A DNA stretch of 61,171 bases, the filler included. It is 6 parts of 6 records of this genome, joined end to end, with 100 filler letters (N's around TTAATTAATTAA, not from the genome) between each part and the next. Parts side by side here need not be neighbours in the genome. Positions count along the whole stretch, not along the records: positions 28,515 to 39,111 come from SRR2962707_4195; 5 more parts are not named here. One strand, written 5' to 3'. The notes below the pieces were generated by a model. That model was not told where the DNA came from, made no database searches, and saw only the letters and a program-made list of their open reading frames with translations. The translations under genes were made by a program, and so were the position numbers. Below, piece by piece: positions 1 to 61,171 of this stretch. The first letter of the stretch is position 1; every line of letters begins with the position of its first letter.

Positions 1-22
1 TGTGTGTGTGTGTGTGTGTGTG
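1..22. repeat. (TG)n microsatellite at window/contig start
   Basis: tgtgtg... run seen directly. Confidence 0.95.
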
Positions 23-150
23 TTGTCGTGTGGTTTTTCATGTAGTATTGTTGGTTTGTGAGTTGGAGAAAAAAGCAAAACACGATCAAAGCGAGCGAGC
101 TTTCCAAGCGGTGAACGGGCCCCTGGTCACGTACATACCTCTTTCTCTCA

Positions 151-1320
151 ATGTCTGAGGCCATCGCTGCTGCTGCTGCACACCAGCAGCAGCAGCAGCT
201 GGAGAAGCAGGTGGAAGAAGGCTCTGCTACCGATGTGACTCAGGCAAATGGACACACGAGCAACTGGGTCGTCGGGTTTGACTCCCAAAGGAAAACCCAA
301 TACTTTTACAACGTCGTGACTGGTGCGTCAGTCAGGATTCATTCTTGGCGGCTATTGTCTCACTCACTTTTCCCCTCGCTTGTTGCTTTTTTTGTTTGCC
401 TCCATTGTTTTTCTTTTTTTTTTTTGAATATGGCTGAAAAGAGGTTATAACTCTGCTGCACTGAACGGCTGTTAGGTGAGTCTGTGTGGCAGCTTCCAGA
501 AGGGTCCACAGCGCGACCGATGGAAACCGAGCACCAGGATGGGATCGTTGCACTCGCAGGTGATGTGCCTGAAGCGACCGTGCATTTAGAAGTCGTTGAG
601 GAAATACTCGACGACGCAGACGCGCAGTGGCAAGAGTGCCAGTGCCGAACAAGTGGTGATCTGTACTACGTGCACAAACGCACTGGCATAGCGCAGTGGA
701 ACCGCCCACAAAGCGGCCAAATTGCCGATTTGGGATGGAGTTTGAGCCGGGTGATGCTGCAAATGAGTAACGAAGTCAAGTTTGCAGGAATGTCCGTTTT
801 GGCACTAGGCCTGTTGGCTGGCGGGGCTTACCATGGATACAGAAAAGAGCTGAAAAAGAATTCAGGAAAAAATCCCATGGTGAAAGTGGAACTGCCCTCC
901 ACTGCCCAGACTCGTGGTGGTGCTGGACGTCCTCTCCGTCGCCGTCGCTTGCGGTCTCAGGCGGTTGACCCTCGCCACGTAGCTGCAGGACAAGCCATGA
1001 GGGCGTTGGGCATTGCAACCATTGGTTCTGTTGCTACTTTTGGCGGAATAGTGCTGTTCACTGCAACTGCAATGCGTGTGTCCTCGGCGAAGGAGTTTGG
1101 AGATCAAATGCGCGACGTTGTTCCAGCTATTAAAAATCGGATAGGCGAATTTGTTGAACCGTTGGCACAGTCAGTGCGAGAAGTAGTCAGAAGTCTCGAA
1201 GTTAGTAAGGCCGCACGGGAACTCAAGCAGCAGCAACAGCAACACAGCAGCGTTGATGCAGAGGCCGCTGCCACAGCAGAAGAAAAAGTCGTTGCAGCTA
1301 CAACAGCTTCCCAGTCATAA
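151..1320 (+). CDS. Two-exon gene, join(151..322,476..1320): two WW domains followed by a TMEM242/DUF1358-like membrane region
   Basis: A GT..AG intron at 323-475 (gtgcgt...gttag) joins G|GT in frame and rebuilds WW1 (WVVGFDSQRKTQYFYNVVTGESVWQLP). WW2 is WQECQCRTSGDLYYVHKRTGIAQWNRP. The C-terminal AMRALGIATIGSVATFGGIVLFTATAMRVSSAKEFGDQMRDVVP resembles the TMEM242 family. Confidence 0.75.
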
Positions 1321-1518
1321 ACATTTATTTGTGTTTGTGCCAGTACTGGACCCCACTTATTCAAGCAGATGGTGTTAGCTTCCTCCATTCTGTTAATTTT
1401 TAATTTAAGAGCGCGCGAAACACGATGAAGTGTTCAATAACAACATATCAGGAGCGCCGGCGTGGACATAACATTGTAAACTATGAAAGTTTTTCAATCT
1501 TCGACGTCTTCCCCTTGA

Positions 1519-4500
1519 TCAATCCCAAGTTGCTTCAACTGGCGTTTGTGCTCTTTTTCCGTCACAAATTCCGGCACGGGTATCTGCAAGCATCGACAGA
1601 GAGGAAAATGAGTTTTTGTGGAAACGATGCGTGTGTGCCCGCACTGCCCGATTTTCATTCACAATTGGGCAACCCACCTGCTCCCACCATACTCCCACAC
1701 GCTGCCAAAGACCGATGAAATTATATGCCGCGACGAAATTGAGGAGGATGACAGAAACAATGAGCCAACTTGTTGGCAGGCAAAAAGTTGCAATGACCGC
1801 ACAGGAAAGGAACCAAACGAAACGCATCGAGTTCGTCTTCGATGCACCAAGCACGAGACACCGTAGTTTTAGCAACAAGCGGTTGCTCTCTGCTAAAATA
1901 TGAGTAGCCGTGGACACTTGCGTTGAGGCGTACACGGCCATGTTGATGTAGTCACCGATGTTTTTGTGACGTGTCTTGACCTGAATGCGCTTGATCTTCT
2001 TCTTGAACCGATAGCTAAGCATGTTGAGGGCAAGAGCCCATAGCAGTAACGTTGGCAAATATTCATGCACATGAAACGCGACCAGAGCAATGATAGCTAA
2101 GTATGTGACGGAAGCCTGCACCACATGCTTCCAGTTAAGAAGGTCTGACATGATGCGCTTGCCCTTGACCAAACCCAGGTAGACTTGGTTGGCAATGAGG
2201 TACATCATCTCCAGATGCTGCACAATCCCGCCGATCTTCCCAGATCCCTGCCACGCCTGCTTAAAACTGTTGTTCTTGAAATTGAATTCTTCAGTCTCAA
2301 AGTTTTTCTTGAGCTGCGCCAAGGCTTGGCGATGAACAACAATCCCAGCATTCCCTGGCAGCTTCTCATCGAATTTAACCCCCTGTTGGTTCGCCCCGGG
2401 TCTGAGCAAGGATTGAGTCCACGGCGCCTCAACGAAGAGCGAATTTGGCGCTGCAAGCCCAAAGCGTCGTACGTCAGCCACAACTGCGACAATGTTGCGC
2501 TGCCAAATGTTGTTGCACTCCGGAATGGGTCGAAGCTCCTCACGTCCGATCTTGGAATCCGGGAAGGACATTGTCAGAAACGAGTCAGGACCGACCTTGG
2601 ATGTTAGCTTGCTCATGACGAGGTAGCGGCGAATATTCATTGACACGATCTCTTGCACATACTTCGACAGCAATGCACCATCTCCTGCCGCGAGAACGCG
2701 ATCGTCTTTCTGATAGTGGTTGATGGTGTTCCAGGCGCATGCCATTTCCAGCAACAAGGCGTGCAAAATTTGTAAGTGCTGCCGTCGAACTTCGCGTTTT
2801 TCGACTAAACTGTCACCGAGAGCACCAACAAAGTGGGAATGCAAACAAACGTGACACGTTAATAGCACATAACACTTCGCGCATAAAAATATACGCTCAT
2901 TGAAATGAACTTCCAAAATCATACCTGGTGCTCTTGTAACCATAATTGTCTGGAAGAAGAGCAATTCTCACGCTCAGTCCGGATCGATGAGCTTCCACAC
3001 CGGTTTCACTGTGCTTGTGGAACTCAATGTATATCTTTTCTGCCGTGTCGGAGCCATCTTCTCGATCTTCGTCATGTGGGTAATCATGCACAACCACGGC
3101 AGCATACTGGGCAAACCAAACGCTGACAAGCTCCTGGGGTGTCGATATTAACAGCCGTCGAGGAGTCACAGCAATGCCCCACGGATACTCGATCCTCATT
3201 GCGGCATTGCGCATGGCACGAGTTTTGGTGGAAATATTTTTGAGCGTCTTTTTGACAAAATTGTCGAGCGCGTCCAGTCGAGACCCTTTGGCAAGGTCGG
3301 CAGTGATGTCCATGTCCACGACATTCACGTCCATCAACTTTTTTATGGATGTGTTGGTCCAAAGCAAAGCCTCGTCCGCATCCAGTCCCAACGCAGATTG
3401 TTTGGTTGTGACGAGAGCATCGGACGGCAAAAGACCTTGCGCAGCCTGCAAGGCCCTCGACTCAACGTTGAGTGTTGCTTTGCGTGTCGCGTCTTCTCCA
3501 AGGAGATGCTCGTGTAGTGCTGACACGTAAATCTTGAATGTCGAAAAAGGTAGTTGAAGATATTGAACTTTGTGGAAATGGGAAGGTGGCTTGTCGTGCT
3601 TTACAAGCTGAACCTTGACGCGCATCTTGGCCACCGCCGAATGTCCATGCCGGTGCGGGTGCTACATGCGTGAGCACAGATCGTGAGTGGAAAATCAAAA
3701 GCGGGAAAGTGACACACGATAGCTGAACACCAGTAAAATTGACGCAAAAAGACAGAAGCATCATCAATGACAAGATTGAGACGGTACCTGTACGGATCCC
3801 ATCACGTCATCGTGGATCCGTGCAGCACCTATTCCAATCATTCCATCGTCAATTTCATCGTGCTCATCTGAAGAGAAAAAGTCGTCGGTTTTGAGGAAAT
3901 TTTGGGTGGGTGATCGCCCAAAGAAGCGCTCCTTGATACGGCGCATTTCCGCGTGTTGCTCAGCTAATGTGTTTAATTCTACTGTGGTTACGTTGCAGCA
4001 CCCTTTGCGCAGCGATAAACCACGTGTTGCTGGAGAGTTCCCATCCAGCTGCAAAATTTTGCCTCCAAGGAACAGGTCTGCACCAATGTCCGATCTGTGC
4101 CAAATTTCGATGTGTACGAGCTTTTTCCGCCACGCGTCGCTGGCGTCACTTGCGTCTGCCAGCCACAGCCAAAAATACTGGTCGAAATGCGGGTTCGAGT
4201 CTTTTCGAAACACCCGACTGCACACAGCCTGCTCTTGCATTTGGGTCGACGTGGAGGTGACCATGTATACCTTGATGTACGGATTCAAGTCCATGGACTT
4301 GTGTGCAGGTTGGAACCTACTGTGCGCATGCTGTGAGTTGTGAAATAGATTCTCGGCATCAAGAACACGCAGCAAGAGGCAGAGTCCTTGGATGTTTTGT
4401 TCCTTTTTCTCAAGCAGCTGCGGGGTGTAGAGGCTCTGCTGGTCGGCCTCGTCAAGAGAGTCGCTGAGCTGTTGCAGCTTGTAAAATAAGACATGGCTGC

Positions 4501-6732
4501 TGGCATAATCGGCAATGAAGGGTTGCTTCAGTGAACCAGCGCCAAATGCCTCCACTGATACGGCGTCCAACGGCCAACCGTCGGCGTACCCCATAACTTC
4601 CTCGGACTAGTTCAAGAAAGTCACGAATGCAACGCCACAACAAGTACGAATCATTTCAACGGAATGGCAACATATCCCAGAATGCGGGCAAAATCGTGCA
4701 CCGTACCTCGGGAATAAAGTCCTCAAACAAGACACGCGGATTGGTAAGGTCAGTTCGCACACTCGAAGCGGAGGGAAGTGAGCACTGCATGTTCACTGTT
4801 GGCCGCTTGAACCGCGTAGCGGACGCCCGACGGCTTCCTTTTCTGCCACCGGAATATAGGGACCGAAACGTCCGTTGCAACATTGTGATAGCACGCACTT
4901 CTTTCGGCGACGCAGTTTCGCAAAAAACCTGACTCCTCATGGAGACGGCCCGAGATCCAACGCTTTTTGTCCGTTCATTTCCACCCTGACTCGCTCGAGC
5001 TGTGGCCACATGCAACCCCTTGCCTTGGGTGGTCATTTGATGGGATCGGGTGCCCGGAGAACTCTCTTTTCTGCTGCTAGAAGACGTACCTTTCGCATGA
5101 GTTCTTCCAGTCCCGTATCCAATGGTGTGAAGTTTGTTGCTTGCTCTTTCAACGAGATCTAAGTGGGAATCAAGTGCTCGGTTTAAGTTGTCCTCGAGGA
5201 GCTGCTTCGCATCGGAGGCTCTGCGCTCCATTTCGTGCCTCATGGTTGCAAGAGACTGTGTGCGCATGGACAAAATCACGCTCCCGCCAACATGTGACTG
5301 TGCCGACCGTCCCACGAGCTCCAATTGGAACTTTGTTCCGCGCCGAGCGCTTAACTCAATGCATGCACGTCCCAGAAACCGATCCAAGCCACGCCGTTTC
5401 CTTTCGCTGTAGTCCCACAAATCAACCGATATTTCTGGATCTCCGTCTGGCACCGCAGATTCCAGCTCGTCAATGAAGACTGTAAAACACGCCTCCGTCG
5501 GGACGCTGTCTCCAGAGAATTTGTCAATCGAGTCCCAGGCTGGGTGAAGAGTATTGTGTTTCACTTGAAAGCAAAACAGCTCCGGTGGACTTTGCCACAG
5601 GTTCAGCAACAACAAGCGCGCATATGGGCTTGACATTCGAGTGGACTTGTTCTTGGCCTTTAGGCGCTCTGCTCGATGCAGTGTTACGAGGATTGAAACG
5701 CGCTCATCCTCCCAATTCGCGGCCTGCATACAACAGTCAATGGGAAAATGGGCAGGTTGATTCACATCAGCAACACCCAACGGGGGAGCAAGCGGCCGGC
5801 ATTGTCGACCAACAGCCAAGGTTGCAGCAAAACACAACCATGTGCACGCACCGATTCCACTCCGTTGCGCAAGATTTCCTGAATCTTTGCCACAACAAAG
5901 TTGGGTTCGTTGCGAAAACGCTTGCAGGGTTCAAAGACCGCGGGGTTAACATTGAACGCTTGCTTGTCCCCCAGATGTCCGCCTGCCGCTCCATCGAAGT
6001 AAAGTAAATTGTGGTCGCAAGCAAACCGGTATATCTTTTTTTTGTACTTGAATTCTTGGGTGCCATACATCTCGAGAATGATGCTGTGTGCGAGCAGAGA
6101 CTCCCCTAAACTGATGGCAGCCTCGCGCGACTCCACCACTTGCAGCAACTCGCATACATTGACCAGGTCAATTCCGTAAAAGCAAACCTGGACAAACCCA
6201 ATGGACAGAGCTGAAATTAACACACTAAATACAGCAACAGAAAAACAACACCACAATCGCAACCGATTGGTGCAAGCGTTCACCACCATACCTGAAAAAC
6301 CCTGCCCTGCTTCCGCTTTGCAGAAATGCATCTCTGGATCAACAGAAGCTGCCGTACCATTGTACCCACTCGCAGCCAGTATTGGTATGCATTAGGATCC
6401 AAGGAGTAGATATTCGAAGGAACAAGCTCCAGCGGCGAGAAGAAATCACTTCGCTCATTGATGACATGAGAGCTTGCAATGCTTTGCTTATTCAGCGCTG
6501 TGCTGCTCCGCGACAACAACGTGGTTGCGCTTCCGATTGAAGAAGAGATAGAGGTGTTGTCGGCGTCGCCTTCGATCGAAAGCCGGTGCTCGCGATACAT
6601 CGTTCTGATCGGTGACTGAAGTGTGTTCGAGTGGGGCATCTTGTTCAACTGCTGACTCTGCTGACTCAGGGATTTCTTAGGAGCGGGAGTGCCATAAATA
6701 TCGCCACCACCACCACCACCACCACGGTACAT
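1519..6732 (-). CDS. Multi-exon DEP + C2 + IQ + C2 + C-terminal transmembrane protein (MCTP-like architecture)
   Basis: Consecutive minus-strand ORFs are separated by GT-AG introns. DEP-like CFYGIDLV..SREAAISLGESLL..EFKYKKKIYRF (~6020-6190). C2 VTLHRAERLKAKNK..SSPYARL..VDLWDY..FLGRACIEL (~5260-5700). IQ-like AITMLQRTFRSLY (~4850-4890). Second C2 LRVLDAENL..NPYIKV..NPHFDQYF..IEIWH..FLG (~4050-4380). Two hydrophobic hairpins near the C-terminus. Exact exon boundaries are partly inferred. Confidence 0.7.
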
Positions 6733-7352
6733 CTTGGTGTGTGCAGCAACAACAACGCAAGAGAATGAAGTTGACGAAGCGGGAGTTGAAAAAAGAACAA
6801 AAAGAGAAAGAGAAGCAGAAGGAGAAGGAGAAGCAAAATGTGAAAGAAAATCAGATCCAGGCCTACCGACACGGTCTGCCAACGGCAGCCTCGCCGGTGG
6901 GCAGCTCAATCCCTGGAGAGGATAGGGAGGTAAGAACGAGTACAAAAATCTTTTCAATAGCCTCCGTCTCTGTCTCTGTCTCCCCAGAGGGAGGGATTCG
7001 TCAGTCGGCTTTAATAAGCGTGAGTCCAACTCCAAACATCATTATCATCGTGCCTTTTCTTGAAGAAAAAACACTTTCCTCATCTCAACACTTTCAACTG
7101 TTTCTATCTTTCGAGACGCTCTCCCTCCCTCGCCTCTCTCGACACTCACTCACACCGCACACACACACTCTCGCAGGAGGCACTCACAAAAGTGCGAACA
7201 CGCACACATCACTCGCTCAACTGGAGCGAGAGAAACAGAGAGCAAGAGTCAAAATAGAGCGAGAGTCTCGAGAGAGGAGAGAGAACGAGTCTCAACATGA
7301 AACTCTCGCTCTCTTGAGACAGACTCTCGCTCTACCGAGACTCTCTCTCTCT

Positions 7353-7452
7353 NNNNNNNNNNNNNNNNNNNNNNNNNNNNNNNNNNNNNNNNNNNNTTAA
7401 TTAATTAANNNNNNNNNNNNNNNNNNNNNNNNNNNNNNNNNNNNNNNNNNNN
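7353..7452. other. Artificial contig-joining spacer (N44-TTAATTAATTAA-N44)
   Basis: Identical 100-bp spacer occurs five times; TTAATTAATTAA places stops in all six frames. Confidence 0.98.
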
Positions 7453-7496
7453 TCTGTCTGTCTGTCTGTATGCATGCATGCATGCATGTATGTATG
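7453..7496. repeat. (TCTG)n/(ATGC)n/(ATGT)n simple repeats at contig start
   Basis: Seen directly. Confidence 0.85.
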
Positions 7497-7561
7497 AACG
7501 AATGTATATGTATGTGCGTGTGCAGGGTTTCCAGCACAGGTGCTACTAGCACCGGGCGGCG

Positions 7562-10500
7562 ATGGCAGGGGACCCTGAGGTTCTGGCTGGACTTGCCGCG
7601 TTAGCTGAGGCGGCTGCCGGCAAAGACGGGGCAGATGAGCTCCTGGCAGTTCTACAAGAGGCGGTAGCACTTCGCGTGGTGAAGGCCGCGGCAGAACTTC
7701 GGCACATGACCAAGGCCGTGAAGAAGGGCAAGCACGCGCCGTCTTATTACCAGTCGAAATGGCAGAAGAAAGTCAAATACGCACGTGAACTTGCCGCGTG
7801 GGCGGCTCAGCAGGAGGCGCTGCGCCTGCAAATGGAGGCTGCCGCTGCTGCCGCTCCACAGGAACAGGACGCAAGCGACGACCATAAGAATGCGCTGCGT
7901 CTAGGTGAAGGGAATGCGCAGGATCAAGTGGATGGCGACGACGACGAGCATCCTCCGCCCCCACCCCCCGATTTCGAGGAAGAAGGCCCAACTGCAGGCT
8001 CAATGGGCGGTGCCGGTGGGAACACTCGCTCACCGGATGATTATCCTCCTCCGCCGCCATCACAAGACGGTGACGATGATGCCGACGATGACAGTGCCTC
8101 TGTTGCACCCCCACCTCCTGTGCATGACAGCGAACAGCAGAGCGCCCAGCTTGTGGAAACAACTGGTCCAGCGCCGAATGTGGGCCCACAACAGGACACA
8201 GAGGCGTCAGGGGAGGCGAAACAGCAACCTGAAGCGCCGTTGTCCGAAAAACCGCAACGTGCGCGGCACGATGCCTTGGCCGAGACAGAGCTTTCTCGGT
8301 TGCTTAATTCAGGAAACCTCGGGACCTTTTCCATTGCATGCAAACGAGCGCTCGCCAGCGCCAACTTGAAAACGCTTGGGGATATCTCGCAGCTTTCGAA
8401 TGCTGCTGAGCTTCACGATGCTGTCGAGGCGACAGCTGCCGCAGAAGACCCTACCAGTGGCGGTGTATTGACCCACACCCAAGCGCGCCGGCTTTGGAAG
8501 GCTGCACGTGATCATGCACACGCATTGGAGCAGGCCGAAGTGGAACAAGCATCTTACGACGACGAAGAAGAAGGCTTCTACGACGATGATGGGAACTGGA
8601 TATCGCCGGAAGAGGCCAAGGCGATACGCAAGCAACAGAGTCAAGTGGCAGACCCACAAGCGGGCGATACAAGCAAGCAACTGCAGCGACCGATTGAGTC
8701 GCTTTCCAGCTCCACTGCAGGCACAGCTGCAGCTCCACCGCCACCGCCACCGGCTGCTCATTCAAATACAACAGCAGCAGTACCCCTGAGGTCCGCTGCA
8801 GACACAACCGCGCCGCCTCCACCTCCGCCAGCCAAATCGCCAACAACAAGCTCCACGGCCAACTCATCATACTCACCGCCTCCACCCCCCCCTGCCTTGT
8901 CCGTGGGGAGTGCTGCGGTGAGCAACAAGGCAGCGGCAGCAGCGCAGGGCGACCTTCTGACAGCGATTGCCAACGGAGCTGGCTTGAAGAAACGTTCTGC
9001 TAAATCCCCTTCGAAGCGGACGCAGCTCTTGCGATGGTGCCAGGACCGGTTGCACCCTCACAGAGATGCTCTCGGAGTGAAGGTTGGCTTCCCGAAAAAT
9101 TTCTCACAGGCGTGGCGCAGTGGCAAGGTATTGCGGTGCTTGGCATCATGTGGCTGGCATGCGCTTCAATGAACGCGCTTTATCCTGCCCTGCAAGTGCT
9201 GACTCGTGTGCCTATTCTCAATATTGTGTGCACAGGCCTTTTGTGGCGTACTGCTGGACGTATCCCCGTCAACCGTTGATGTTGAGGCGGTGCTAGCAAT
9301 GACTCCTTCTGAGCGAGTAGCATTTGCTTTTAAGTTAGCAGACGAACGTTATGGTGTGCCACGCCTGATGGACGTACAAGACGTGGTGAGTTCTGATTGC
9401 TGTGAGCCTTTGCCCGAACATCCAATGGTCAACTGCTTTCAGCGTTTTTCAACGTGTTACAAACTTCTCTCATGGTTGCAAAGGTTGAGCCAACACGGCC
9501 GGACGATAAATGTATAATGCTGTACGTGAGCTACCTATACAAGCAGTGCGAACCATTGCGCGAAACGCTCGCGGATGCCGCGGCCATCGAGACGCCCTCT
9601 ACGAGAGGAGACCTTTCCGAACAGGATACACTTGGGTCCGCCTCTGGCGAATCGCTCGGGCAAGACGCGTCAGCACCGTCAACGGATGTAAGCAATGGCG
9701 CCGCTGAATCTGTGACCACCGAATCCGTGCCCTTGCTCCCTGCGCAGTCGGTTCGCGAGCCCGAGCAGCCGGTCAGCGAGCCCGGTCAGCCAGTCAGAGA
9801 GCCCGGTCAGCCGGTCAGCGAGCCCAAGCAGCTTGAGCGCAAACGTAGTGAAGCCCCGGCTGATCCCGATGCCCAAATCCAACTCGACCAAGATGCTCAA
9901 TCTGGTGTGGAGGTCAACGCGGTTGAAGCAAAATCCCTCTCAACGAATGTCCATCTACAACATGCCAATCCTGCAACGAAGGAGACCGTTACTTTCCCTG
10001 GCGCAGATGCCTTGGATTTACGTCCAGAAACTCACACCCAAAGTGCTGAGGAGTTGTCGAACGACTCACCCCATCCCGCGACTGAACCCCAACGACATGA
10101 AAATGACGTTCTTGGAGAGCTAACAGTCGACGAAAACACTGCAGTTGAAGGCACGAACAGTGCAAATGCTCATGTTGGTGGCAATGGGGAGAACCTGCCA
10201 CCCGGGCGTAATACCATCGCTACCAAGGACAACAAGTTGACACCAACGCGTGTGCCTAGCAGCAGTGTTGCCGACAACCCCCATTCTCGTGACGCAGCCC
10301 CGAACAGCGCCGCCAAAGGCATTCGGGACGACGGACAATTGGAGGCCGAAAATTGGCCCGGCGGGGCCAAATGCTCTCCGTTTGACGAAGGTGAAAGCAA
10401 TGTTCTGCTGTCGGGCATTTTGCTAAAGCAAGGGAAACACCGTCACTCGTGGCGGCGGCGTTTCGTGGAATTGCGTCGAGATGGCATCCTTTGCTATTTC

Positions 10501-13500
10501 AAGCGTGAAGGCGACGCACTGCCACGAGGGTCACTCAATTTAGACTCAATTTTCAGTGTTCACTGTGACACGGAGCTGTACGTATGCTCGGCGCTGTCCG
10601 GAAACACCTCTTCCGGTCCATAATAGCCGCTTTGAGAAAGCCGCATCCGTGATTTGTTGCGTGTGCTCATGCACCCAACCCTCTTGTTTTGTTTCGACCA
10701 CGACACAGGTATCCCGAACCGCATTGTTTCCAGCTGAGCAGTTGTGACGGTGTTTTGGCGCTTCGAGCTCGCGACCGCGAACAAATGATAAACTGGATGC
10801 GCAAAGTACACGAGGTGGCTGCACAAAGGCTCTTTCACGTGGACGGAGGCGCCATGCCGCCCGAAAATTACAAAGATCGCATCGTGTTGCTGCTTCCCCC
10901 GTTGCCTCATTCGGATTTGAACGAGACGCCACAACCGAGTTTCCCTGGGAGCATTGGCAGCGGAAAAGAAGAACGAGGAGGACCAGGAGACGAAAAAGAA
11001 GAGAAACACGGCAACAACTCACCCCAAGCGGAAGAGAGCGCACACACTACATTGTGTGAAGTTGATACGGCGAAGCCTGAGAAAGGCGAAAGGCAGAGCC
11101 ATGTTGCAAACGAAGCGGCACTCGCGTCGTCTGCTGCGCTTACCACCGCCAGCTTGCTGCTGCGTCGATACGGTTTTTGGATCAACGCATTACACGTGGG
11201 ATTTGTGGTGCGTGATCTTCGGCAAGACGTTCGAGACGGTGTCCTGCTAGCAAGGCTTCTGGGTTTTGTGGACCCAGAAGGCTTTCGCAGCTTTGCTCTG
11301 GGAGTCAGTCGCAAGCCCTGCTCCCGCGCTGCAGCTCTGCACAACATCGAGAAATGTTTGTATTACCTGTACGCTGCGCCGTCGTTTCCAAATAGGTGAG
11401 CTTCTTTTGTTTTTCTTGTCCCGTGACTGCTGACAGCGCGAGGCAACAAACCGTTGCTTGTCAGTCATGGACTCCGGCGTCACATTTTCCATATCTATGC
11501 CCATCTATGCACAGGTGCATCCCGACCGCCGAGAGTTTGTATGCCGGCCGCGCAAAGGCTGTGCGCCAGCTATTCGGGCAAATATTCCGCACATTTGCTC
11601 TCAAACCAGCACTTAGGGTTTTTTCAAATTGCCTCGATTGGTTCGCCTCCGTCTTTTCGTCTGTTGTTGGGGACGAAGGCTCTGCTGTTGCTATTCTGAA
11701 CCCGTCAGTCTTGCGCAAACTCAACATACGGGCCGGACAACGCTTGAAGCCAGCGGGAGACGGTGCCACACTTTGTAATTTCTTTCGCTCCGGACTACCT
11801 TTTCTAGCAGTGCTGTTGGCCGGCTGCGATGCAGCGTGTCAACTACCTGATGCCACTCCTGTAAGTGAACTGTTTTGCCGGAAGTTAGAGATAAATTCGA
11901 ATGTGGTAGCGGGCAGTGTACTGGTTTTTATTGTTGTTTGTCACTTGCTACGGGTTTGTGCTTGTTAGGCATCAGCTGCAGAACGTCACGGGCTCCCGCC
12001 GTCAGAGCTGGTTGACACTCTCCTCTGGGATAGCGCGTGTGGGGGTGCCATCCCTCCGTCACATGCTTCATCACCTCACCAAACCGACACTTTAGTGCCT
12101 CAGCGTCACAACAAACACAAGACGCCGCCGACTCGAGGTCGCTGGACAAGCCGCACCTTTGTTGGAGGCAGTGGCAGCGGACTTGACAAACGTCACGATA
12201 GCAGTGGAAGGACCGCCAGACGTGTTTCTGAGCCGGCAGATAAATCAATTGTGCCTGCACCGCCAGTCTCACTTGAACTGCGGGAGCTCGTTGCCAAACT
12301 TCAGCGATCCAGTGGACGGATTCGAACATTTTTCGAAGAGCATCTTCGCCAACGCGATGATCCGGATGGCGATGACGCTAGTAGTTCATTTGACGTGCGC
12401 CAAGAGCGCCAAGGACTTGGATACGCACTGCAGGTGCTGCGCATGCTCGGCGTTCCTGTAGTTCTTGACCTCGACCTTTTCTTGGCTGCTCCCGACCCAG
12501 ACTTCCTCGTCGTGCAGGTACCCGAACACAAACAATTATTGATTGCGCTTCAAAGCACTCATATTGTCGCGCGTTGGCTAACTCTGCTGTTTGTTTTGGC
12601 CCAATTCCGCTACCACCGCAATGCTGGCAGCTTTACATGGTGTGGAGGTTTCTTAGTCCAGTTGTGGGTCCTGAAGGATCCCCGCTGCAGTCTCATTTTC
12701 CAATGCCCTCGTCTGCACCTGACAATGACGAGCGAGCAGCGGCAACGGCCGAACTGCTGCTTTCTGCGGAACGCGAGAGGCTGCGAGCACGGTCCGTGCG
12801 CGTTTGTGCAGGCGGGGGTGTGGGTTGGAAGTTTCTTGGCGAGACTTGACTCTGATGTTGCTGCTGCTTTCCAAATTGGTACATACAGGCGGTGTGCCGC
12901 CCGCAGCGCTCTTTTGGCCAGCAACCACGACGAGCCCACCCCGTGGAACCCGAGCACGGCTTCGCCACTCGTATCTCACCAAGAAAAACGCGATACTTTT
13001 GGATCGGATGTGGCACAGAAAAGAGACCTTGAAACAAACTATCACAACGACACCGGTGAGATGATGTTTGATACGTCCGCGCTCGTCAAATTATTTGGTG
13101 GTTGTCAATTCTATCTGGAACTCACTTTGTCTCGTATTTTGCCGATTCTCAAAGTTTTGAGGGAGCGTGCGGTAGCCCGTGTCCACCGCGAGCGCAAGCG
13201 GCGTTTGCAAAATCGCCTTCGGCAGGAGAAGTTAGTGGCACAGCAGCGACTGGGCAATGGTGCCGACGGTCAGTACGAGGATCAGGGAAGTCTTCCTCAC
13301 TCTGAGGCAATCTTTGGCGATGCTGGAGCAAGGCGCACGGGCACGGGATTTCAGGATGCTGCTGATGAGCAAAGCCACAGTAGCCAAGAAAGTCATCGAT
13401 CTGCAGAATATTTGGATGACAGACTCGGGCCATGGGTGGAAGAAGGGGATGAGGACGAGGATGGTATTGACGATGAAGGCCCGGGTGGCGGAGGGTCCGA

Positions 13501-15080
13501 GCAACCTACGAGCGAGCCGTTTCCGGAGAGCCACGAAGCTGGTACCGGCAGTACCGACGAGCAAAGCATGGGTGACAGCGACGACCATGTAGCGACGGAG
13601 AACGACCCCCAACCAACGGCAGTACGTACCAAAGCTAGCGAGAATAGGCCGGCATACCACGGCATGGGGGCTGGAGGTGATTTCCGTCTTCATCCCCAGT
13701 ATCGCTCTGTTTTCGAAGCCCCTGCTGTGCCGCAAGTGATGTCGACACCTTTAACTGCAGAACTGGGCAAACTCCGTCATCACATGCCATCCCGCGTGCA
13801 AGACGCGGGCATGGCTACGTCCCCTCTGGACTCTCCTTCGCATTTTGGAGCCAGCGCCGTGGGCAACAATGCCGGGGCGCAAGGGTTGTCAACGAATTTG
13901 ACAACAGGCAAGAGCACACACTCATCAATTTCAACAGCTTTTGAGGAAGATCTTCAGCGCCTCGCCGATTTGGAGCGACTGGCAGCCGGGCACGAAGCAA
14001 TGGACGGCTCTTCGCGACGCAGCAGTAGCCAAAGCTTTGACGAAGGGGGTTACCGTGGGATGGCGACGCCCCAGCAGCAGGGATTGGTCACGCAGCAAAA
14101 TCAAGAGGTGCCACAAAAATTTATTTTTGTTTAAGTTGACTGCAAGGAATTCATTCCTATTCGATTCTGCGCATGCTATGTGCAGAATCTCTTGTGAGTG
14201 GAAACCACAGCTAATGCTTCCTGGGCGCTGTTGTTGCTTGAATTCGATGTTTCCTTGTAGCGAGAACAAGAATCTGAGCACAGGCGGCGGCTTGAGGAGC
14301 AGCAAGAGCAACGCCTACGCGAGATGCAAGACGCCGTGCTGGCGCAACAGCAGGCTTCGCCGTTGTCACAACAACAAAACGTGCAGAATTTTCATCCGAA
14401 CGTCGCTCAAGGAGCACAACAAGATCTTGAAGAGCTTCACTCGATTGCTGGCTGGTTGGCCGGTGGTCATGCGGTGCTTGCATATTCAGAGCCAGTTGTA
14501 AGTGATGCGACTGGTGTGGAGCACAGTCCGCTTCCCACTGCCCATGGGATGGCGCCTGCAACGCTCTTGGTACTTGATGATGCTTCAACGGGCCGGTAAG
14601 CAATGGAACAATGACGAGCCAAGATCACCTGCAGCGTCATGCATTGCGAGCAGAATTCGTGGAGGCTTTATCTGATGTGTGCGCTTGTATGTGTGGCGCA
14701 GTCCGGCAGGAGACCTACTGTCGCTGCGAGTAGTGGTGCAGGATGCCAGTCCGGCTGCACATGCCTTCGTGGTCGACGTCTCGCTGGATGAAGTGGTTAC
14801 TGTTGGGGAGCTGCAACCGTATGACTCATCCTTCGTGCTTTCTGCGAGGTTAGTGCCTGCTTTCGGCGCGCATGGTGCGGGGTGGGTAAACTTTGTTGTT
14901 GCACTGTCGCCGCGGGTGCTCATCGCTGCTTGCGCAAAATGATGCCTTGGTCGTAGAACAAGGGGAGGTGTGGAATCAGTTGCTGCAATTAGTTGCGGTG
15001 GCGATGCTGAAACGTGTTTTTGGATCCGAGAGGGGCTTGCCAAGCTAGTGGCATATTCACGTCGAAACGGGTCGCCCTAA
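7562..15080 (+). CDS. Large multi-exon cytoskeletal/scaffold protein, probably 5'-partial: SAM-like, polyproline, WH2, CH, PH, further CH domains, coiled coil, C-terminal PH-like
   Basis: WH2-like GDLLTAIANGAGLKKR (~8948-8995) follows polyPro runs. A CH domain is split by introns (LLRWCQ..NFSQAWRSGK/AFCGVL..AFKLADERYGVPRLMD/PDDKCIMLYVSYLY). PH: SGILLKQGKHRHSWRRRFVEL..LCYFK/..REQMINWMRKV. CH-like DLRQDVRDGVLLARLL..HNIEKCL. The last exon reads ..WIREGLAKLVAYSRRNGSP*, with the stop at 15078-15080. It could be two genes. Confidence 0.6.
9745..9828 (+). repeat. Four-copy 21-bp in-frame tandem repeat (Q-[SP]-V-[RS]-E-P-x)
   Basis: cagtcggttcgcgagcccgag / cagccggtcagcgagcccggt / cagccagtcagagagcccggt / cagccggtcagcgagcccaag. 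Confidence 0.9.
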
Positions 15081-15233
15081 CTGAACCTGCCACGCGTGTC
15101 CAAAAGCAGTGCTCTGCGACTAACTTTACCAATAGATATCAATACGTGTGTATGTTGAAAGTGGAATTGTATTGCATGCCAAACGTTTGGGTCGGCGTGC
15201 AGTGCTTGATCATCTCGTCCAGTTTTAAAACCG

Positions 15234-16549
15234 TTAGCTTTGAGAGCGAGATGCGAGCGCAGATGCAAAGAAGTTACGATAAGCGGCGTACAGGTTGCAC
15301 GCCAAGCCGGTGCGCACGGATCGGAACAGGCAGCCAGCCCACAACCTTCGGATCAATGGCATGATTGATCCTTCACACGGGAGCCACACTCGTTTGTGGA
15401 GGACGTCGCGGTAATTGACACCGCTGTGCGCCAGGTCACAATTCAAGAATCACCAACAAGGGATGCGGCTTGTAAACCCGAAACACAAAAGACAACTCAG
15501 AGCATGGCGAGCGTGATAACAATTGCCTGCCGCGATTGTACATACCGATTGCGTTCGTCTTTCATCATGGCATTCACAGTCTGGCATGGCGCCGAAATCA
15601 TGCCAGCACTAAACCCGATCGAGAACCCCGAAGCGAAGCCTTCGAGCGTTAAAATTGGCTGCCCTTCAGCTGCAGGCCCACCGTCAGGACAAGCATCAAA
15701 TCTATTGCTGTCCGCGCGGGGAGCTTCTTTGTGCAACGCCCGACGACGCAGCCAGTAGTCCGTGCATAGTGGCGTGAGAACCGTTACAGATGCAATGTAG
15801 ATGAGCTCTCGCACGAACAGCGCTGAAAATCCTTGATACAATGCACGGACACCATTGTGCTGCACGTATGATTTGATTTGCGCCAAGGCGTTCTTGCTTG
15901 CAGCCTTTGTTCCCGTGTTTGCGGCCCGGCTCGGTGATTGCAACAGCTGGTCCATGACGATTTGCTTTTCGATCGGTTGTAAGCCAGCGCTGATGATGAG
16001 GGACGTAATGGAAGCTCCCGCGAGCCCACCAAGCAACCCGTTCCTTGGGCCAAACAAGGGGCTATCAAGCTAGGCAATTGAAGCACGGCAAAGGACAACC
16101 ACCAAGGCCATGCATTCGTCAGTACCACGCTCCCACCTGCATCCCTGCAGCGTGTGAACGGCACGCATTCTTCCGCAACCAGTTGCAACGCACGTTCTTG
16201 AAGCTCTGTGTGAGGCCCTCGACACCGATAGAGTACGGGATCAGCAACGTGCCAGCTGTCAACGCTCCACTGTACAAGTTGCCTTGACGAAAGGCGTGAA
16301 GCACCGACGCCTAGCAGGCACAGCAGCAGTCAAGCCACGCGCACTACGGCGTTCAATCCAAATTCAATCTCAATTCGACCAGCAGCGCCAATTCGCGCAC
16401 GAGCACCCGCGCAAGGGCCTCAGTTGCTCCAATGTCGCACGCACTCACTCACGCACCCCTGTCTCACGGCGAGTGGCCACAGTTAGCAGCGGATACAACA
16501 GCGCTAAGTCCGTGGCGCCCACAAACGCGCCTGTGACAGCGCCAATCAT
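15234..16549 (-). CDS. Mitochondrial carrier family (SLC25) protein, multi-exon, degenerate signature motifs
   Basis: Three carrier repeats: GAVTGAFVG..YPLLTVATRRE / ..GNLYSG; GGLAG..QPIEKQIV..HNGVRALYQGFSALFVRE; GFSAGMISAPCQTVNAMMK / ..RRLWAGCLFRSVR. Confidence 0.8.
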
Positions 16550-16562
16550 GACGGACTTGAGT

Positions 16563-16611
16563 CGGTAGGTAGGTAGGTAGATAGGTGGTGGTAGTAGTAG
16601 TAGTAGTAGTA
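16563..16611. repeat. (GGTA)n/(GTA)n microsatellite at contig end
   Basis: Seen directly. Confidence 0.9.
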
Positions 16612-16711
16612 NNNNNNNNNNNNNNNNNNNNNNNNNNNNNNNNNNNNNNNNNNNNTTAATTAATTAANNNNNNNNNNNNNNNNNNNNNNNNNNNNNNNNN
16701 NNNNNNNNNNN
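16612..16711. other. Artificial contig-joining spacer
   Basis: N44-TTAATTAATTAA-N44. Confidence 0.98.
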
Positions 16712-16737
16712 AGAGAGAGAGAGAGAGAGAGAGAGAG
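16712..16737. repeat. (AG)n microsatellite at contig start
   Basis: Seen directly. Confidence 0.95.
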
Positions 16738-17127
16738 GTAGCGCGCGAGAAAAAGTGAGGATGTGGGTCTGTAGCCGGAAACGACAAGCTGGGCCGCGAC
16801 CTGCCCGCAGACCCGCGCCACACACTTGAAGACGTTGGTTGTTGTGCAGCGAGCATTGTAGTATATCCGCGCAAACAAGGCTGTCTTTGTCGCGCGGGTG
16901 CGTACCTCCTCTCTCCTTTCCGACATACATACAGACATACAGACATTACAGACATTTACATACATACATACATACAGTGCGTACATCCTTACCACCGGCC
17001 CGAGCCATCCGCGCACCTGGTGCCAAGTCAATCAACCAATTGCGCTGTGGAGAGGGGCGGGTGGACTCGTTGTCGGGGTCCCTGAGTGTGCGCTTCTCGA
17101 TTCCACCGAGGCCGAGCTGCTGTCACA

Positions 17128-19303
17128 ATGTGGTCAAGCGGCTCCGACGATGAAGGAGAAGCTACTGGTTTTGCTCACACGAGTCGTCATGGAGCAGCAG
17201 CAGCAAATTCCAGCCCAGGACCAGGACCAGGAGCAAGACTGGCAGTGCCATCCGGACTGCGCGTTGGCCAAGGGCCAGTCACACCGTCCAAAGTCCGCTA
17301 CGAGGTGGAGAGCCTGCGACGCCAACACTTGATCAGCAAAAGCGACGAAGATGCGTTGCTGACGAGCGCTGGCCCAGCGAACGGACGCCACAACCGAAAC
17401 AGGGAAGTGACGAGTCGGGTGATGGACGTTTGCGCACAAATTCGTGAGGCCAAGGGTCGGGTGGGCGTGGGCTTGTTGGAGCCGGATCAATTTCGCGAGC
17501 ACAAGCGGAGACTCATCGACAGCGTCCGGCGCTCCGCCGCCACCGCGTCGCGGCGAGGCAGGAGCTACACTCGCCAAATCATCATGGCGACTGCCGCCAA
17601 ACAAGAGGAGCAACGAAAACAGCAGCAGCAGCAAGCTTACGCGCACGCGCTGCGTCCAAACCACCAGCAAGAGCACGGCGGGGAGGGTGGTGCTGTTGGA
17701 TCCCAAGGAAGTGGCGATGCTGGCCAGTGTGTTTCAGGCGAAGATTTCTCTTTGCCTGGCGACGGCGAGGCTCAGACCACGAAGGACAACGATGATGGTG
17801 AACCGAACGGCAGCAGTGGCGATGAGGCGTACGACGCTTCGCTCGAATTTCTTCGCGAGATGGGAGTCGAAATAAGTCAGGACGAAATGACAACGAATGC
17901 TGCGGCCAAGGCTGCTGTGGCTGCTGCAACTTCTGCTGCTGCGCGGCCGTCGTCGTCAGAACATGCAGTGACAGGAGCAGCAGACCGAGACGACGAGGAA
18001 GAAAACGCGCGCGCCTTCATATTTTCGCGTGGTGATCACGTTCAGGTGGTGGTGGATCCAGCCCGCGTGGAAGTGTCTTCAACGTTGCCAGCTTTGCGGT
18101 GGTTTTCGTGGAATCGCTTGAAAAGAGAAAAGGCCGGGAAAGTAGGAATTGTCGTTGGCATAGACAACGCAGACCAGGGAGAGGATAGCGCATTGCCGGG
18201 GCTGCTCCAGCACGCAGGCGCGGAAAGGAGAGAAAAACAGGAGGACGTTGGCGCTGCTACTGGTGGAGGAGGCGGAGGCGGAGGCAGTCGGGTGCATGTT
18301 CGGTTCCCGGACGAGCTGCGCTTTTGGTTCCCGGCATCCTTTCTTCGGCGAGTGCCCAAGTCCAGCCCAGCGGCGGCCGGCGTGGACGGGGACCGCCGCG
18401 ATGACGACCCATTCGACACCGTTGGCGGCCATGATGCTCGTGCACGTGACATCACCGCTGCGTCGGCTGAGAGCGCGGCGCCAGATGCTTCATCTTGGAC
18501 ACCGTCTGCAGTTGCGCACTTCGTGCAGCAGCTTGGGCGAAAGCGCTTGTGGACAACATACGCCCGAGCGTTGCTGAGAGAAGAAGTGGACGGTGCGACT
18601 CTGCGCGAGGCAGAGGTGGAGGATCTCGTGGAGTACGGTATCTCACGCTTGCATGCCCGCAAGATTCTTGCCCGCTTTCGGGCTGCGCTGTCGGAGGAGG
18701 CCCGGGCCGTCAGCCAGGACGAGGGCGCCATTTTTAAGTATTTGCGCACTGCAGATCGGAGTGTTGCGTACTTGGAGGATGTTATTGGTCAGGTGTGTGC
18801 ACGCTTCCCTGGGTCGATGCACGCTTGTGTTCGTTCCTACCGCGAAAAGCGAAGAAATGGTGCCCCGTGCTGCCATTGTTGGCCACATGCAAAAACCACA
18901 CCACTTTATCAGCCCTCTCGTTTCGTTGCCGTGTGGTTGCAAGGTTTCCGCAGATACCCAGGTCCAGCTCCGTGAAGCGGAGGCTGAATACTCTCGAGCA
19001 TTGGAGGAGCTCAACTCGGCATTTCAAGCTCGGGTGGTGACCATTCGTGACGGTGCGCAGTTACGTCTGGGTGCGCTGCAGTCGTTGCGCAAGATGGTGA
19101 CGTCCACCGTGCACGAGTGCGAGAGCTTGTGGAGCCTCCTTCAACAGCAAGCGCCGAAGCCACGCGCTTACTCTCCGCAAGACGAGGGACTTGGCGGGGA
19201 AGACGCAGCTGTGCAGCAGAAAATCGAAGCCACGCTGCAAAAAGTACGGCAGCTATCCAATCAGCAGATACTAAAGCGAGTGGCCTCCATTCAGGCGCAG
19301 TGA
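17128..19303 (+). CDS. Two-exon gene, join(17128..18792,18944..19303): Mind-bomb-type SH3-like repeat, SAM domain, C-terminal coiled coil
   Basis: SAM: WTPSAVAHFVQQLG..YARALLREEVDGATL..EDLVEYGISRLHARKIL. MIB-repeat-like: FSRGDHVQVVVD..W..GKVGIVVGID..VHVRFPD..WFPASFL. A phase-0 intron (gtgtgt..caag) joins the two ORFs. Confidence 0.7.
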
Positions 19304-19553
19304 CTTCCAGCGTGCGCGTCCTTATATAGTCAGCGGATAGTGGCGGTCGCCGGTCCATGGTGTGGTCTGAGTGAAGGCATGTCGTTTTTCGGGTCTCGCG
19401 GGCGCGCGGGCGTGCGACTATGCGACCGTGTGAGCGAGCGGTACGCTGGGTGCCAGGACCGAAGTTGGGCAGTCCCGACCTACAGCCGTCGTCCATCGTT
19501 CATACCTGCGTGAAACGCCCAGGGAAGCAGTTTTGAAGTGTAAAAATTATAGT

Positions 19554-21519
19554 TTATTGTGGCCCACCACCTCCGGAGTGATTCTGCCCGTGCGCCATGT
19601 CATCGTGCAGCACCTGGTCAAGGCGCAACACGTGCTCGGGCAGCGTTAGCTTCCCCGCGTCAAAGCACTGGTACAGGTCAGCCACCTGGTCGACGAATTG
19701 GATTTTGTCCCAAAACGAATTTTTGGCGGCAAACATGTTGAAGTACGAGCACACAGTCTTTACCCACACGGTTGGGTGGACAATAAACATCCGTTTTAGG
19801 TTGCGCTGGTACTTGGTGGGCAAAATGTAGAAACGATTTTTGAGGGTCCGATAGGAGGCACGCATTTTCGGGTCAAAGTTGCTGTGCAAGTAGACAAGAA
19901 CGTAGTCCCGATTGACGAGCGGCTCAAGCTTGTGAAGGAGAAACCTAAAACGACGGGGAGCAGCAGCGTAAGAGGGGGACCGTGCCGACTGCACCAGGGC
20001 GCTGAGACGACGGGCAAGCCAACAGGGTTTGCGTTTTCGTTGCTACTGCAGGCAATAGCATGGGACACGTACAAAAACGCCTGCTCCGACTCTTCCGCAT
20101 CGTGCTGGAAATGCGCGCCACACACCACAACGATAGGGCGGCCGTAGCAATCCGTCCCTGACACGTAGACAGGGTTCATTACTTCGAACTTGGTAAACTT
20201 CAGCGTGGCCGCCTTTTCCAGGTAGCGCGGGTACGCTTGCGACATCGGGCCGACGTACATGAGCTCGTCTAGGTTGGCACTGCTGGCCTCTGCCGTGCTG
20301 TCGGCGCGATCCTCGTCTGGGTCTGTCCTCATGCGGGCAAACCCCTTCTCGCGAAGCGCCTCGGAGATGTCCGAGACCGCTTTGGAAACGAACCCCTCGT
20401 CAAAGAGGGCAGACGTACCTACGAGTAGCAATGACCGAGACCAACACATGTCATTCCATCACCCCGGGAGAAAAAAAGTACAGACGTGCAAGTTCACTCC
20501 ACGCGCGCGTGCACGGGAAGCCTCGTCCCCAGGTCGGATCGGCAGATGGGCACAGGGGAGGCGCGACGCTGTCGGTGGCACCAAACCGCGGCGCAGTGCA
20601 CGGTTGGCAGGGGCCCCGCGTTTCACACACAAGCAAGCACCAACACACAGGCGAACACCAACACAAGCAAACATCACGCACGCTGCTTTTCGGAGGGGAG
20701 GCCGGCCTCCTGCAATGCCCCGTTAACGCGGATGGTACGCTCGGCCAGGATGATCTCGCCAAACTCGTTCCCCGTGTTCTTCGGCAGCAGACCCTGCTCG
20801 GCCGCCTCCTCCTCGGCGGTGTTGCGCGGAAAGTAGAGTGGCAGCACCTTTTTGTAGATTTGGTAATCTTTGGGGTTGTCGACGACCAGGACGACGTGGT
20901 CGATGGTGTCACCATAGTGCTCCAAGAAGCGGCGAGTGGTGCGAGCTGCCGTGTGCGCAGCTTCCTCGCGCGGGTAGCGCTTCTTGATTTTGTACAGGCA
21001 GGGGATGGCCACGGAGCGGAGGCGCTTCTCGCGGACAAAGGCCAAGCTGTTGCGGTAGCAGTTGTGCAGGGCGTTCTCGGCCGCGTTGCGGTACTTGAGG
21101 TGGTAACGCGGTCCCACCGTGTGGATGATGAACTTGCTCTGGAGCAGGTGCCCCGCCGAAATGATGGCATCTCCTGTGCGGCAGCTTTCTAGCGTCACGA
21201 GGTCGTCGGCCACCGAAGCCCCTGCGCGTGCAAGGATGGAGGCGCTGACACCCGAGTGGTCGTTCAGGCGCTCGTTGGTCGGGTTGACCATTGACTCCAC
21301 GTTGAGGTCGACAATGTTCCCGTGCCACAGGATGATCTTGCTGTTGAGGTCCTGCGACACTGGGAAGCGCACGGACTGCTTCGCCATCGCCGCGAACGGA
21401 TCCAGCTCATCATCGTCAGCGCCGGCGGCACCTGCGTTGCTCGAGTCCCCCTCCTCCGCGAGCGGGGACTGGGTCTGGGACCAGGGTATGAGGTCGGCAG
21501 GAGAGATGAGCTTCGACAT
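19554..21519 (-). CDS. GDAP2: GDAP2-like protein (macro domain + CRAL-TRIO/Sec14 domain), multi-exon
   Basis: Macro domain: FPVSQDLNSKIILWHGNI..CRTGDAIISAGHLLQSKFIIHTVGPRY..AAENALHNCY..AAHTAARTTRRFLE..LPLYFPR. CRAL-TRIO: YVSGTDCYGRPIVVVCG..DYVLVYLHS..KYQRNLKRMFIVHPTVW..LPEHV. Confidence 0.9.
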
Positions 21520-21708
21520 GGCTCTTTGTGCGTCGAGCGAAGAGGGAGGCGAAGGACGGAGCTCCAACGAAAACGAAGAGGCACACGCCAGGAAGTGCGA
21601 GGAATTCCTCCTCCCTGCGGTTCGCGATGCCAAAGACTGCGCCTGCTATCGACGGCTCAGCCGATTGCGAGTGCGACTGCTTCTACTATTCCTCAACAAC
21701 AGCTCGTA

Positions 21709-21734
21709 CCAGCAGCAGCAGCAGCAGCAGCAGC
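21709..21734. repeat. (CAG)n microsatellite at contig end
   Basis: Seen directly. Confidence 0.9.
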
Positions 21735-21834
21735 NNNNNNNNNNNNNNNNNNNNNNNNNNNNNNNNNNNNNNNNNNNNTTAATTAATTAANNNNNNNNNN
21801 NNNNNNNNNNNNNNNNNNNNNNNNNNNNNNNNNN
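21735..21834. other. Artificial contig-joining spacer
   Basis: N44-TTAATTAATTAA-N44. Confidence 0.98.
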
Positions 21835-21850
21835 GTTTTATTCCCCAGAG

Positions 21851-21970
21851 CCTGTTCTGAGTATCTTGAAGGGCTTTGTGTCTAGATGAGTTGAATTATT
21901 TTCTTTTAAATACCTTGTAGGCTTGTCACGAGGTGGTTGATTAGGAGGTTTCAGTACGCTCAGCCTAACA
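21851..21970. repeat. Cluster of degenerate REP-like short palindromic elements
   Basis: cctgttctgagtatcttgaaggg (21851-21873); imperfect hairpin accttgt..acgaggt (21912-21934); on the minus strand, tgttaggctgagcgtactgaaacc (~21947-21970). The first and third resemble the TGTC..CTGAGC..TCGAAG pattern at 22603-22650. Confidence 0.45.
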
Positions 21971-22021
21971 TATAGTTTAACTAAAAATGGAACAAGAACA
22001 GCATAACCGCTAATAAAATAA

Positions 22022-22576
22022 ATGAAGATTACAGAAACGAAATTAAAAGGTTGTTTTATTATAGAACCTCGTCTTTTTCAAGATGAGAGGGGGTACTTTT
22101 TCGAGAGTTTTAATAAAAATCAATTTAACAAGGCTATTGGAGAAGAGGTTAACTTTGTGCAAGACAATCAGTCTTTATCAAAAAGAGGAGCGGTAAGAGC
22201 GCTACATTACCAAGTTGGTGTATACGCACAAGCAAAATTAGTACGAGTTTTACAAGGGAAAGTGCTCGATGTAGCGGTAGACATCCGTAAAGATTCAGCT
22301 ACTTTTGGGGAGCATGTTGTGTTAGAGCTTTCCGCAGAAAATAAAAAGCAATTATTTATTCCAAGAGGATTTGCACATGGTTTTGTAGCGCTAAGTGAAA
22401 CAGCAGAGTTTTTCTATAAATGTGACAATTTTTATAATAAGGAAGCTGAAGGAGGAATTATTTATAATGACAAGACCCTTAATATTGATTGGCAAATCCC
22501 AGATTCAGAAGTTGTCTTATCAGAAAAAGACAGACAATTGCCTAGTTTTAAAGAAGCTATTTTAAAGTTTGATTGA
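22022..22576 (+). CDS. rfbC: dTDP-4-dehydrorhamnose 3,5-epimerase
   Basis: DERGYFFESF, FVQDNQSLS, RALHYQ, QAKLVRV, DVAVDIR, GFAHGF, YKCDNFY motifs. Confidence 0.97.
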   Translation: MKITETKLKGCFIIEPRLFQDERGYFFESFNKNQFNKAIGEEVNFVQDNQSLSKRGAVRALHYQVGVYAQAKLVRVLQGKVLDVAVDIRKDSATFGEHVVLELSAENKKQLFIPRGFAHGFVALSETAEFFYKCDNFYNKEAEGGIIYNDKTLNIDWQIPDSEVVLSEKDRQLPSFKEAILKFD

Positions 22577-23430
22577 TGATGAGCGATTTAAAACCTGAAA
22601 TATGTCACTCTGAGCAAGCTTGTGTTGAGCAAGGTCGAAGCATCGAAGAGCAAAAAAAAGTAACTATATTAGTAACTGGAGCTAATGGTCAGTTAGGACT
22701 TACTATTCAGAAATACAAAAAGGAATATGAAAATGCAGTGTTTATTTTTTGTACTTCAGAAGAATTAAATATTACAAATGAGGCTTCAATAGCAGAAGTA
22801 TTTAAAAAACACCAACCAGATTATTGTATTAATTGTGCAGCTTATACCAATGTAGAAAAAGCAGAAGAGGAACCAGGAAAAGCTTTTTTGGTAAATGCCG
22901 AAGGGGTTAAAAAAATAGCAGTAGCATGTAAGGAGTATCAAACAACACTAATCCATATTTCTACAGATTATGTTTTTGATGGAGAGAAAGGTACACCATA
23001 TACAGTAACCGACAAACCAAATCCTATTAATGAATATGGGAAGTCAAAGTTAAAGGGAGAGCAATGCATTCAAGAGCTCTTGACAGCGTATTTTATTATT
23101 CGTACTTCATGGTTGTATAGTAAGGAGTTTGGAAAGAATTTTTATAAAACAATAGTAGAGAAAGCAAAGGAAGGACAAGAGATTCGTGTTGTAGATAACC
23201 AAATAGGTTGCCCTACAGATACCGTAAACCTTCATTATTTTATAAAAGAACTTGTAGAGGGGAAAAACACCCTTTATGGAATAAAACACTATTGTGATAC
23301 AGAAATATTGAGTTGGTTTGATTTTGCAAAAAAAATAGTGAAACAGAATGAAATTGAAGAGGTTGAAGTTGTGTGTGATAACTCATATATAACCAAAGCA
23401 AAGAGGCCAAAGTATAGTGTGCTTCTATAG
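22576..23430 (+). CDS. rfbD: dTDP-4-dehydrorhamnose reductase with an N-terminal extension
   Basis: ILVTGANGQLG, NCAAYTNVEKAE, HISTDYVFDG, YGKSKLKGE, RTSWLYS. The ATG overlaps the rfbC stop (TGATG). Confidence 0.95.
   Translation: MMSDLKPEICHSEQACVEQGRSIEEQKKVTILVTGANGQLGLTIQKYKKEYENAVFIFCTSEELNITNEASIAEVFKKHQPDYCINCAAYTNVEKAEEEPGKAFLVNAEGVKKIAVACKEYQTTLIHISTDYVFDGEKGTPYTVTDKPNPINEYGKSKLKGEQCIQELLTAYFIIRTSWLYSKEFGKNFYKTIVEKAKEGQEIRVVDNQIGCPTDTVNLHYFIKELVEGKNTLYGIKHYCDTEILSWFDFAKKIVKQNEIEEVEVVCDNSYITKAKRPKYSVLL
22603..22650 (+). repeat. Nested REP-like element inside the 5' coding region of rfbD
   Basis: tgtcactctgagc-[aagcttgtgttgagcaaggtcgaagca]-tcgaagag contains two TGAGC..TCGAAG units, one inside the other, and is 48 bp long (in frame). 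Confidence 0.55.
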
Positions 23431-23455
23431 GTTAGTGTATTAATTCTTAAAAGTC

Positions 23456-23485
23456 TTGGAGATAAAGCCGATTATTGTATTTTTG
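23456..23485 (+). promoter_or_regulatory. Bacteroidota primary-sigma promoter for wecB (-33 TTG, -7 TAnnTTTG)
   Basis: TTG at 23456-23458, a 19-nt spacer, then TATTTTTG at 23478-23485, 33 nt before the wecB ATG. Confidence 0.6.
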
Positions 23486-23518
23486 TGCAAAATGTAAAAG
23501 AAATCTTAAAGGAATTTA

Positions 23519-24655
23519 ATGAGAATTAAAAATTTGATTATTTTCGGAACTCGCCCTGAAGCTATTAAAATGGCTCCGCTTGTTAAAGAGTTTCGAAAAA
23601 GCGCTGATGTTTTTGATACTAAAGTGTGTATCACTGCCCAGCACAGAGAGATGTTAGATCAAGTCCTTGCTTTCTTTGAAATTGAACCAGATTTTGATTT
23701 GAATTTGATGAAGCCCAATCAAAATTTATACACACTTACATCAGACATTATAACAAACCTAAAACCTGTTTTAGAAGAGTTTACTCCAGATTATGTATAC
23801 GTGCACGGAGATACAACTACCACTATGGCATCTAGCATAGCTGCTTTTTATGCAGGAGCCAAAGTATGTCATGTAGAAGCAGGACTTCGTACGTTCGATA
23901 TGCAATCTCCATTCCCAGAAGAAATGAATAGATCTGTGACTGGAGTAGTTTCTAATTATCATTTTTCTCCTACTGAAACTTCAAAAGAAAATTTACTAAG
24001 AGAAAATAAGAAAGAAAACTCAATTTTAGTAACTGGAAATACGGTAATTGATGCACTACTATTCAGTGTGAATAAAATAAAATCATCAAGTTTTATTGAT
24101 GATGAGGTTGTAGAGTTACAAAAGTTAATAGATGATCATAAGAAAGTAATACTTGTAACTGGGCATAGAAGAGAAAATCATGGGCAAGGTTTTTTAAATA
24201 TATGTGCTGCTTTAAAGGAAATAGCAAAGAACCATCCTGAATCTCAGATAATATACCCTGTGCATTTAAATCCTAATGTTCAAAAGCCAGTGTATGATTT
24301 GTTGGCGGGGATAGATAATATTAAGTTAATAGCGCCTCTTTCGTATCCTGCATTTGTATGGTTAATGGAGAAGTCATACTTAATAATTACGGATAGTGGA
24401 GGAGTACAAGAAGAGGCACCAAGTTTAGGGAAACCTGTTTTGGTTATGCGAAATACGACGGAGCGCCCTGAAGCTGTAGAAGCCGGAACCGTTTTATTAG
24501 TTGGAACAGATCCAAAGAAAATAGTTGATGAAGCGAATTCGTTGTTAAATGATGATGATGCTTATAAGAAAATGAGTGCTTTACATAATCCTTATGGGGA
24601 TGGGAAAGCATGCGAAAGAATAGTTGATTTTATAAAAGGAATATCTAATGAATAA
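23519..24655 (+). CDS. wecB: UDP-N-acetylglucosamine 2-epimerase (non-hydrolysing)
   Basis: FGTRPEAIKMAP, HGDTTT, HVEAGLRT, PFPEEMNR, TDSGGVQEEAPSLGKP, NPYGDG. Confidence 0.97.
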   Translation: MRIKNLIIFGTRPEAIKMAPLVKEFRKSADVFDTKVCITAQHREMLDQVLAFFEIEPDFDLNLMKPNQNLYTLTSDIITNLKPVLEEFTPDYVYVHGDTTTTMASSIAAFYAGAKVCHVEAGLRTFDMQSPFPEEMNRSVTGVVSNYHFSPTETSKENLLRENKKENSILVTGNTVIDALLFSVNKIKSSSFIDDEVVELQKLIDDHKKVILVTGHRRENHGQGFLNICAALKEIAKNHPESQIIYPVHLNPNVQKPVYDLLAGIDNIKLIAPLSYPAFVWLMEKSYLIITDSGGVQEEAPSLGKPVLVMRNTTERPEAVEAGTVLLVGTDPKKIVDEANSLLNDDDAYKKMSALHNPYGDGKACERIVDFIKGISNE

Positions 24656-25859
24656 TCCAGAAGTAGTAATGGTAGGATTGGGCTATATAGGTCTGCCTAC
24701 CGCAGCTTTAATTGCTCAAAACAAAACATATGTACACGGAGTTGATGTTAATCCTAAAGTGGTGGAGACTATTAATGAAGGAAAAATACATATTATAGAG
24801 CCTGAATTGGATAAAGCGGTCGCAAATGCTGTTGAAAGGGGATATTTACGTGCTGATGTGAAACCAGTAGAAGCGGGTGCATATCTTATAGTGGTACCAA
24901 CCCCTTTTAAAGGGAAAAACGAACCAGACATTTCATTTGTAGAAGCAGCAACGAAAGCTGTTCTTCCTTTATTGAAAGAGGGGGATTTGTATATTATCGA
25001 GTCTACATCTCCTATCGGTACTACAGAAAAGATGATGCAATTGATTTTTTCTGAACGTCCTGAATTAGAGGGTAAACTATATATAGCTTATTGTCCTGAA
25101 CGAGTACTTCCTGGTAATGTAATGTACGAGTTAGTGCATAATGATAGAGTAATAGGAGGGGTGGATGATAAGTCTACTGAAAAAGCAGTTGCTTTTTATA
25201 GTCAGTTTATAAAAGGAGAATTACATAAAACCAATGCGCGTACAGCTGAGATGTGTAAATTGGTAGAAAACTCTTCAAGAGACGTTCAGATTGCTTTTGC
25301 TAACGAACTTTCATTAATCTGTGATAAAGCAGATATTAATGTTTGGGAACTGATAAATTTAGCTAATAAGCATCCTCGAGTAAATATATTACAGCCTGGT
25401 TGTGGTGTAGGTGGACACTGTATAGCGGTGGATCCTTATTTTATTGTAGCCGATTACCCAATGGAATCTCAGATTATAGGTAAGGCTCGTGAGATAAATA
25501 ATTACAAATCTTTTTGGTGTGCTGAGAAAGTACAAACCGCTAAGTTAGAATTTGAATTAAAACACGGAAGAAAGCCTAATATCGCCCTGATGGGCTTGGC
25601 GTTTAAGCCAAATATTGACGATTTAAGAGAGTCCCCTGCAAAATACATAGCTCAGAAAGTTTTGCAAAATGCAAATAATGAAGAGTACTATATTGTAGAG
25701 CCAAATATAACAGAACATAAAGTTTTTAAGCTTATTGGGTATAAAGAAGCGGTGGAGAAAGCAGATATTATAGTGTTTTTAGTGGCACATAATGAGTTTA
25801 AAGAATTGAAGATAGCTGAAGATAAGATGGTGTTAGACTTCTGCGGAATAAAGAAATAA
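24648..25859 (+). CDS. wecC: UDP-N-acetyl-D-mannosamine dehydrogenase
   Basis: GLGYIGLPTA, IESTSPIGTTE, YCPERVLPG, KLVENSSRDVQIAFANEL, GVGGHCIAVDP, FKPNIDDLRESP. Confidence 0.95.
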   Translation: MNNPEVVMVGLGYIGLPTAALIAQNKTYVHGVDVNPKVVETINEGKIHIIEPELDKAVANAVERGYLRADVKPVEAGAYLIVVPTPFKGKNEPDISFVEAATKAVLPLLKEGDLYIIESTSPIGTTEKMMQLIFSERPELEGKLYIAYCPERVLPGNVMYELVHNDRVIGGVDDKSTEKAVAFYSQFIKGELHKTNARTAEMCKLVENSSRDVQIAFANELSLICDKADINVWELINLANKHPRVNILQPGCGVGGHCIAVDPYFIVADYPMESQIIGKAREINNYKSFWCAEKVQTAKLEFELKHGRKPNIALMGLAFKPNIDDLRESPAKYIAQKVLQNANNEEYYIVEPNITEHKVFKLIGYKEAVEKADIIVFLVAHNEFKELKIAEDKMVLDFCGIKK

Positions 25860-25862
25860 TTT

Positions 25863-26648
25863 ATGATGAATGATGTTATAAAGGCTGCAATTGTAGCAGG
25901 TGAAAAAATTATTGAAATATATAATGAAGATATTCAGGTTAAGTATAAAAAGGATGATTCACCTTTAACAATTGCCGATAAAGCTTCAAATGACGTTATA
26001 CAATCATATTTAGAAAAAACTGATATCCCTATCATTAGTGAGGAAAATAAACAAATTGATTTTTCTGAAAGAAAAAATTGGGACAAATGTTGGATAGTGG
26101 ATCCATTGGATGGAACAAAGGAGTTTATTAAGAAAAATGGAGAGTTTACTGTTAATATAGCGCTGGTTGAAAACAGAATTCCTGTATATGGAGTAATTTA
26201 TGTGCCAGTTACTAAGGAATTATATGTTGGAGATGTAACTGTAAATAAAGCTTGGAAAATTAAAGTAGATAATAGTGAAGAGGATTTTTCTAATCTTTAT
26301 GTAGTGAATAACGAAATACAACCAACATTTAATAATAGTAAAGATTTAATCCGTGTGGTTGGAAGTCGTTCGCATATGAATGTTGATACAGAGAACTTTG
26401 TAGAAGATTTGAAAGCTAAATATAATAAGGTGCAAATTGTATCTAAAGGTAGTTCTTTAAAGTTTTGTTTGGTAGCAGAAGGAAAGGCAGATATCTATCC
26501 TCGTTTTGCCCCTACTATGGAGTGGGATACAGCAGCAGGACAAGCTATTTGTAACGCCGTGGGGTTTGAGGTTATAGATCAATCAACTCAAAAGCCGTTA
26601 GTCTACAATAGAGAAAATTTGTTAAATAATTATTTTTTGGTAAAATAA
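25863..26648 (+). CDS. cysQ: 3'(2'),5'-bisphosphate nucleotidase (PAP phosphatase)
   Basis: SPLTIAD, IISEE, WIVDPLDGTKEF, GSSLKFCLVAEG, PTMEWDTAAG. Confidence 0.95.
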   Translation: MMNDVIKAAIVAGEKIIEIYNEDIQVKYKKDDSPLTIADKASNDVIQSYLEKTDIPIISEENKQIDFSERKNWDKCWIVDPLDGTKEFIKKNGEFTVNIALVENRIPVYGVIYVPVTKELYVGDVTVNKAWKIKVDNSEEDFSNLYVVNNEIQPTFNNSKDLIRVVGSRSHMNVDTENFVEDLKAKYNKVQIVSKGSSLKFCLVAEGKADIYPRFAPTMEWDTAAGQAICNAVGFEVIDQSTQKPLVYNRENLLNNYFLVK

Positions 26649-26661
26649 GAATGCTACAGTA

Positions 26662-27087
26662 GTGGGAGTACAAAAACGACATATTGCGAAAACCATTACA
26701 TGGCGCCTTGTAGGGACTATAGATACAATTTTACTCTCGTGGTTAATTTCTGGAGATCCAACCACAGGTTTGAAGATTGGATTTGCAGAAGTTGTTACAA
26801 AAATGATTTTGTATTACTTTCATGAAAAAGCGTGGTATAACTTTAAAATAGAGAACAGTAATAAGCGTCATATAGTTAAAACGGTAACATGGCGTTTTGT
26901 AGGGACTATGGATACTATGCTTTTAGCATGGATAATCTCTGGAGATTCTATAGTAGGTTTGCAAATTGGTTTTACAGAGGTAATTACAAAAATGTTGTTA
27001 TATTACTTCCATGAACGTGTTTGGTACAGAGTTAACTACGGTTTGGATAAAAGGAATAGAGCAAAAAAATGGAGAAGAACATCATAA
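26662..27087 (+). CDS. DUF2061-family small membrane protein with two tandem domains
   Basis: KRHIxKTxTWRxVGTxDT..GxxIGFxEVxTKMxLYYFHE.W occurs twice; GTG start. Confidence 0.85.
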   Translation: MGVQKRHIAKTITWRLVGTIDTILLSWLISGDPTTGLKIGFAEVVTKMILYYFHEKAWYNFKIENSNKRHIVKTVTWRFVGTMDTMLLAWIISGDSIVGLQIGFTEVITKMLLYYFHERVWYRVNYGLDKRNRAKKWRRTS

Positions 27088-27668
27088 CGCATCAATATAA
27101 GTTAACAAGGAAAGAGCGTATAATTCGAAATAAACATAATTCCTTTTTGATTTTTTTTACAGGTCTGTCGGGGTCAGGAAAATCTACAATTGCGAATGCT
27201 CTAGAACAAAAACTTTATAATGAGGGTATAAATACCTATGTATTAGATGGTGATAATGTGCGAAAAGGGATTAATAAAGATCTTACTTTTGATCCTGAAG
27301 ATAGAAGCGAAAACATTAGAAGAATAGCGGAGATAGCAAATTTGATGATTGATGCAGGGCTCGTAGTTTTGGCAGCTTTTGTAGCACCCTACAAAAAAGA
27401 TAGGGAAATGGTAGAAAAAGTGGTGAATTCTGATAACTTTGTCGAAGTTTTTGTAAATACGGATATTTCTGTATGCGAAAGCCGAGATGTTAAAGGGTTA
27501 TATAAGAAGGCAAGAGCAGGAGAGATACCTAATATGACAGGGGTTGACGCTCCTTATGAAGCACCAGAAAGACCAGATGTAGAAGTTACGGATAACGATT
27601 CAATTGAAGAATCAGTAGAAAAAATATATAAAACAATCATTGACAAATTACAACTCAAAACAAAATGA
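27069..27668 (+). CDS. cysC: Adenylyl-sulfate (APS) kinase
   Basis: [49 protein letters not shown]. Confidence 0.97.
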   Translation: MEKNIITHQYKLTRKERIIRNKHNSFLIFFTGLSGSGKSTIANALEQKLYNEGINTYVLDGDNVRKGINKDLTFDPEDRSENIRRIAEIANLMIDAGLVVLAAFVAPYKKDREMVEKVVNSDNFVEVFVNTDISVCESRDVKGLYKKARAGEIPNMTGVDAPYEAPERPDVEVTDNDSIEESVEKIYKTIIDKLQLKTK

Positions 27669-28414
27669 GTAAGTACTATTTAAATTATTTAGACGAATTA
27701 GAGGCAGAAGCAATCTTTGTATTAAGAGAAGTGTGGGCACAGTTTGAAAACCCTGTGATTTTATTTTCAGGAGGTAAAGATTCTATTTTAGTAACGCACT
27801 TGGCAAAGAAAGCGTTTTATCCAGCTAAGATACCTTTCCCCTTAATGCACGTAGATACAGGCCATAATTTCCCTGAGACAATAAAGTTCAGAGATGATAT
27901 TATTAAAGACCTAGGTGCTCAACTTATTGTAGGTTCTGTACAAGAATCTATCGATCAAGGACGCGTTGCTGAAGAAAAAGGAAAGAGTGCCACTAGAAAT
28001 GCACTACAAATTACTACGTTGCTTGATGCAATTGAGGCTAATAAAATAGATTGTGCTATTGGTGGTGGGCGTCGTGATGAAGAGAAAGCTAGAGCAAAAG
28101 AACGTTTTTTCTCCCATCGAGATGATTTTGGACAATGGGATCCGAAAAACCAACGCCCAGAGTTATGGAATATTTTTAATGGAAAACATTTTGAAGGAGA
28201 GCATTTTAGAGCGTTTCCTATAAGTAACTGGACAGAAATGGATGTTTGGAATTATATTAAACGTGAAAATATAGCCATTCCATCACTTTATTTTGCACAT
28301 GAGCGAGAAGTAGTTTGGAGACAAGGTTCTTGGATTCCAAATTCAGAGTTTTTAACGTTGGAAGAAAATGAGGAGGTTGTTGTGAAGAAAATTCGTTTTA
28401 GAACTTTAGGAGAT
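27665..28414 (+). CDS. cysD: Sulfate adenylyltransferase subunit 2, 3'-truncated by the contig end
   Basis: LFSGGKDS, HVDTGHNFPE, GGGRRDEEKARAKERFFS, WDPKNQRPELW, RFRTLGD. Confidence 0.96.
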
Positions 28415-28514
28415 NNNNNNNNNNNNNNNNNNNNNNNNNNNNNNNNNNNNNNNNNNNNTTAATTAATTAANNNNNNNNNNNNNNNNNNNNNNNNNNNNNN
28501 NNNNNNNNNNNNNN
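28415..28514. other. Artificial contig-joining spacer
   Basis: N44-TTAATTAATTAA-N44. Confidence 0.98.
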
Positions 28515-31500
28515 AGCAGCAGCAGCAGCAGCAGCAGCGTCACCCAAAGAACCAGCCAACTATGTCTGCTGTGAGACCCAGCACCAGGTGCAGCAAGAGC
28601 CGGTTACGGCATTGAGAAATCTTCCTCCGACCATTGAGGTTGTAGAGCCGCCAGTTGCGTGCTCTCACCTCGGCGTTGTCCGGACTGCTTTCCAGCAAAG
28701 TCAACGTGCTGGGGAGCAGGTTGCAGGAGCCAGCCAGCACATGAGGGTGGTTGCGGTCGACTGGGCACCTGGCACGAATTGGCACGACGTGTGTTCCAAG
28801 CCCATTGCGCAGAACTTGCCGCTGCCTGCCCCAGATTTATCGTTCTGCGCGATTGACGAATTGATCACCTTGTACTCGAACTGGACTCTTTTGCAGCCCA
28901 ATGTCAAGCAACTCGGCACTCGCATCACAGTGAGGTCTCAGACATGGCTGCCAACTATGGTGCCCGGCATCGTTCCGTTTGCTGCGTGGGGGAAGCGGGG
29001 TCGTCCACTGCCCACAGATTTGTCCAGATTTGTGTTGCATCTGCCATGGGAGATTGACGGGTTCCCACTCAAATGGACAGCGGCGATCAACGCTTGCGTT
29101 GATGAGATTTGGGTTCCATCCGATTTTGTCAAGAAAGTGTTTGTTCGGGCTGGGATTCTCGCTCCTTCAGAGATATTTGTGTTGCCCCATGCCGTAGCAG
29201 GAACACCCAGTGCGCGTGTGCTGGACACGGCGCGCCAGCTCATGCTGAACAACGACACACTCGCAGCAATCATGGTTCATGAGGCATGGGGCATTCCCCC
29301 TTCACATGTACCGAGCAGTCAAAGTATCGGCTGTATGGATCACGACACTGCAGGCCAGGGAACTTTTGTTGACGCCTACACTGAACATTCAGCTGTTGCG
29401 ACCCGCAACTTTGTGTTCTTGTTTGTCGGGGGCCTTCTTCCGAGAAAGGGGGTTGACATTTTGCTCGATGCTGTTGAGCTCCTGCTTTTCGATCGGCAAG
29501 AATCTCATGAAGTTCCGCGAATCGAGTTGTGGGTGTATTGGTCATACTCGCCCATGGAGGGCAGAGGGGCTGAATATGCAATGTCAATGCGGTCGCGCGT
29601 GGCGTTGCTGCAAGAAAAGTGCAAGTCGCAAAAAGAAAACGGTCAACTTGTCATCAGGCTGCTGAACAGCACGGGAACTTCGTCAATGCCACCACGGGCA
29701 ATGGCAGCTCTCTTTGCCCGAGCTGATTGCTTAGTGCTGCCGTATCGTGCGGAGGGTTTTGCCTTGACTGTGTACGACGCTGCACTTGCGGGGACACCAT
29801 CGTTGTTGCCACATGCACCAGGACTACCAACAACAGAATGGTTGCCACGTGGCGCGTTCTTCAATGTTACAGCCAGGCGGGTTCCTTGCGCAGACTATTG
29901 GCCGTGCGATACAAAGCATGATGTTGCTGGAAACAGTAGCAACGCAATATTTCGCGAATCCTGGGGTGGGTCCACAGGACACCACGGGGCATATTGGCAT
30001 GGGGTCGCACCTGGCGATCTTGCTGCAGAAATGAACCGTAAGCATTCCGTTGTCCACGTGTGTCAGCAAACACTTTCAGTGTGCATCGTGAAGTATGTTT
30101 TGTTTAATTGCTTTGATAGGTGTCGCTTCTCTGCCGAAAAGTGAAGTGGGCGTGGTTGCTACGCTGGCCAGAACAAGCATAGAAGCGAATCTTCATCTTC
30201 GCAACATCACGGAACGATTGCGAGTTCATTTGCTCGCTGGCGAAGACAGCACATCACCAGGCCACAACTTCTCGCTCCCTCGTCGTTGGCGGCCCGAAAA
30301 CAGAAATATGTGCATGGGGTACGCTGGCATGTACTACCAGCTTCAAACTTATGCTCGCCCTGTTGATACCAGAGTTGGTATCATCTACAAGAACAATAGC
30401 AGCGGCTTGGAGAAGCAGGACTCCGTTGCGTATGCCCGTCACGGTGCCGTCAACGGGACTGACGCCCCTTCGCAGCAGGTCGAAACGGCTGTGCCTGTAC
30501 CCCACCAAGTCCCCAACGAACTTTTCGAAAACGTTTGGGCGTTTTCAGAATCTGGGGCCCTCTTTCGAAAGGTGGTCGACCTATTCAACACCATTGCTGC
30601 AAAGCTTGAACACGCCAGACACGACTTTTTGGCGCCCGAATTTGCTGGTCAAAGCGGACCTGTACCTGTCGCACTTTGCAGTTTTCCCAATTCAGGCACG
30701 TCTTGGACCTTGAATCTAGTTCGGCGCGCAACAGGAATATTTAAACACACAGTGTATGCAAAAGAATGTGCAAATGGCCAACATAGAAGTGAGAATCCGG
30801 TGCAATGTGAGTGGTTGACGGGTGTCTCTCTGCAAAACGTCCGTGGCACGCCGCGCATCGATGTGGTTGCGATCAACGAAACATTTGACCGAAATGGCCC
30901 AGGTCGATTCGCCGCACCACAAGAATCAGTCCTAATAAAGACCCACTTGTTCCATTATACTCGAGGCTCCGACGACTGGCAAGCTGATATGGTCGGACAA
31001 AGTGAATCGCCAGGTTCACTGGCCCATGCTCAAAAAGTGCAACAGTACCTCGCGCAGTTTGCTGGGGCTGTCCACCTCCTTCGCAACCCAATCGACAACA
31101 TTGTGTCTCGCGCCTTTCGCGCTCAAAAAGAGCAAATGAATGACAGATCCATGAGGAGTGCTGATTTTCACACAAGTGCCTTGCCAGTACTTTCGGACGC
31201 TCGCTTTCGTCAGGAGCTGGACCGGTGGGTTTCGTGGCATTTGTCAATTGCTAGGGCGATTTCATGTTGGCCACCCACACAAACTGCTTTTGGATATGTG
31301 CCTCTCCGATATCACATTGCCGTCTACAGTGACATTTTAGAGCACCCAGTGAACACGACTGTTGGTATTTTGCAGTTTCTCTCGCATGTGGCGCAGTACT
31401 CTACACGCAATTCGAATGAACAGTTGAACACCTTCGAACGCTTGCGGCGGAACTTCTCTTGGCAAGCAAAATACAAAGCCAAGCGCTGGAAAGTACCCGC

Positions 31501-33712
31501 CAATGATCATGCAAGGGCACGCAACGCTCCGAGCGACGGCGCTGGTCCCGATTGCCAGCAGTCGCCATCTTATGTCATTCCGATGTATCTAAAACATCTG
31601 ACGCCATGGCAAATAATGCATGTTGGGGAGCGCCTTCGCGAACTTGTACTCGTATTGCAGTCCCTCGTGAAAGACGAAACGCAACACTGCAGTGGTCCAG
31701 GCAGGTCGCCATTCTCTTGGAATTGGCGCTGGAACAGCAGCGCAGTTAGCATGCGCCAAACCCCTCAAAGTATGGCAACCTTCAAGTTTGAAATGTTCAC
31801 ACAGCTAGGTTTTGGGGTCGGTCCAAGCTTTAGTCATGCTGCGCAAAGTGTGCGGGCAGACCCGTGGTGGGGCGGGAAGCACATGATTGTCCATATCCCA
31901 AGCGCGTGCAACCCGGACGACGGCGATTGGCTGGCTGCCAAGCTTCAGCAACTCCTTGCGATTCTACAAAAAAAGTCAGGGAATCGATCTGTGCACATTT
32001 ACAACACACTTGATGGATCATTTTCGGATCGTAGTCGAACTACGTCATTGTCCCAATCGGCGCCTTGGCCACCTGCTGGGGCGCTAGCAAACTTTTCCCG
32101 CCGCAAAAGTGGTGGACGAGCAACGCATTTTATTGTGCTTTGCTGTGCGAAGGCTCCTCGCCGAGCGTTGTTGAAAAATATTGTACAGCACCCGGCTGTT
32201 AACGCTCCGCAGTGCGTCGAGCCACATTTTTTTGACAAGCTTTCATTGCTATTTGACTTAGAAAGGGAGAAAATCGATTTCTCACTTCTTCAAAGGGACA
32301 AAATGCTTGCAGATCGAGTGCACCAGCTGTACTTGGCTACGTTGACCGGGGTCCAAGAGGCCGGGGGTTCGCCATGGATTTGCAGAAGTGGTGGAAACCA
32401 ATCCATTGTCATTGGGGAAGCAACCACAAACTACGTGTTTTCCCCTGGGGCAGCAGCATTGGCGTTTAACACATTGCACCGTCAATTGCGCGCAAACGAA
32501 CCTGGATTTCAGGCTCGGCAACTCAAACTCCTGTCCATTGTGCAAGACCCCGCTTACGTTTTTGCTGCGAACTGGATTTTGCCATTTCAAAAGCATCGAA
32601 AAAAGCTACGTGACCGGCTGCGGCGCCAACACAGCCAACTCAACGCCTCCGAAAGCGTATCTGGCACACATGGTGATTCAGTCATACCGCCCGCAGTGCT
32701 AGCTTTTGAGCAGAAAATTCGGCGCCCATACTCTTGTGGGAGCGCTTTTCGCTTGCAAAAGTCCCAATTGCTTCGCTGCGTTGTGTCCCAGCTACATTTG
32801 CACAGTGAGCCAGGGACAGACGGCAACTTTGCCGAGCGCGCGAACAGACTGCTGGTGAAGCAGGGGTTGCGAGCTCCCGCAGTCGCTCAGTGCGTTGCAA
32901 CTGAGGTGTTTGCCGGGGGAGGAAATGAACTTGTAAGTGGCATTTTTCTTGCACCATTGCTGCAGTGGTTTCAAGCAGCCCTGGATCTTTCTTTGTTGGG
33001 AATAGTTCAAGAAAAAAAGCTAGAAGCCTGGCTATCGACGTTTCCAGAAGCACTGCGGCATCCAGCGAGCTACAGTGCTTCTGATGGCGCACGCCAAGAA
33101 CGAAAAGGCGCCCATCCAGGTAGCTTCGGCTCAGGCACATTGGCGCTACACGAACTGTTTTTTTTCCTTCAATCGCACGCGTTATTCCGAGCTGGCAAGT
33201 CACACCACTCACCAAATGAGACGTTCGGCTTGCAACGGCGTGACGATCCGACGAACTTGCAGTTGATGGCGGAGGTCTCTGAGTTTCTAGAACTTGACCC
33301 GTCCAAATTCACAGCCATGGAATGGTCGTCAGTCAATTACGATAGCCCACAACTGCCCCCCAATCTGTTTTTTCAGCAACGACGCGATGACGTTGATGTC
33401 ATTGAGGCTGTGCGCAGCTCGGCGGCAATACTTGATGAAGTTACTGCATTGTCTGGCAGGGTTTGTCCATGTGATCTTGCGTTGCGGATCGCGAGTGTGC
33501 TGTGATTCTGTTGTAGCATGTCACCTCAAAAGCATCTGTGCAGGCAAGTTTTCATTGCGTTGTGTATTTGATCGTGCCAGGTATTTAAAGCGTGCAACTT
33601 GGATGAGCTGCATGAGTTCTACCTGCCATTCAACAACCAATTACAAGAAGCCGTCGAGCTTGTTCACGGTGATGTTGTGGGGTTCATGGATCGCTACTGG
33701 AGTGACTGGTAA
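28515..33712 (+). CDS. 5'-partial three-exon gene, join(<28515..30037,30120..33460,33581..33712): GT4 glycosyltransferase + sulfotransferase + degenerate HS3ST-like sulfotransferase
   Basis: GT4: PWEIDGFP..VDEIWVPSDF..FLFVGGLLPRKGVDILL..ADCLVLPYRAEGFALTVYDA. Intron 30038-30119 (gtaagc..gatag) joins C|GT in frame. ST1: SFPNSGTSW, IKTH, LLRNPIDNIVS. ST2: EPHFFD, GEATTNY, VQDP. After intron 33461-33580 the last exon gives LHEFYLPFNNQL. Confidence 0.8.
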
Positions 33713-33841
33713 CTCCATGTTGACTGTGCCTTTTGAGTGCCTTTAGAATCCAGACGCACACAAAAATGCCTTGCCGGTACGAAAAGTCACATTTCCAAAA
33801 AATGCTTAATTGCGAGTTGATAAGTTAGTTAAAATTCCACA

Positions 33842-36800
33842 TCAAACCTCATCGGCATCGTCGTTCCCAAAAAGGCCTGATATCACGGACTCGACATGGT
33901 AACCAAACTTGCGCACGAGTGCTTTCACACGAACAGGGGTCACGTTTTCTAAACCCATTGCGTCGGTACTTTCCTTCACCTTGTCGTAGAAGGCCTTAGC
34001 CTGCTTTTCATTGGCGCGTCGTTGGTGTTCAGTTTGGTGTCGGTCCCAAGCGTGGCGGAACGCAGAGACATCGCCCGTGTTGGCCAGATCTGTGATCGGA
34101 CCAGGGCCCATGCCCAAATACACGCAAGCAATATGGACTTTATATCCAGACTGGTGGAGCAGCTCAAAGCAAGCAGCATCGGATAACTCATCGCAGGCAG
34201 CTCCTGCTTTGGACCGCAAGTCCACCATAAAATTGAGAAGCGCAACGGCTTCCTTAATTTTGCCTTCGAAGTCGGGCAATAACTCGGCACGCTGCAAAGC
34301 GGCAACATAACTATCATCCGATAGGCCTGGGCGTTCGTCGCGCAGGACGGTGAGCAGCTGTGTTGGTTCAGGCAAAGCAACAATCACAGCAGAAGTCCCT
34401 TTTACCCAGCTCTTGGGGAGCTTGTATCGAAAGTTGCCGCCGGTGAATGGGTTGACAAGCTCAATAAAGTCGCCCGGGCGCATGTCCGAAAACCCGTTTT
34501 TGACGCTGGGAAATACAACATTGACACATCCTTTGGGTGCAGGAGGGTGGGGTGGGGGCGGTCGTCGCTCCTCTGCTTCGCTGCCAGCAGCAGCCGAGGA
34601 CGCTACAACTTCGCCATCAACAACTTCGAGCTGGTCGTCTGCGTCGTGGAGAGGCGCTGCAATGCCCTGAACGACAACGTCATCCAGGTCATGTTCCCGA
34701 CGACGGCGGTGGCGGTCTTCCCGGACATGAAGCACCGCCAAAGCACTCTCATAGCTCCCCTGGGCTTCCATGAGCGCATCAAGACACTCTCGCTCGTCTG
34801 AGAAACCCAGATGCCGGAATCTATCCAACTTTTTGCGTGGTGTTGGGAAGTGCAGCACTAAATCCTTGCCTGGCCGCCAGTCTTTGGGCAGAGTTCTCAC
34901 CTGGAGGCCTTTACTGTACGGGTTGCGAACCACTAGCAGCTGACCGGGAACGAATCCCCGCGACGCAACAAGTGGGACGTGGAATATAGCTTCGGACAAA
35001 GGGACCCCAGACACAACTTTGCTCCCGACTGAGTCGGCGCCCGCGTCGGCATTTTCGAATAGGGTGTCAACGGCCACCTGGACATTGCCAACTGCATCAG
35101 CCAGCGCCTCCAAGCACACGCGTTCGTCATCAAACCCCATAGTCCGCAATTGCTCAAGTTGTTCAACTGGTTTAGGAACACGGATCAGATAGGTTTCGCC
35201 TGGCTTGGCATCGTCTGGCACTCGCAAGAAATCTCGAGTGAATGGGTTGGTGACCCTAAGTTGCGGGCTGATCAATGGATCGTACTCAGACGGAACTCGA
35301 TACGCCACTGCAAGGTGGTCTCGCGCGGCTAACAACCGCTGTTGAGCTTCACGCGCTAGGTCTTGCAGCTTTTTTAAACTTTCGCCAGAGTCTGGAGCCG
35401 TGGATGTGTCGGCGTCAAGTTTTGTGTCCACGTCATCGTCGTTTCCCACAATTGAGAGATCTTTGCCCTCGCTGGCTCTCCCGTTGGTATCGGCATCAGC
35501 TGCTTCACTCGGCACCTCCATCCCCGCACTCGCAATCAGTTTAAGCAATGCTTCTTCGGAGAGAATGCTGATGATATTACCAGCCGCCGCGGCAACATCG
35601 AACATTTCCTGAACAACATCGCGTGCTCGCTTCAGTAACTCGGCATCGTTAACACCCGCCGCCTCGGCCGCAGCGACCTTGGACTTGAGGGATTGCACCA
35701 TCGCGTCCGAAATCGGATCGATCGCGGCAGCAGCTACAGCGGCTTCGGCCTCATCTAGCTGCTTGGCAAGCTTCTCGCCGGCCTTCACGATCGCCAAAGC
35801 CCGGGCTTCTGCAGCCGCCTTCGCTGCGGCTGCGTCAGCTTCCTCTTTCGCACGCTGCAAAAGGAGGCGCCGAGCATCCCATGCAGCAGCTCGAACTGCC
35901 CGACCATCAGCGTCTTGTGATGGGGCTTCGAGACCAGCCTCGGCAATAATATTTCGCAGGTAAGTGTCTAATTGGCCTGCTGGCAATGCGCGATAAAACA
36001 GGAGGTAGGCGTTCGCGGTGCGCACTTCCTGTGGCTGCTTTTTGGCAATTCTTTCGTCATCGCAAAGAAACCACTCCGTGCCTCGCTTCGAGAAAGCAGT
36101 GTAGTGCCCCGAGCGAAGGTCTCCCATTTGGTTCGATACTCCGATTAGTTCATACAGCTGTTGGCCAGTCAGCCACGTGTCACGCGGGGAAAGGTCCCCG
36201 GGTGGCAATTCTGGAGAAGCTACATTGCTAGTTGTTGTTGCCGAGTCGGCGACATACTCGTCCATGAATATTTCGAATGGAAAGTCGATCAGTGTACCAA
36301 CCTTGCGCGTGACTCCCTCTAGTGTACACATGAATCGTTTGAAGTGGAAGCACAGTATCGGCGGCAGACGACATAGGTCAATCTTCTTCGTTGCAGAAAC
36401 ATCTGCTGCACAGTCATCGCAGTGCCACCGAATATCGGTCTCCGCCGACAAGAACCCCCGTAAGCAGCTGCTCAGCGTGTTGATAGTATTTGGCGCCTGT
36501 ACGGGCAGGTCATTTTTTTCAGACCCTCCACCGTCGCTGTTGCTGGTGCTGTTAGCCGCTTGCACAGCGTCTTGATCCGGAACAGAGAGCGGAATGGCTT
36601 TAAAAGCGTCGAACGTGCGTGAGGCTTGCTTCGGGTGCTTCGGACAAGACAAGCAGCTACTTAGCTGGCCTTCAAAAGTGTCCATGATCACCGATGCGTC
36701 ACGCTCGCGATGCTGGCGCCAGTGCATGTCTGCTGTCATGTTGGGTTCCTCCGCCGGGCCACTCGGAGCTCGACCATCGTTCGTAGCGCTTGAAGCTTCC

Positions 36801-38950
36801 TCTGGAACGCTGGCGCGCGTATTTATGTCTTGGTGAAGGAGGTCCAGTATGTTCTCAAGGACATCCATGGCATCATGTTGATGACCCATAGCGTGGTCGT
36901 GCTTGGCTCGAAAGTCGGGTCTAAATTGGTCCAACGTAGCCTTAAACCAGCCAAGTGGCCCAAGAGGTCGTCCAATTTTTGGTTTGTTCTCGTCACGGTC
37001 CAAATGACCCATGTGCTCAGTGCGCGCAATCTGGCACACCAGCGCGGAGAATGCCCGCGCCAAAATTCCTCCAGTGCCACCACGCTGGGCACGGCGGAAC
37101 GCTCGCCGTCTAAGGTCTTCGGTGTTTGGCCCGCGGGTGCGGTCTGCATTCGCGACGGGTGTAGTGCTGGTCTCATAGATCTGGGTGTTGAGCGAATCAC
37201 CACGAATGGCAACAGGATCGGCAAAAAAGCCTGTCACTGAGGGGCACGCCACAATGCACTGCAACACTGAGTTCATGTAGCAGGTGTTGCCAATGTTCGG
37301 CAGACCTACTACCTCTTCGATGAGGCGACGCCGCGTGTCGGCAACGTTCCCAGAGGTGAGGTCGACAGGTAACTTCGGCTGAAGCGTCCGGAGCTCACGA
37401 AAGCCGTACATGGGCTTCTGGTCGAGAGCTGTGTTTGAAATCAGCGAAAACCTGCGCTGAACGGGTTGCCACTCGTGGTCAGTTTCCGACACCGCTTCGC
37501 CCGGGGCGTCCCATGTGTTTCGAGCGAGTTGCACCAGTTTGAGCAATCTGGCCTCACGCGTATGTGGGTCAATGCTGGCAATGCGTCGCTTCTGCCAGCA
37601 GTGCTCCGGCGAATGGACGTACACACCCGGAAGAATTCCAGGCCACTCAATGTCGTCGAAGCTTCGGAAATTCACAAGATCAGGGTCAACGGTGACCTTG
37701 ATGGTTGGTGCGGAGTTTTCCGAGTCGCGCAATACCTCCACTTGCACCATCGACGAGTGTAGCCAAGGGTCGCTGTTCCACAACTCCCACACAGCGCCTT
37801 CTTCTTCAGGCAAAGCCCCGTCGGCTGGCTTGGGTACGGATGCGGGGGGGCAGTCCGTTTCCTCGCATTTGCCAGACCTTAAGTAGCCACGCACAGTGGT
37901 CGCGACCGTCTCCACGGCAGTCGCGCCATTCCATTCTCGTCGACTTAACCACCACCGGCCCGCGATGTCCCCACTCTTTGGAACGTAGTGCAGGATGGTA
38001 TCGTTTTCCTTGCAGTAGTAAAAGTTTCCACGGGAGTTCACGAGAATTTCGAAGTCCATACCCTCTCGAAGACGCGATCGCCAGTCGGCAACGTGTGTCC
38101 CTGCACGCACAAAGTCTCCGTGCTTCGGAGAAGTTCCAGCAAACTGCAGTCGGAGCCCTGCAGAGCGAGTAGTACGCATGTCTGAGCGGATATCACCGCG
38201 AAATCGTACGACCAAATCCTCACGATCACGACAGCATCGCACGACAGCCCCCTCTCGCCACTGATTACACCGTTCGTCAAACAAGTCCACTTCGTTGCCG
38301 GGCTCGAGTCGCAGCCGCCAATCGTCCAATGCACCGTATTCAGGCTCGTCCACAACGCTGCCTTCTCCCGCAAGCTCCGCATTGTGCAATGCCACCGGGG
38401 TTCGCTTTGCGGGGCTCTCCTCAGCGGGCCGAGCAGACTCAATTGGAACGCCGACTACAAGTGGCTCGCTGTCCTGGCCGTCATTTCCAGGATCGTCGTC
38501 CGCGGAAGGTCCGCCCTCCACTGGCGGTTCTCCAACCTCAACGAGAAGGCGCAGCGGCTCCTGGAACGTATCAATCGACCGCCCGTCGACCCTGAGCCCA
38601 CCAACAAGTCGTTCTTCTCCCTCGCTGGGGTCAAGGGCCTCCCACGAGCCGGTGGCTGAGCCAATCCACAGTCGAAGACCAGCCGCCACGGAGGGCACGC
38701 CCGGAAGCCGATCTCCGCCACTTGCAGGCGCGGGTGCCGGCAGGCCCGGGTGGCCCACAGACTCGCCCGGTGGTTCCTGAGGCAGGCGGTGCGACGGCTG
38801 CACAGCTTCAACAGCGCGGGTCGACAGTTTCGAAACGGGGTCACTCAGCTCGCAGGTCACGACTGCGTCGTGCACGGGGCGAGCGCTCGGCGGGGGCAAA
38901 GAACTCGCGGCTGCTGCTCCGTGCCCAATCCACAGCTCAAACGAGAGCAT
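33842..38950 (-). CDS. Ubiquitin-specific protease (peptidase C19) with Tudor-like N-terminal segments and C-terminal UBA-containing repeats; single exon
   Basis: Cys box GLPNIGNTCYMNSVLQC, QHDA, His box GHYTAF..WFLCDDE. UBA-like segments LRTMGFDDERVCLEAL..GNVQVAVDTL and FRHLGFSDERECLDAL..GSYESALAVL. Confidence 0.9.
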   Translation of the reverse strand: MLSFELWIGHGAAAASSLPPPSARPVHDAVVTCELSDPVSKLSTRAVEAVQPSHRLPQEPPGESVGHPGLPAPAPASGGDRLPGVPSVAAGLRLWIGSATGSWEALDPSEGEERLVGGLRVDGRSIDTFQEPLRLLVEVGEPPVEGGPSADDDPGNDGQDSEPLVVGVPIESARPAEESPAKRTPVALHNAELAGEGSVVDEPEYGALDDWRLRLEPGNEVDLFDERCNQWREGAVVRCCRDREDLVVRFRGDIRSDMRTTRSAGLRLQFAGTSPKHGDFVRAGTHVADWRSRLREGMDFEILVNSRGNFYYCKENDTILHYVPKSGDIAGRWWLSRREWNGATAVETVATTVRGYLRSGKCEETDCPPASVPKPADGALPEEEGAVWELWNSDPWLHSSMVQVEVLRDSENSAPTIKVTVDPDLVNFRSFDDIEWPGILPGVYVHSPEHCWQKRRIASIDPHTREARLLKLVQLARNTWDAPGEAVSETDHEWQPVQRRFSLISNTALDQKPMYGFRELRTLQPKLPVDLTSGNVADTRRRLIEEVVGLPNIGNTCYMNSVLQCIVACPSVTGFFADPVAIRGDSLNTQIYETSTTPVANADRTRGPNTEDLRRRAFRRAQRGGTGGILARAFSALVCQIARTEHMGHLDRDENKPKIGRPLGPLGWFKATLDQFRPDFRAKHDHAMGHQHDAMDVLENILDLLHQDINTRASVPEEASSATNDGRAPSGPAEEPNMTADMHWRQHRERDASVIMDTFEGQLSSCLSCPKHPKQASRTFDAFKAIPLSVPDQDAVQAANSTSNSDGGGSEKNDLPVQAPNTINTLSSCLRGFLSAETDIRWHCDDCAADVSATKKIDLCRLPPILCFHFKRFMCTLEGVTRKVGTLIDFPFEIFMDEYVADSATTTSNVASPELPPGDLSPRDTWLTGQQLYELIGVSNQMGDLRSGHYTAFSKRGTEWFLCDDERIAKKQPQEVRTANAYLLFYRALPAGQLDTYLRNIIAEAGLEAPSQDADGRAVRAAAWDARRLLLQRAKEEADAAAAKAAAEARALAIVKAGEKLAKQLDEAEAAVAAAAIDPISDAMVQSLKSKVAAAEAAGVNDAELLKRARDVVQEMFDVAAAAGNIISILSEEALLKLIASAGMEVPSEAADADTNGRASEGKDLSIVGNDDDVDTKLDADTSTAPDSGESLKKLQDLAREAQQRLLAARDHLAVAYRVPSEYDPLISPQLRVTNPFTRDFLRVPDDAKPGETYLIRVPKPVEQLEQLRTMGFDDERVCLEALADAVGNVQVAVDTLFENADAGADSVGSKVVSGVPLSEAIFHVPLVASRGFVPGQLLVVRNPYSKGLQVRTLPKDWRPGKDLVLHFPTPRKKLDRFRHLGFSDERECLDALMEAQGSYESALAVLHVREDRHRRRREHDLDDVVVQGIAAPLHDADDQLEVVDGEVVASSAAAGSEAEERRPPPPHPPAPKGCVNVVFPSVKNGFSDMRPGDFIELVNPFTGGNFRYKLPKSWVKGTSAVIVALPEPTQLLTVLRDERPGLSDDSYVAALQRAELLPDFEGKIKEAVALLNFMVDLRSKAGAACDELSDAACFELLHQSGYKVHIACVYLGMGPGPITDLANTGDVSAFRHAWDRHQTEHQRRANEKQAKAFYDKVKESTDAMGLENVTPVRVKALVRKFGYHVESVISGLFGNDDADEV

Positions 38951-39089
38951 GCTGGCCCACCGCCAGCGTCAGCCAGCTGCTGCCTCCGCAGGGATAGGAA
39001 TACACGCGCAAAAAAGCTAGCGAGCGCTCGGCTGGCGCCTTGTGTGTGGGCCAGGGCCAGGGCGGGCGAAGCAGCTACAACACAGCAGT

Positions 39090-39111
39090 AACAACAACAA
39101 CAACAACAACA
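39090..39111. repeat. (AAC)n microsatellite at contig end
   Basis: Seen directly. Confidence 0.9.
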
Positions 39112-39211
39112 NNNNNNNNNNNNNNNNNNNNNNNNNNNNNNNNNNNNNNNNNNNNTTAATTAATTAANNNNNNNNNNNNNNNNNNNNNNNNNNNNNNNNN
39201 NNNNNNNNNNN
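39112..39211. other. Artificial contig-joining spacer
   Basis: N44-TTAATTAATTAA-N44. Confidence 0.98.
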
Positions 39212-41419
39212 GCCGCCCTTGACGTTGAAGCTGAAGCGGCCGGGCTTGTAGCCCCGCGATCGGGCTTCCTGGGTGCCGGCGAACAGCTCCCGCACCGGTG
39301 TGAAAATGCCGGTGTAAGTGGCCGGGTTGGAACGCGGGGTGCGTCCGATGGGGCTCTGATCGATATCCACCACCTTGTCGAAGTGGTCCAGCCCCTTGAT
39401 CTCCCGGTATGGAGACGCGCGCAGGGTGGTGGCTTTGTTCAGGCGGGTGGCGGCCACCGGGTACAGGGTGTGGTTGATCAAGGTGGACTTGCCGGAACCC
39501 GAGACGCCGGTAATGCAGGTGAACAGGCCCACCGGCAGTTTGAGATGAGCGTCTTTGAGGTTATTGCCGCTGGCGCCGGTGAGTTCCAGCCAGCGATCGT
39601 TGGCGGCGACCCGCTTTTTCGGCACGGCAATGGCGCGGCGGCCGGACAGATAATCGCCCGTCAGGGACTTTGGATTGCCGGCCACGTCTTCCGGCTTGCC
39701 CTGAGCCACAACCTGCCCACCGTGCACGCCGGCGCCGGGGCCAATGTCGATCACATGGTCCGCCATGCGGATGGCGTCCTCGTCATGCTCCACCACCAGC
39801 ACGGTGTTGCCCAGATCACGCAGCCGGGTCAGGGTGCTGAGCAGGCGCTCGTTGTCGCGTTGGTGCAGGCCGATGGAGGGTTCGTCGAGCACATACATCA
39901 CCCCCACCAGGCCGGCGCCGATCTGGCTGGCCAGGCGGATGCGCTGAGCTTCACCACCAGACAAGGTCTCGGCGCTGCGCTCCAGGGTCAGATAGTCCAG
40001 GCCGACATTGACCAGGAACTGCAGACGATCGCGGATTTCCTTGAGAATCTTCTCGGCGATTTCGCCCCGGCTGCCGGCCAGTTTCAACTGATCGAAATAG
40101 TCGAACGCCTTGCCTACCGCCATGCGTACCACCTGGGGCAGCGTGATCTCGTCGATGAACACATGCCGGGCGGCTTCCCGAAGCCGGGAACCGTGACAGC
40201 TCGGACAGGTGGAGGTGGACAGGTAAGTGGCCAGGTCCTCTCGTACCGCCTCCGATTCGGTTTCCCGGTAGCGGCGCTCCATGTTGGGGATGATGCCCTC
40301 GAACGGATGGTTGCGGCTGATGATGTCTCCGCGGTCGTTGAGATAGCGGAATTCCACGTTTTCCTTGCCGGTACCGTAGAGGATCTTCTTGCGAACGGCT
40401 TTGCTCAGCTTCTTGAACGGCACGTCCATATCGAAGCCAAGGCTGTCCGCCAGAGAGGTGAGCATCTGGAAGTAATAAACGTTGCGGCGATCCCAGCCGC
40501 GAATCGCGCCCTCGGCCAGGGACAGTTCATCACTGGTGATGACCTTGTCCTCGTCGAAGAATTGTTTGACGCCAAGACCGTCGCAGCTCGGGCAGGCGCC
40601 GGCCGGGTTGTTGAACGAGAACAGACGCGGCTCCAGCTCCGGGATGGAATAGCCGCAGTGTGGGCAGGCGAACTTGGCCGAGAAGGTGATTTCCTCGCCC
40701 TTGCCGTCCATGGGGGCGATCACCGCGATGTCATCCGCCAGGTGCAGGGCGGTCTCGAACGATTCGGCCAGCCGGTTCTGCAGATCCGGGCGCACCTTGA
40801 AGCGATCCACCACCACTTCGATGGTGTGCTTCTTGTTTTTGTCCAGGGTGGGGGTGTCGTCCATATCGTGGATACGGCCGTTCACCCGCGCCCGCACGAA
40901 GCCCTGGGCACGCAACTCATCGAACAGATGGAGATGCTCGCCTTTCTTCTCTCGTACCACCGGTGCCAGCAGCATCAGCCGGGCGCCGTCTTCCATGGCG
41001 ATCACCTGATCCACCATCTGACTGATGGTCTGGGCCGCCAGCGGCGTATCGTGCTCGGGACAGCGCGGCTCGCCCACCCGGGCGAACAGCAGGCGAAGAT
41101 AGTCGTAGATCTCGGTAATGGTGCCCACGGTGGAGCGCGGGTTATGGCTGGTGGACTTCTGCTCGATGGAGATCGCCGGACTCAGCCCTTCGATGTGGTC
41201 GACATCGGGCTTTTCCATCATCGACAGGAACTGCCGGGCGTAGGTGGACAGTGACTCCACGTAGCGGCGCTGCCCTTCCGCGTAGAGCGTGTCGAACGCC
41301 AGCGATGATTTACCGGAACCGGATAAGCCGGTGATCACCACCAGCTTGTCCCGTGGAATGTCCAGATCCACGTTTTTCAGGTTATGGGTACGGGCACCGC
41401 GCACCAGAATGGTATCCAT
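39212..41419 (-). CDS. uvrA: Excinuclease ABC subunit A, 3'-truncated by the contig end
   Basis: [44 protein letters not shown], second Walker [24 protein letters not shown]. Confidence 0.98.
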
Positions 41420-41434
41420 GGGTACTGCCACCTA

Positions 41435-41450
41435 CTGTCAAAATGAACAG
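41435..41450. promoter_or_regulatory. LexA (SOS) box upstream of uvrA
   Basis: CTGTcaaaatgaACAG matches CTGT-N8-ACAG and lies 15 bp upstream of the uvrA ATG. Confidence 0.8.
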
Positions 41451-41517
41451 TGGAGTATAGGGGAAATGTTATGAAGGAGAAAAGAAATCAACGGCCGGAC
41501 GGCAATGCCATCGGAAG

Positions 41518-41543
41518 GGCCGACACGCCGATGCGTGTCAGCC
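41518..41543 (-). terminator. Stem-loop just downstream of the LuxR gene
   Basis: On the minus strand, ggctgacacgc-atcg-gcgtgtcggcc forms an 11-bp stem; the U-tract is weak. Confidence 0.45.
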
Positions 41544-41551
41544 GGTGCGGG

Positions 41552-42199
41552 TTACAGGTTTTCCTGGGCCCAGTTCACGGCCTGCAGGCGGTTGGAGGCG
41601 TTGATCTTCTTGAAGATATTGTAGATGTGGGTCTTGATGGTGTGCGGGCTGAGGTTCAGAGCCGTGGCGATTTCAGAGTTCTTGGCGCCGGTGGCCATCA
41701 CCTTGAGCACTTCCACTTCGCGATCGGTCAGGTTCACCTCGCTGCGTGAGAAGGTCTTGTTGAAAGCGCGGCTCTTCACCAGGTATTGCTGCAGCACCTT
41801 GCGCGGGAACCACAGTTCGCCTTCGAAGATCGCCTTGATGCCCTTGGTCAGCAGGCCCTGGGGGCAGTCGTGCAGGAAACCGCCGTTGACCATCGGCAGT
41901 CCGGCCAGGCGCGACAGGGAAGCATCGTCGTCCACATTGAAGACGCCGGTGAGCACGTCGCAATCCAGGCGCTGATCCACGGCCAGGAGGTGGTTGATGA
42001 CGTCGTTGACGTCCACCGAGTGGTAATCCACCAGGAACAGGTTCTGCTCCGCTCCTGCGAGATCGTCTTCGGCTACCATGTCGACCGTTTTCACGGCGGT
42101 GGCGGGAATGGACTCCTTAGCGAGAAACTCGGTAAGCAGGGCGTTTTGCAGGTGCTGGTTACCAACCACGTACACCTTCTGAGCGGGGATTTTATCCAT
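41552..42199 (-). CDS. CsgD/VpsT-like LuxR-family transcriptional regulator
   Basis: Degenerate receiver domain, GELWFPRK linker, and LuxR HTH LTDREVEVL..GAKNSEIA..LSPHTIKTHIYNIFKKI..NRLQAVNWA. Confidence 0.85.
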   Translation of the reverse strand: MDKIPAQKVYVVGNQHLQNALLTEFLAKESIPATAVKTVDMVAEDDLAGAEQNLFLVDYHSVDVNDVINHLLAVDQRLDCDVLTGVFNVDDDASLSRLAGLPMVNGGFLHDCPQGLLTKGIKAIFEGELWFPRKVLQQYLVKSRAFNKTFSRSEVNLTDREVEVLKVMATGAKNSEIATALNLSPHTIKTHIYNIFKKINASNRLQAVNWAQENL

Positions 42200-42430
42200 G
42201 GAGTCTTCCGTGATGCGCTGAGGCTATCGGAGTGGCTACGAAAAATACCGTATTGTGCAAAAATCTATCACCCCTGGCGGGGCGGTTCAATTTGCTATTG
42301 CCTTAAGTGACAAGGTTTTACAGGTTCGAGCTTGACCAGAGAGCCGCCGAGGCGTTTTGTCCCCGCCCGGTGCCGGGGGAATCTGATACACTTGCCGCCC
42401 CCTAACCAGCCGCACCGGTTGCCAATCATC

Positions 42431-43798
42431 ATGACGGACGAGTCCACCGCCGCCCTGCGGCGCACGGAAATCAGTACCAGCAGTTCTCTGGCCGCGATTT
42501 TTGCCCTGCGCATGTTCGGGTTGTTCATGATCCTGCCGATCTTTGCCGTATTCGGCGGACAGCTCGAGGGCGCCACACCACTGCTGATTGGTACCGCCAT
42601 CGGTGCCTACGGGCTGATGCAGGCGTGTCTGCAGATCCCTTTTGGCATGCTCTCCGACCGTTTCGGGCGCCGTCCGATGCTGTTGATCGGCCTGGCCCTG
42701 TTCATGGCCGGTGGGGTGGTGGCGGCGCTCAGTGACACCATATATGGCGTCATCCTGGGGCGTGCCTTGCAGGGATCCGGCGCCATTGCCAGTGTCATTA
42801 TGGCGCTGATTGGCGATGTAGTGAGCGAGCGTAACCGCACCAAGGCCATGGCCTTGATCGGAATGTCGGTGGGCGGTTCCTTCATCCTGGCACTGATTCT
42901 GGGGCCGCTGCTGGCTCACTGGCTGGGGCTCAGCGGCCTGTTCTGGCTGACCGTGGCGCTCGGTGCCGTGGCGTTGCTGGTAGCGCTGCGCGTACCGGCG
43001 CCCAAGGTCATGCTCGATGAGGCACTGCCGCCATCGCAGCGGTTCCGGCGGGTGCTGGGCAGCGCGGATCTGCGCCGTCTGGATCTGGGCATTCTGGTGT
43101 TGCACCTGACCATGACCGCGTCCTTCGTGGTGCTGCCCAAATTATTGCAAACCCGGCTCGGCTTGAGCCTGGATCAGCATAGTCTGCTGTACCTGGTGGT
43201 TCTGGTGGCGGGTTTCCTGGCCATGATTCCGTTGATCATCGCCGCGGAGCGCCGTGGCGCGGTGCCGATCAAAAGAGCGGCGGTGGCTCTGCTGATCGTC
43301 GCCGAGGTGCTGCTGGCGGTGGCGGGCGAGACCCTGTGGCACTTCGTGCTGGCCTTGTTTGTCTATTTCATGGCCTTCAACCTGCTGGAGGCCCTGCTGC
43401 CCTCCATGGTTGGCCGCGCCGCGCCGGCCGGCACCCGTGGCACCGCCATGGGCGTGTACTCCACCAGCCAGTTCCTGGGAGTGTTCATCGGCGGGCAGCT
43501 GGGCGGTGCCCTGTTTCAGTGGGTGGGCGCCGAGGCGGTTTTCTATGGGTGCGCCGCCATGGCGCTGTTCTGGCTATGGCGTCTGGCCGGCATGAAGGAA
43601 CTGCCAAAGCTCGATAACCGGGTCATTCAACTGAGCCCCGCCGACGACCCGCGCCATACGGTGGAGCGGCTGCGTGCCGTGCCCGGCGTGCTGGAGGCGG
43701 TAGTGGTCGCCGACAAGCATCTGGCCCTGCTGAAGGTGGATAACCAACTGCTTGACGAGCGCGCGCTCCAGGCCCTCGCCGCCGAAGGGCAAAACTGA
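42431..43798 (+). CDS. yajR: YajR-like MFS transporter with a C-terminal soluble domain
   Basis: [48 protein letters not shown]-terminal [14 protein letters not shown]; usual position between uvrA and ssb. Confidence 0.85.
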
Positions 43799-43865
43799 CA
43801 GAATACCCGTTTATCCAGTTATGCCGCCGCAGGGCGGCCCGTCGAATTTGAGGGAGTGCAAGGCC

Positions 43866-44384
43866 ATGGCGAGAGGGGTGAACAAAGTGATATTGATCGG
43901 CAACCTGGGTGCCGATCCGGAAACCCGCTTCATGCCCAGTGGCGGGGCGGTGACCAATGTCCGCCTGGCCACCTCGGAAACCTGGAAGGACCGGCAGACC
44001 GGTCAAATGCAGGAACGTACCGAATGGCACCGGGTGGTGTTCTTCAACAAGCTCGGCGAGATCGCCGGTGAATACCTGAAGAAGGGCAGCAAGGTCTACA
44101 TCGAAGGTTCGATCCGTACCCGTAAATGGCAGGGGCAGGATGGCCAGGACCGCTACACCACCGAGATTGTCGCCAACGAAATGCAAATGTTGGACGGCCG
44201 TGGTGACGGCGGTGGCGGCTTCGGTGGCGGGGACCGCCAGGGCGGCGGGGCGCCCCGTCAGCAGCAAGGAAGTTACGATCAGGGCGGCGATGACTACAAC
44301 CAGGGCGGTGGCCAGAGCAGTGGCGGCCAAGGTGGTGGTTTCGGCGGCCCGGCAGACGATTTCGACGACGATATCCCGTTCTGA
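43866..44384 (+). CDS. ssb: Single-stranded DNA-binding protein
   Basis: [22 protein letters not shown], Gly-rich linker, C-terminal DFDDDIPF. Confidence 0.98.
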
Positions 44385-44609
44385 TTGTCCCGCCACCCGC
44401 CCAGGGGCCTTTGGTCCCTGGGCGTCCCCCGGCGCTTGCCGACGTTTCCATTTCCTGAAATCCCCGGTTCCGTGAATATTCCATGACAAAACGACGGTCA
44501 TGGCGGTCACGGCTCGTCTTGTTAATGCGGTTCACCTGTTGGCGGCATGTTGCCCGCCGTCGATGTGGTCGGGCGGCATCAAGCATCAATCCAGACAATT
44601 GGCATATTC

Positions 44610-44643
44610 TCGTTGCCCCCGCTCCCGGGGCAACGATCTTTTT
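44610..44643 (+). terminator. Intrinsic terminator-like hairpin in the ssb-gspN intergenic region
   Basis: TCGTTGCCCC-cgctccc-GGGGCAACGA (10-bp perfect stem) followed by tcttttt. Confidence 0.65.
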
Positions 44644-45019
44644 CCGCTGCGCTATGCAGGCCTCCTTCTCTCTTGTTTCGGCACCGCCTGCCACGGTTGG
44701 GTCATAAGTATTCGCCCCGGGTTGGGCCGTCATGAGCGTGTCATTGTGATGGCCCACCCTGGCGCCCCTTCTTGTGAAATCGCGCCGTCTTGCCTACCGC
44801 GCGGCACTGGCCGTATTTGATCAGGTGCTAGCAGGCTCCGGATTGAGGTACAGTTAGCGTTTCGGCTTCGTTAGTGGCGCGGTCGTACCAGCCGGTCCGT
44901 CGGGATTCGGCCAGGCAAGTTCATTGGGGTAGTGGATTCATGACCATGGATGCCATGAAAAATAAACGTCTGTGTCAGCACCATCGTGTGCCTGGCAGGA
45001 TGTCGGATGTTGGATCGAA

Positions 45020-45739
45020 ATGATGCGTCGTGGTTTCGCCTTGGGGGCGGTGTTTGTTGTCAGCCTGATCCTGTTTCTCATTGTGTTGATGCCCGCGGCG
45101 GTGCTGGTGGAACGTATTCCGCAACTGCGCCCGGGCGGGGCTCCGCTGACCCTGGCCGATGCCCGGGGCCGCTGGTGGAGCGGCTCCGCGGCGGTCAGTT
45201 GGCGCGATCAACAGGGGCGGGTGCGCTGGGAGGTCAATTGGCACGGATTGACGCCGGGGCTTGATCTGGCCATGGTATCCAACGATTTGGATGTGCAAGG
45301 CTGGTTGGGCGCTGCCTGGGGCGACTGGCGCCTGGAGCAGTGGCGCGCCAATGTGCCGGTGGCCATGGTGAGCCGCTATATTCCCCAGGGTCAGGCCGAT
45401 GGCACGGTGAGGATGACACTGATTGCCCTGGAACTCGCCGATGATGCCGTGGTCGATGCCAAAGGTACCCTTGATTACAGTGGGGGCACGGTTGGCTGGG
45501 GACGTGGTGAGTCCGCGCCGGTACCGCCACTTCAGGGACGTCTGAGTATGGTGGAGACCGGTCCGTCGCTGGTGGTGACGGACCCCGAACAGAAGCAAGT
45601 GTTCGCCGCGCGGGTGGCGGAACAAAAACTGAACGTACAAGTATTCAGGGCGTGGCCCCAATTGCTCGGGGTCAGCCAGGGGGGGGATCCCTCCGATGTG
45701 GTGTTCCAGATGAGTCAGCCGTTCCCGCCGGGACGCTGA
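45020..45739 (+). CDS. gspN: Type II secretion system protein N
   Basis: N-terminal TM ending ..LMPA, GRWWSGSA..WEV, beta-rich body; lies upstream of gspC-gspD. Confidence 0.75.
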   Translation: MMRRGFALGAVFVVSLILFLIVLMPAAVLVERIPQLRPGGAPLTLADARGRWWSGSAAVSWRDQQGRVRWEVNWHGLTPGLDLAMVSNDLDVQGWLGAAWGDWRLEQWRANVPVAMVSRYIPQGQADGTVRMTLIALELADDAVVDAKGTLDYSGGTVGWGRGESAPVPPLQGRLSMVETGPSLVVTDPEQKQVFAARVAEQKLNVQVFRAWPQLLGVSQGGDPSDVVFQMSQPFPPGR

Positions 45740-45948
45740 AATATAGCGCTGGAAAAAAAACCGCATTTTTTATATTACGGTAATGTGTCCGCTGTAGAGT
45801 CGGTCGATGTCGGCACCCGTGAACGTGTGTTGATGGGCCCGGCCCGGGTGAACAAGGACATCCAGCCAGCCCAGGAGCACCGGTTCCAGTATGGAAACGG
45901 CGCGTATCGGTGGCGGTTGGTATAACGATAACGGGAAGTGACGCTTTT

Positions 45949-46815
45949 ATGATTCAGTGGGCCCAAAGGGGAAACACACAGCAATGGCTGCCTCCGCTCC
46001 GTTTGGCGGTGATGTTGCTGTTGCTGGTGGGGCTCGCCTACTTGATCGCGCAGACCGTCTGGCTGCTGAGTTATGGTCCCAATGACCCGGTGCCGGAATC
46101 GGGGCTGCGTACCGTTTCCGCCTCCGGGCAGGGCGGGGAGCGCCGTGGTATCTCCCCGTCGGAAATGGAGTCCTGGAACCTGTTCGGGGTGTACCAGGCG
46201 CAAGAGGAAGCCAGCGACAAGCCTGTCGATGCTCCGGATACCCGTCTTAAACTGCAACTGCTCGGTGTCTTCCGCAGTCTGGACCGCACCCAGTCTTCCG
46301 CCATCGTTGCTGAAAGCGGCGGCGACGCGGAGCTGTACCGTATCGGTGATGCCCTGCCGGGCAATGCCACCGTCGAGGAAATTTACGCCGACCGTATCAT
46401 CCTTAAACGCGTGGGGCAGTTGGAAACCCTGCGTTTGAGCGAGCTGGCCGCGCTCGGCGGGGTTTCGGTATCGTCGCGGCCTCCGCCTCCCCCTCCGCCA
46501 AGGCGGCCCCAGGAGCCGGCGCCGCCCGCTGAGGCAGACCTTGGCCAGCAGCGCACCACCCTGATTCGCCAGCTCGGTCTCAAGGCCGTCACCAGTGGTG
46601 AGAGCCAGGGGTACTCGCTGGGCTCTTCCGCGCCAAAACAACTGATCGAGCAGGTCGGCCTGAATCAGGGCGACGTGATTTTGTCGGTGAACGGGTATCC
46701 CCTGGGCACCGAGGAAAATGACCTGGCGGCGTTGCAGTCGTTCCAGGAGTCCCAGAGCGCCACCATCGTGGTACAGCGTGGCGATCAGGAATTCACCGTG
46801 AGTTATCCACCGTAG
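45949..46815 (+). CDS. gspC: Type II secretion system protein C with PDZ domain
   Basis: Single TM, APDTRLKLQLLGV..SAIV..YRIGD..IYADRIIL..GQLETLRL, PDZ GLNQGDVILSVNG..VQRGDQ. Confidence 0.9.
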   Translation: MIQWAQRGNTQQWLPPLRLAVMLLLLVGLAYLIAQTVWLLSYGPNDPVPESGLRTVSASGQGGERRGISPSEMESWNLFGVYQAQEEASDKPVDAPDTRLKLQLLGVFRSLDRTQSSAIVAESGGDAELYRIGDALPGNATVEEIYADRIILKRVGQLETLRLSELAALGGVSVSSRPPPPPPPRRPQEPAPPAEADLGQQRTTLIRQLGLKAVTSGESQGYSLGSSAPKQLIEQVGLNQGDVILSVNGYPLGTEENDLAALQSFQESQSATIVVQRGDQEFTVSYPP

Positions 46816-46825
46816 CGAGACCTTT

Positions 46826-49015
46826 ATGGAGCCCCTGAAACAGCACCGCGGAGTTTCTGCCAAGAGGCTCCTGGCACCGGCCCTAGGCAGCATCCTGGCT
46901 GTCCTTGTTGTGTCCGTGAGCCCGTCGGCCCACGCGCAGCGCGCCGGCCAGGACCAGGTGGTGCAGAATGCCGATGGCAAGACATGGACCGTCAATATTC
47001 GCAATGCGGATATACAGGCGTTTATCAGCCAGGTGGCGGAGATGACCGGCAAGAATTTCGTGGTCGACCCGCGGGTCCGGGCCCGGGATGTGACGGTGAT
47101 ATCCAATCAGCCGCTGACGTCCGCCGAGGTCTATGAGCTGTTCCTGTCGGTGTTGCAGGTGCACGGTTACGCTGCGGTGCCTTCCGGCGATGTGGTCAAG
47201 ATCGTCACTAACACCACCGCCAAGCAAAGCAACTTGCCGATGACCGAGGCCAACGAAGCCGGCGGTGAGGAACTGGTGACCCAGGTGATCGCGGTACAGA
47301 ACTCTCCGGTGGAGGAGTTGGTGCCGGTACTGCGTCCCCTGGTGCCCCAGTACGGCCACCTGGCGGCGGTGGGCTCCGCCAACGCCCTGATTATCAGTGA
47401 CCACGCGGACAACATTCAGCGCATGCGCGCCATCATTCACCACCTCGACAATACTGAAAGCGAGGAGGTGGAAATTGTGCAACTGCGGCATGCTTTCGCC
47501 GGCAACATGGTGTCGTTACTCGATCAATTGGTCAGCAGCACGCAGGCGGCCGGAGGCAATCGCCGCGCGCCGAGGGCGGAGTCCGCCACGGTGGTGGCCG
47601 ATGAGCGCACCAACCGCCTGATCCTGAAAGGCGATCGGGCCACCCGGGCGCGTTTGCTGCCATTGATCTCACGGTTGGATACGCCGTCTTCCGCTTCCAG
47701 CCGGGTTCAGGTGATTCGCTTGAGCCACGGTGATGCCGAGGATATGGCCGAACTGCTGATGAACTTCGCCCAGGGGGCGGCAGCGGTGCGCAAGGGCGGG
47801 GAAGGTTCCGGCGCCGCGGGCGGTGCCAGCGGCGCCGCCGTGGCCGGCACCGGCGACAATAAAGTGTCGATCCAGGCGGATGCGTCACTCAACGCTCTGG
47901 TGATTCGCGCCGAACCGGAAATGATGAACGAACTGCAATCGGTGATCAGTCAGCTGGACGTGCGCCGCACCCAGATCCTGATTGAGGCGGCGATTGTCGA
48001 GGTCACCGGTGATAAGGCCGACAGTCTGGGCTTTCAATATCTGGCCGGTAGCAGCAGCGGTGGCTATGGCGGTGTCAATTTCTCCGGTCAGGGGCTCAGT
48101 GTGCAAGGGCTGATTCAGGCCATGCTTACCGACGATCCCACCAACCTGACGCTGGGCGACGGTATCGCCGCCGGTTTCGGCGAAACCGATGCGGATGGCA
48201 ACCTGCGTTGGGGCGCACTGGTTCAGGCCCTGGCCAGCACCACCAATACCAACCTGTTGTCCACGCCCAGTATCCTGACACTGGATAATCAGGAAGCCTC
48301 CATCATCGTGGGCGAGAACGTGCCGTTCATTACCGGGCAGTCCACTTCCTCCAGTTCCACCACCGCCAACCCGTTCACCACCATCCAGCGGGAAGACGTG
48401 GGGCTGACCCTGAAAGTAACCCCGCATCTGGCGGGTATGGATACCATCCGGCTGGAGCTGGATCAGGAAACTTCCGCGGTGAAGGATGATTCCTCCGCCT
48501 CCGATATCATCACCACCAAGCGCCAGTTGACCACCACGGTGCTGGCGGATGATGGCCAGACCATTGCCCTGGGCGGTTTGATCAGCGATGACGTGCAGAA
48601 GACGGTGCGCAAGGTGCCGTTACTGGGGGATATTCCGCTCCTGGGTGTGCTGTTCCGCTCCACCAGCGAGACCCATGTGAAACGCAATCTGATGGTCTTT
48701 ATCAAACCGACCATCCTGGAAAGCAATGAACGTCTGGTGGATATGACGCGCGACAAGTACATGGGGATCACCGCCATGCAGTTCAGCGTCGATGAGAATG
48801 GAGAGTTGGTGCAGGAAGTGAAGAACCCGCTGCCCACCCGGGTTGACCGGCTGTTCAATGGCCGTACCAGCACTTCCGACGACTATCGCCGGGCCTATGA
48901 GCGTGAGCAACAGCGCAGCGCCGATGAGAGTGTGGTGCCGCCGGCCTCCGGACCGGTGATCAACGCTGAACAGGGCTCGGCGGCGCAGAAGAACCAGTCC
49001 GGCGACGAACAGTAA
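46826..49015 (+). CDS. gspD: Type II secretion system secretin D
   Basis: N0 domain VNIRNADIQAFI..NFVVDPRV, N1-N3 repeats, QILIEAAIVEV, LLSTPSILTLDNQEA, KVPLLGDIPLLGVLFRS. Confidence 0.96.
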   Translation: MEPLKQHRGVSAKRLLAPALGSILAVLVVSVSPSAHAQRAGQDQVVQNADGKTWTVNIRNADIQAFISQVAEMTGKNFVVDPRVRARDVTVISNQPLTSAEVYELFLSVLQVHGYAAVPSGDVVKIVTNTTAKQSNLPMTEANEAGGEELVTQVIAVQNSPVEELVPVLRPLVPQYGHLAAVGSANALIISDHADNIQRMRAIIHHLDNTESEEVEIVQLRHAFAGNMVSLLDQLVSSTQAAGGNRRAPRAESATVVADERTNRLILKGDRATRARLLPLISRLDTPSSASSRVQVIRLSHGDAEDMAELLMNFAQGAAAVRKGGEGSGAAGGASGAAVAGTGDNKVSIQADASLNALVIRAEPEMMNELQSVISQLDVRRTQILIEAAIVEVTGDKADSLGFQYLAGSSSGGYGGVNFSGQGLSVQGLIQAMLTDDPTNLTLGDGIAAGFGETDADGNLRWGALVQALASTTNTNLLSTPSILTLDNQEASIIVGENVPFITGQSTSSSSTTANPFTTIQREDVGLTLKVTPHLAGMDTIRLELDQETSAVKDDSSASDIITTKRQLTTTVLADDGQTIALGGLISDDVQKTVRKVPLLGDIPLLGVLFRSTSETHVKRNLMVFIKPTILESNERLVDMTRDKYMGITAMQFSVDENGELVQEVKNPLPTRVDRLFNGRTSTSDDYRRAYEREQQRSADESVVPPASGPVINAEQGSAAQKNQSGDEQ

Positions 49016-49024
49016 GACTCCTTC

Positions 49025-49052
49025 GGAAGCGGTTGGCCCGCCAGCCGCTTCC
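49025..49052. terminator. Hairpin between convergent gspD and lipoprotein genes
   Basis: GGAAGCGGTTGG-cccg-CCAGCCGCTTCC 12-bp stem. Confidence 0.6.
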
Positions 49053-49101
49053 TCTGCTTCCTTTCTGGGCTTCTCGGTGATTCAGGCGAGAGAGGCGCGG
49101 G

Positions 49102-50157
49102 CTACTCCGATGAGGTGGCGTCCAGCGCCCTCAGGTTGTTGAGGACCCGCCGGGTTCGTTCCAGCTTCTTGTTGAGTTCCACGTTGTCGGGTGCCAGGGG
49201 CTTGAGCTCCTGCCAGATAGCGTATGCGGCCTGGTATTCACCACGGGCGTAGAGGGCATCTCCGGTGGCCATATCCTTGGTGTAGCGTTCACGGCAAAGT
49301 GTCTCCACCTCGTCGCGCAAAGCGGTGAGGTGGTTGTTGGGGGCGGATCGCAAGTATTCCCGTATCGCCAGCAGATCCTTCAGGGAGCCGCTCTCGCGGT
49401 AGGCCGCCATCAATGACTCGGAGCGTTCCCGCTGGCGCTGAGTTTGTTGCTGCTCGGCCCTTTGGCGGGCTCGGGCCAGTACCTGTTGCGCCTGACCCAG
49501 AGCCTCGGGCGCGGGTTGATCCGGTTGCAGCTGGTGCGCCAGATGCAAGGCCCGTTGCGCCCGTGACCAGTCGCCTTGCTCGGCGTAGGTGTTCCCCACC
49601 TCGGTGAGCCGCTCGGACAAATCGGCTTTCAAGGCCTGGCGGAGCTCAAGGGTTTGTCCCGCCTCCGGCAGGGTGTAGCCGGTGAGCGTGCTGTCCAGAG
49701 TGGCGCTGTCCAACAGCGCACGGGCCTGGGCCTGCCACCATTCGGAAAGACGTTGCCGCAGGCGCTGGGCTTCCTGCTGGTGCAGCGATTCACGCAAGGC
49801 CACCAATGGGCCGGGATGGATCAGATGCCCGCCGGTGGACTCCAGCAGCCCCTGGGCGTCACGCCATTGCTCCTGCCCGGCCAGACGCTGTGCTTCCGCC
49901 AGGGTTTGCTCACGGTATTCGCGGCTTGCCTTGATGATGTCTTCGCGCTGTTGGCTCAGTTCCGGCTGATCCGGGTCTTGCAGCAGGCGCGTATCCAGCA
50001 TGGTCAGCGCTTCCCGGTAACGGTGCTCATGGAGCGCCTGTTGCAACGACTCCCGGGTAACCTCCGGTGGCGGCGGCGTGGTCTGGCAAGCGCTCAAGGC
50101 GATCAGTCCCGCCAGCAGAAGAAGAGCGGGGCGGCGAGTTGAATCAGGACGATGCAC
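49102..50157 (-). CDS. Alpha-helical/TPR-like lipoprotein
   Basis: Signal peptide with lipobox LSA-C; TPR-like helices (GNTYAEQGDWSRAQRALHLAHQLQP, GDALYARGEYQAAYAIWQELKPLAP); overlaps the cyclase stop by 14 nt. Confidence 0.75.
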   Translation of the reverse strand: MHRPDSTRRPALLLLAGLIALSACQTTPPPPEVTRESLQQALHEHRYREALTMLDTRLLQDPDQPELSQQREDIIKASREYREQTLAEAQRLAGQEQWRDAQGLLESTGGHLIHPGPLVALRESLHQQEAQRLRQRLSEWWQAQARALLDSATLDSTLTGYTLPEAGQTLELRQALKADLSERLTEVGNTYAEQGDWSRAQRALHLAHQLQPDQPAPEALGQAQQVLARARQRAEQQQTQRQRERSESLMAAYRESGSLKDLLAIREYLRSAPNNHLTALRDEVETLCRERYTKDMATGDALYARGEYQAAYAIWQELKPLAPDNVELNKKLERTRRVLNNLRALDATSSE

Positions 50158-51748
50158 GGTGTCCGTCCGTGTTGAGGCGGGTCAGGAACTGGGCGATCCG
50201 TTGCTCCATCAGAGTCTCGGACAAGGCGTGCACGCCATCGACCCGGTAAGTGCTGACCGGCTCCTGCCGGCCGCGAACGCGCATGGAGCCGTATTCCAGC
50301 GCCCGCACCCGGGGAGCGATGTTGGCGTCCTTGAACACGGCGGCGGCGGCGATGATTTCGCCGGCGGCGGCCATGTTGGAAAGCCGTGACGCCAGATTCA
50401 CGGTATCGCCGACCACCGTATATTGCATGCGGTCACGGGAGCCCAGGTTCCCGGCCAGCATGGCGCCGGAATTGATGCCGATACGGAATTCCACGGTGGT
50501 CAGGCCGCGGGCCTGCCGATGTTCGTTGAGGCGCTGGATCAGGCGCTGGATCATCACCGCGCAGCAGAGGCCATGGAACAAGTGCTCGGGATCCTCTTCC
50601 GGCACCCCGAACACGATCATGGCGCAGTCACCCATGTACTTGTCGATGGTGCCGCGATAGGAATCCGCCGCCCAGGCGACGGCATCGAAGTAAACGTTGA
50701 GCATATGGGCCACCGCCTCCGGCGCCAGGCTTTCCGACAACCGGGTGAAGCCGACGATATCGGCGAACACCACCGTGGCGTTGACGTCGCGACCGCCGAG
50801 GGTGACCTGATCCAGGTCGGCCATCATGCTTTTCGCCACCGAAGGACTGACGAAACGCTGCAGTACCCTTTCCACCTGATCTTTCTCCAGCATGCTATGG
50901 GCCATGCTGTTGTAGGCTTCGATCAGCAGACCGATCTCGTCATTGCGGCGTTCACGAATACGGAACTGCAAATCGCCACGCCGCATGGCGCTGGTGGCGG
51001 CCAGCAGATCACGGATTGGCTGGGACAGCCGGCGGCTGATCACGAAAGAGGCGATTATGGCGATCAGCCCCATGATCACGGTGGCGGTGATCATGGCCGT
51101 CCGGACCTCTTTCTGGGCCAGAGCGATAGGTTGATCGGAGAGAGTGATCGCCACCGCGCCGACCTGGATATCGTTGACCATTACCGGGGAAATATAGGTG
51201 CTCATGGGCGAGCCGGCCATGGTCCAACGGCTGACGCCCGCTTCGCTCAAGGGGCCGAGCCGGGCCGGCTGCACTCCCGCTTCATCGATCAGGCCGCCGT
51301 CCCGGTCAAACAGGGTAGCGCCGTAAATATTGTCACTGCGGACCAGATTATTGATGTGCACCTTGAGCAGGAAGCGGTCCTCGGCCAGTAAGGGTTCGCG
51401 GGCGGTATGCGCCAATTGGGAGGCGATGGCACCACCGAAACTGTCCGCCTGCTGACGCATGCGCTCAAGCTGGTTGTTCAGCAGCAGAGTGCCGAGAACG
51501 GCCATGCCCAAAAGAATCATGGCGGAGATCGACAGGCCCATCTTCCAGGCCACCGGGAAGTAGGCGGGCAGGTAAGGGCGCAACAGCCGGCGGAACCGGT
51601 GCTTTTTTTGTTGCGGTTGCTGTCTTGAAGGATCGTCCACGCTGCTGTTCCTAGAGCCGGTTTTGCGAGTGCCCGTCTTTGCCGAAGCTGGAGCGGCGGT
51701 GCCGCCGTGCCCTTGCCGGGGATGGCTGGTGGCCGGGCCCGGTGCCAT
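50144..51748 (-). CDS. Membrane-bound class III adenylate cyclase with periplasmic domain and HAMP
   Basis: Two TM helices flank a periplasmic domain. HAMP PIRDL..RNDEIGLL..YNSM. Catalytic motifs VFADIVGFT, IDKYMGD, FRIGINSG, YTVVGDTVNLASRL. Confidence 0.92.
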   Translation of the reverse strand: MAPGPATSHPRQGHGGTAAPASAKTGTRKTGSRNSSVDDPSRQQPQQKKHRFRRLLRPYLPAYFPVAWKMGLSISAMILLGMAVLGTLLLNNQLERMRQQADSFGGAIASQLAHTAREPLLAEDRFLLKVHINNLVRSDNIYGATLFDRDGGLIDEAGVQPARLGPLSEAGVSRWTMAGSPMSTYISPVMVNDIQVGAVAITLSDQPIALAQKEVRTAMITATVIMGLIAIIASFVISRRLSQPIRDLLAATSAMRRGDLQFRIRERRNDEIGLLIEAYNSMAHSMLEKDQVERVLQRFVSPSVAKSMMADLDQVTLGGRDVNATVVFADIVGFTRLSESLAPEAVAHMLNVYFDAVAWAADSYRGTIDKYMGDCAMIVFGVPEEDPEHLFHGLCCAVMIQRLIQRLNEHRQARGLTTVEFRIGINSGAMLAGNLGSRDRMQYTVVGDTVNLASRLSNMAAAGEIIAAAAVFKDANIAPRVRALEYGSMRVRGRQEPVSTYRVDGVHALSETLMEQRIAQFLTRLNTDGHRASS

Positions 51749-52012
51749 CGACACCGGATTGGTATTCTCTACCGATATTCTACCTGAATAGCCGCTCCGC
51801 GGAGGAATGGATCAAGGTGTGGCCCGCCCGCGGCTTGCCAGGGTGTGGCTCCGGTGTCACATTGCCAGAATGACGCCGGTTAGGGAACCATGGAATGGGC
51901 CTCGTTTCCACCCAACCAGCATGACGGGTTTCGGTGCCGGATGCGTCGTGCGTCCGATAACCGGGTAGTTCCGGGTTATTGTCCCGGCAAAAGCGGGTTC
52001 CAGGAAATCAAG

Positions 52013-52996
52013 ATGGGATTTATACAAGAGCGGCGGGTGCCCGCCAACGGTCTGGATATGTTCATTGCCGAAGCCGGCGTCAAAGGCGCCCCTTTGGTGT
52101 TGTGTTTGCACGGCTTCCCGGAGTGCTGGGCGTCGTGGCGATATCAATTACCGGTACTGGCCCAGTCCGGATACCACGCCGTGGCGCCGGATTTGCGCGG
52201 GTACGGCGAAACCCGTGGAGCGGCGACGGTGGAGGACTGCCGCCTGTCCCGGCTGGCCGGGGATGTGGTGGCCCTGATTGATGCCCTCGGTGCCGAACGG
52301 GCGGTGCTGGTGGGGCATGACTGGGGGTGCGCGCTGGCCTGGGAAGTGGCCAGGACCTACCCGGAGCGGGTGACAGCGGTAGTTGGGCTGTCGGTCCCCT
52401 ACGGTGGCCCCTCGCCACGCGCGCCCACCGAGGCGATGCGGGAGCTGTTCGGGGATCATTTCTTTTATATGCTTTATTTCCAGCAAGCTGAAGTGCCGGA
52501 ACGGGAGCTTGGTGAGGATGTTCGCTATAGCCTGCGGGCTCTGTTCCACAATCTTTCCGCCGAAGGCATGGCCAACTTCCAGGTGGCGCCGGATGACAGC
52601 GGCGTGCTGGATTCCATGCGCGTGCCAGCACGGCCCTCGCGCTGGATGCGTGAGGAAGACCTGGATTACTACGTGGCCCGTTTCGAGAAGACCGGGTTTA
52701 CCGGGGCGCTCAACTGGTATCGAGCCATGGATATCTCCTGGGAGGAAAGCCGCGCTGACGACAACTGGACGATTCAGGCGCCGGTGCTGTTTCTCGGTGG
52801 CATGCAAGACCCGGTATTGATGTTCAGTCAGAAGGCTCTGGCACGCATGCCGGACTATGTGCCGAATCTGAATACCGTGGTGCTGGACCAGTGCGGGCAC
52901 TGGATCCAGATGGAGCAGGCGGCGGAAGTGAATCGGGAGATGCTGGCGTTTCTGGCTGAGGCGGCCCCGCCCGGAGAGGATCACCCCGAACCCTGA
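52013..52996 (+). CDS. Alpha/beta-fold epoxide hydrolase-like enzyme
   Basis: HGFPE oxyanion motif, GHDWG nucleophile Asp, lid Tyr residues (FYMLYFQ, LNWYRA), CGHWIQME catalytic His. Confidence 0.9.
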   Translation: MGFIQERRVPANGLDMFIAEAGVKGAPLVLCLHGFPECWASWRYQLPVLAQSGYHAVAPDLRGYGETRGAATVEDCRLSRLAGDVVALIDALGAERAVLVGHDWGCALAWEVARTYPERVTAVVGLSVPYGGPSPRAPTEAMRELFGDHFFYMLYFQQAEVPERELGEDVRYSLRALFHNLSAEGMANFQVAPDDSGVLDSMRVPARPSRWMREEDLDYYVARFEKTGFTGALNWYRAMDISWEESRADDNWTIQAPVLFLGGMQDPVLMFSQKALARMPDYVPNLNTVVLDQCGHWIQMEQAAEVNREMLAFLAEAAPPGEDHPEP

Positions 52997-53087
52997 TCTG
53001 TATCAAGGGCAGCCCGGCGTGGATCGGCGACTATTCTTTCCGGGGCGCAAGCCCCGCTGCGTATGCTTCCGGTATATCCGGTTTTTC

Positions 53088-53112
53088 AAGGCCCCACGGC
53101 GGGGCCTTTTTT
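53088..53112 (+). terminator. Rho-independent terminator after the epoxide hydrolase gene
   Basis: AAGGCCCC-acggc-GGGGCCTT followed by TTTT. Confidence 0.75.
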
Positions 53113-53159
53113 ATGCCCGCCGTCCATGGCGGCCACCTCCATCGTGCAGAATGCACCCG

Positions 53160-55166
53160 CTACCAGTGAATCCCCTTAAACAATCGGGAGAAGGCCGCCT
53201 GCTCGCGGCTGATCCGTTTGGGCGTGCGCTCACGCCGCCCCATCGCGGCGGCGGAGTCGGAGAACAGCTTGTAGCCGGTGTTCATGATCGTTTCCGTGGC
53301 TCGGGGGGTAATGAAATGCATCACCTGACCGAGGACGCCAAGACTGGTGGCGATCCGCTTGGGCTGGCGCACGATGGCGTCGCAGATCATGTCCGCCGCC
53401 TGGCTGGGGCTGATGGTGGGTACGTGATTGTACAGCTTGGTGGGTGCGATCATCGGCGTGCGCACCAGCGGCATGTTGATGGTGGTGAAACGGATGCCCT
53501 GGTGAGCCAGCTCGCTGGCGGCACAGCGGGTGAACGAATCCAGCGCCGCCTTGGATGCCACATAGGCGGAGAAGCGCGGTGCGTTGGTCAGAACGCCGAT
53601 GCTGGAAATATTGATGACGTGTCCGCTGCCCTGTTCCAGCATGCTCGGTAACAGGCGCATGATCAGCCGCAATGAGCCGAAGTAGTTCAATTGCATGGTG
53701 CGTTCGAAATCGTGGAAACGATAGACCGAGTTGACCACCGAGCGGCGGATGGAATGGCCAGCGTTGTTCACCAGGATGTCGACGCGGCCGTAATCCGCCA
53801 GAACCTCCTTCACCAGATCATCCACGGATTCCATCTTCGAGACGTCGCAACGGTAGGCCCGGGCGATGCCTCCCACCTGCTTGATCTCGTGCAGGGTCTC
53901 TTCCAGTTTCTCCGGAGTGCGGGCCACCACCAGCACGGTGGCTCCAGCGCGGGCCAGCTTCAGGGCCGAGGCCTTGCCGATCCCGGAAGTGGCTCCGGTG
54001 ATCAGCACGACCTTGTCCTCCACCTTGTCAGGCAAGGACGGTAGCGGCTGCAATTCGTCCTTGCGCTGGTCCCGCTCCGGGTCCAGGTGATTTTCCCAGA
54101 AATCCCACAATTGCTGGATGTAGCTTTCCAGATCCGGCACTTCAATGCCGCTGCCTTCCAGAGCGGCCCTGGCCCGTTGGTTGTCGTACTGAGTCGGGAA
54201 TGCCAGGAACTGAACAATGGTGGGCGGGATGTCCAGACTTTCCAGCAGCTGGTTGATCAGTGCTTTCGGGGTCAGCGCGTTGACGCCTTTTTTGACGAAA
54301 CCAGGGACCGCATTGAAGACGCGGTTATCCAGGCGCACCGGCATACGTGGCGCCTGGGCGGCGCCGGCGATGATATCCATCACCTCGCTGAAGTTATAGC
54401 TGCGCTCGGCGGTCAGGTGAAAACACTGGCCGTTCCCCTCCGGCAGATGGGCGATGTGATCCAGGGCACTGGCGACGAAGTCCACCGGCACGATATTGAA
54501 ATGGCCGCTTTCCACGCCCACCAGCGGGAACCAGTTGGGCAGATAATCCTTGAGCTTCTGGATCAGTTTGAAGAAGTAGTACGGGCCGTCGATTTTGTCC
54601 ATTTCCCCAGTCTGGGAATGGCCCACTACCAGAGACGGCCGGTAAATGCGCCAGGGGATCCGGCTCTCCTGGCGTACCAGGGCTTCCGATTCGTGCTTGG
54701 TCAGCAGGTAGGGATTGTCCAGGCCGGAGGCCTCTTCGAACATGTCCTCGGTGAAGGTGCCGGGATAGAGTCCGCCGGCGGCCACCGAGGAAACATGATG
54801 GAAACAGCCGGCCTGCAGCTGTTCCGCCAGTTTCAGGGTTTGGCGGGTGCCTTCGATGTTGGTGTAACGCTGGGTGTTCTCGTCGGCATTGAGATCGTAG
54901 ATCGCCGCGAGATGGAAGAAGTGGTCGATCTGGCCGGCCAGGTCATCCAGGTCCCGCTTGCTCAGACCCAGGCTTTTTCTCGTCAGATCGCCGGTAATCG
55001 GTACCAGGCGCTGCTCTTCGACGCCCAGCCGCCTCCGCAGAGCCTCCAGCTTGTATTCGGAGCCTGGGCGAACCAGGGCGAAGACCCGGCTGTCTTCCCG
55101 TTTCAGAAGCCGGGCAACCAGAAAGCGGCCGATGAAACCGGTGGCCCCGGTGACGAAATAGTTCAT
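53160..55166 (-). CDS. Two-domain SDR fatty acyl-CoA reductase (Marinobacter Maqu_2507-type)
   Basis: N-terminal extended SDR MNYFVTGATGFIG..HLAAIYD..MDKIDGPYYFFK. C-terminal classical SDR ITGATSGIG..NNAGHSIRRS..RFHDFERTMQLNYFG..YVASKAAL..GIHW. Confidence 0.88.
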   Translation of the reverse strand: MNYFVTGATGFIGRFLVARLLKREDSRVFALVRPGSEYKLEALRRRLGVEEQRLVPITGDLTRKSLGLSKRDLDDLAGQIDHFFHLAAIYDLNADENTQRYTNIEGTRQTLKLAEQLQAGCFHHVSSVAAGGLYPGTFTEDMFEEASGLDNPYLLTKHESEALVRQESRIPWRIYRPSLVVGHSQTGEMDKIDGPYYFFKLIQKLKDYLPNWFPLVGVESGHFNIVPVDFVASALDHIAHLPEGNGQCFHLTAERSYNFSEVMDIIAGAAQAPRMPVRLDNRVFNAVPGFVKKGVNALTPKALINQLLESLDIPPTIVQFLAFPTQYDNQRARAALEGSGIEVPDLESYIQQLWDFWENHLDPERDQRKDELQPLPSLPDKVEDKVVLITGATSGIGKASALKLARAGATVLVVARTPEKLEETLHEIKQVGGIARAYRCDVSKMESVDDLVKEVLADYGRVDILVNNAGHSIRRSVVNSVYRFHDFERTMQLNYFGSLRLIMRLLPSMLEQGSGHVINISSIGVLTNAPRFSAYVASKAALDSFTRCAASELAHQGIRFTTINMPLVRTPMIAPTKLYNHVPTISPSQAADMICDAIVRQPKRIATSLGVLGQVMHFITPRATETIMNTGYKLFSDSAAAMGRRERTPKRISREQAAFSRLFKGIHW

Positions 55167-55290
55167 GGCGGTCAATCCCTCGTTAGCACGCACGGTGTGT
55201 TGTAGAGCCTGTTTATGATCTTGCCGGGCACCTGATCGATGATGCGCCCCTTGTCCGGGCGATGCCAGCATGGGCCGGCCTCGCCATTAC

Positions 55291-55308
55291 AACTAACAAG
55301 TGTTAGTT
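55291..55308. promoter_or_regulatory. Perfect palindromic operator 1 (FabR/DesT-like)
   Basis: AACTAACA-ag-TGTTAGTT in the divergent reductase/TetR intergenic region. Confidence 0.75.
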
Positions 55309-55396
55309 ATTTTGTGATCGTTATGTCCGGATGTCAACAGCCTTCCACGGTTGTTGCAAGAAGCCTGCCTTTTATGGCTATATAGGGATAAGCAAT

Positions 55397-55414
55397 AACT
55401 AACAGTTGTTTGTT
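55397..55414. promoter_or_regulatory. Palindromic operator 2 (one mismatch) just before the TetR start
   Basis: AACTAACA-gt-TGTTTGTT, 4 bp upstream of ATG 55419. Confidence 0.7.
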
Positions 55415-55418
55415 GAAA

Positions 55419-56051
55419 ATGACGGAAACCCTGCGACAAAAGCAGAAAAAGGAAACCCGCGAACGGATTCTGGGCGCGGCCCGGCAGCTGATGGCCGGAG
55501 GGCGGGGCCTGGACAGCCTGGGATTGCGCGAGGTAGCCCGTGAAGCCGGCCTCGCCGCCACGTCTCTGTACAACCATTTTCCCGATATGGAAGCGTTGGG
55601 GCTGGCCTTGATTGACGAAGCCTGCTTTCGGTTGCGTGTCGCCATGTCGGAAGGGCGTCGCAGCATGATCGAGATCGGGCCGCGCCAGGCGATCCAGGAA
55701 CTGGTGGGCCGCTTTGGCCGCTTCATTCTGTCCAATGAAGGCGAGTTTCGTCTGTTGCTGCAGCAGAGGCTGGGGCGCAGCCGGCGCTACCGGGCGCGTA
55801 TTCACGGTGAGCTGCAACTGCTGGTGGATGAGCTGGCCGAGGACATTCGTTCCGTGGTGGCGGCCCAGGGGCGCCCGGCGGTGCCCGCCGAGCGTGAAGC
55901 GGAAGCGGCGGTATCGCTCATGTTCGGGCTTGGCGTGGCCATGCTCGATGTCTCCCCGGCGCGGCGTGAGGAGTTGGCGGCCAATGCGGTGGAGCAACTG
56001 GCGATCCTGGCTCTGGGAGGGCGCCGCTGGGCTCAGGGCGAGCGCCTCTAG
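55419..56051 (+). CDS. FabR/DesT-like TetR-family transcriptional regulator
   Basis: RQKQKKETRERIL..SLGLREVAREAGLAATSLYNHFPDMEALGLALIDE, close to the FabR N-terminus; FRLLLQQRLG. Confidence 0.85.
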   Translation: MTETLRQKQKKETRERILGAARQLMAGGRGLDSLGLREVAREAGLAATSLYNHFPDMEALGLALIDEACFRLRVAMSEGRRSMIEIGPRQAIQELVGRFGRFILSNEGEFRLLLQQRLGRSRRYRARIHGELQLLVDELAEDIRSVVAAQGRPAVPAEREAEAAVSLMFGLGVAMLDVSPARREELAANAVEQLAILALGGRRWAQGERL

Positions 56052-56166
56052 GCGTCTTCCGGCGGCTTCGTTACGGCAGCGAAATCGGCCGTCGGAGGCG
56101 CCATCAGCGGGCTGCCGCGATTTGTGCTACAATGCCGTCCTTTCCCAATCTATCCCCTGGAGCACA

Positions 56167-56526
56167 ATGGTAATCGTCAAAGGGCTCATTCCGGTGCGGG
56201 ATGATCTGCGGGATGACGCCTTGGCCCTGATTCAGACTCTGGCCCGCGAAGCGCGCCTCGAGGAGGGCTGCGTTTCATACGAAGTCTACGTACAGGCTGA
56301 CTCCCCCCGGGTCATCATGTTATGGCAGCAGTGGCGCGATCTGGACGCCCTTGAACGCCATTTCGATTCCGATCATTTGGATGATTTTCTCGATCGTATC
56401 CCCGACATGATCGACGGTGAAGTGCATTCATTGCGTTTCGACGTCACTGGAGAGGACGAAGAGGAAATCGACGACGTCCCGCCACGCCTCGACATGGTAT
56501 TGGGAGACGATACCGTCCTGCATTGA
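56167..56526 (+). CDS. Antibiotic biosynthesis monooxygenase (ABM)/putative quinol monooxygenase domain protein
   Basis: ARLEEGCVSYEVY..WRDLDALERHFDSDH, plus an acidic tail. Confidence 0.8.
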   Translation: MVIVKGLIPVRDDLRDDALALIQTLAREARLEEGCVSYEVYVQADSPRVIMLWQQWRDLDALERHFDSDHLDDFLDRIPDMIDGEVHSLRFDVTGEDEEEIDDVPPRLDMVLGDDTVLH

Positions 56527-56633
56527 CGCCGTATGTCGGTTTCGGCCATGGCGGCGTCCATTCCTTCCTGAGACCCTGTCGGTGAATCCCCTACACTGGG
56601 GAACCGGACGTGGATAACCGAGAACAAACGCTC

Positions 56634-57563
56634 ATGAAGACCCGTATCGATTCCGTGGATGACGTGATCGCCAGTTTTGCCCGCCAGGGCTACATATGCG
56701 ATCAACGCACCGCGCTGGCGGTCTACCTGGCCGCTCAACTGCAAAAGCCGATTCTGGTGGAAGGCCCGCCGGGGGTGGGCAAAACCGAGCTGGCTAAATC
56801 CGCTGCCGCCTTTCTGGAAGCGCCACTGATCCGCCTGCAATGTTACGAGGGGCTGGATGAGAGCCGCGCCCTGTACGAGTGGAAATACGGCAAGCAGTTG
56901 CTCTATACGCAATTGCTGCGCGACAAGCTCAGTTCCCTGCTGTCCGATACGGAGAACCTGGAACAGGGCATGGCGCGTCTCGGCGACCTGGGTGACGCTT
57001 TCTACAGCGATACTTTTCTGGAGCCTCGTCCTCTGTTGCGGGCGCTGCGCGCGGAGGAGCCGGTGGTGCTGTTGATCGACGAGATCGACAAAGCGGATCA
57101 GGAATTCGAGGCTTTCCTGCTGGAACTGCTCTCTGATTTTCAGATTTCCATCCCGGAACTGGGTACGGTACGTGCCCGCCATCGTCCCCTGGTGTTTCTC
57201 ACCAGTAACGACCAGCGTGAGCTGTCCGACGCTCTCAAGCGTCGCTGTCTGCATCTCTATATCCCCTATCCGGAACCGGATCTGGAACGGCGAATTGTCG
57301 CCGAGCGGGTGCCGGAGCTTGGTGATCGGTTGCGCGAGCAACTGGTGAGTTTCATTCAGCATCTGCGTGAGCAGGACATGAAGAAACTGCCCGCCATCTC
57401 CGAAACCCTGGACTGGGCCCGGGCTCTGGTGCTGTTGCACGCCGACAGTCTCGAGCCGGAACTGGTTGAGCAGACGCTGACCCTGATCCTCAAGAACGAA
57501 CAGGACGTGACGTTGGCGCGTGGCTTGTTACCGCATTGGTTCAGCAAGCAGCGCGCGGGCTGA
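56634..57563 (+). CDS. MoxR-family AAA+ ATPase (CoxD-like)
   Basis: LVEGPPGVGKTELAK, IRLQCYEGLDE..LYEW, LLIDEIDKAD, LLELLSDFQISIPELG, LSDALKRRCL; alternative GTG start at 56610. Confidence 0.92.
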   Translation: MKTRIDSVDDVIASFARQGYICDQRTALAVYLAAQLQKPILVEGPPGVGKTELAKSAAAFLEAPLIRLQCYEGLDESRALYEWKYGKQLLYTQLLRDKLSSLLSDTENLEQGMARLGDLGDAFYSDTFLEPRPLLRALRAEEPVVLLIDEIDKADQEFEAFLLELLSDFQISIPELGTVRARHRPLVFLTSNDQRELSDALKRRCLHLYIPYPEPDLERRIVAERVPELGDRLREQLVSFIQHLREQDMKKLPAISETLDWARALVLLHADSLEPELVEQTLTLILKNEQDVTLARGLLPHWFSKQRAG

Positions 57564-57572
57564 GGTCGAGTC

Positions 57573-58928
57573 ATGGCTGATCGTCGTTTGCATGAGTTCG
57601 TGCGTGCCTTGCGTGGGGCACAGATTCGTATTTCTCCGGTGGAAGCGGAAGAAGCGCTGCGGGCCGCGGCTCTGATCGGCTACCACCCGCGCGAACAGTT
57701 CCGGGAAACGCTGGCGCAGACCTTGGTCAAGGCCCAGGTGGACCGGGCCCGCTTCGATCAGTGCTTCGATGATTTTTTTCACTTCGAGTCCATTGCGGCG
57801 GATGGCGATGAAGACGCCGAGGTGGGGGCTTTGCCCGACACCACCGATATGGACACCGGAGATCTGTCGGAAACCACCGCCAATCTGCTTGCCCAGTCGC
57901 CGGAGCAACTGACTCAGAGTCTCGCCGAGGCCGCCGCCCAGCAGGACTTCACCGCTATGCAGGTCATTACCCAACAGGGACTGTTCGCCCGGCAGTTGGT
58001 GATGAACATGGGGATGGGGGCGGTGGACGACGATATTCTGCGTTTGGCGGCATCGCCGCGCCGCCGGGATCAGAACCGGGCGGAGCAGTTGCGGGATTGG
58101 CGCCAGCAGGTGCGGGAGCGGGCCAGCCAGTATGTGCGGCGGCAGTTCGAGTTGCACGGCCGGGCCCATGGCCGTGCGCTCAGGGAACACACCATGCGGG
58201 CGGCGCCGTTCCGTGAACTCCGTGAGTACCACCAGATTCAGGATCTGGTGCGACGCATGGCGCGCCGCCTTGCCGCTTTGCATCAACGCCGGCAAAAACG
58301 CGCCAAACGCGGCGCCATGGACGCCCGCCGTACCTTGGTCTCCAGCCTGCGCTATAACGCCGTGCCGGTGCAGTTGCACTGGCGTGAACGGCGCAAGCTG
58401 AAGAGCAAAGTGTATGTGATTTGCGATGTCTCCGGGTCGGTGCGTGAGGCGGCCCGGTTTTTGTTGCAGTTCCTCTATGCCATGAACGATGTTCTGCCCC
58501 AGGTGCGCAGCTTTGCTTTTGCCGCCCGCTTCGATGAGGTCACCGATGACTTCCGTCAATACCATCCCGAGGTGGCGGTGGGGCGTATTCTCGACCGGGT
58601 TTCCGGCAGCGGCACCGATTATGGCTACATGTTCGAGTCCTTCCAGGAGGCCTGTGGCCGGGAGATCGACCGGCGCAGCACAGTGATCATTCTGGGGGAT
58701 GCACGCAACAATGACTTGCCCGCGGGTGAGGAGCATCTGGCGGAAATCTCGCGCCGTGCCCGCCAGGTCTTCTGGTTGAACCCGGAGCATCCGTCACGCT
58801 GGAACAGCGGTGACGCCATCATGGCCAAATACGAACCCTACTGTCGGGCCGCCCGCCGCTGCTCCAGCCTGAACGATCTCAGCCGTTTCGTGGATTATCT
58901 TTTGCGGGCGCTGAACAACGCACAGTAG
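57573..58928 (+). CDS. VWA domain protein (CoxE-like)
   Basis: FVRALRGA, MIDAS DVSGS, GTDYG, ILGDARNN, WLNPE. Confidence 0.9.
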   Translation: MADRRLHEFVRALRGAQIRISPVEAEEALRAAALIGYHPREQFRETLAQTLVKAQVDRARFDQCFDDFFHFESIAADGDEDAEVGALPDTTDMDTGDLSETTANLLAQSPEQLTQSLAEAAAQQDFTAMQVITQQGLFARQLVMNMGMGAVDDDILRLAASPRRRDQNRAEQLRDWRQQVRERASQYVRRQFELHGRAHGRALREHTMRAAPFRELREYHQIQDLVRRMARRLAALHQRRQKRAKRGAMDARRTLVSSLRYNAVPVQLHWRERRKLKSKVYVICDVSGSVREAARFLLQFLYAMNDVLPQVRSFAFAARFDEVTDDFRQYHPEVAVGRILDRVSGSGTDYGYMFESFQEACGREIDRRSTVIILGDARNNDLPAGEEHLAEISRRARQVFWLNPEHPSRWNSGDAIMAKYEPYCRAARRCSSLNDLSRFVDYLLRALNNAQ

Positions 58929-59063
58929 TTGAAGTGAAATTTTAAAATGCGAACTGCTTCGCTCGCTTTTAACGCCATTTAACCCCTCTCCCGAACTCCC
59001 CCGGATAGCATAAGTCACACCGTTGTAACCCGAGTGGTTCGACTCGCAAGTAAGGAGTGATTT

Positions 59064-59615
59064 ATGTTGACCCGGAAATTCGCGACAGCAGTGGCCGTTA
59101 CTTTCTCGCTCACCGCAGGTGGGGCCTACGCGGCCGGTCCCTTTATCGGCGGCAACTACACTCAAATGCAATACGATAATGAGGAGTACGACAGCGATAC
59201 GCTGAAAATTGACTCCGCCGTTTTCCGTGCTGGGTATGAATTCAACGATTATCTGGGAATGGAAATCCGCGGTGGCATGGGATTCGATGAGGACTCCCGG
59301 GGTATCGTCGATTTTGAAATGGACAATATGTATGGCGCTTATGTGAAATTATCAGCGCCTCTGGCGGAATCGGTACATCCTTACATCATCGGCGGCTATA
59401 CCAAAATGAAAGGGACGGTGAAGGCCGAGGGGACCCTGGCGGGCGTCAATTATCAGGTGGATGACAGTCGCCGTTTCGAGGATCAATCCTATGGCGCGGG
59501 CATTGATGTGAATCTTACCGATACTCTGGGAATGAATCTGGAATACATGCGTTACTTCGACAAGGACGAAGAGGAAATTTCCGGCGTTAGCGTCGGTTTG
59601 CGGTCGGCGTTCTAA
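59064..59615 (+). CDS. Outer-membrane beta-barrel (OmpA-like 8-stranded) protein
   Basis: Signal peptide ending AYA, alternating beta strands (RAGYEFNDYLGMEIRGG, HPYIIGGYT, SYGAGIDV, LEYMRY), C-terminal Phe. Confidence 0.85.
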   Translation: MLTRKFATAVAVTFSLTAGGAYAAGPFIGGNYTQMQYDNEEYDSDTLKIDSAVFRAGYEFNDYLGMEIRGGMGFDEDSRGIVDFEMDNMYGAYVKLSAPLAESVHPYIIGGYTKMKGTVKAEGTLAGVNYQVDDSRRFEDQSYGAGIDVNLTDTLGMNLEYMRYFDKDEEEISGVSVGLRSAF

Positions 59616-59654
59616 CGTATCGGAGCGCGGTGGGGTAAGAGCCTGTTTAAGGCA

Positions 59655-60992
59655 TTACCCCACTTTCGACATCGCCATGCTGGATTGAAGGCGTGGCAAG
59701 AACGCTGAATGAACTCCCAGGGCTTTCATGGTCCAGTAGTGCCCGCTCACCACTCTCTCCACCAGTAATGTCCGGGACGAAGGCTGAAATGTCAGAAGCG
59801 CCGACAGTGGCGTCTTGCGTACCGTTTCCACGATATCCAGATGAACCCGGGCGTCTGCGAAATTGACCGGCTCGGGAGAAAATCCACTCAGTATCAAAGG
59901 CACCCAGCGATCGTAGAATCCCGGTGGCGGATGGCTGTCGGGCCGCCGCGCGCCCAGTTCAATCAAGCCGGCATCGAGGTGTTCCCAGTCGCCCTTGGTG
60001 GCGGCGTTGATGACCTTGCCGAACAACTCGATATCCTCTTCGCTCAGTTGCTTCACCGCGCCGAAATCGTACATCACAATACTGCCGTCCCGGCGGAAAG
60101 CGAAATTGCCGGGATGGGGATCGCAGTGCACCGTTCCTAGTTGGAAAATCTCCGCCGCCAGGGCGTCAAACAAGCGCTCACCCAACAGATTGCGTAGCGG
60201 CTGGTCGAAGCCATTCTCGTCGTTGACCTGGTGTAGAGGGACGCCGTCTTCGCGGCTCAGGGTGAGCACCGCCTCACCGGACAGAGAAGCGTGGACCCGG
60301 GGGATCACCAGCCAGGGCTGGTCACGGTGAAACTCGCGCAGGTGATTCAGATTGCGCGCTTCCTGATGGTAATCCAGCTCTTCGTTGAGTCGCGATCGGA
60401 TCTCCTGAAATACCGAGTCCAATGCGGCTTCATTCACCTTGAGCAGGCTGCCGAGTCTGAGGATGCGTTTCAGATGGCGCATATCCGAATCGATCGAGCT
60501 GCGCACCGCTGGATACTGCACCTTGACCACCACCGATTCTCCATCCCGGGTAACCGCGTCATGGACCTGGCCGATGGATGCGGCCGCGAACGGTGTTTCG
60601 GAAAACTCCCTGAAATGGTCGCCGAGTTTACCGCCCAGATGGGTTTCCAATTGCCGTCGGATAACGTGGAACGGCATTGGCGCGGAAGCGTTCTGCAGTA
60701 CCGCCAGTTGTTCACTGATTTCCTTGGGCAGAATGTCCTGCATCTGCGAGGCGATTTGCCCCACTTTCATCACCGCGCCTTTCATCTCTCCCAGCGTGGC
60801 CGCGACCTCCCGGCCAATATGGCGCATCAGGGCCTCGCGGTTGGTCTCTCGCAGAGCGTCATCCTGAAACCAGCTCTTGACCTGATGGGTGGCCACGCGA
60901 GTGGCGATGGAGGTGGTCATGCCCGTCAGTTTAAGCAGGCGTCCGCCGCCGGCAAGCGGATTGCGGATTCGTTTGGCCACGGTGCCCTCCAT
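59655..60992 (-). CDS. AarF/ABC1/UbiB-family atypical kinase
   Basis: MKGAVMKVGQ (KxGQ), PFAAASIGQVH, VVKVQYP, EELDY, HCDPHPGNF, YDFG. Confidence 0.93.
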   Translation of the reverse strand: MEGTVAKRIRNPLAGGGRLLKLTGMTTSIATRVATHQVKSWFQDDALRETNREALMRHIGREVAATLGEMKGAVMKVGQIASQMQDILPKEISEQLAVLQNASAPMPFHVIRRQLETHLGGKLGDHFREFSETPFAAASIGQVHDAVTRDGESVVVKVQYPAVRSSIDSDMRHLKRILRLGSLLKVNEAALDSVFQEIRSRLNEELDYHQEARNLNHLREFHRDQPWLVIPRVHASLSGEAVLTLSREDGVPLHQVNDENGFDQPLRNLLGERLFDALAAEIFQLGTVHCDPHPGNFAFRRDGSIVMYDFGAVKQLSEEDIELFGKVINAATKGDWEHLDAGLIELGARRPDSHPPPGFYDRWVPLILSGFSPEPVNFADARVHLDIVETVRKTPLSALLTFQPSSRTLLVERVVSGHYWTMKALGVHSAFLPRLQSSMAMSKVG

Positions 60993-61171
60993 GGGATCAC
61001 TACGGTGTTGGAGTTCCTATGGTGCTCTAATCCGGCAAGGAAGGCGATGGGGACCGCCCGGGACGGTGGTCACAAAAAAAGGCTCATCGCGGTTTGGTGG
61101 GAATGGGTATCTCCATCGGGGGGGGCGGTTCTGTACGGAGTCCTTCCGGGATCGCCGTGAATACGTCCATG

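Follow-up and report, generated by a model that had tools for sequence, protein, structure and literature searches.

A three-exon gene of a marine unicellular eukaryote predicted to encode a GT4 glycosyltransferase fused to two sulfotransferase-fold domains

The window, by which we mean the whole 61,171-nucleotide stretch of DNA analysed, filler included, joins contigs that are unrelated to each other. The fusion gene lies on a eukaryotic contig of 10,597 bp (28515-39111), and GC content changes from 0.345 to 0.547 across the artificial joint on its left. Bacterial sulfate-activation genes at 21835-28414 (34% GC) were considered as neighbours and rejected, as they belong to a separate bacterial contig. 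Position 28515 was likewise rejected as the start of the gene: it is the contig edge, lies inside an (AGC)n/poly-Ala run and leaves the gene truncated 5′. Features are collected in Table 1, and every motif quoted in a preliminary description of this DNA is present at the position listed there. The ubiquitin-specific protease gene at the other end of the contig is not part of the enzyme; it can serve as a synteny marker, and a homologue is equally convergent in the related locus L001.

Table 1. Features of the fusion gene and its surroundings, in window coordinates
Feature	Position	Strand	Basis or remark
Artificial contig joint, N44-TTAATTAATTAA-N44	28415..28514	.	1 of 5 identical linkers in the window
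Exon 1, 5′-truncated, encodes GT4 domain	28515..30037	+	P0083 identical over the exon; Pfam match
GT4 subfamily signature LPWE...VDEIWVPS	29041..29121	+	Bacterial multidomain GT4s carry the same motif
GT4 donor-binding motif FLFVGGLLPRKGVDILL (GGLLPRKGVD)	29416..29466	+	R, K, G, D invariant in 15/15 rows of alignment A5
GT4 E-x7-E region (PYRAEGFALTVYDAALAG; AEGF)	29740..29793	+	Second acid Asp here, Glu in L003
Intron 1, 82 nt, GTAAGC...ATAG, phase 1	30038..30119	+	X2 contig joins 30037 to 30120
Exon 2: GT4 end and linker, ST1, inter-domain stretch, most of ST2	30120..33460	+	
Linker block RRWRxEN.N.CMG..G.Y.Q	30281..30343	+	In-frame conservation in L001; spans first Met of exon 2
ST1, SULT-like, PF00685-type sulfotransferase domain	30569..31801	+	Pfam, profile A3, motifs
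ST1 loop FPNSGTSW (Asn replacing Lys/Arg)	30683-30706	+	
ST1 IKTH, catalytic-His motif	30935-30946	+	
ST1 RNPIDNIVSR	31082-31111	+	Earlier quoted as RNPIDNIVS
ST2, first part, HS3ST/NST-like sulfotransferase-fold domain	32123..33460	+	Profile A2, family alignment
ST2 loop CCAKAPRRALL	within 32123-32173	+	
ST2 EPHFFD	32219-32236	+	Aligns with HS3ST1 EVHFFD
ST2 GEATTNY	32414-32434	+	
ST2 degenerate 3′-phosphate site LLSIVQDPAYVFAANW	32528-32575	+	
Intron 2, 120 nt, GTTTGT...CCAG, phase 0	33461..33580	+	X2 contig skips 120 letters
Exon 3: ST2 C-terminal helix (LHEFYLPFNNQL at 33608-33643), stop TAA 33710-33712	33581..33712	+	Matches last exon of L001
Ubiquitin-specific protease with UBA domain, convergent neighbour, open to contig end	33842..38968	-	UCH 4.2e-49, UBA 2.6e-7

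On the plus strand, open reading frames run at 28471-30144 and 30092-33505, followed by a short terminal one, and the preliminary description had proposed that two canonical introns join them into a single frame of more than 1,600 codons in a eukaryotic gene. Both proposals held. Joining the three exons by coordinates yields 4,995 nt, or 1,664 amino acids and TAA with zero internal stops, and reading through either intron meets in-frame stops. In X2, another public run from this organism, the locus is assembled as a single contig of 10,395 letters, which equals the genomic contig minus exactly the two introns (10,597 - 82 - 120) and carries both junctions (30037/30120 and 33460/33581; GT..AG at intron 2 is reached with the cut shifted by 1); the 5,886 bases compared show 0 further differences. 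The DNA-type contig of X1 (10,593 letters) retains both intron stretches. The X2 share of sampled words is 0.95, consistent with intron loss. The two segments behave as spliceosomal introns, being bounded by GT..AG and absent from a processed form, namely X2, a run whose library type is not on record and whose RNA origin is a guess. This splice evidence consists of assembled contigs, which do not reach to full-length transcripts, intron retention, protein or rare forms.

Sequence comparison shows a GT4-ST1-ST2 architecture that is conserved yet seldom met: among 1.84 billion representatives, 3 non-self proteins reached E <= 1e-30, and metagenome contigs contributed 3 related loci (L001, L002 and L003). 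A search for the same architecture elsewhere, which the preliminary description had advised, thus recovered it in L001 and, up to the start of ST2, in L002/L003; no description of a GT4-ST-ST architecture was found in the literature searched. L001 is a syntenic orthologue whose GT4 (7353-8777) and ST-ST (8870-11731) parts share a strand. Its DNA holds intron 1 with a GTAAGT donor at the matching position and phase and, at the matching aligned position, an 87-nt GT..AG intron 2; its last exon corresponds to exon 3 (..EDFYAIFNEQL..). L002 and L003, near-identical to each other and more distant relatives than L001, present an uninterrupted 1,236-aa reading frame that comprises a transmembrane anchor, GT4 and ST1 and extends into the beginning of ST2.

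These loci bear on whether the window holds one gene or two. Two adjacent genes would comprise a GT4 gene ending at 30144 and an ST-ST gene starting from a Met near 30307-30313, the 82-nt segment being a UTR intron or an alternative event. Gene callers did report P0083 (613 aa) and P0001 (1,136 aa) separately, but the X2 contig drops the 82-nt segment, restoring one frame, and continues across the region near 30144 where the preliminary description had looked for transcripts to terminate if there were two genes. The MG with which P0002 and P0004 open aligns with ..CMG.. in the window (Met65 of exon 2), whereas the L001 linker is in frame upstream of that Met; its reading frame has no Met of its own upstream of the linker block, so translation of the block needs exon 1. 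In L003 and L002, neither intron nor stop separates GT4 from ST1. Several of the family's protein ends are gene-caller artefacts, since P0084 runs 8 residues and P0085 2 residues past the aligned donor, ending in S-K or R-K, as expected of translated xGTAAG (the end of P0085 is compatible with the intron 1 donor), and P0002 and P0003 read into a Val (GTN) codon at the intron 2 position. By our own arithmetic, the chance of an open in-frame linker is ~0.015 (1/3 for phase x (61/64)^64 ~0.05, for the 64 stop-free codons before exon 2 reaches its first Met). A transcript retaining the intron would encode GT4 alone, and rare forms are invisible in contigs; as an account of the locus, two genes nevertheless seem very improbable.

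The stored protein P0083 extends exon 1 by 71 N-terminal residues and supplies the 5′ end that the preliminary description had wished to inspect for a signal anchor; its start is signal-peptide-like. Added to the 1,664 residues in the window, these would give a full protein of ~1,735 aa. P0083, P0084 and P0085 all have hydrophobic starts, and the N-terminus of L003, a basic tail followed by a 23-residue hydrophobic segment, is a type II membrane anchor.

The assignment of exon 1 to GT4 was confirmed by two Pfam scores above cut-off, Glyco_trans_1_4 (1.2e-8, 35.8 bits; cut-off 27) and Glycos_transf_1 (1.3e-8, 35.0 bits; cut-off 26.4). Against solved GT4 structures, the family profile matched the MshA-type 7qsg at 2.1e-18 and 3oy2 at 6.6e-12. 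An AlphaFold model of the L003 GT4 domain (pLDDT 79, pTM 0.81) retrieved GT-B enzymes in all Foldseek matches listed, the best being the chlorovirus GT4 3oy2 (2.2e-13). Among solved proteins, chlorovirus B736L (PDB 3oy2) and the mycobacterial GT4 mannosyltransferase (7qsg) come closest to this module in fold and sequence; they differ from it in being single-domain and have 15% identity. Their substrates offer no reliable hint to donor or acceptor here. GT4 enzymes are defined by an E-x7-E motif and an R/K-G donor-phosphate motif. GGLLPRKGVD is present in the window, which has E-x7-D (AEGFALTVYD) instead of the E-x7-E of L003; the Asp for Glu is a conservative change. Within the signature LPWE...VDEIWVPS, the residues P, W, E, W, C, V, D, W, V, P and S are invariant in 4/4 family members, and its noted resemblance to a bacterial subfamily stands, the motif recurring in bacterial multidomain GT4s. 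Outside the family, the GT4 is closest to bacterial-type proteins; the tree lacks a root and samples a database rich in prokaryotes, and so does not decide horizontal acquisition of the domain.

The L003 model also places intron 1 within the GT4 fold. The aligned site falls inside helix 350-362 and is followed by two more confident helices (364-402), so that exon 1 alone would stop mid-fold. In a profile comparison, the start of exon 2 met the GT4 C-terminal helices at the expected place without significance (E 0.098), and 0/115 bacterial GT4 alignments reached the exon 1/exon 2 junction.

For ST1, Sulfotransfer_1 scored 2.9e-4 and 20.7 bits in the window, under the cut-off of 22, and 27.3 bits (L001) and 45.9 bits (L003) in the orthologous domains, both over it. 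The proposed sulfotransferase homology is borne out by the family profile A3, which matched SULT1A3 at 8.3e-9. Cytosolic SULTs (SULT1A3 1cjm, SULT1C2 and SULT1A1) are the best solved relatives and have K-T-H and RNP.D..VS in common with ST1; they differ in that ST1 reads FPNSGTSW for YPKSGTTW and sits behind a signal peptide within a multidomain chain. According to the review PMC11625862, the catalytic residue of the PAPS-binding loop of sulfotransferases, a Lys or Arg, is highly conserved; ST1 has Asn there, invariant in 6/6 rows of A3. The 3′-phosphate site R...D...S and the catalytic His are in place (RNPIDNIVSR, IKTH), every row of A3 has R, P, D, N and K..H, and K[TS]H and RNP.DN..SR are retained in 4/4 fused family members. 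The [FY]PNSGT[ST] loop occurs in 15/17 ST1 hits. Among these are tandem-repeat and single-domain proteins in which KTH and RNP.DN..SR are likewise retained, which argues for a working variant-loop clade and not decay. That pattern speaks against the notion that neither ST-like domain transfers sulfate and that the GT4 is accompanied by two degenerate nucleotide- or glycan-binding modules; the Asn in place of the catalytic Lys/Arg and the lost 3′-phosphate site of ST2 would fit it, and we regard it as highly unlikely.

ST2 drew no match in a Pfam scan of the window and its relatives, and its AlphaFold model gave no confident fold (pLDDT 38). The family profile A2 aligned residue by residue with HS3ST1 (1zrh) at 1.4e-7, and 9/12 listed chains were HS3ST1/3/5 or a sulfotransferase (1.4e-7 to 3e-5); ST2 of L003 matched HS3ST1 at 5.6e-9 and the NDST1 sulfotransferase domain at 3.4e-7. 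These values uphold the suggested likeness to heparan 3-O-sulfotransferases. HS3ST1/3/5 (PDB 1zrh, 1vkj, 1t8t, 3bd9), the best solved relatives, have three features in common with ST2 of the window: the Lys of the loop, the E-x-H-F-F-D block and the motif of the C-terminal helix. They differ from it in that the window domain spans ~500 aa with long inserts and is invisible to Pfam, its loop reads K-A-P-R for K-G-G-T (the Lys retained, Arg in L001), and its 3′-phosphate site reads QDPAYVFAA against RDPSERVLS in HS3ST1. Gln here stands in place of Arg and Ala in place of Ser, a loss shared with L001 and P0002; L003 retains the canonical R...S site (LRNPSHHFVSKW). At the catalytic Glu position, the window has E (EPHFFD), L001 A (AAPNFF), P0002 Q (QPHFFD) and L003 D (RDTQFF), so that the catalytic Glu and His vary among orthologues. 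Conservation of the variant motifs across the window, L001 and P0002 is strong, which points to a domain under constraint, and a domain lacking the 3′-phosphate-binding Arg and Ser may be non-catalytic.

The preliminary description had counted two sulfotransferases, and of this the two homologies stand; that both domains are working enzymes is doubtful, given an ST1 loop without Lys/Arg and an ST2 without Arg/Ser and with variable Glu/His. A chain with both domains active would add one sugar and two different sulfates. The loop Lys, the Glu-x-His-Phe-Phe-Asp block aligned with HS3ST1, a Gly-Arg right before exon 3, the C-terminal helix motif, the constrained variant motifs and the canonical site of L003 count in favour of such an enzyme, but the Ser and Arg missing in the window, L001 and P0002 are defining features according to PMC11625862, a Pro lies within the PAPS loop, and the Glu base is not retained in orthologues. 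We consider this alternative unlikely, and lean slightly towards an ST2 that binds or positions a (sulfated) glycan or PAP over a standard second sulfotransferase.

Our preferred reading, to which we assign a probability of about 0.7, is one three-exon gene of a marine unicellular eukaryote encoding a single chain, in which ST2 is slightly likelier to bind a glycan or PAP than to act as a standard second sulfotransferase. From the N-terminus, the chain would run from a signal-peptide-like segment through GT4 (GT-B fold, retaining-type) and a linker to ST1 and ST2, its catalytic part facing the lumen of the secretory pathway. GT4 would transfer a sugar from an NDP-sugar onto a glycan or glycoconjugate, ST1, of the Asn-in-PAPS-loop clade, would sulfate the GT4 product in a PAPS-dependent manner, and ST2 may bind or position the (sulfated) glycan or PAP, in a putative glycosylating and sulfating assembly line. 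More tentatively, and with odds well below even, this could be the first known case of a eukaryotic lumenal make-and-sulfate module, one chain elongating and sulfating an extracellular glycan by means of an undescribed Asn-loop sulfotransferase clade while a conserved but catalytically altered HS3ST-like domain reads or holds the sulfated product. If true, an HS3ST/NST-type fold would have been recruited outside animals, and the gene would offer a direct genetic handle on the synthesis of sulfated polysaccharides by marine protists. The fusion may help to build sulfated sugars in the sea.

Known chains offer partial parallels. The animal Golgi-type deacetylase-sulfotransferase likewise places a glycan-modifying domain and an NST/HS3ST-type sulfotransferase on one chain, whereas here the partner is a GT4, two sulfotransferase-fold domains are present and the host is a protist. 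An algal hydrolase-sulfotransferase fusion is also a eukaryotic sulfotransferase fusion proposed for sulfated-glycan synthesis; it differs in its hydrolase partner and single sulfotransferase domain. Among bacterial multidomain glycosyltransferases with PWE...VDEIWVPS, P0082 (1,562 aa: Sulfotransfer_1 + GT2 + GT4) differs in its N-terminal sulfotransferase of the HRSGTS-loop type, extra GT2, lack of introns and GT4 identity of 25-30%, yet it shares the GT4 signature and carries a sulfotransferase domain with glycosyltransferases on one chain.

The gene on the fifth contig, with its two introns and its single-chain architecture of a GT4 glycosyltransferase domain followed by two sulfotransferase domains (ST1, SULT-like; ST2, HS3ST/NST-like), is real and conserved, though rare, and is expressed in processed form. 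Both introns and the open reading frames that they interrupt lie where the preliminary description had placed them. Reading through either intron meets a stop, and joining the exons by their coordinates yields 4,995 nt, equivalent to 1,664 aa followed by TAA at 33710–33712. The contig begins within an (AGC)n run, so the 5′ end of the gene is cut.

Evidence of processing came from public sequencing runs. Four were listed, and the share of sampled words from the window was 0.99 in X1, a DNA-type run that is possibly the source of the window, and 0.95 in X2, which derives from the same coded organism in a different study and year. The X1 contig (10,593 letters, compared over 28515–34400) retains both introns. 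X2 provides a single contig of 10,395 letters, which equals 10,597 − 82 − 120 and omits exactly 30038–30119 and 33461–33580; both gaps have GT..AG ends, and zero other differences from the window occur over 28515–34400. A contig of this length leaves no additional intron anywhere along it. We read it as a processed transcript (the library kind 'RNA?' is the tool's guess), since a DNA source would have to be identical over 10.4 kb and yet lack just two GT..AG segments, a much less likely case. The X2 contig extends into the convergent neighbour gene, which shows overlapping coverage and not a single transcript. X3 (share 0.06) contributes no more than short pieces that differ slightly. The X1 contig is one base short at 33012 and at 33158 relative to the window and X2, which would put 146 nt of ST2 out of frame; the missing bases are probably assembly or read errors.

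We seriously considered that the region holds two separate genes, one for GT4 and one for both sulfotransferase domains, as the Met-Gly starts of the stored database proteins P0002 and P0004, which line up with Met65 of exon 2, would suggest. However, removal of intron 1 restores a single frame, and by our own arithmetic the chance of an in-phase joint with 64 stop-free codons is about 0.015. A scan of metagenome contigs gave 68 pattern matches and 7 loci encoding relatives. In the seawater contig L001, the ORF downstream of the intron 1 equivalent keeps the linker block RRWR.EN.N.CMG..G.Y.Q in frame with no Met upstream of it, so that the block would be untranslatable without exon 1, again in conflict with two genes. 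L001 also carries an 87-nt GT..AG intron where the window has intron 2, and its last exon matches. In the window, a ubiquitin-specific protease (USP) gene converges on the GT4-ST-ST gene with about 130 bp between the two stops, and L001 has a USP homologue at the same convergent place. L001 is thus a syntenic orthologue of equal gene structure. The ends of the database proteins P0084 and P0085 likewise contradict a separate GT4 gene: the two run 8 and 2 residues past the aligned donor and close with S-K and R-K, as translated xGTAAG would read. P0002 and P0003 go on with Val (GTN) at the intron 2 site. We attribute the ends of all four proteins to gene calling that ignored introns, which probably also produced the Met starts of P0002 and P0004.

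Coordinates of the joints, contigs and gene features in the window and in the orthologous contig L001 (feature, coordinates, strand, details)
Joints, six-frame-stop linkers	7353–7452, 16612–16711, 21735–21834, 28415–28514, 39112–39211		N44-TTAATTAATTAA-N44
Left-hand contig, bacterial, low GC	21835–28414		GC 0.345
Fifth contig, carries the GT4-ST-ST gene	28515–39111		10,597 bp, GC 0.547
Intron 1	30038–30119	+	82 nt, GTAAGC...ATAG, phase 1
Intron 2	33461–33580	+	120 nt, GTTTGT...CCAG, phase 0
USP with UBA domain, intron-free	33842–38968	-	at least 1,708 aa, open to contig end
L001, seawater contig			16,695 bp
L001 GT4 ORF	7353–8777		P0084; 41% identical to exon 1; same strand as ST-ST ORF
L001 intron 1 equivalent	donor 8755, AG 8873		GTAAGT donor, phase 1 as in the window; 119 nt
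L001 ST-ST ORF	8870–11731		contains P0003, 40%; same strand as GT4 ORF
L001 USP homologue, equivalent convergent position	11949–16693	-

More distant relatives bear on the same question. L003 and L002, near-identical contigs from two data sets, have neither an intron nor a stop between GT4 and ST1, which argues further against two genes. Their uninterrupted ORF of 1,236 aa spans a membrane anchor, GT4 and ST1 and reaches halfway through ST2 (Pfam: Glyco_trans_1_4, 2.4e-11; Sulfotransfer_1, 6.3e-12). In the L003 GT4 model (pLDDT 79, pTM 0.81), the site aligned with intron 1 falls inside helix 350–362 and two further confident helices follow at 364–402, so exon 1 alone is predicted to stop inside the GT-B fold. 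Comparison of the exon 2 start with the GT4 family by hhalign gave a match at the expected place that was weak (E 0.098, probability 0.6%), and phmmer with the spliced or unspliced junction region against 115 non-family (bacterial) GT4 proteins produced no alignment reaching the junction. The single chain of more than 1600 residues put forward in the preliminary description is borne out by the restored frame, the gene structure of L001 and the uninterrupted ORF of L003 and L002. Past that ORF, the remainder of ST2 occupies two other frames at L003 3860–4270, with an identical layout in L002; one of these frames has a canonical ..LQSEELFEHPVETAQRI.. stretch, and the last exon ends ..THW. The frame change (after 3907) may represent either exon structure or a frameshift.

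The N-terminus missing from the window is present in a database protein, P0083 (613 aa), which matches exon 1 at 100% identity and continues through intron 1 to a stop at 30144. Its 71 extra N-terminal residues form a short polar stretch followed by a hydrophobic run ending Ala-x-Ala. Coding sequence for these residues was found nowhere in the window, and a second overlapping copy of the region must therefore exist in the assembly behind P0083. P0084 and P0085 have N-terminal starts like that of P0083, and L003 begins with a basic tail and then a 23-residue hydrophobic segment. The spliced window protein contains 18 N-x-S/T sequons and no internal hydrophobic segment above threshold. We infer from these features that the protein would enter the secretory pathway and hold its catalytic domains in the lumen.

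The window GT4 domain scores over the Pfam cut-off, and its family profile finds GT4 enzymes of known structure (7qsg, 2.1e-18; 3oy2, 6.6e-12). All listed matches to the L003 GT4 model are GT-B enzymes, the best being the chlorovirus GT4 3oy2 (2.2e-13); the window has E-x7-D versus E-x7-E in L003. Beyond P0084 and P0085, the best matches to exon 1 are bacterial-type GT4 proteins at 22–30% identity (≤1e-24), and the matches include a diatom transcriptome protein (P0081, 3e-6) and P0082, a 1,562-aa protein with Sulfotransfer_1, GT2 and GT4 domains. In a quick, unrooted tree (108 rows, 4 long-branch rows removed, sampling not eukaryote-rich), the window, P0084 and P0085 group with an SH-aLRT of 100, joined by L003 at 95 and P0081 at 85. 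The five eukaryotic rows (85) lie within a 22-row set (96), in which the other 17 rows are metagenome proteins. This topology is consistent with a single origin of the fused GT4 and with a bacterial-like subfamily, and is silent on direction. Horizontal acquisition of the GT4 had been raised as a possibility; we rejected any claim about its direction, the tree being unrooted and without eukaryote-rich sampling.

Searching 1.84 billion representatives with exon 2 by HMMER returned 17 proteins at E ≤ 1e-3, four of them at ≤1e-30, the window's own included, and a word-index search with exon 2 recovered the window's own protein only (1 of 8,000 candidates scored). Viral contigs gave 27 pattern matches and no relatives, the ESM Atlas generic sulfotransferase clusters only, and the nearest genome, a 4.4-Mb bacterium (G001), no match to the gene. 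The passages returned by full-text literature searches (PMC11468063, PMC4659905 and PMC11625862 among their sources) describe no GT4-sulfotransferase fusion; the nearest report among them, PMC6418280, concerns a brown-algal fusion of a sulfotransferase with a hydrolase. Exon 2 alone had no phmmer match in the PDB at E ≤ 10, so profiles were needed.

The window ST1 reaches 20.7 bits in Pfam, just under the cut-off of 22, and L001 and L003 are over it. The ST1 family profile matches cytosolic SULTs (8.3e-9), and K-T-H and RNPIDNIVSR are retained. In the PAPS loop, FPNSGTSW, Asn takes the place of the catalytic Lys/Arg; a passage of PMC11625862 describes this Lys as highly conserved, with Arg in Stf0. 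The loop Asn occurs in 15 of the 17 HMMER proteins, single-domain and tandem-repeat proteins among them, and in four bacterial MAG loci, for which the search pattern itself contained Asn. On this distribution the loop Asn is a clade trait; the motif was not found in the literature searched. The four MAG loci, from the genome contig search, have ST1-type domains only, none fused to GT4, and one of them (L011) has a weak GT4 match 2 kb off on the opposite strand. Three exon 2 matches (P0006, P0010 and P0011) are built of the Asn-loop domain repeated two or three times in tandem, with the motifs SFPNSGTSY ... KTH ... RNPFDNI.

ST2 went undetected by Pfam. Its 4-row profile matches HS3ST1, HS3ST3 and HS3ST5 (1.4e-7 to 3e-5), and ST2 of L003, searched by itself, matches HS3ST1 at 5.6e-9 and the sulfotransferase domain of NDST1 at 3.4e-7. 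Aligned with HS3ST1, the window ST2 has the loop Lys and the E-x-H-F-F-D block in place; A-P-R replaces G-G-T, and Gln and Ala stand for Arg and Ser in the 3′-phosphate site. The same losses occur in L001 and P0002, with the Glu changed as well (A in L001, Q in P0002), and L003 retains R...S. Of the essential HS3ST1 residues, the review PMC11625862 names the Lys, Ser and Glu. The variant motifs are well conserved across the window, L001 and P0002, indicating that the domain is constrained; these substitutions suggest that ST2 probably acts as something other than a standard sulfotransferase. AlphaFold modelling of ST2 from the 4-row alignment gave a pLDDT of 38.

In the sea, sulfated polysaccharides of microbial origin act as a carbon store and influence how particles form, and to our knowledge few of the enzymes that build such polymers in protists and algae are known. 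A single expressed gene that joins GT4 to sulfotransferase domains offers a candidate open to testing and defines the activities that operate together. Glycosylation in the lumen, coupled to sulfation, would be a reasonable reading of its role. Its value is limited for now, the family being rare. Two variants merit biochemical work: the ST1 clade with an Asn loop, and an HS3ST-like ST2 without a 3′-phosphate site. Reviews call fucan synthases 'still unknown' (PMC11468063) and note that non-canonical polysaccharide sulfotransferases escape Pfam (PMC11625862).

Five identical joints divide the window into six contigs with a GC content of 0.345 to 0.612, bacterial contigs (34% and 61% GC) being mixed with eukaryotic ones. 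Since six unrelated contigs are concatenated, gene neighbourhood across the joints is meaningless. The left-hand contig encodes RmlD, UDP-GlcNAc 2-epimerase, UDP-sugar dehydrogenase, an inositol-monophosphatase-family protein, DUF2061, APS kinase and a PAPS-reductase-family (CysD-like) protein. Its sulfate-activation genes were rejected as true neighbours of the sulfotransferase gene, their closeness being a product of concatenation only. The contig may hold a bacterial precursor cluster for sulfated polysaccharide: the sugar-nucleotide genes are followed directly by genes for a CysQ-like phosphatase, a membrane protein with tandem DUF2061, APS kinase and CysD, and the cluster is cut by the contig end. 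Other contigs in the window are of bacterial (GspD secretin) or eukaryotic (C2 domain) origin.
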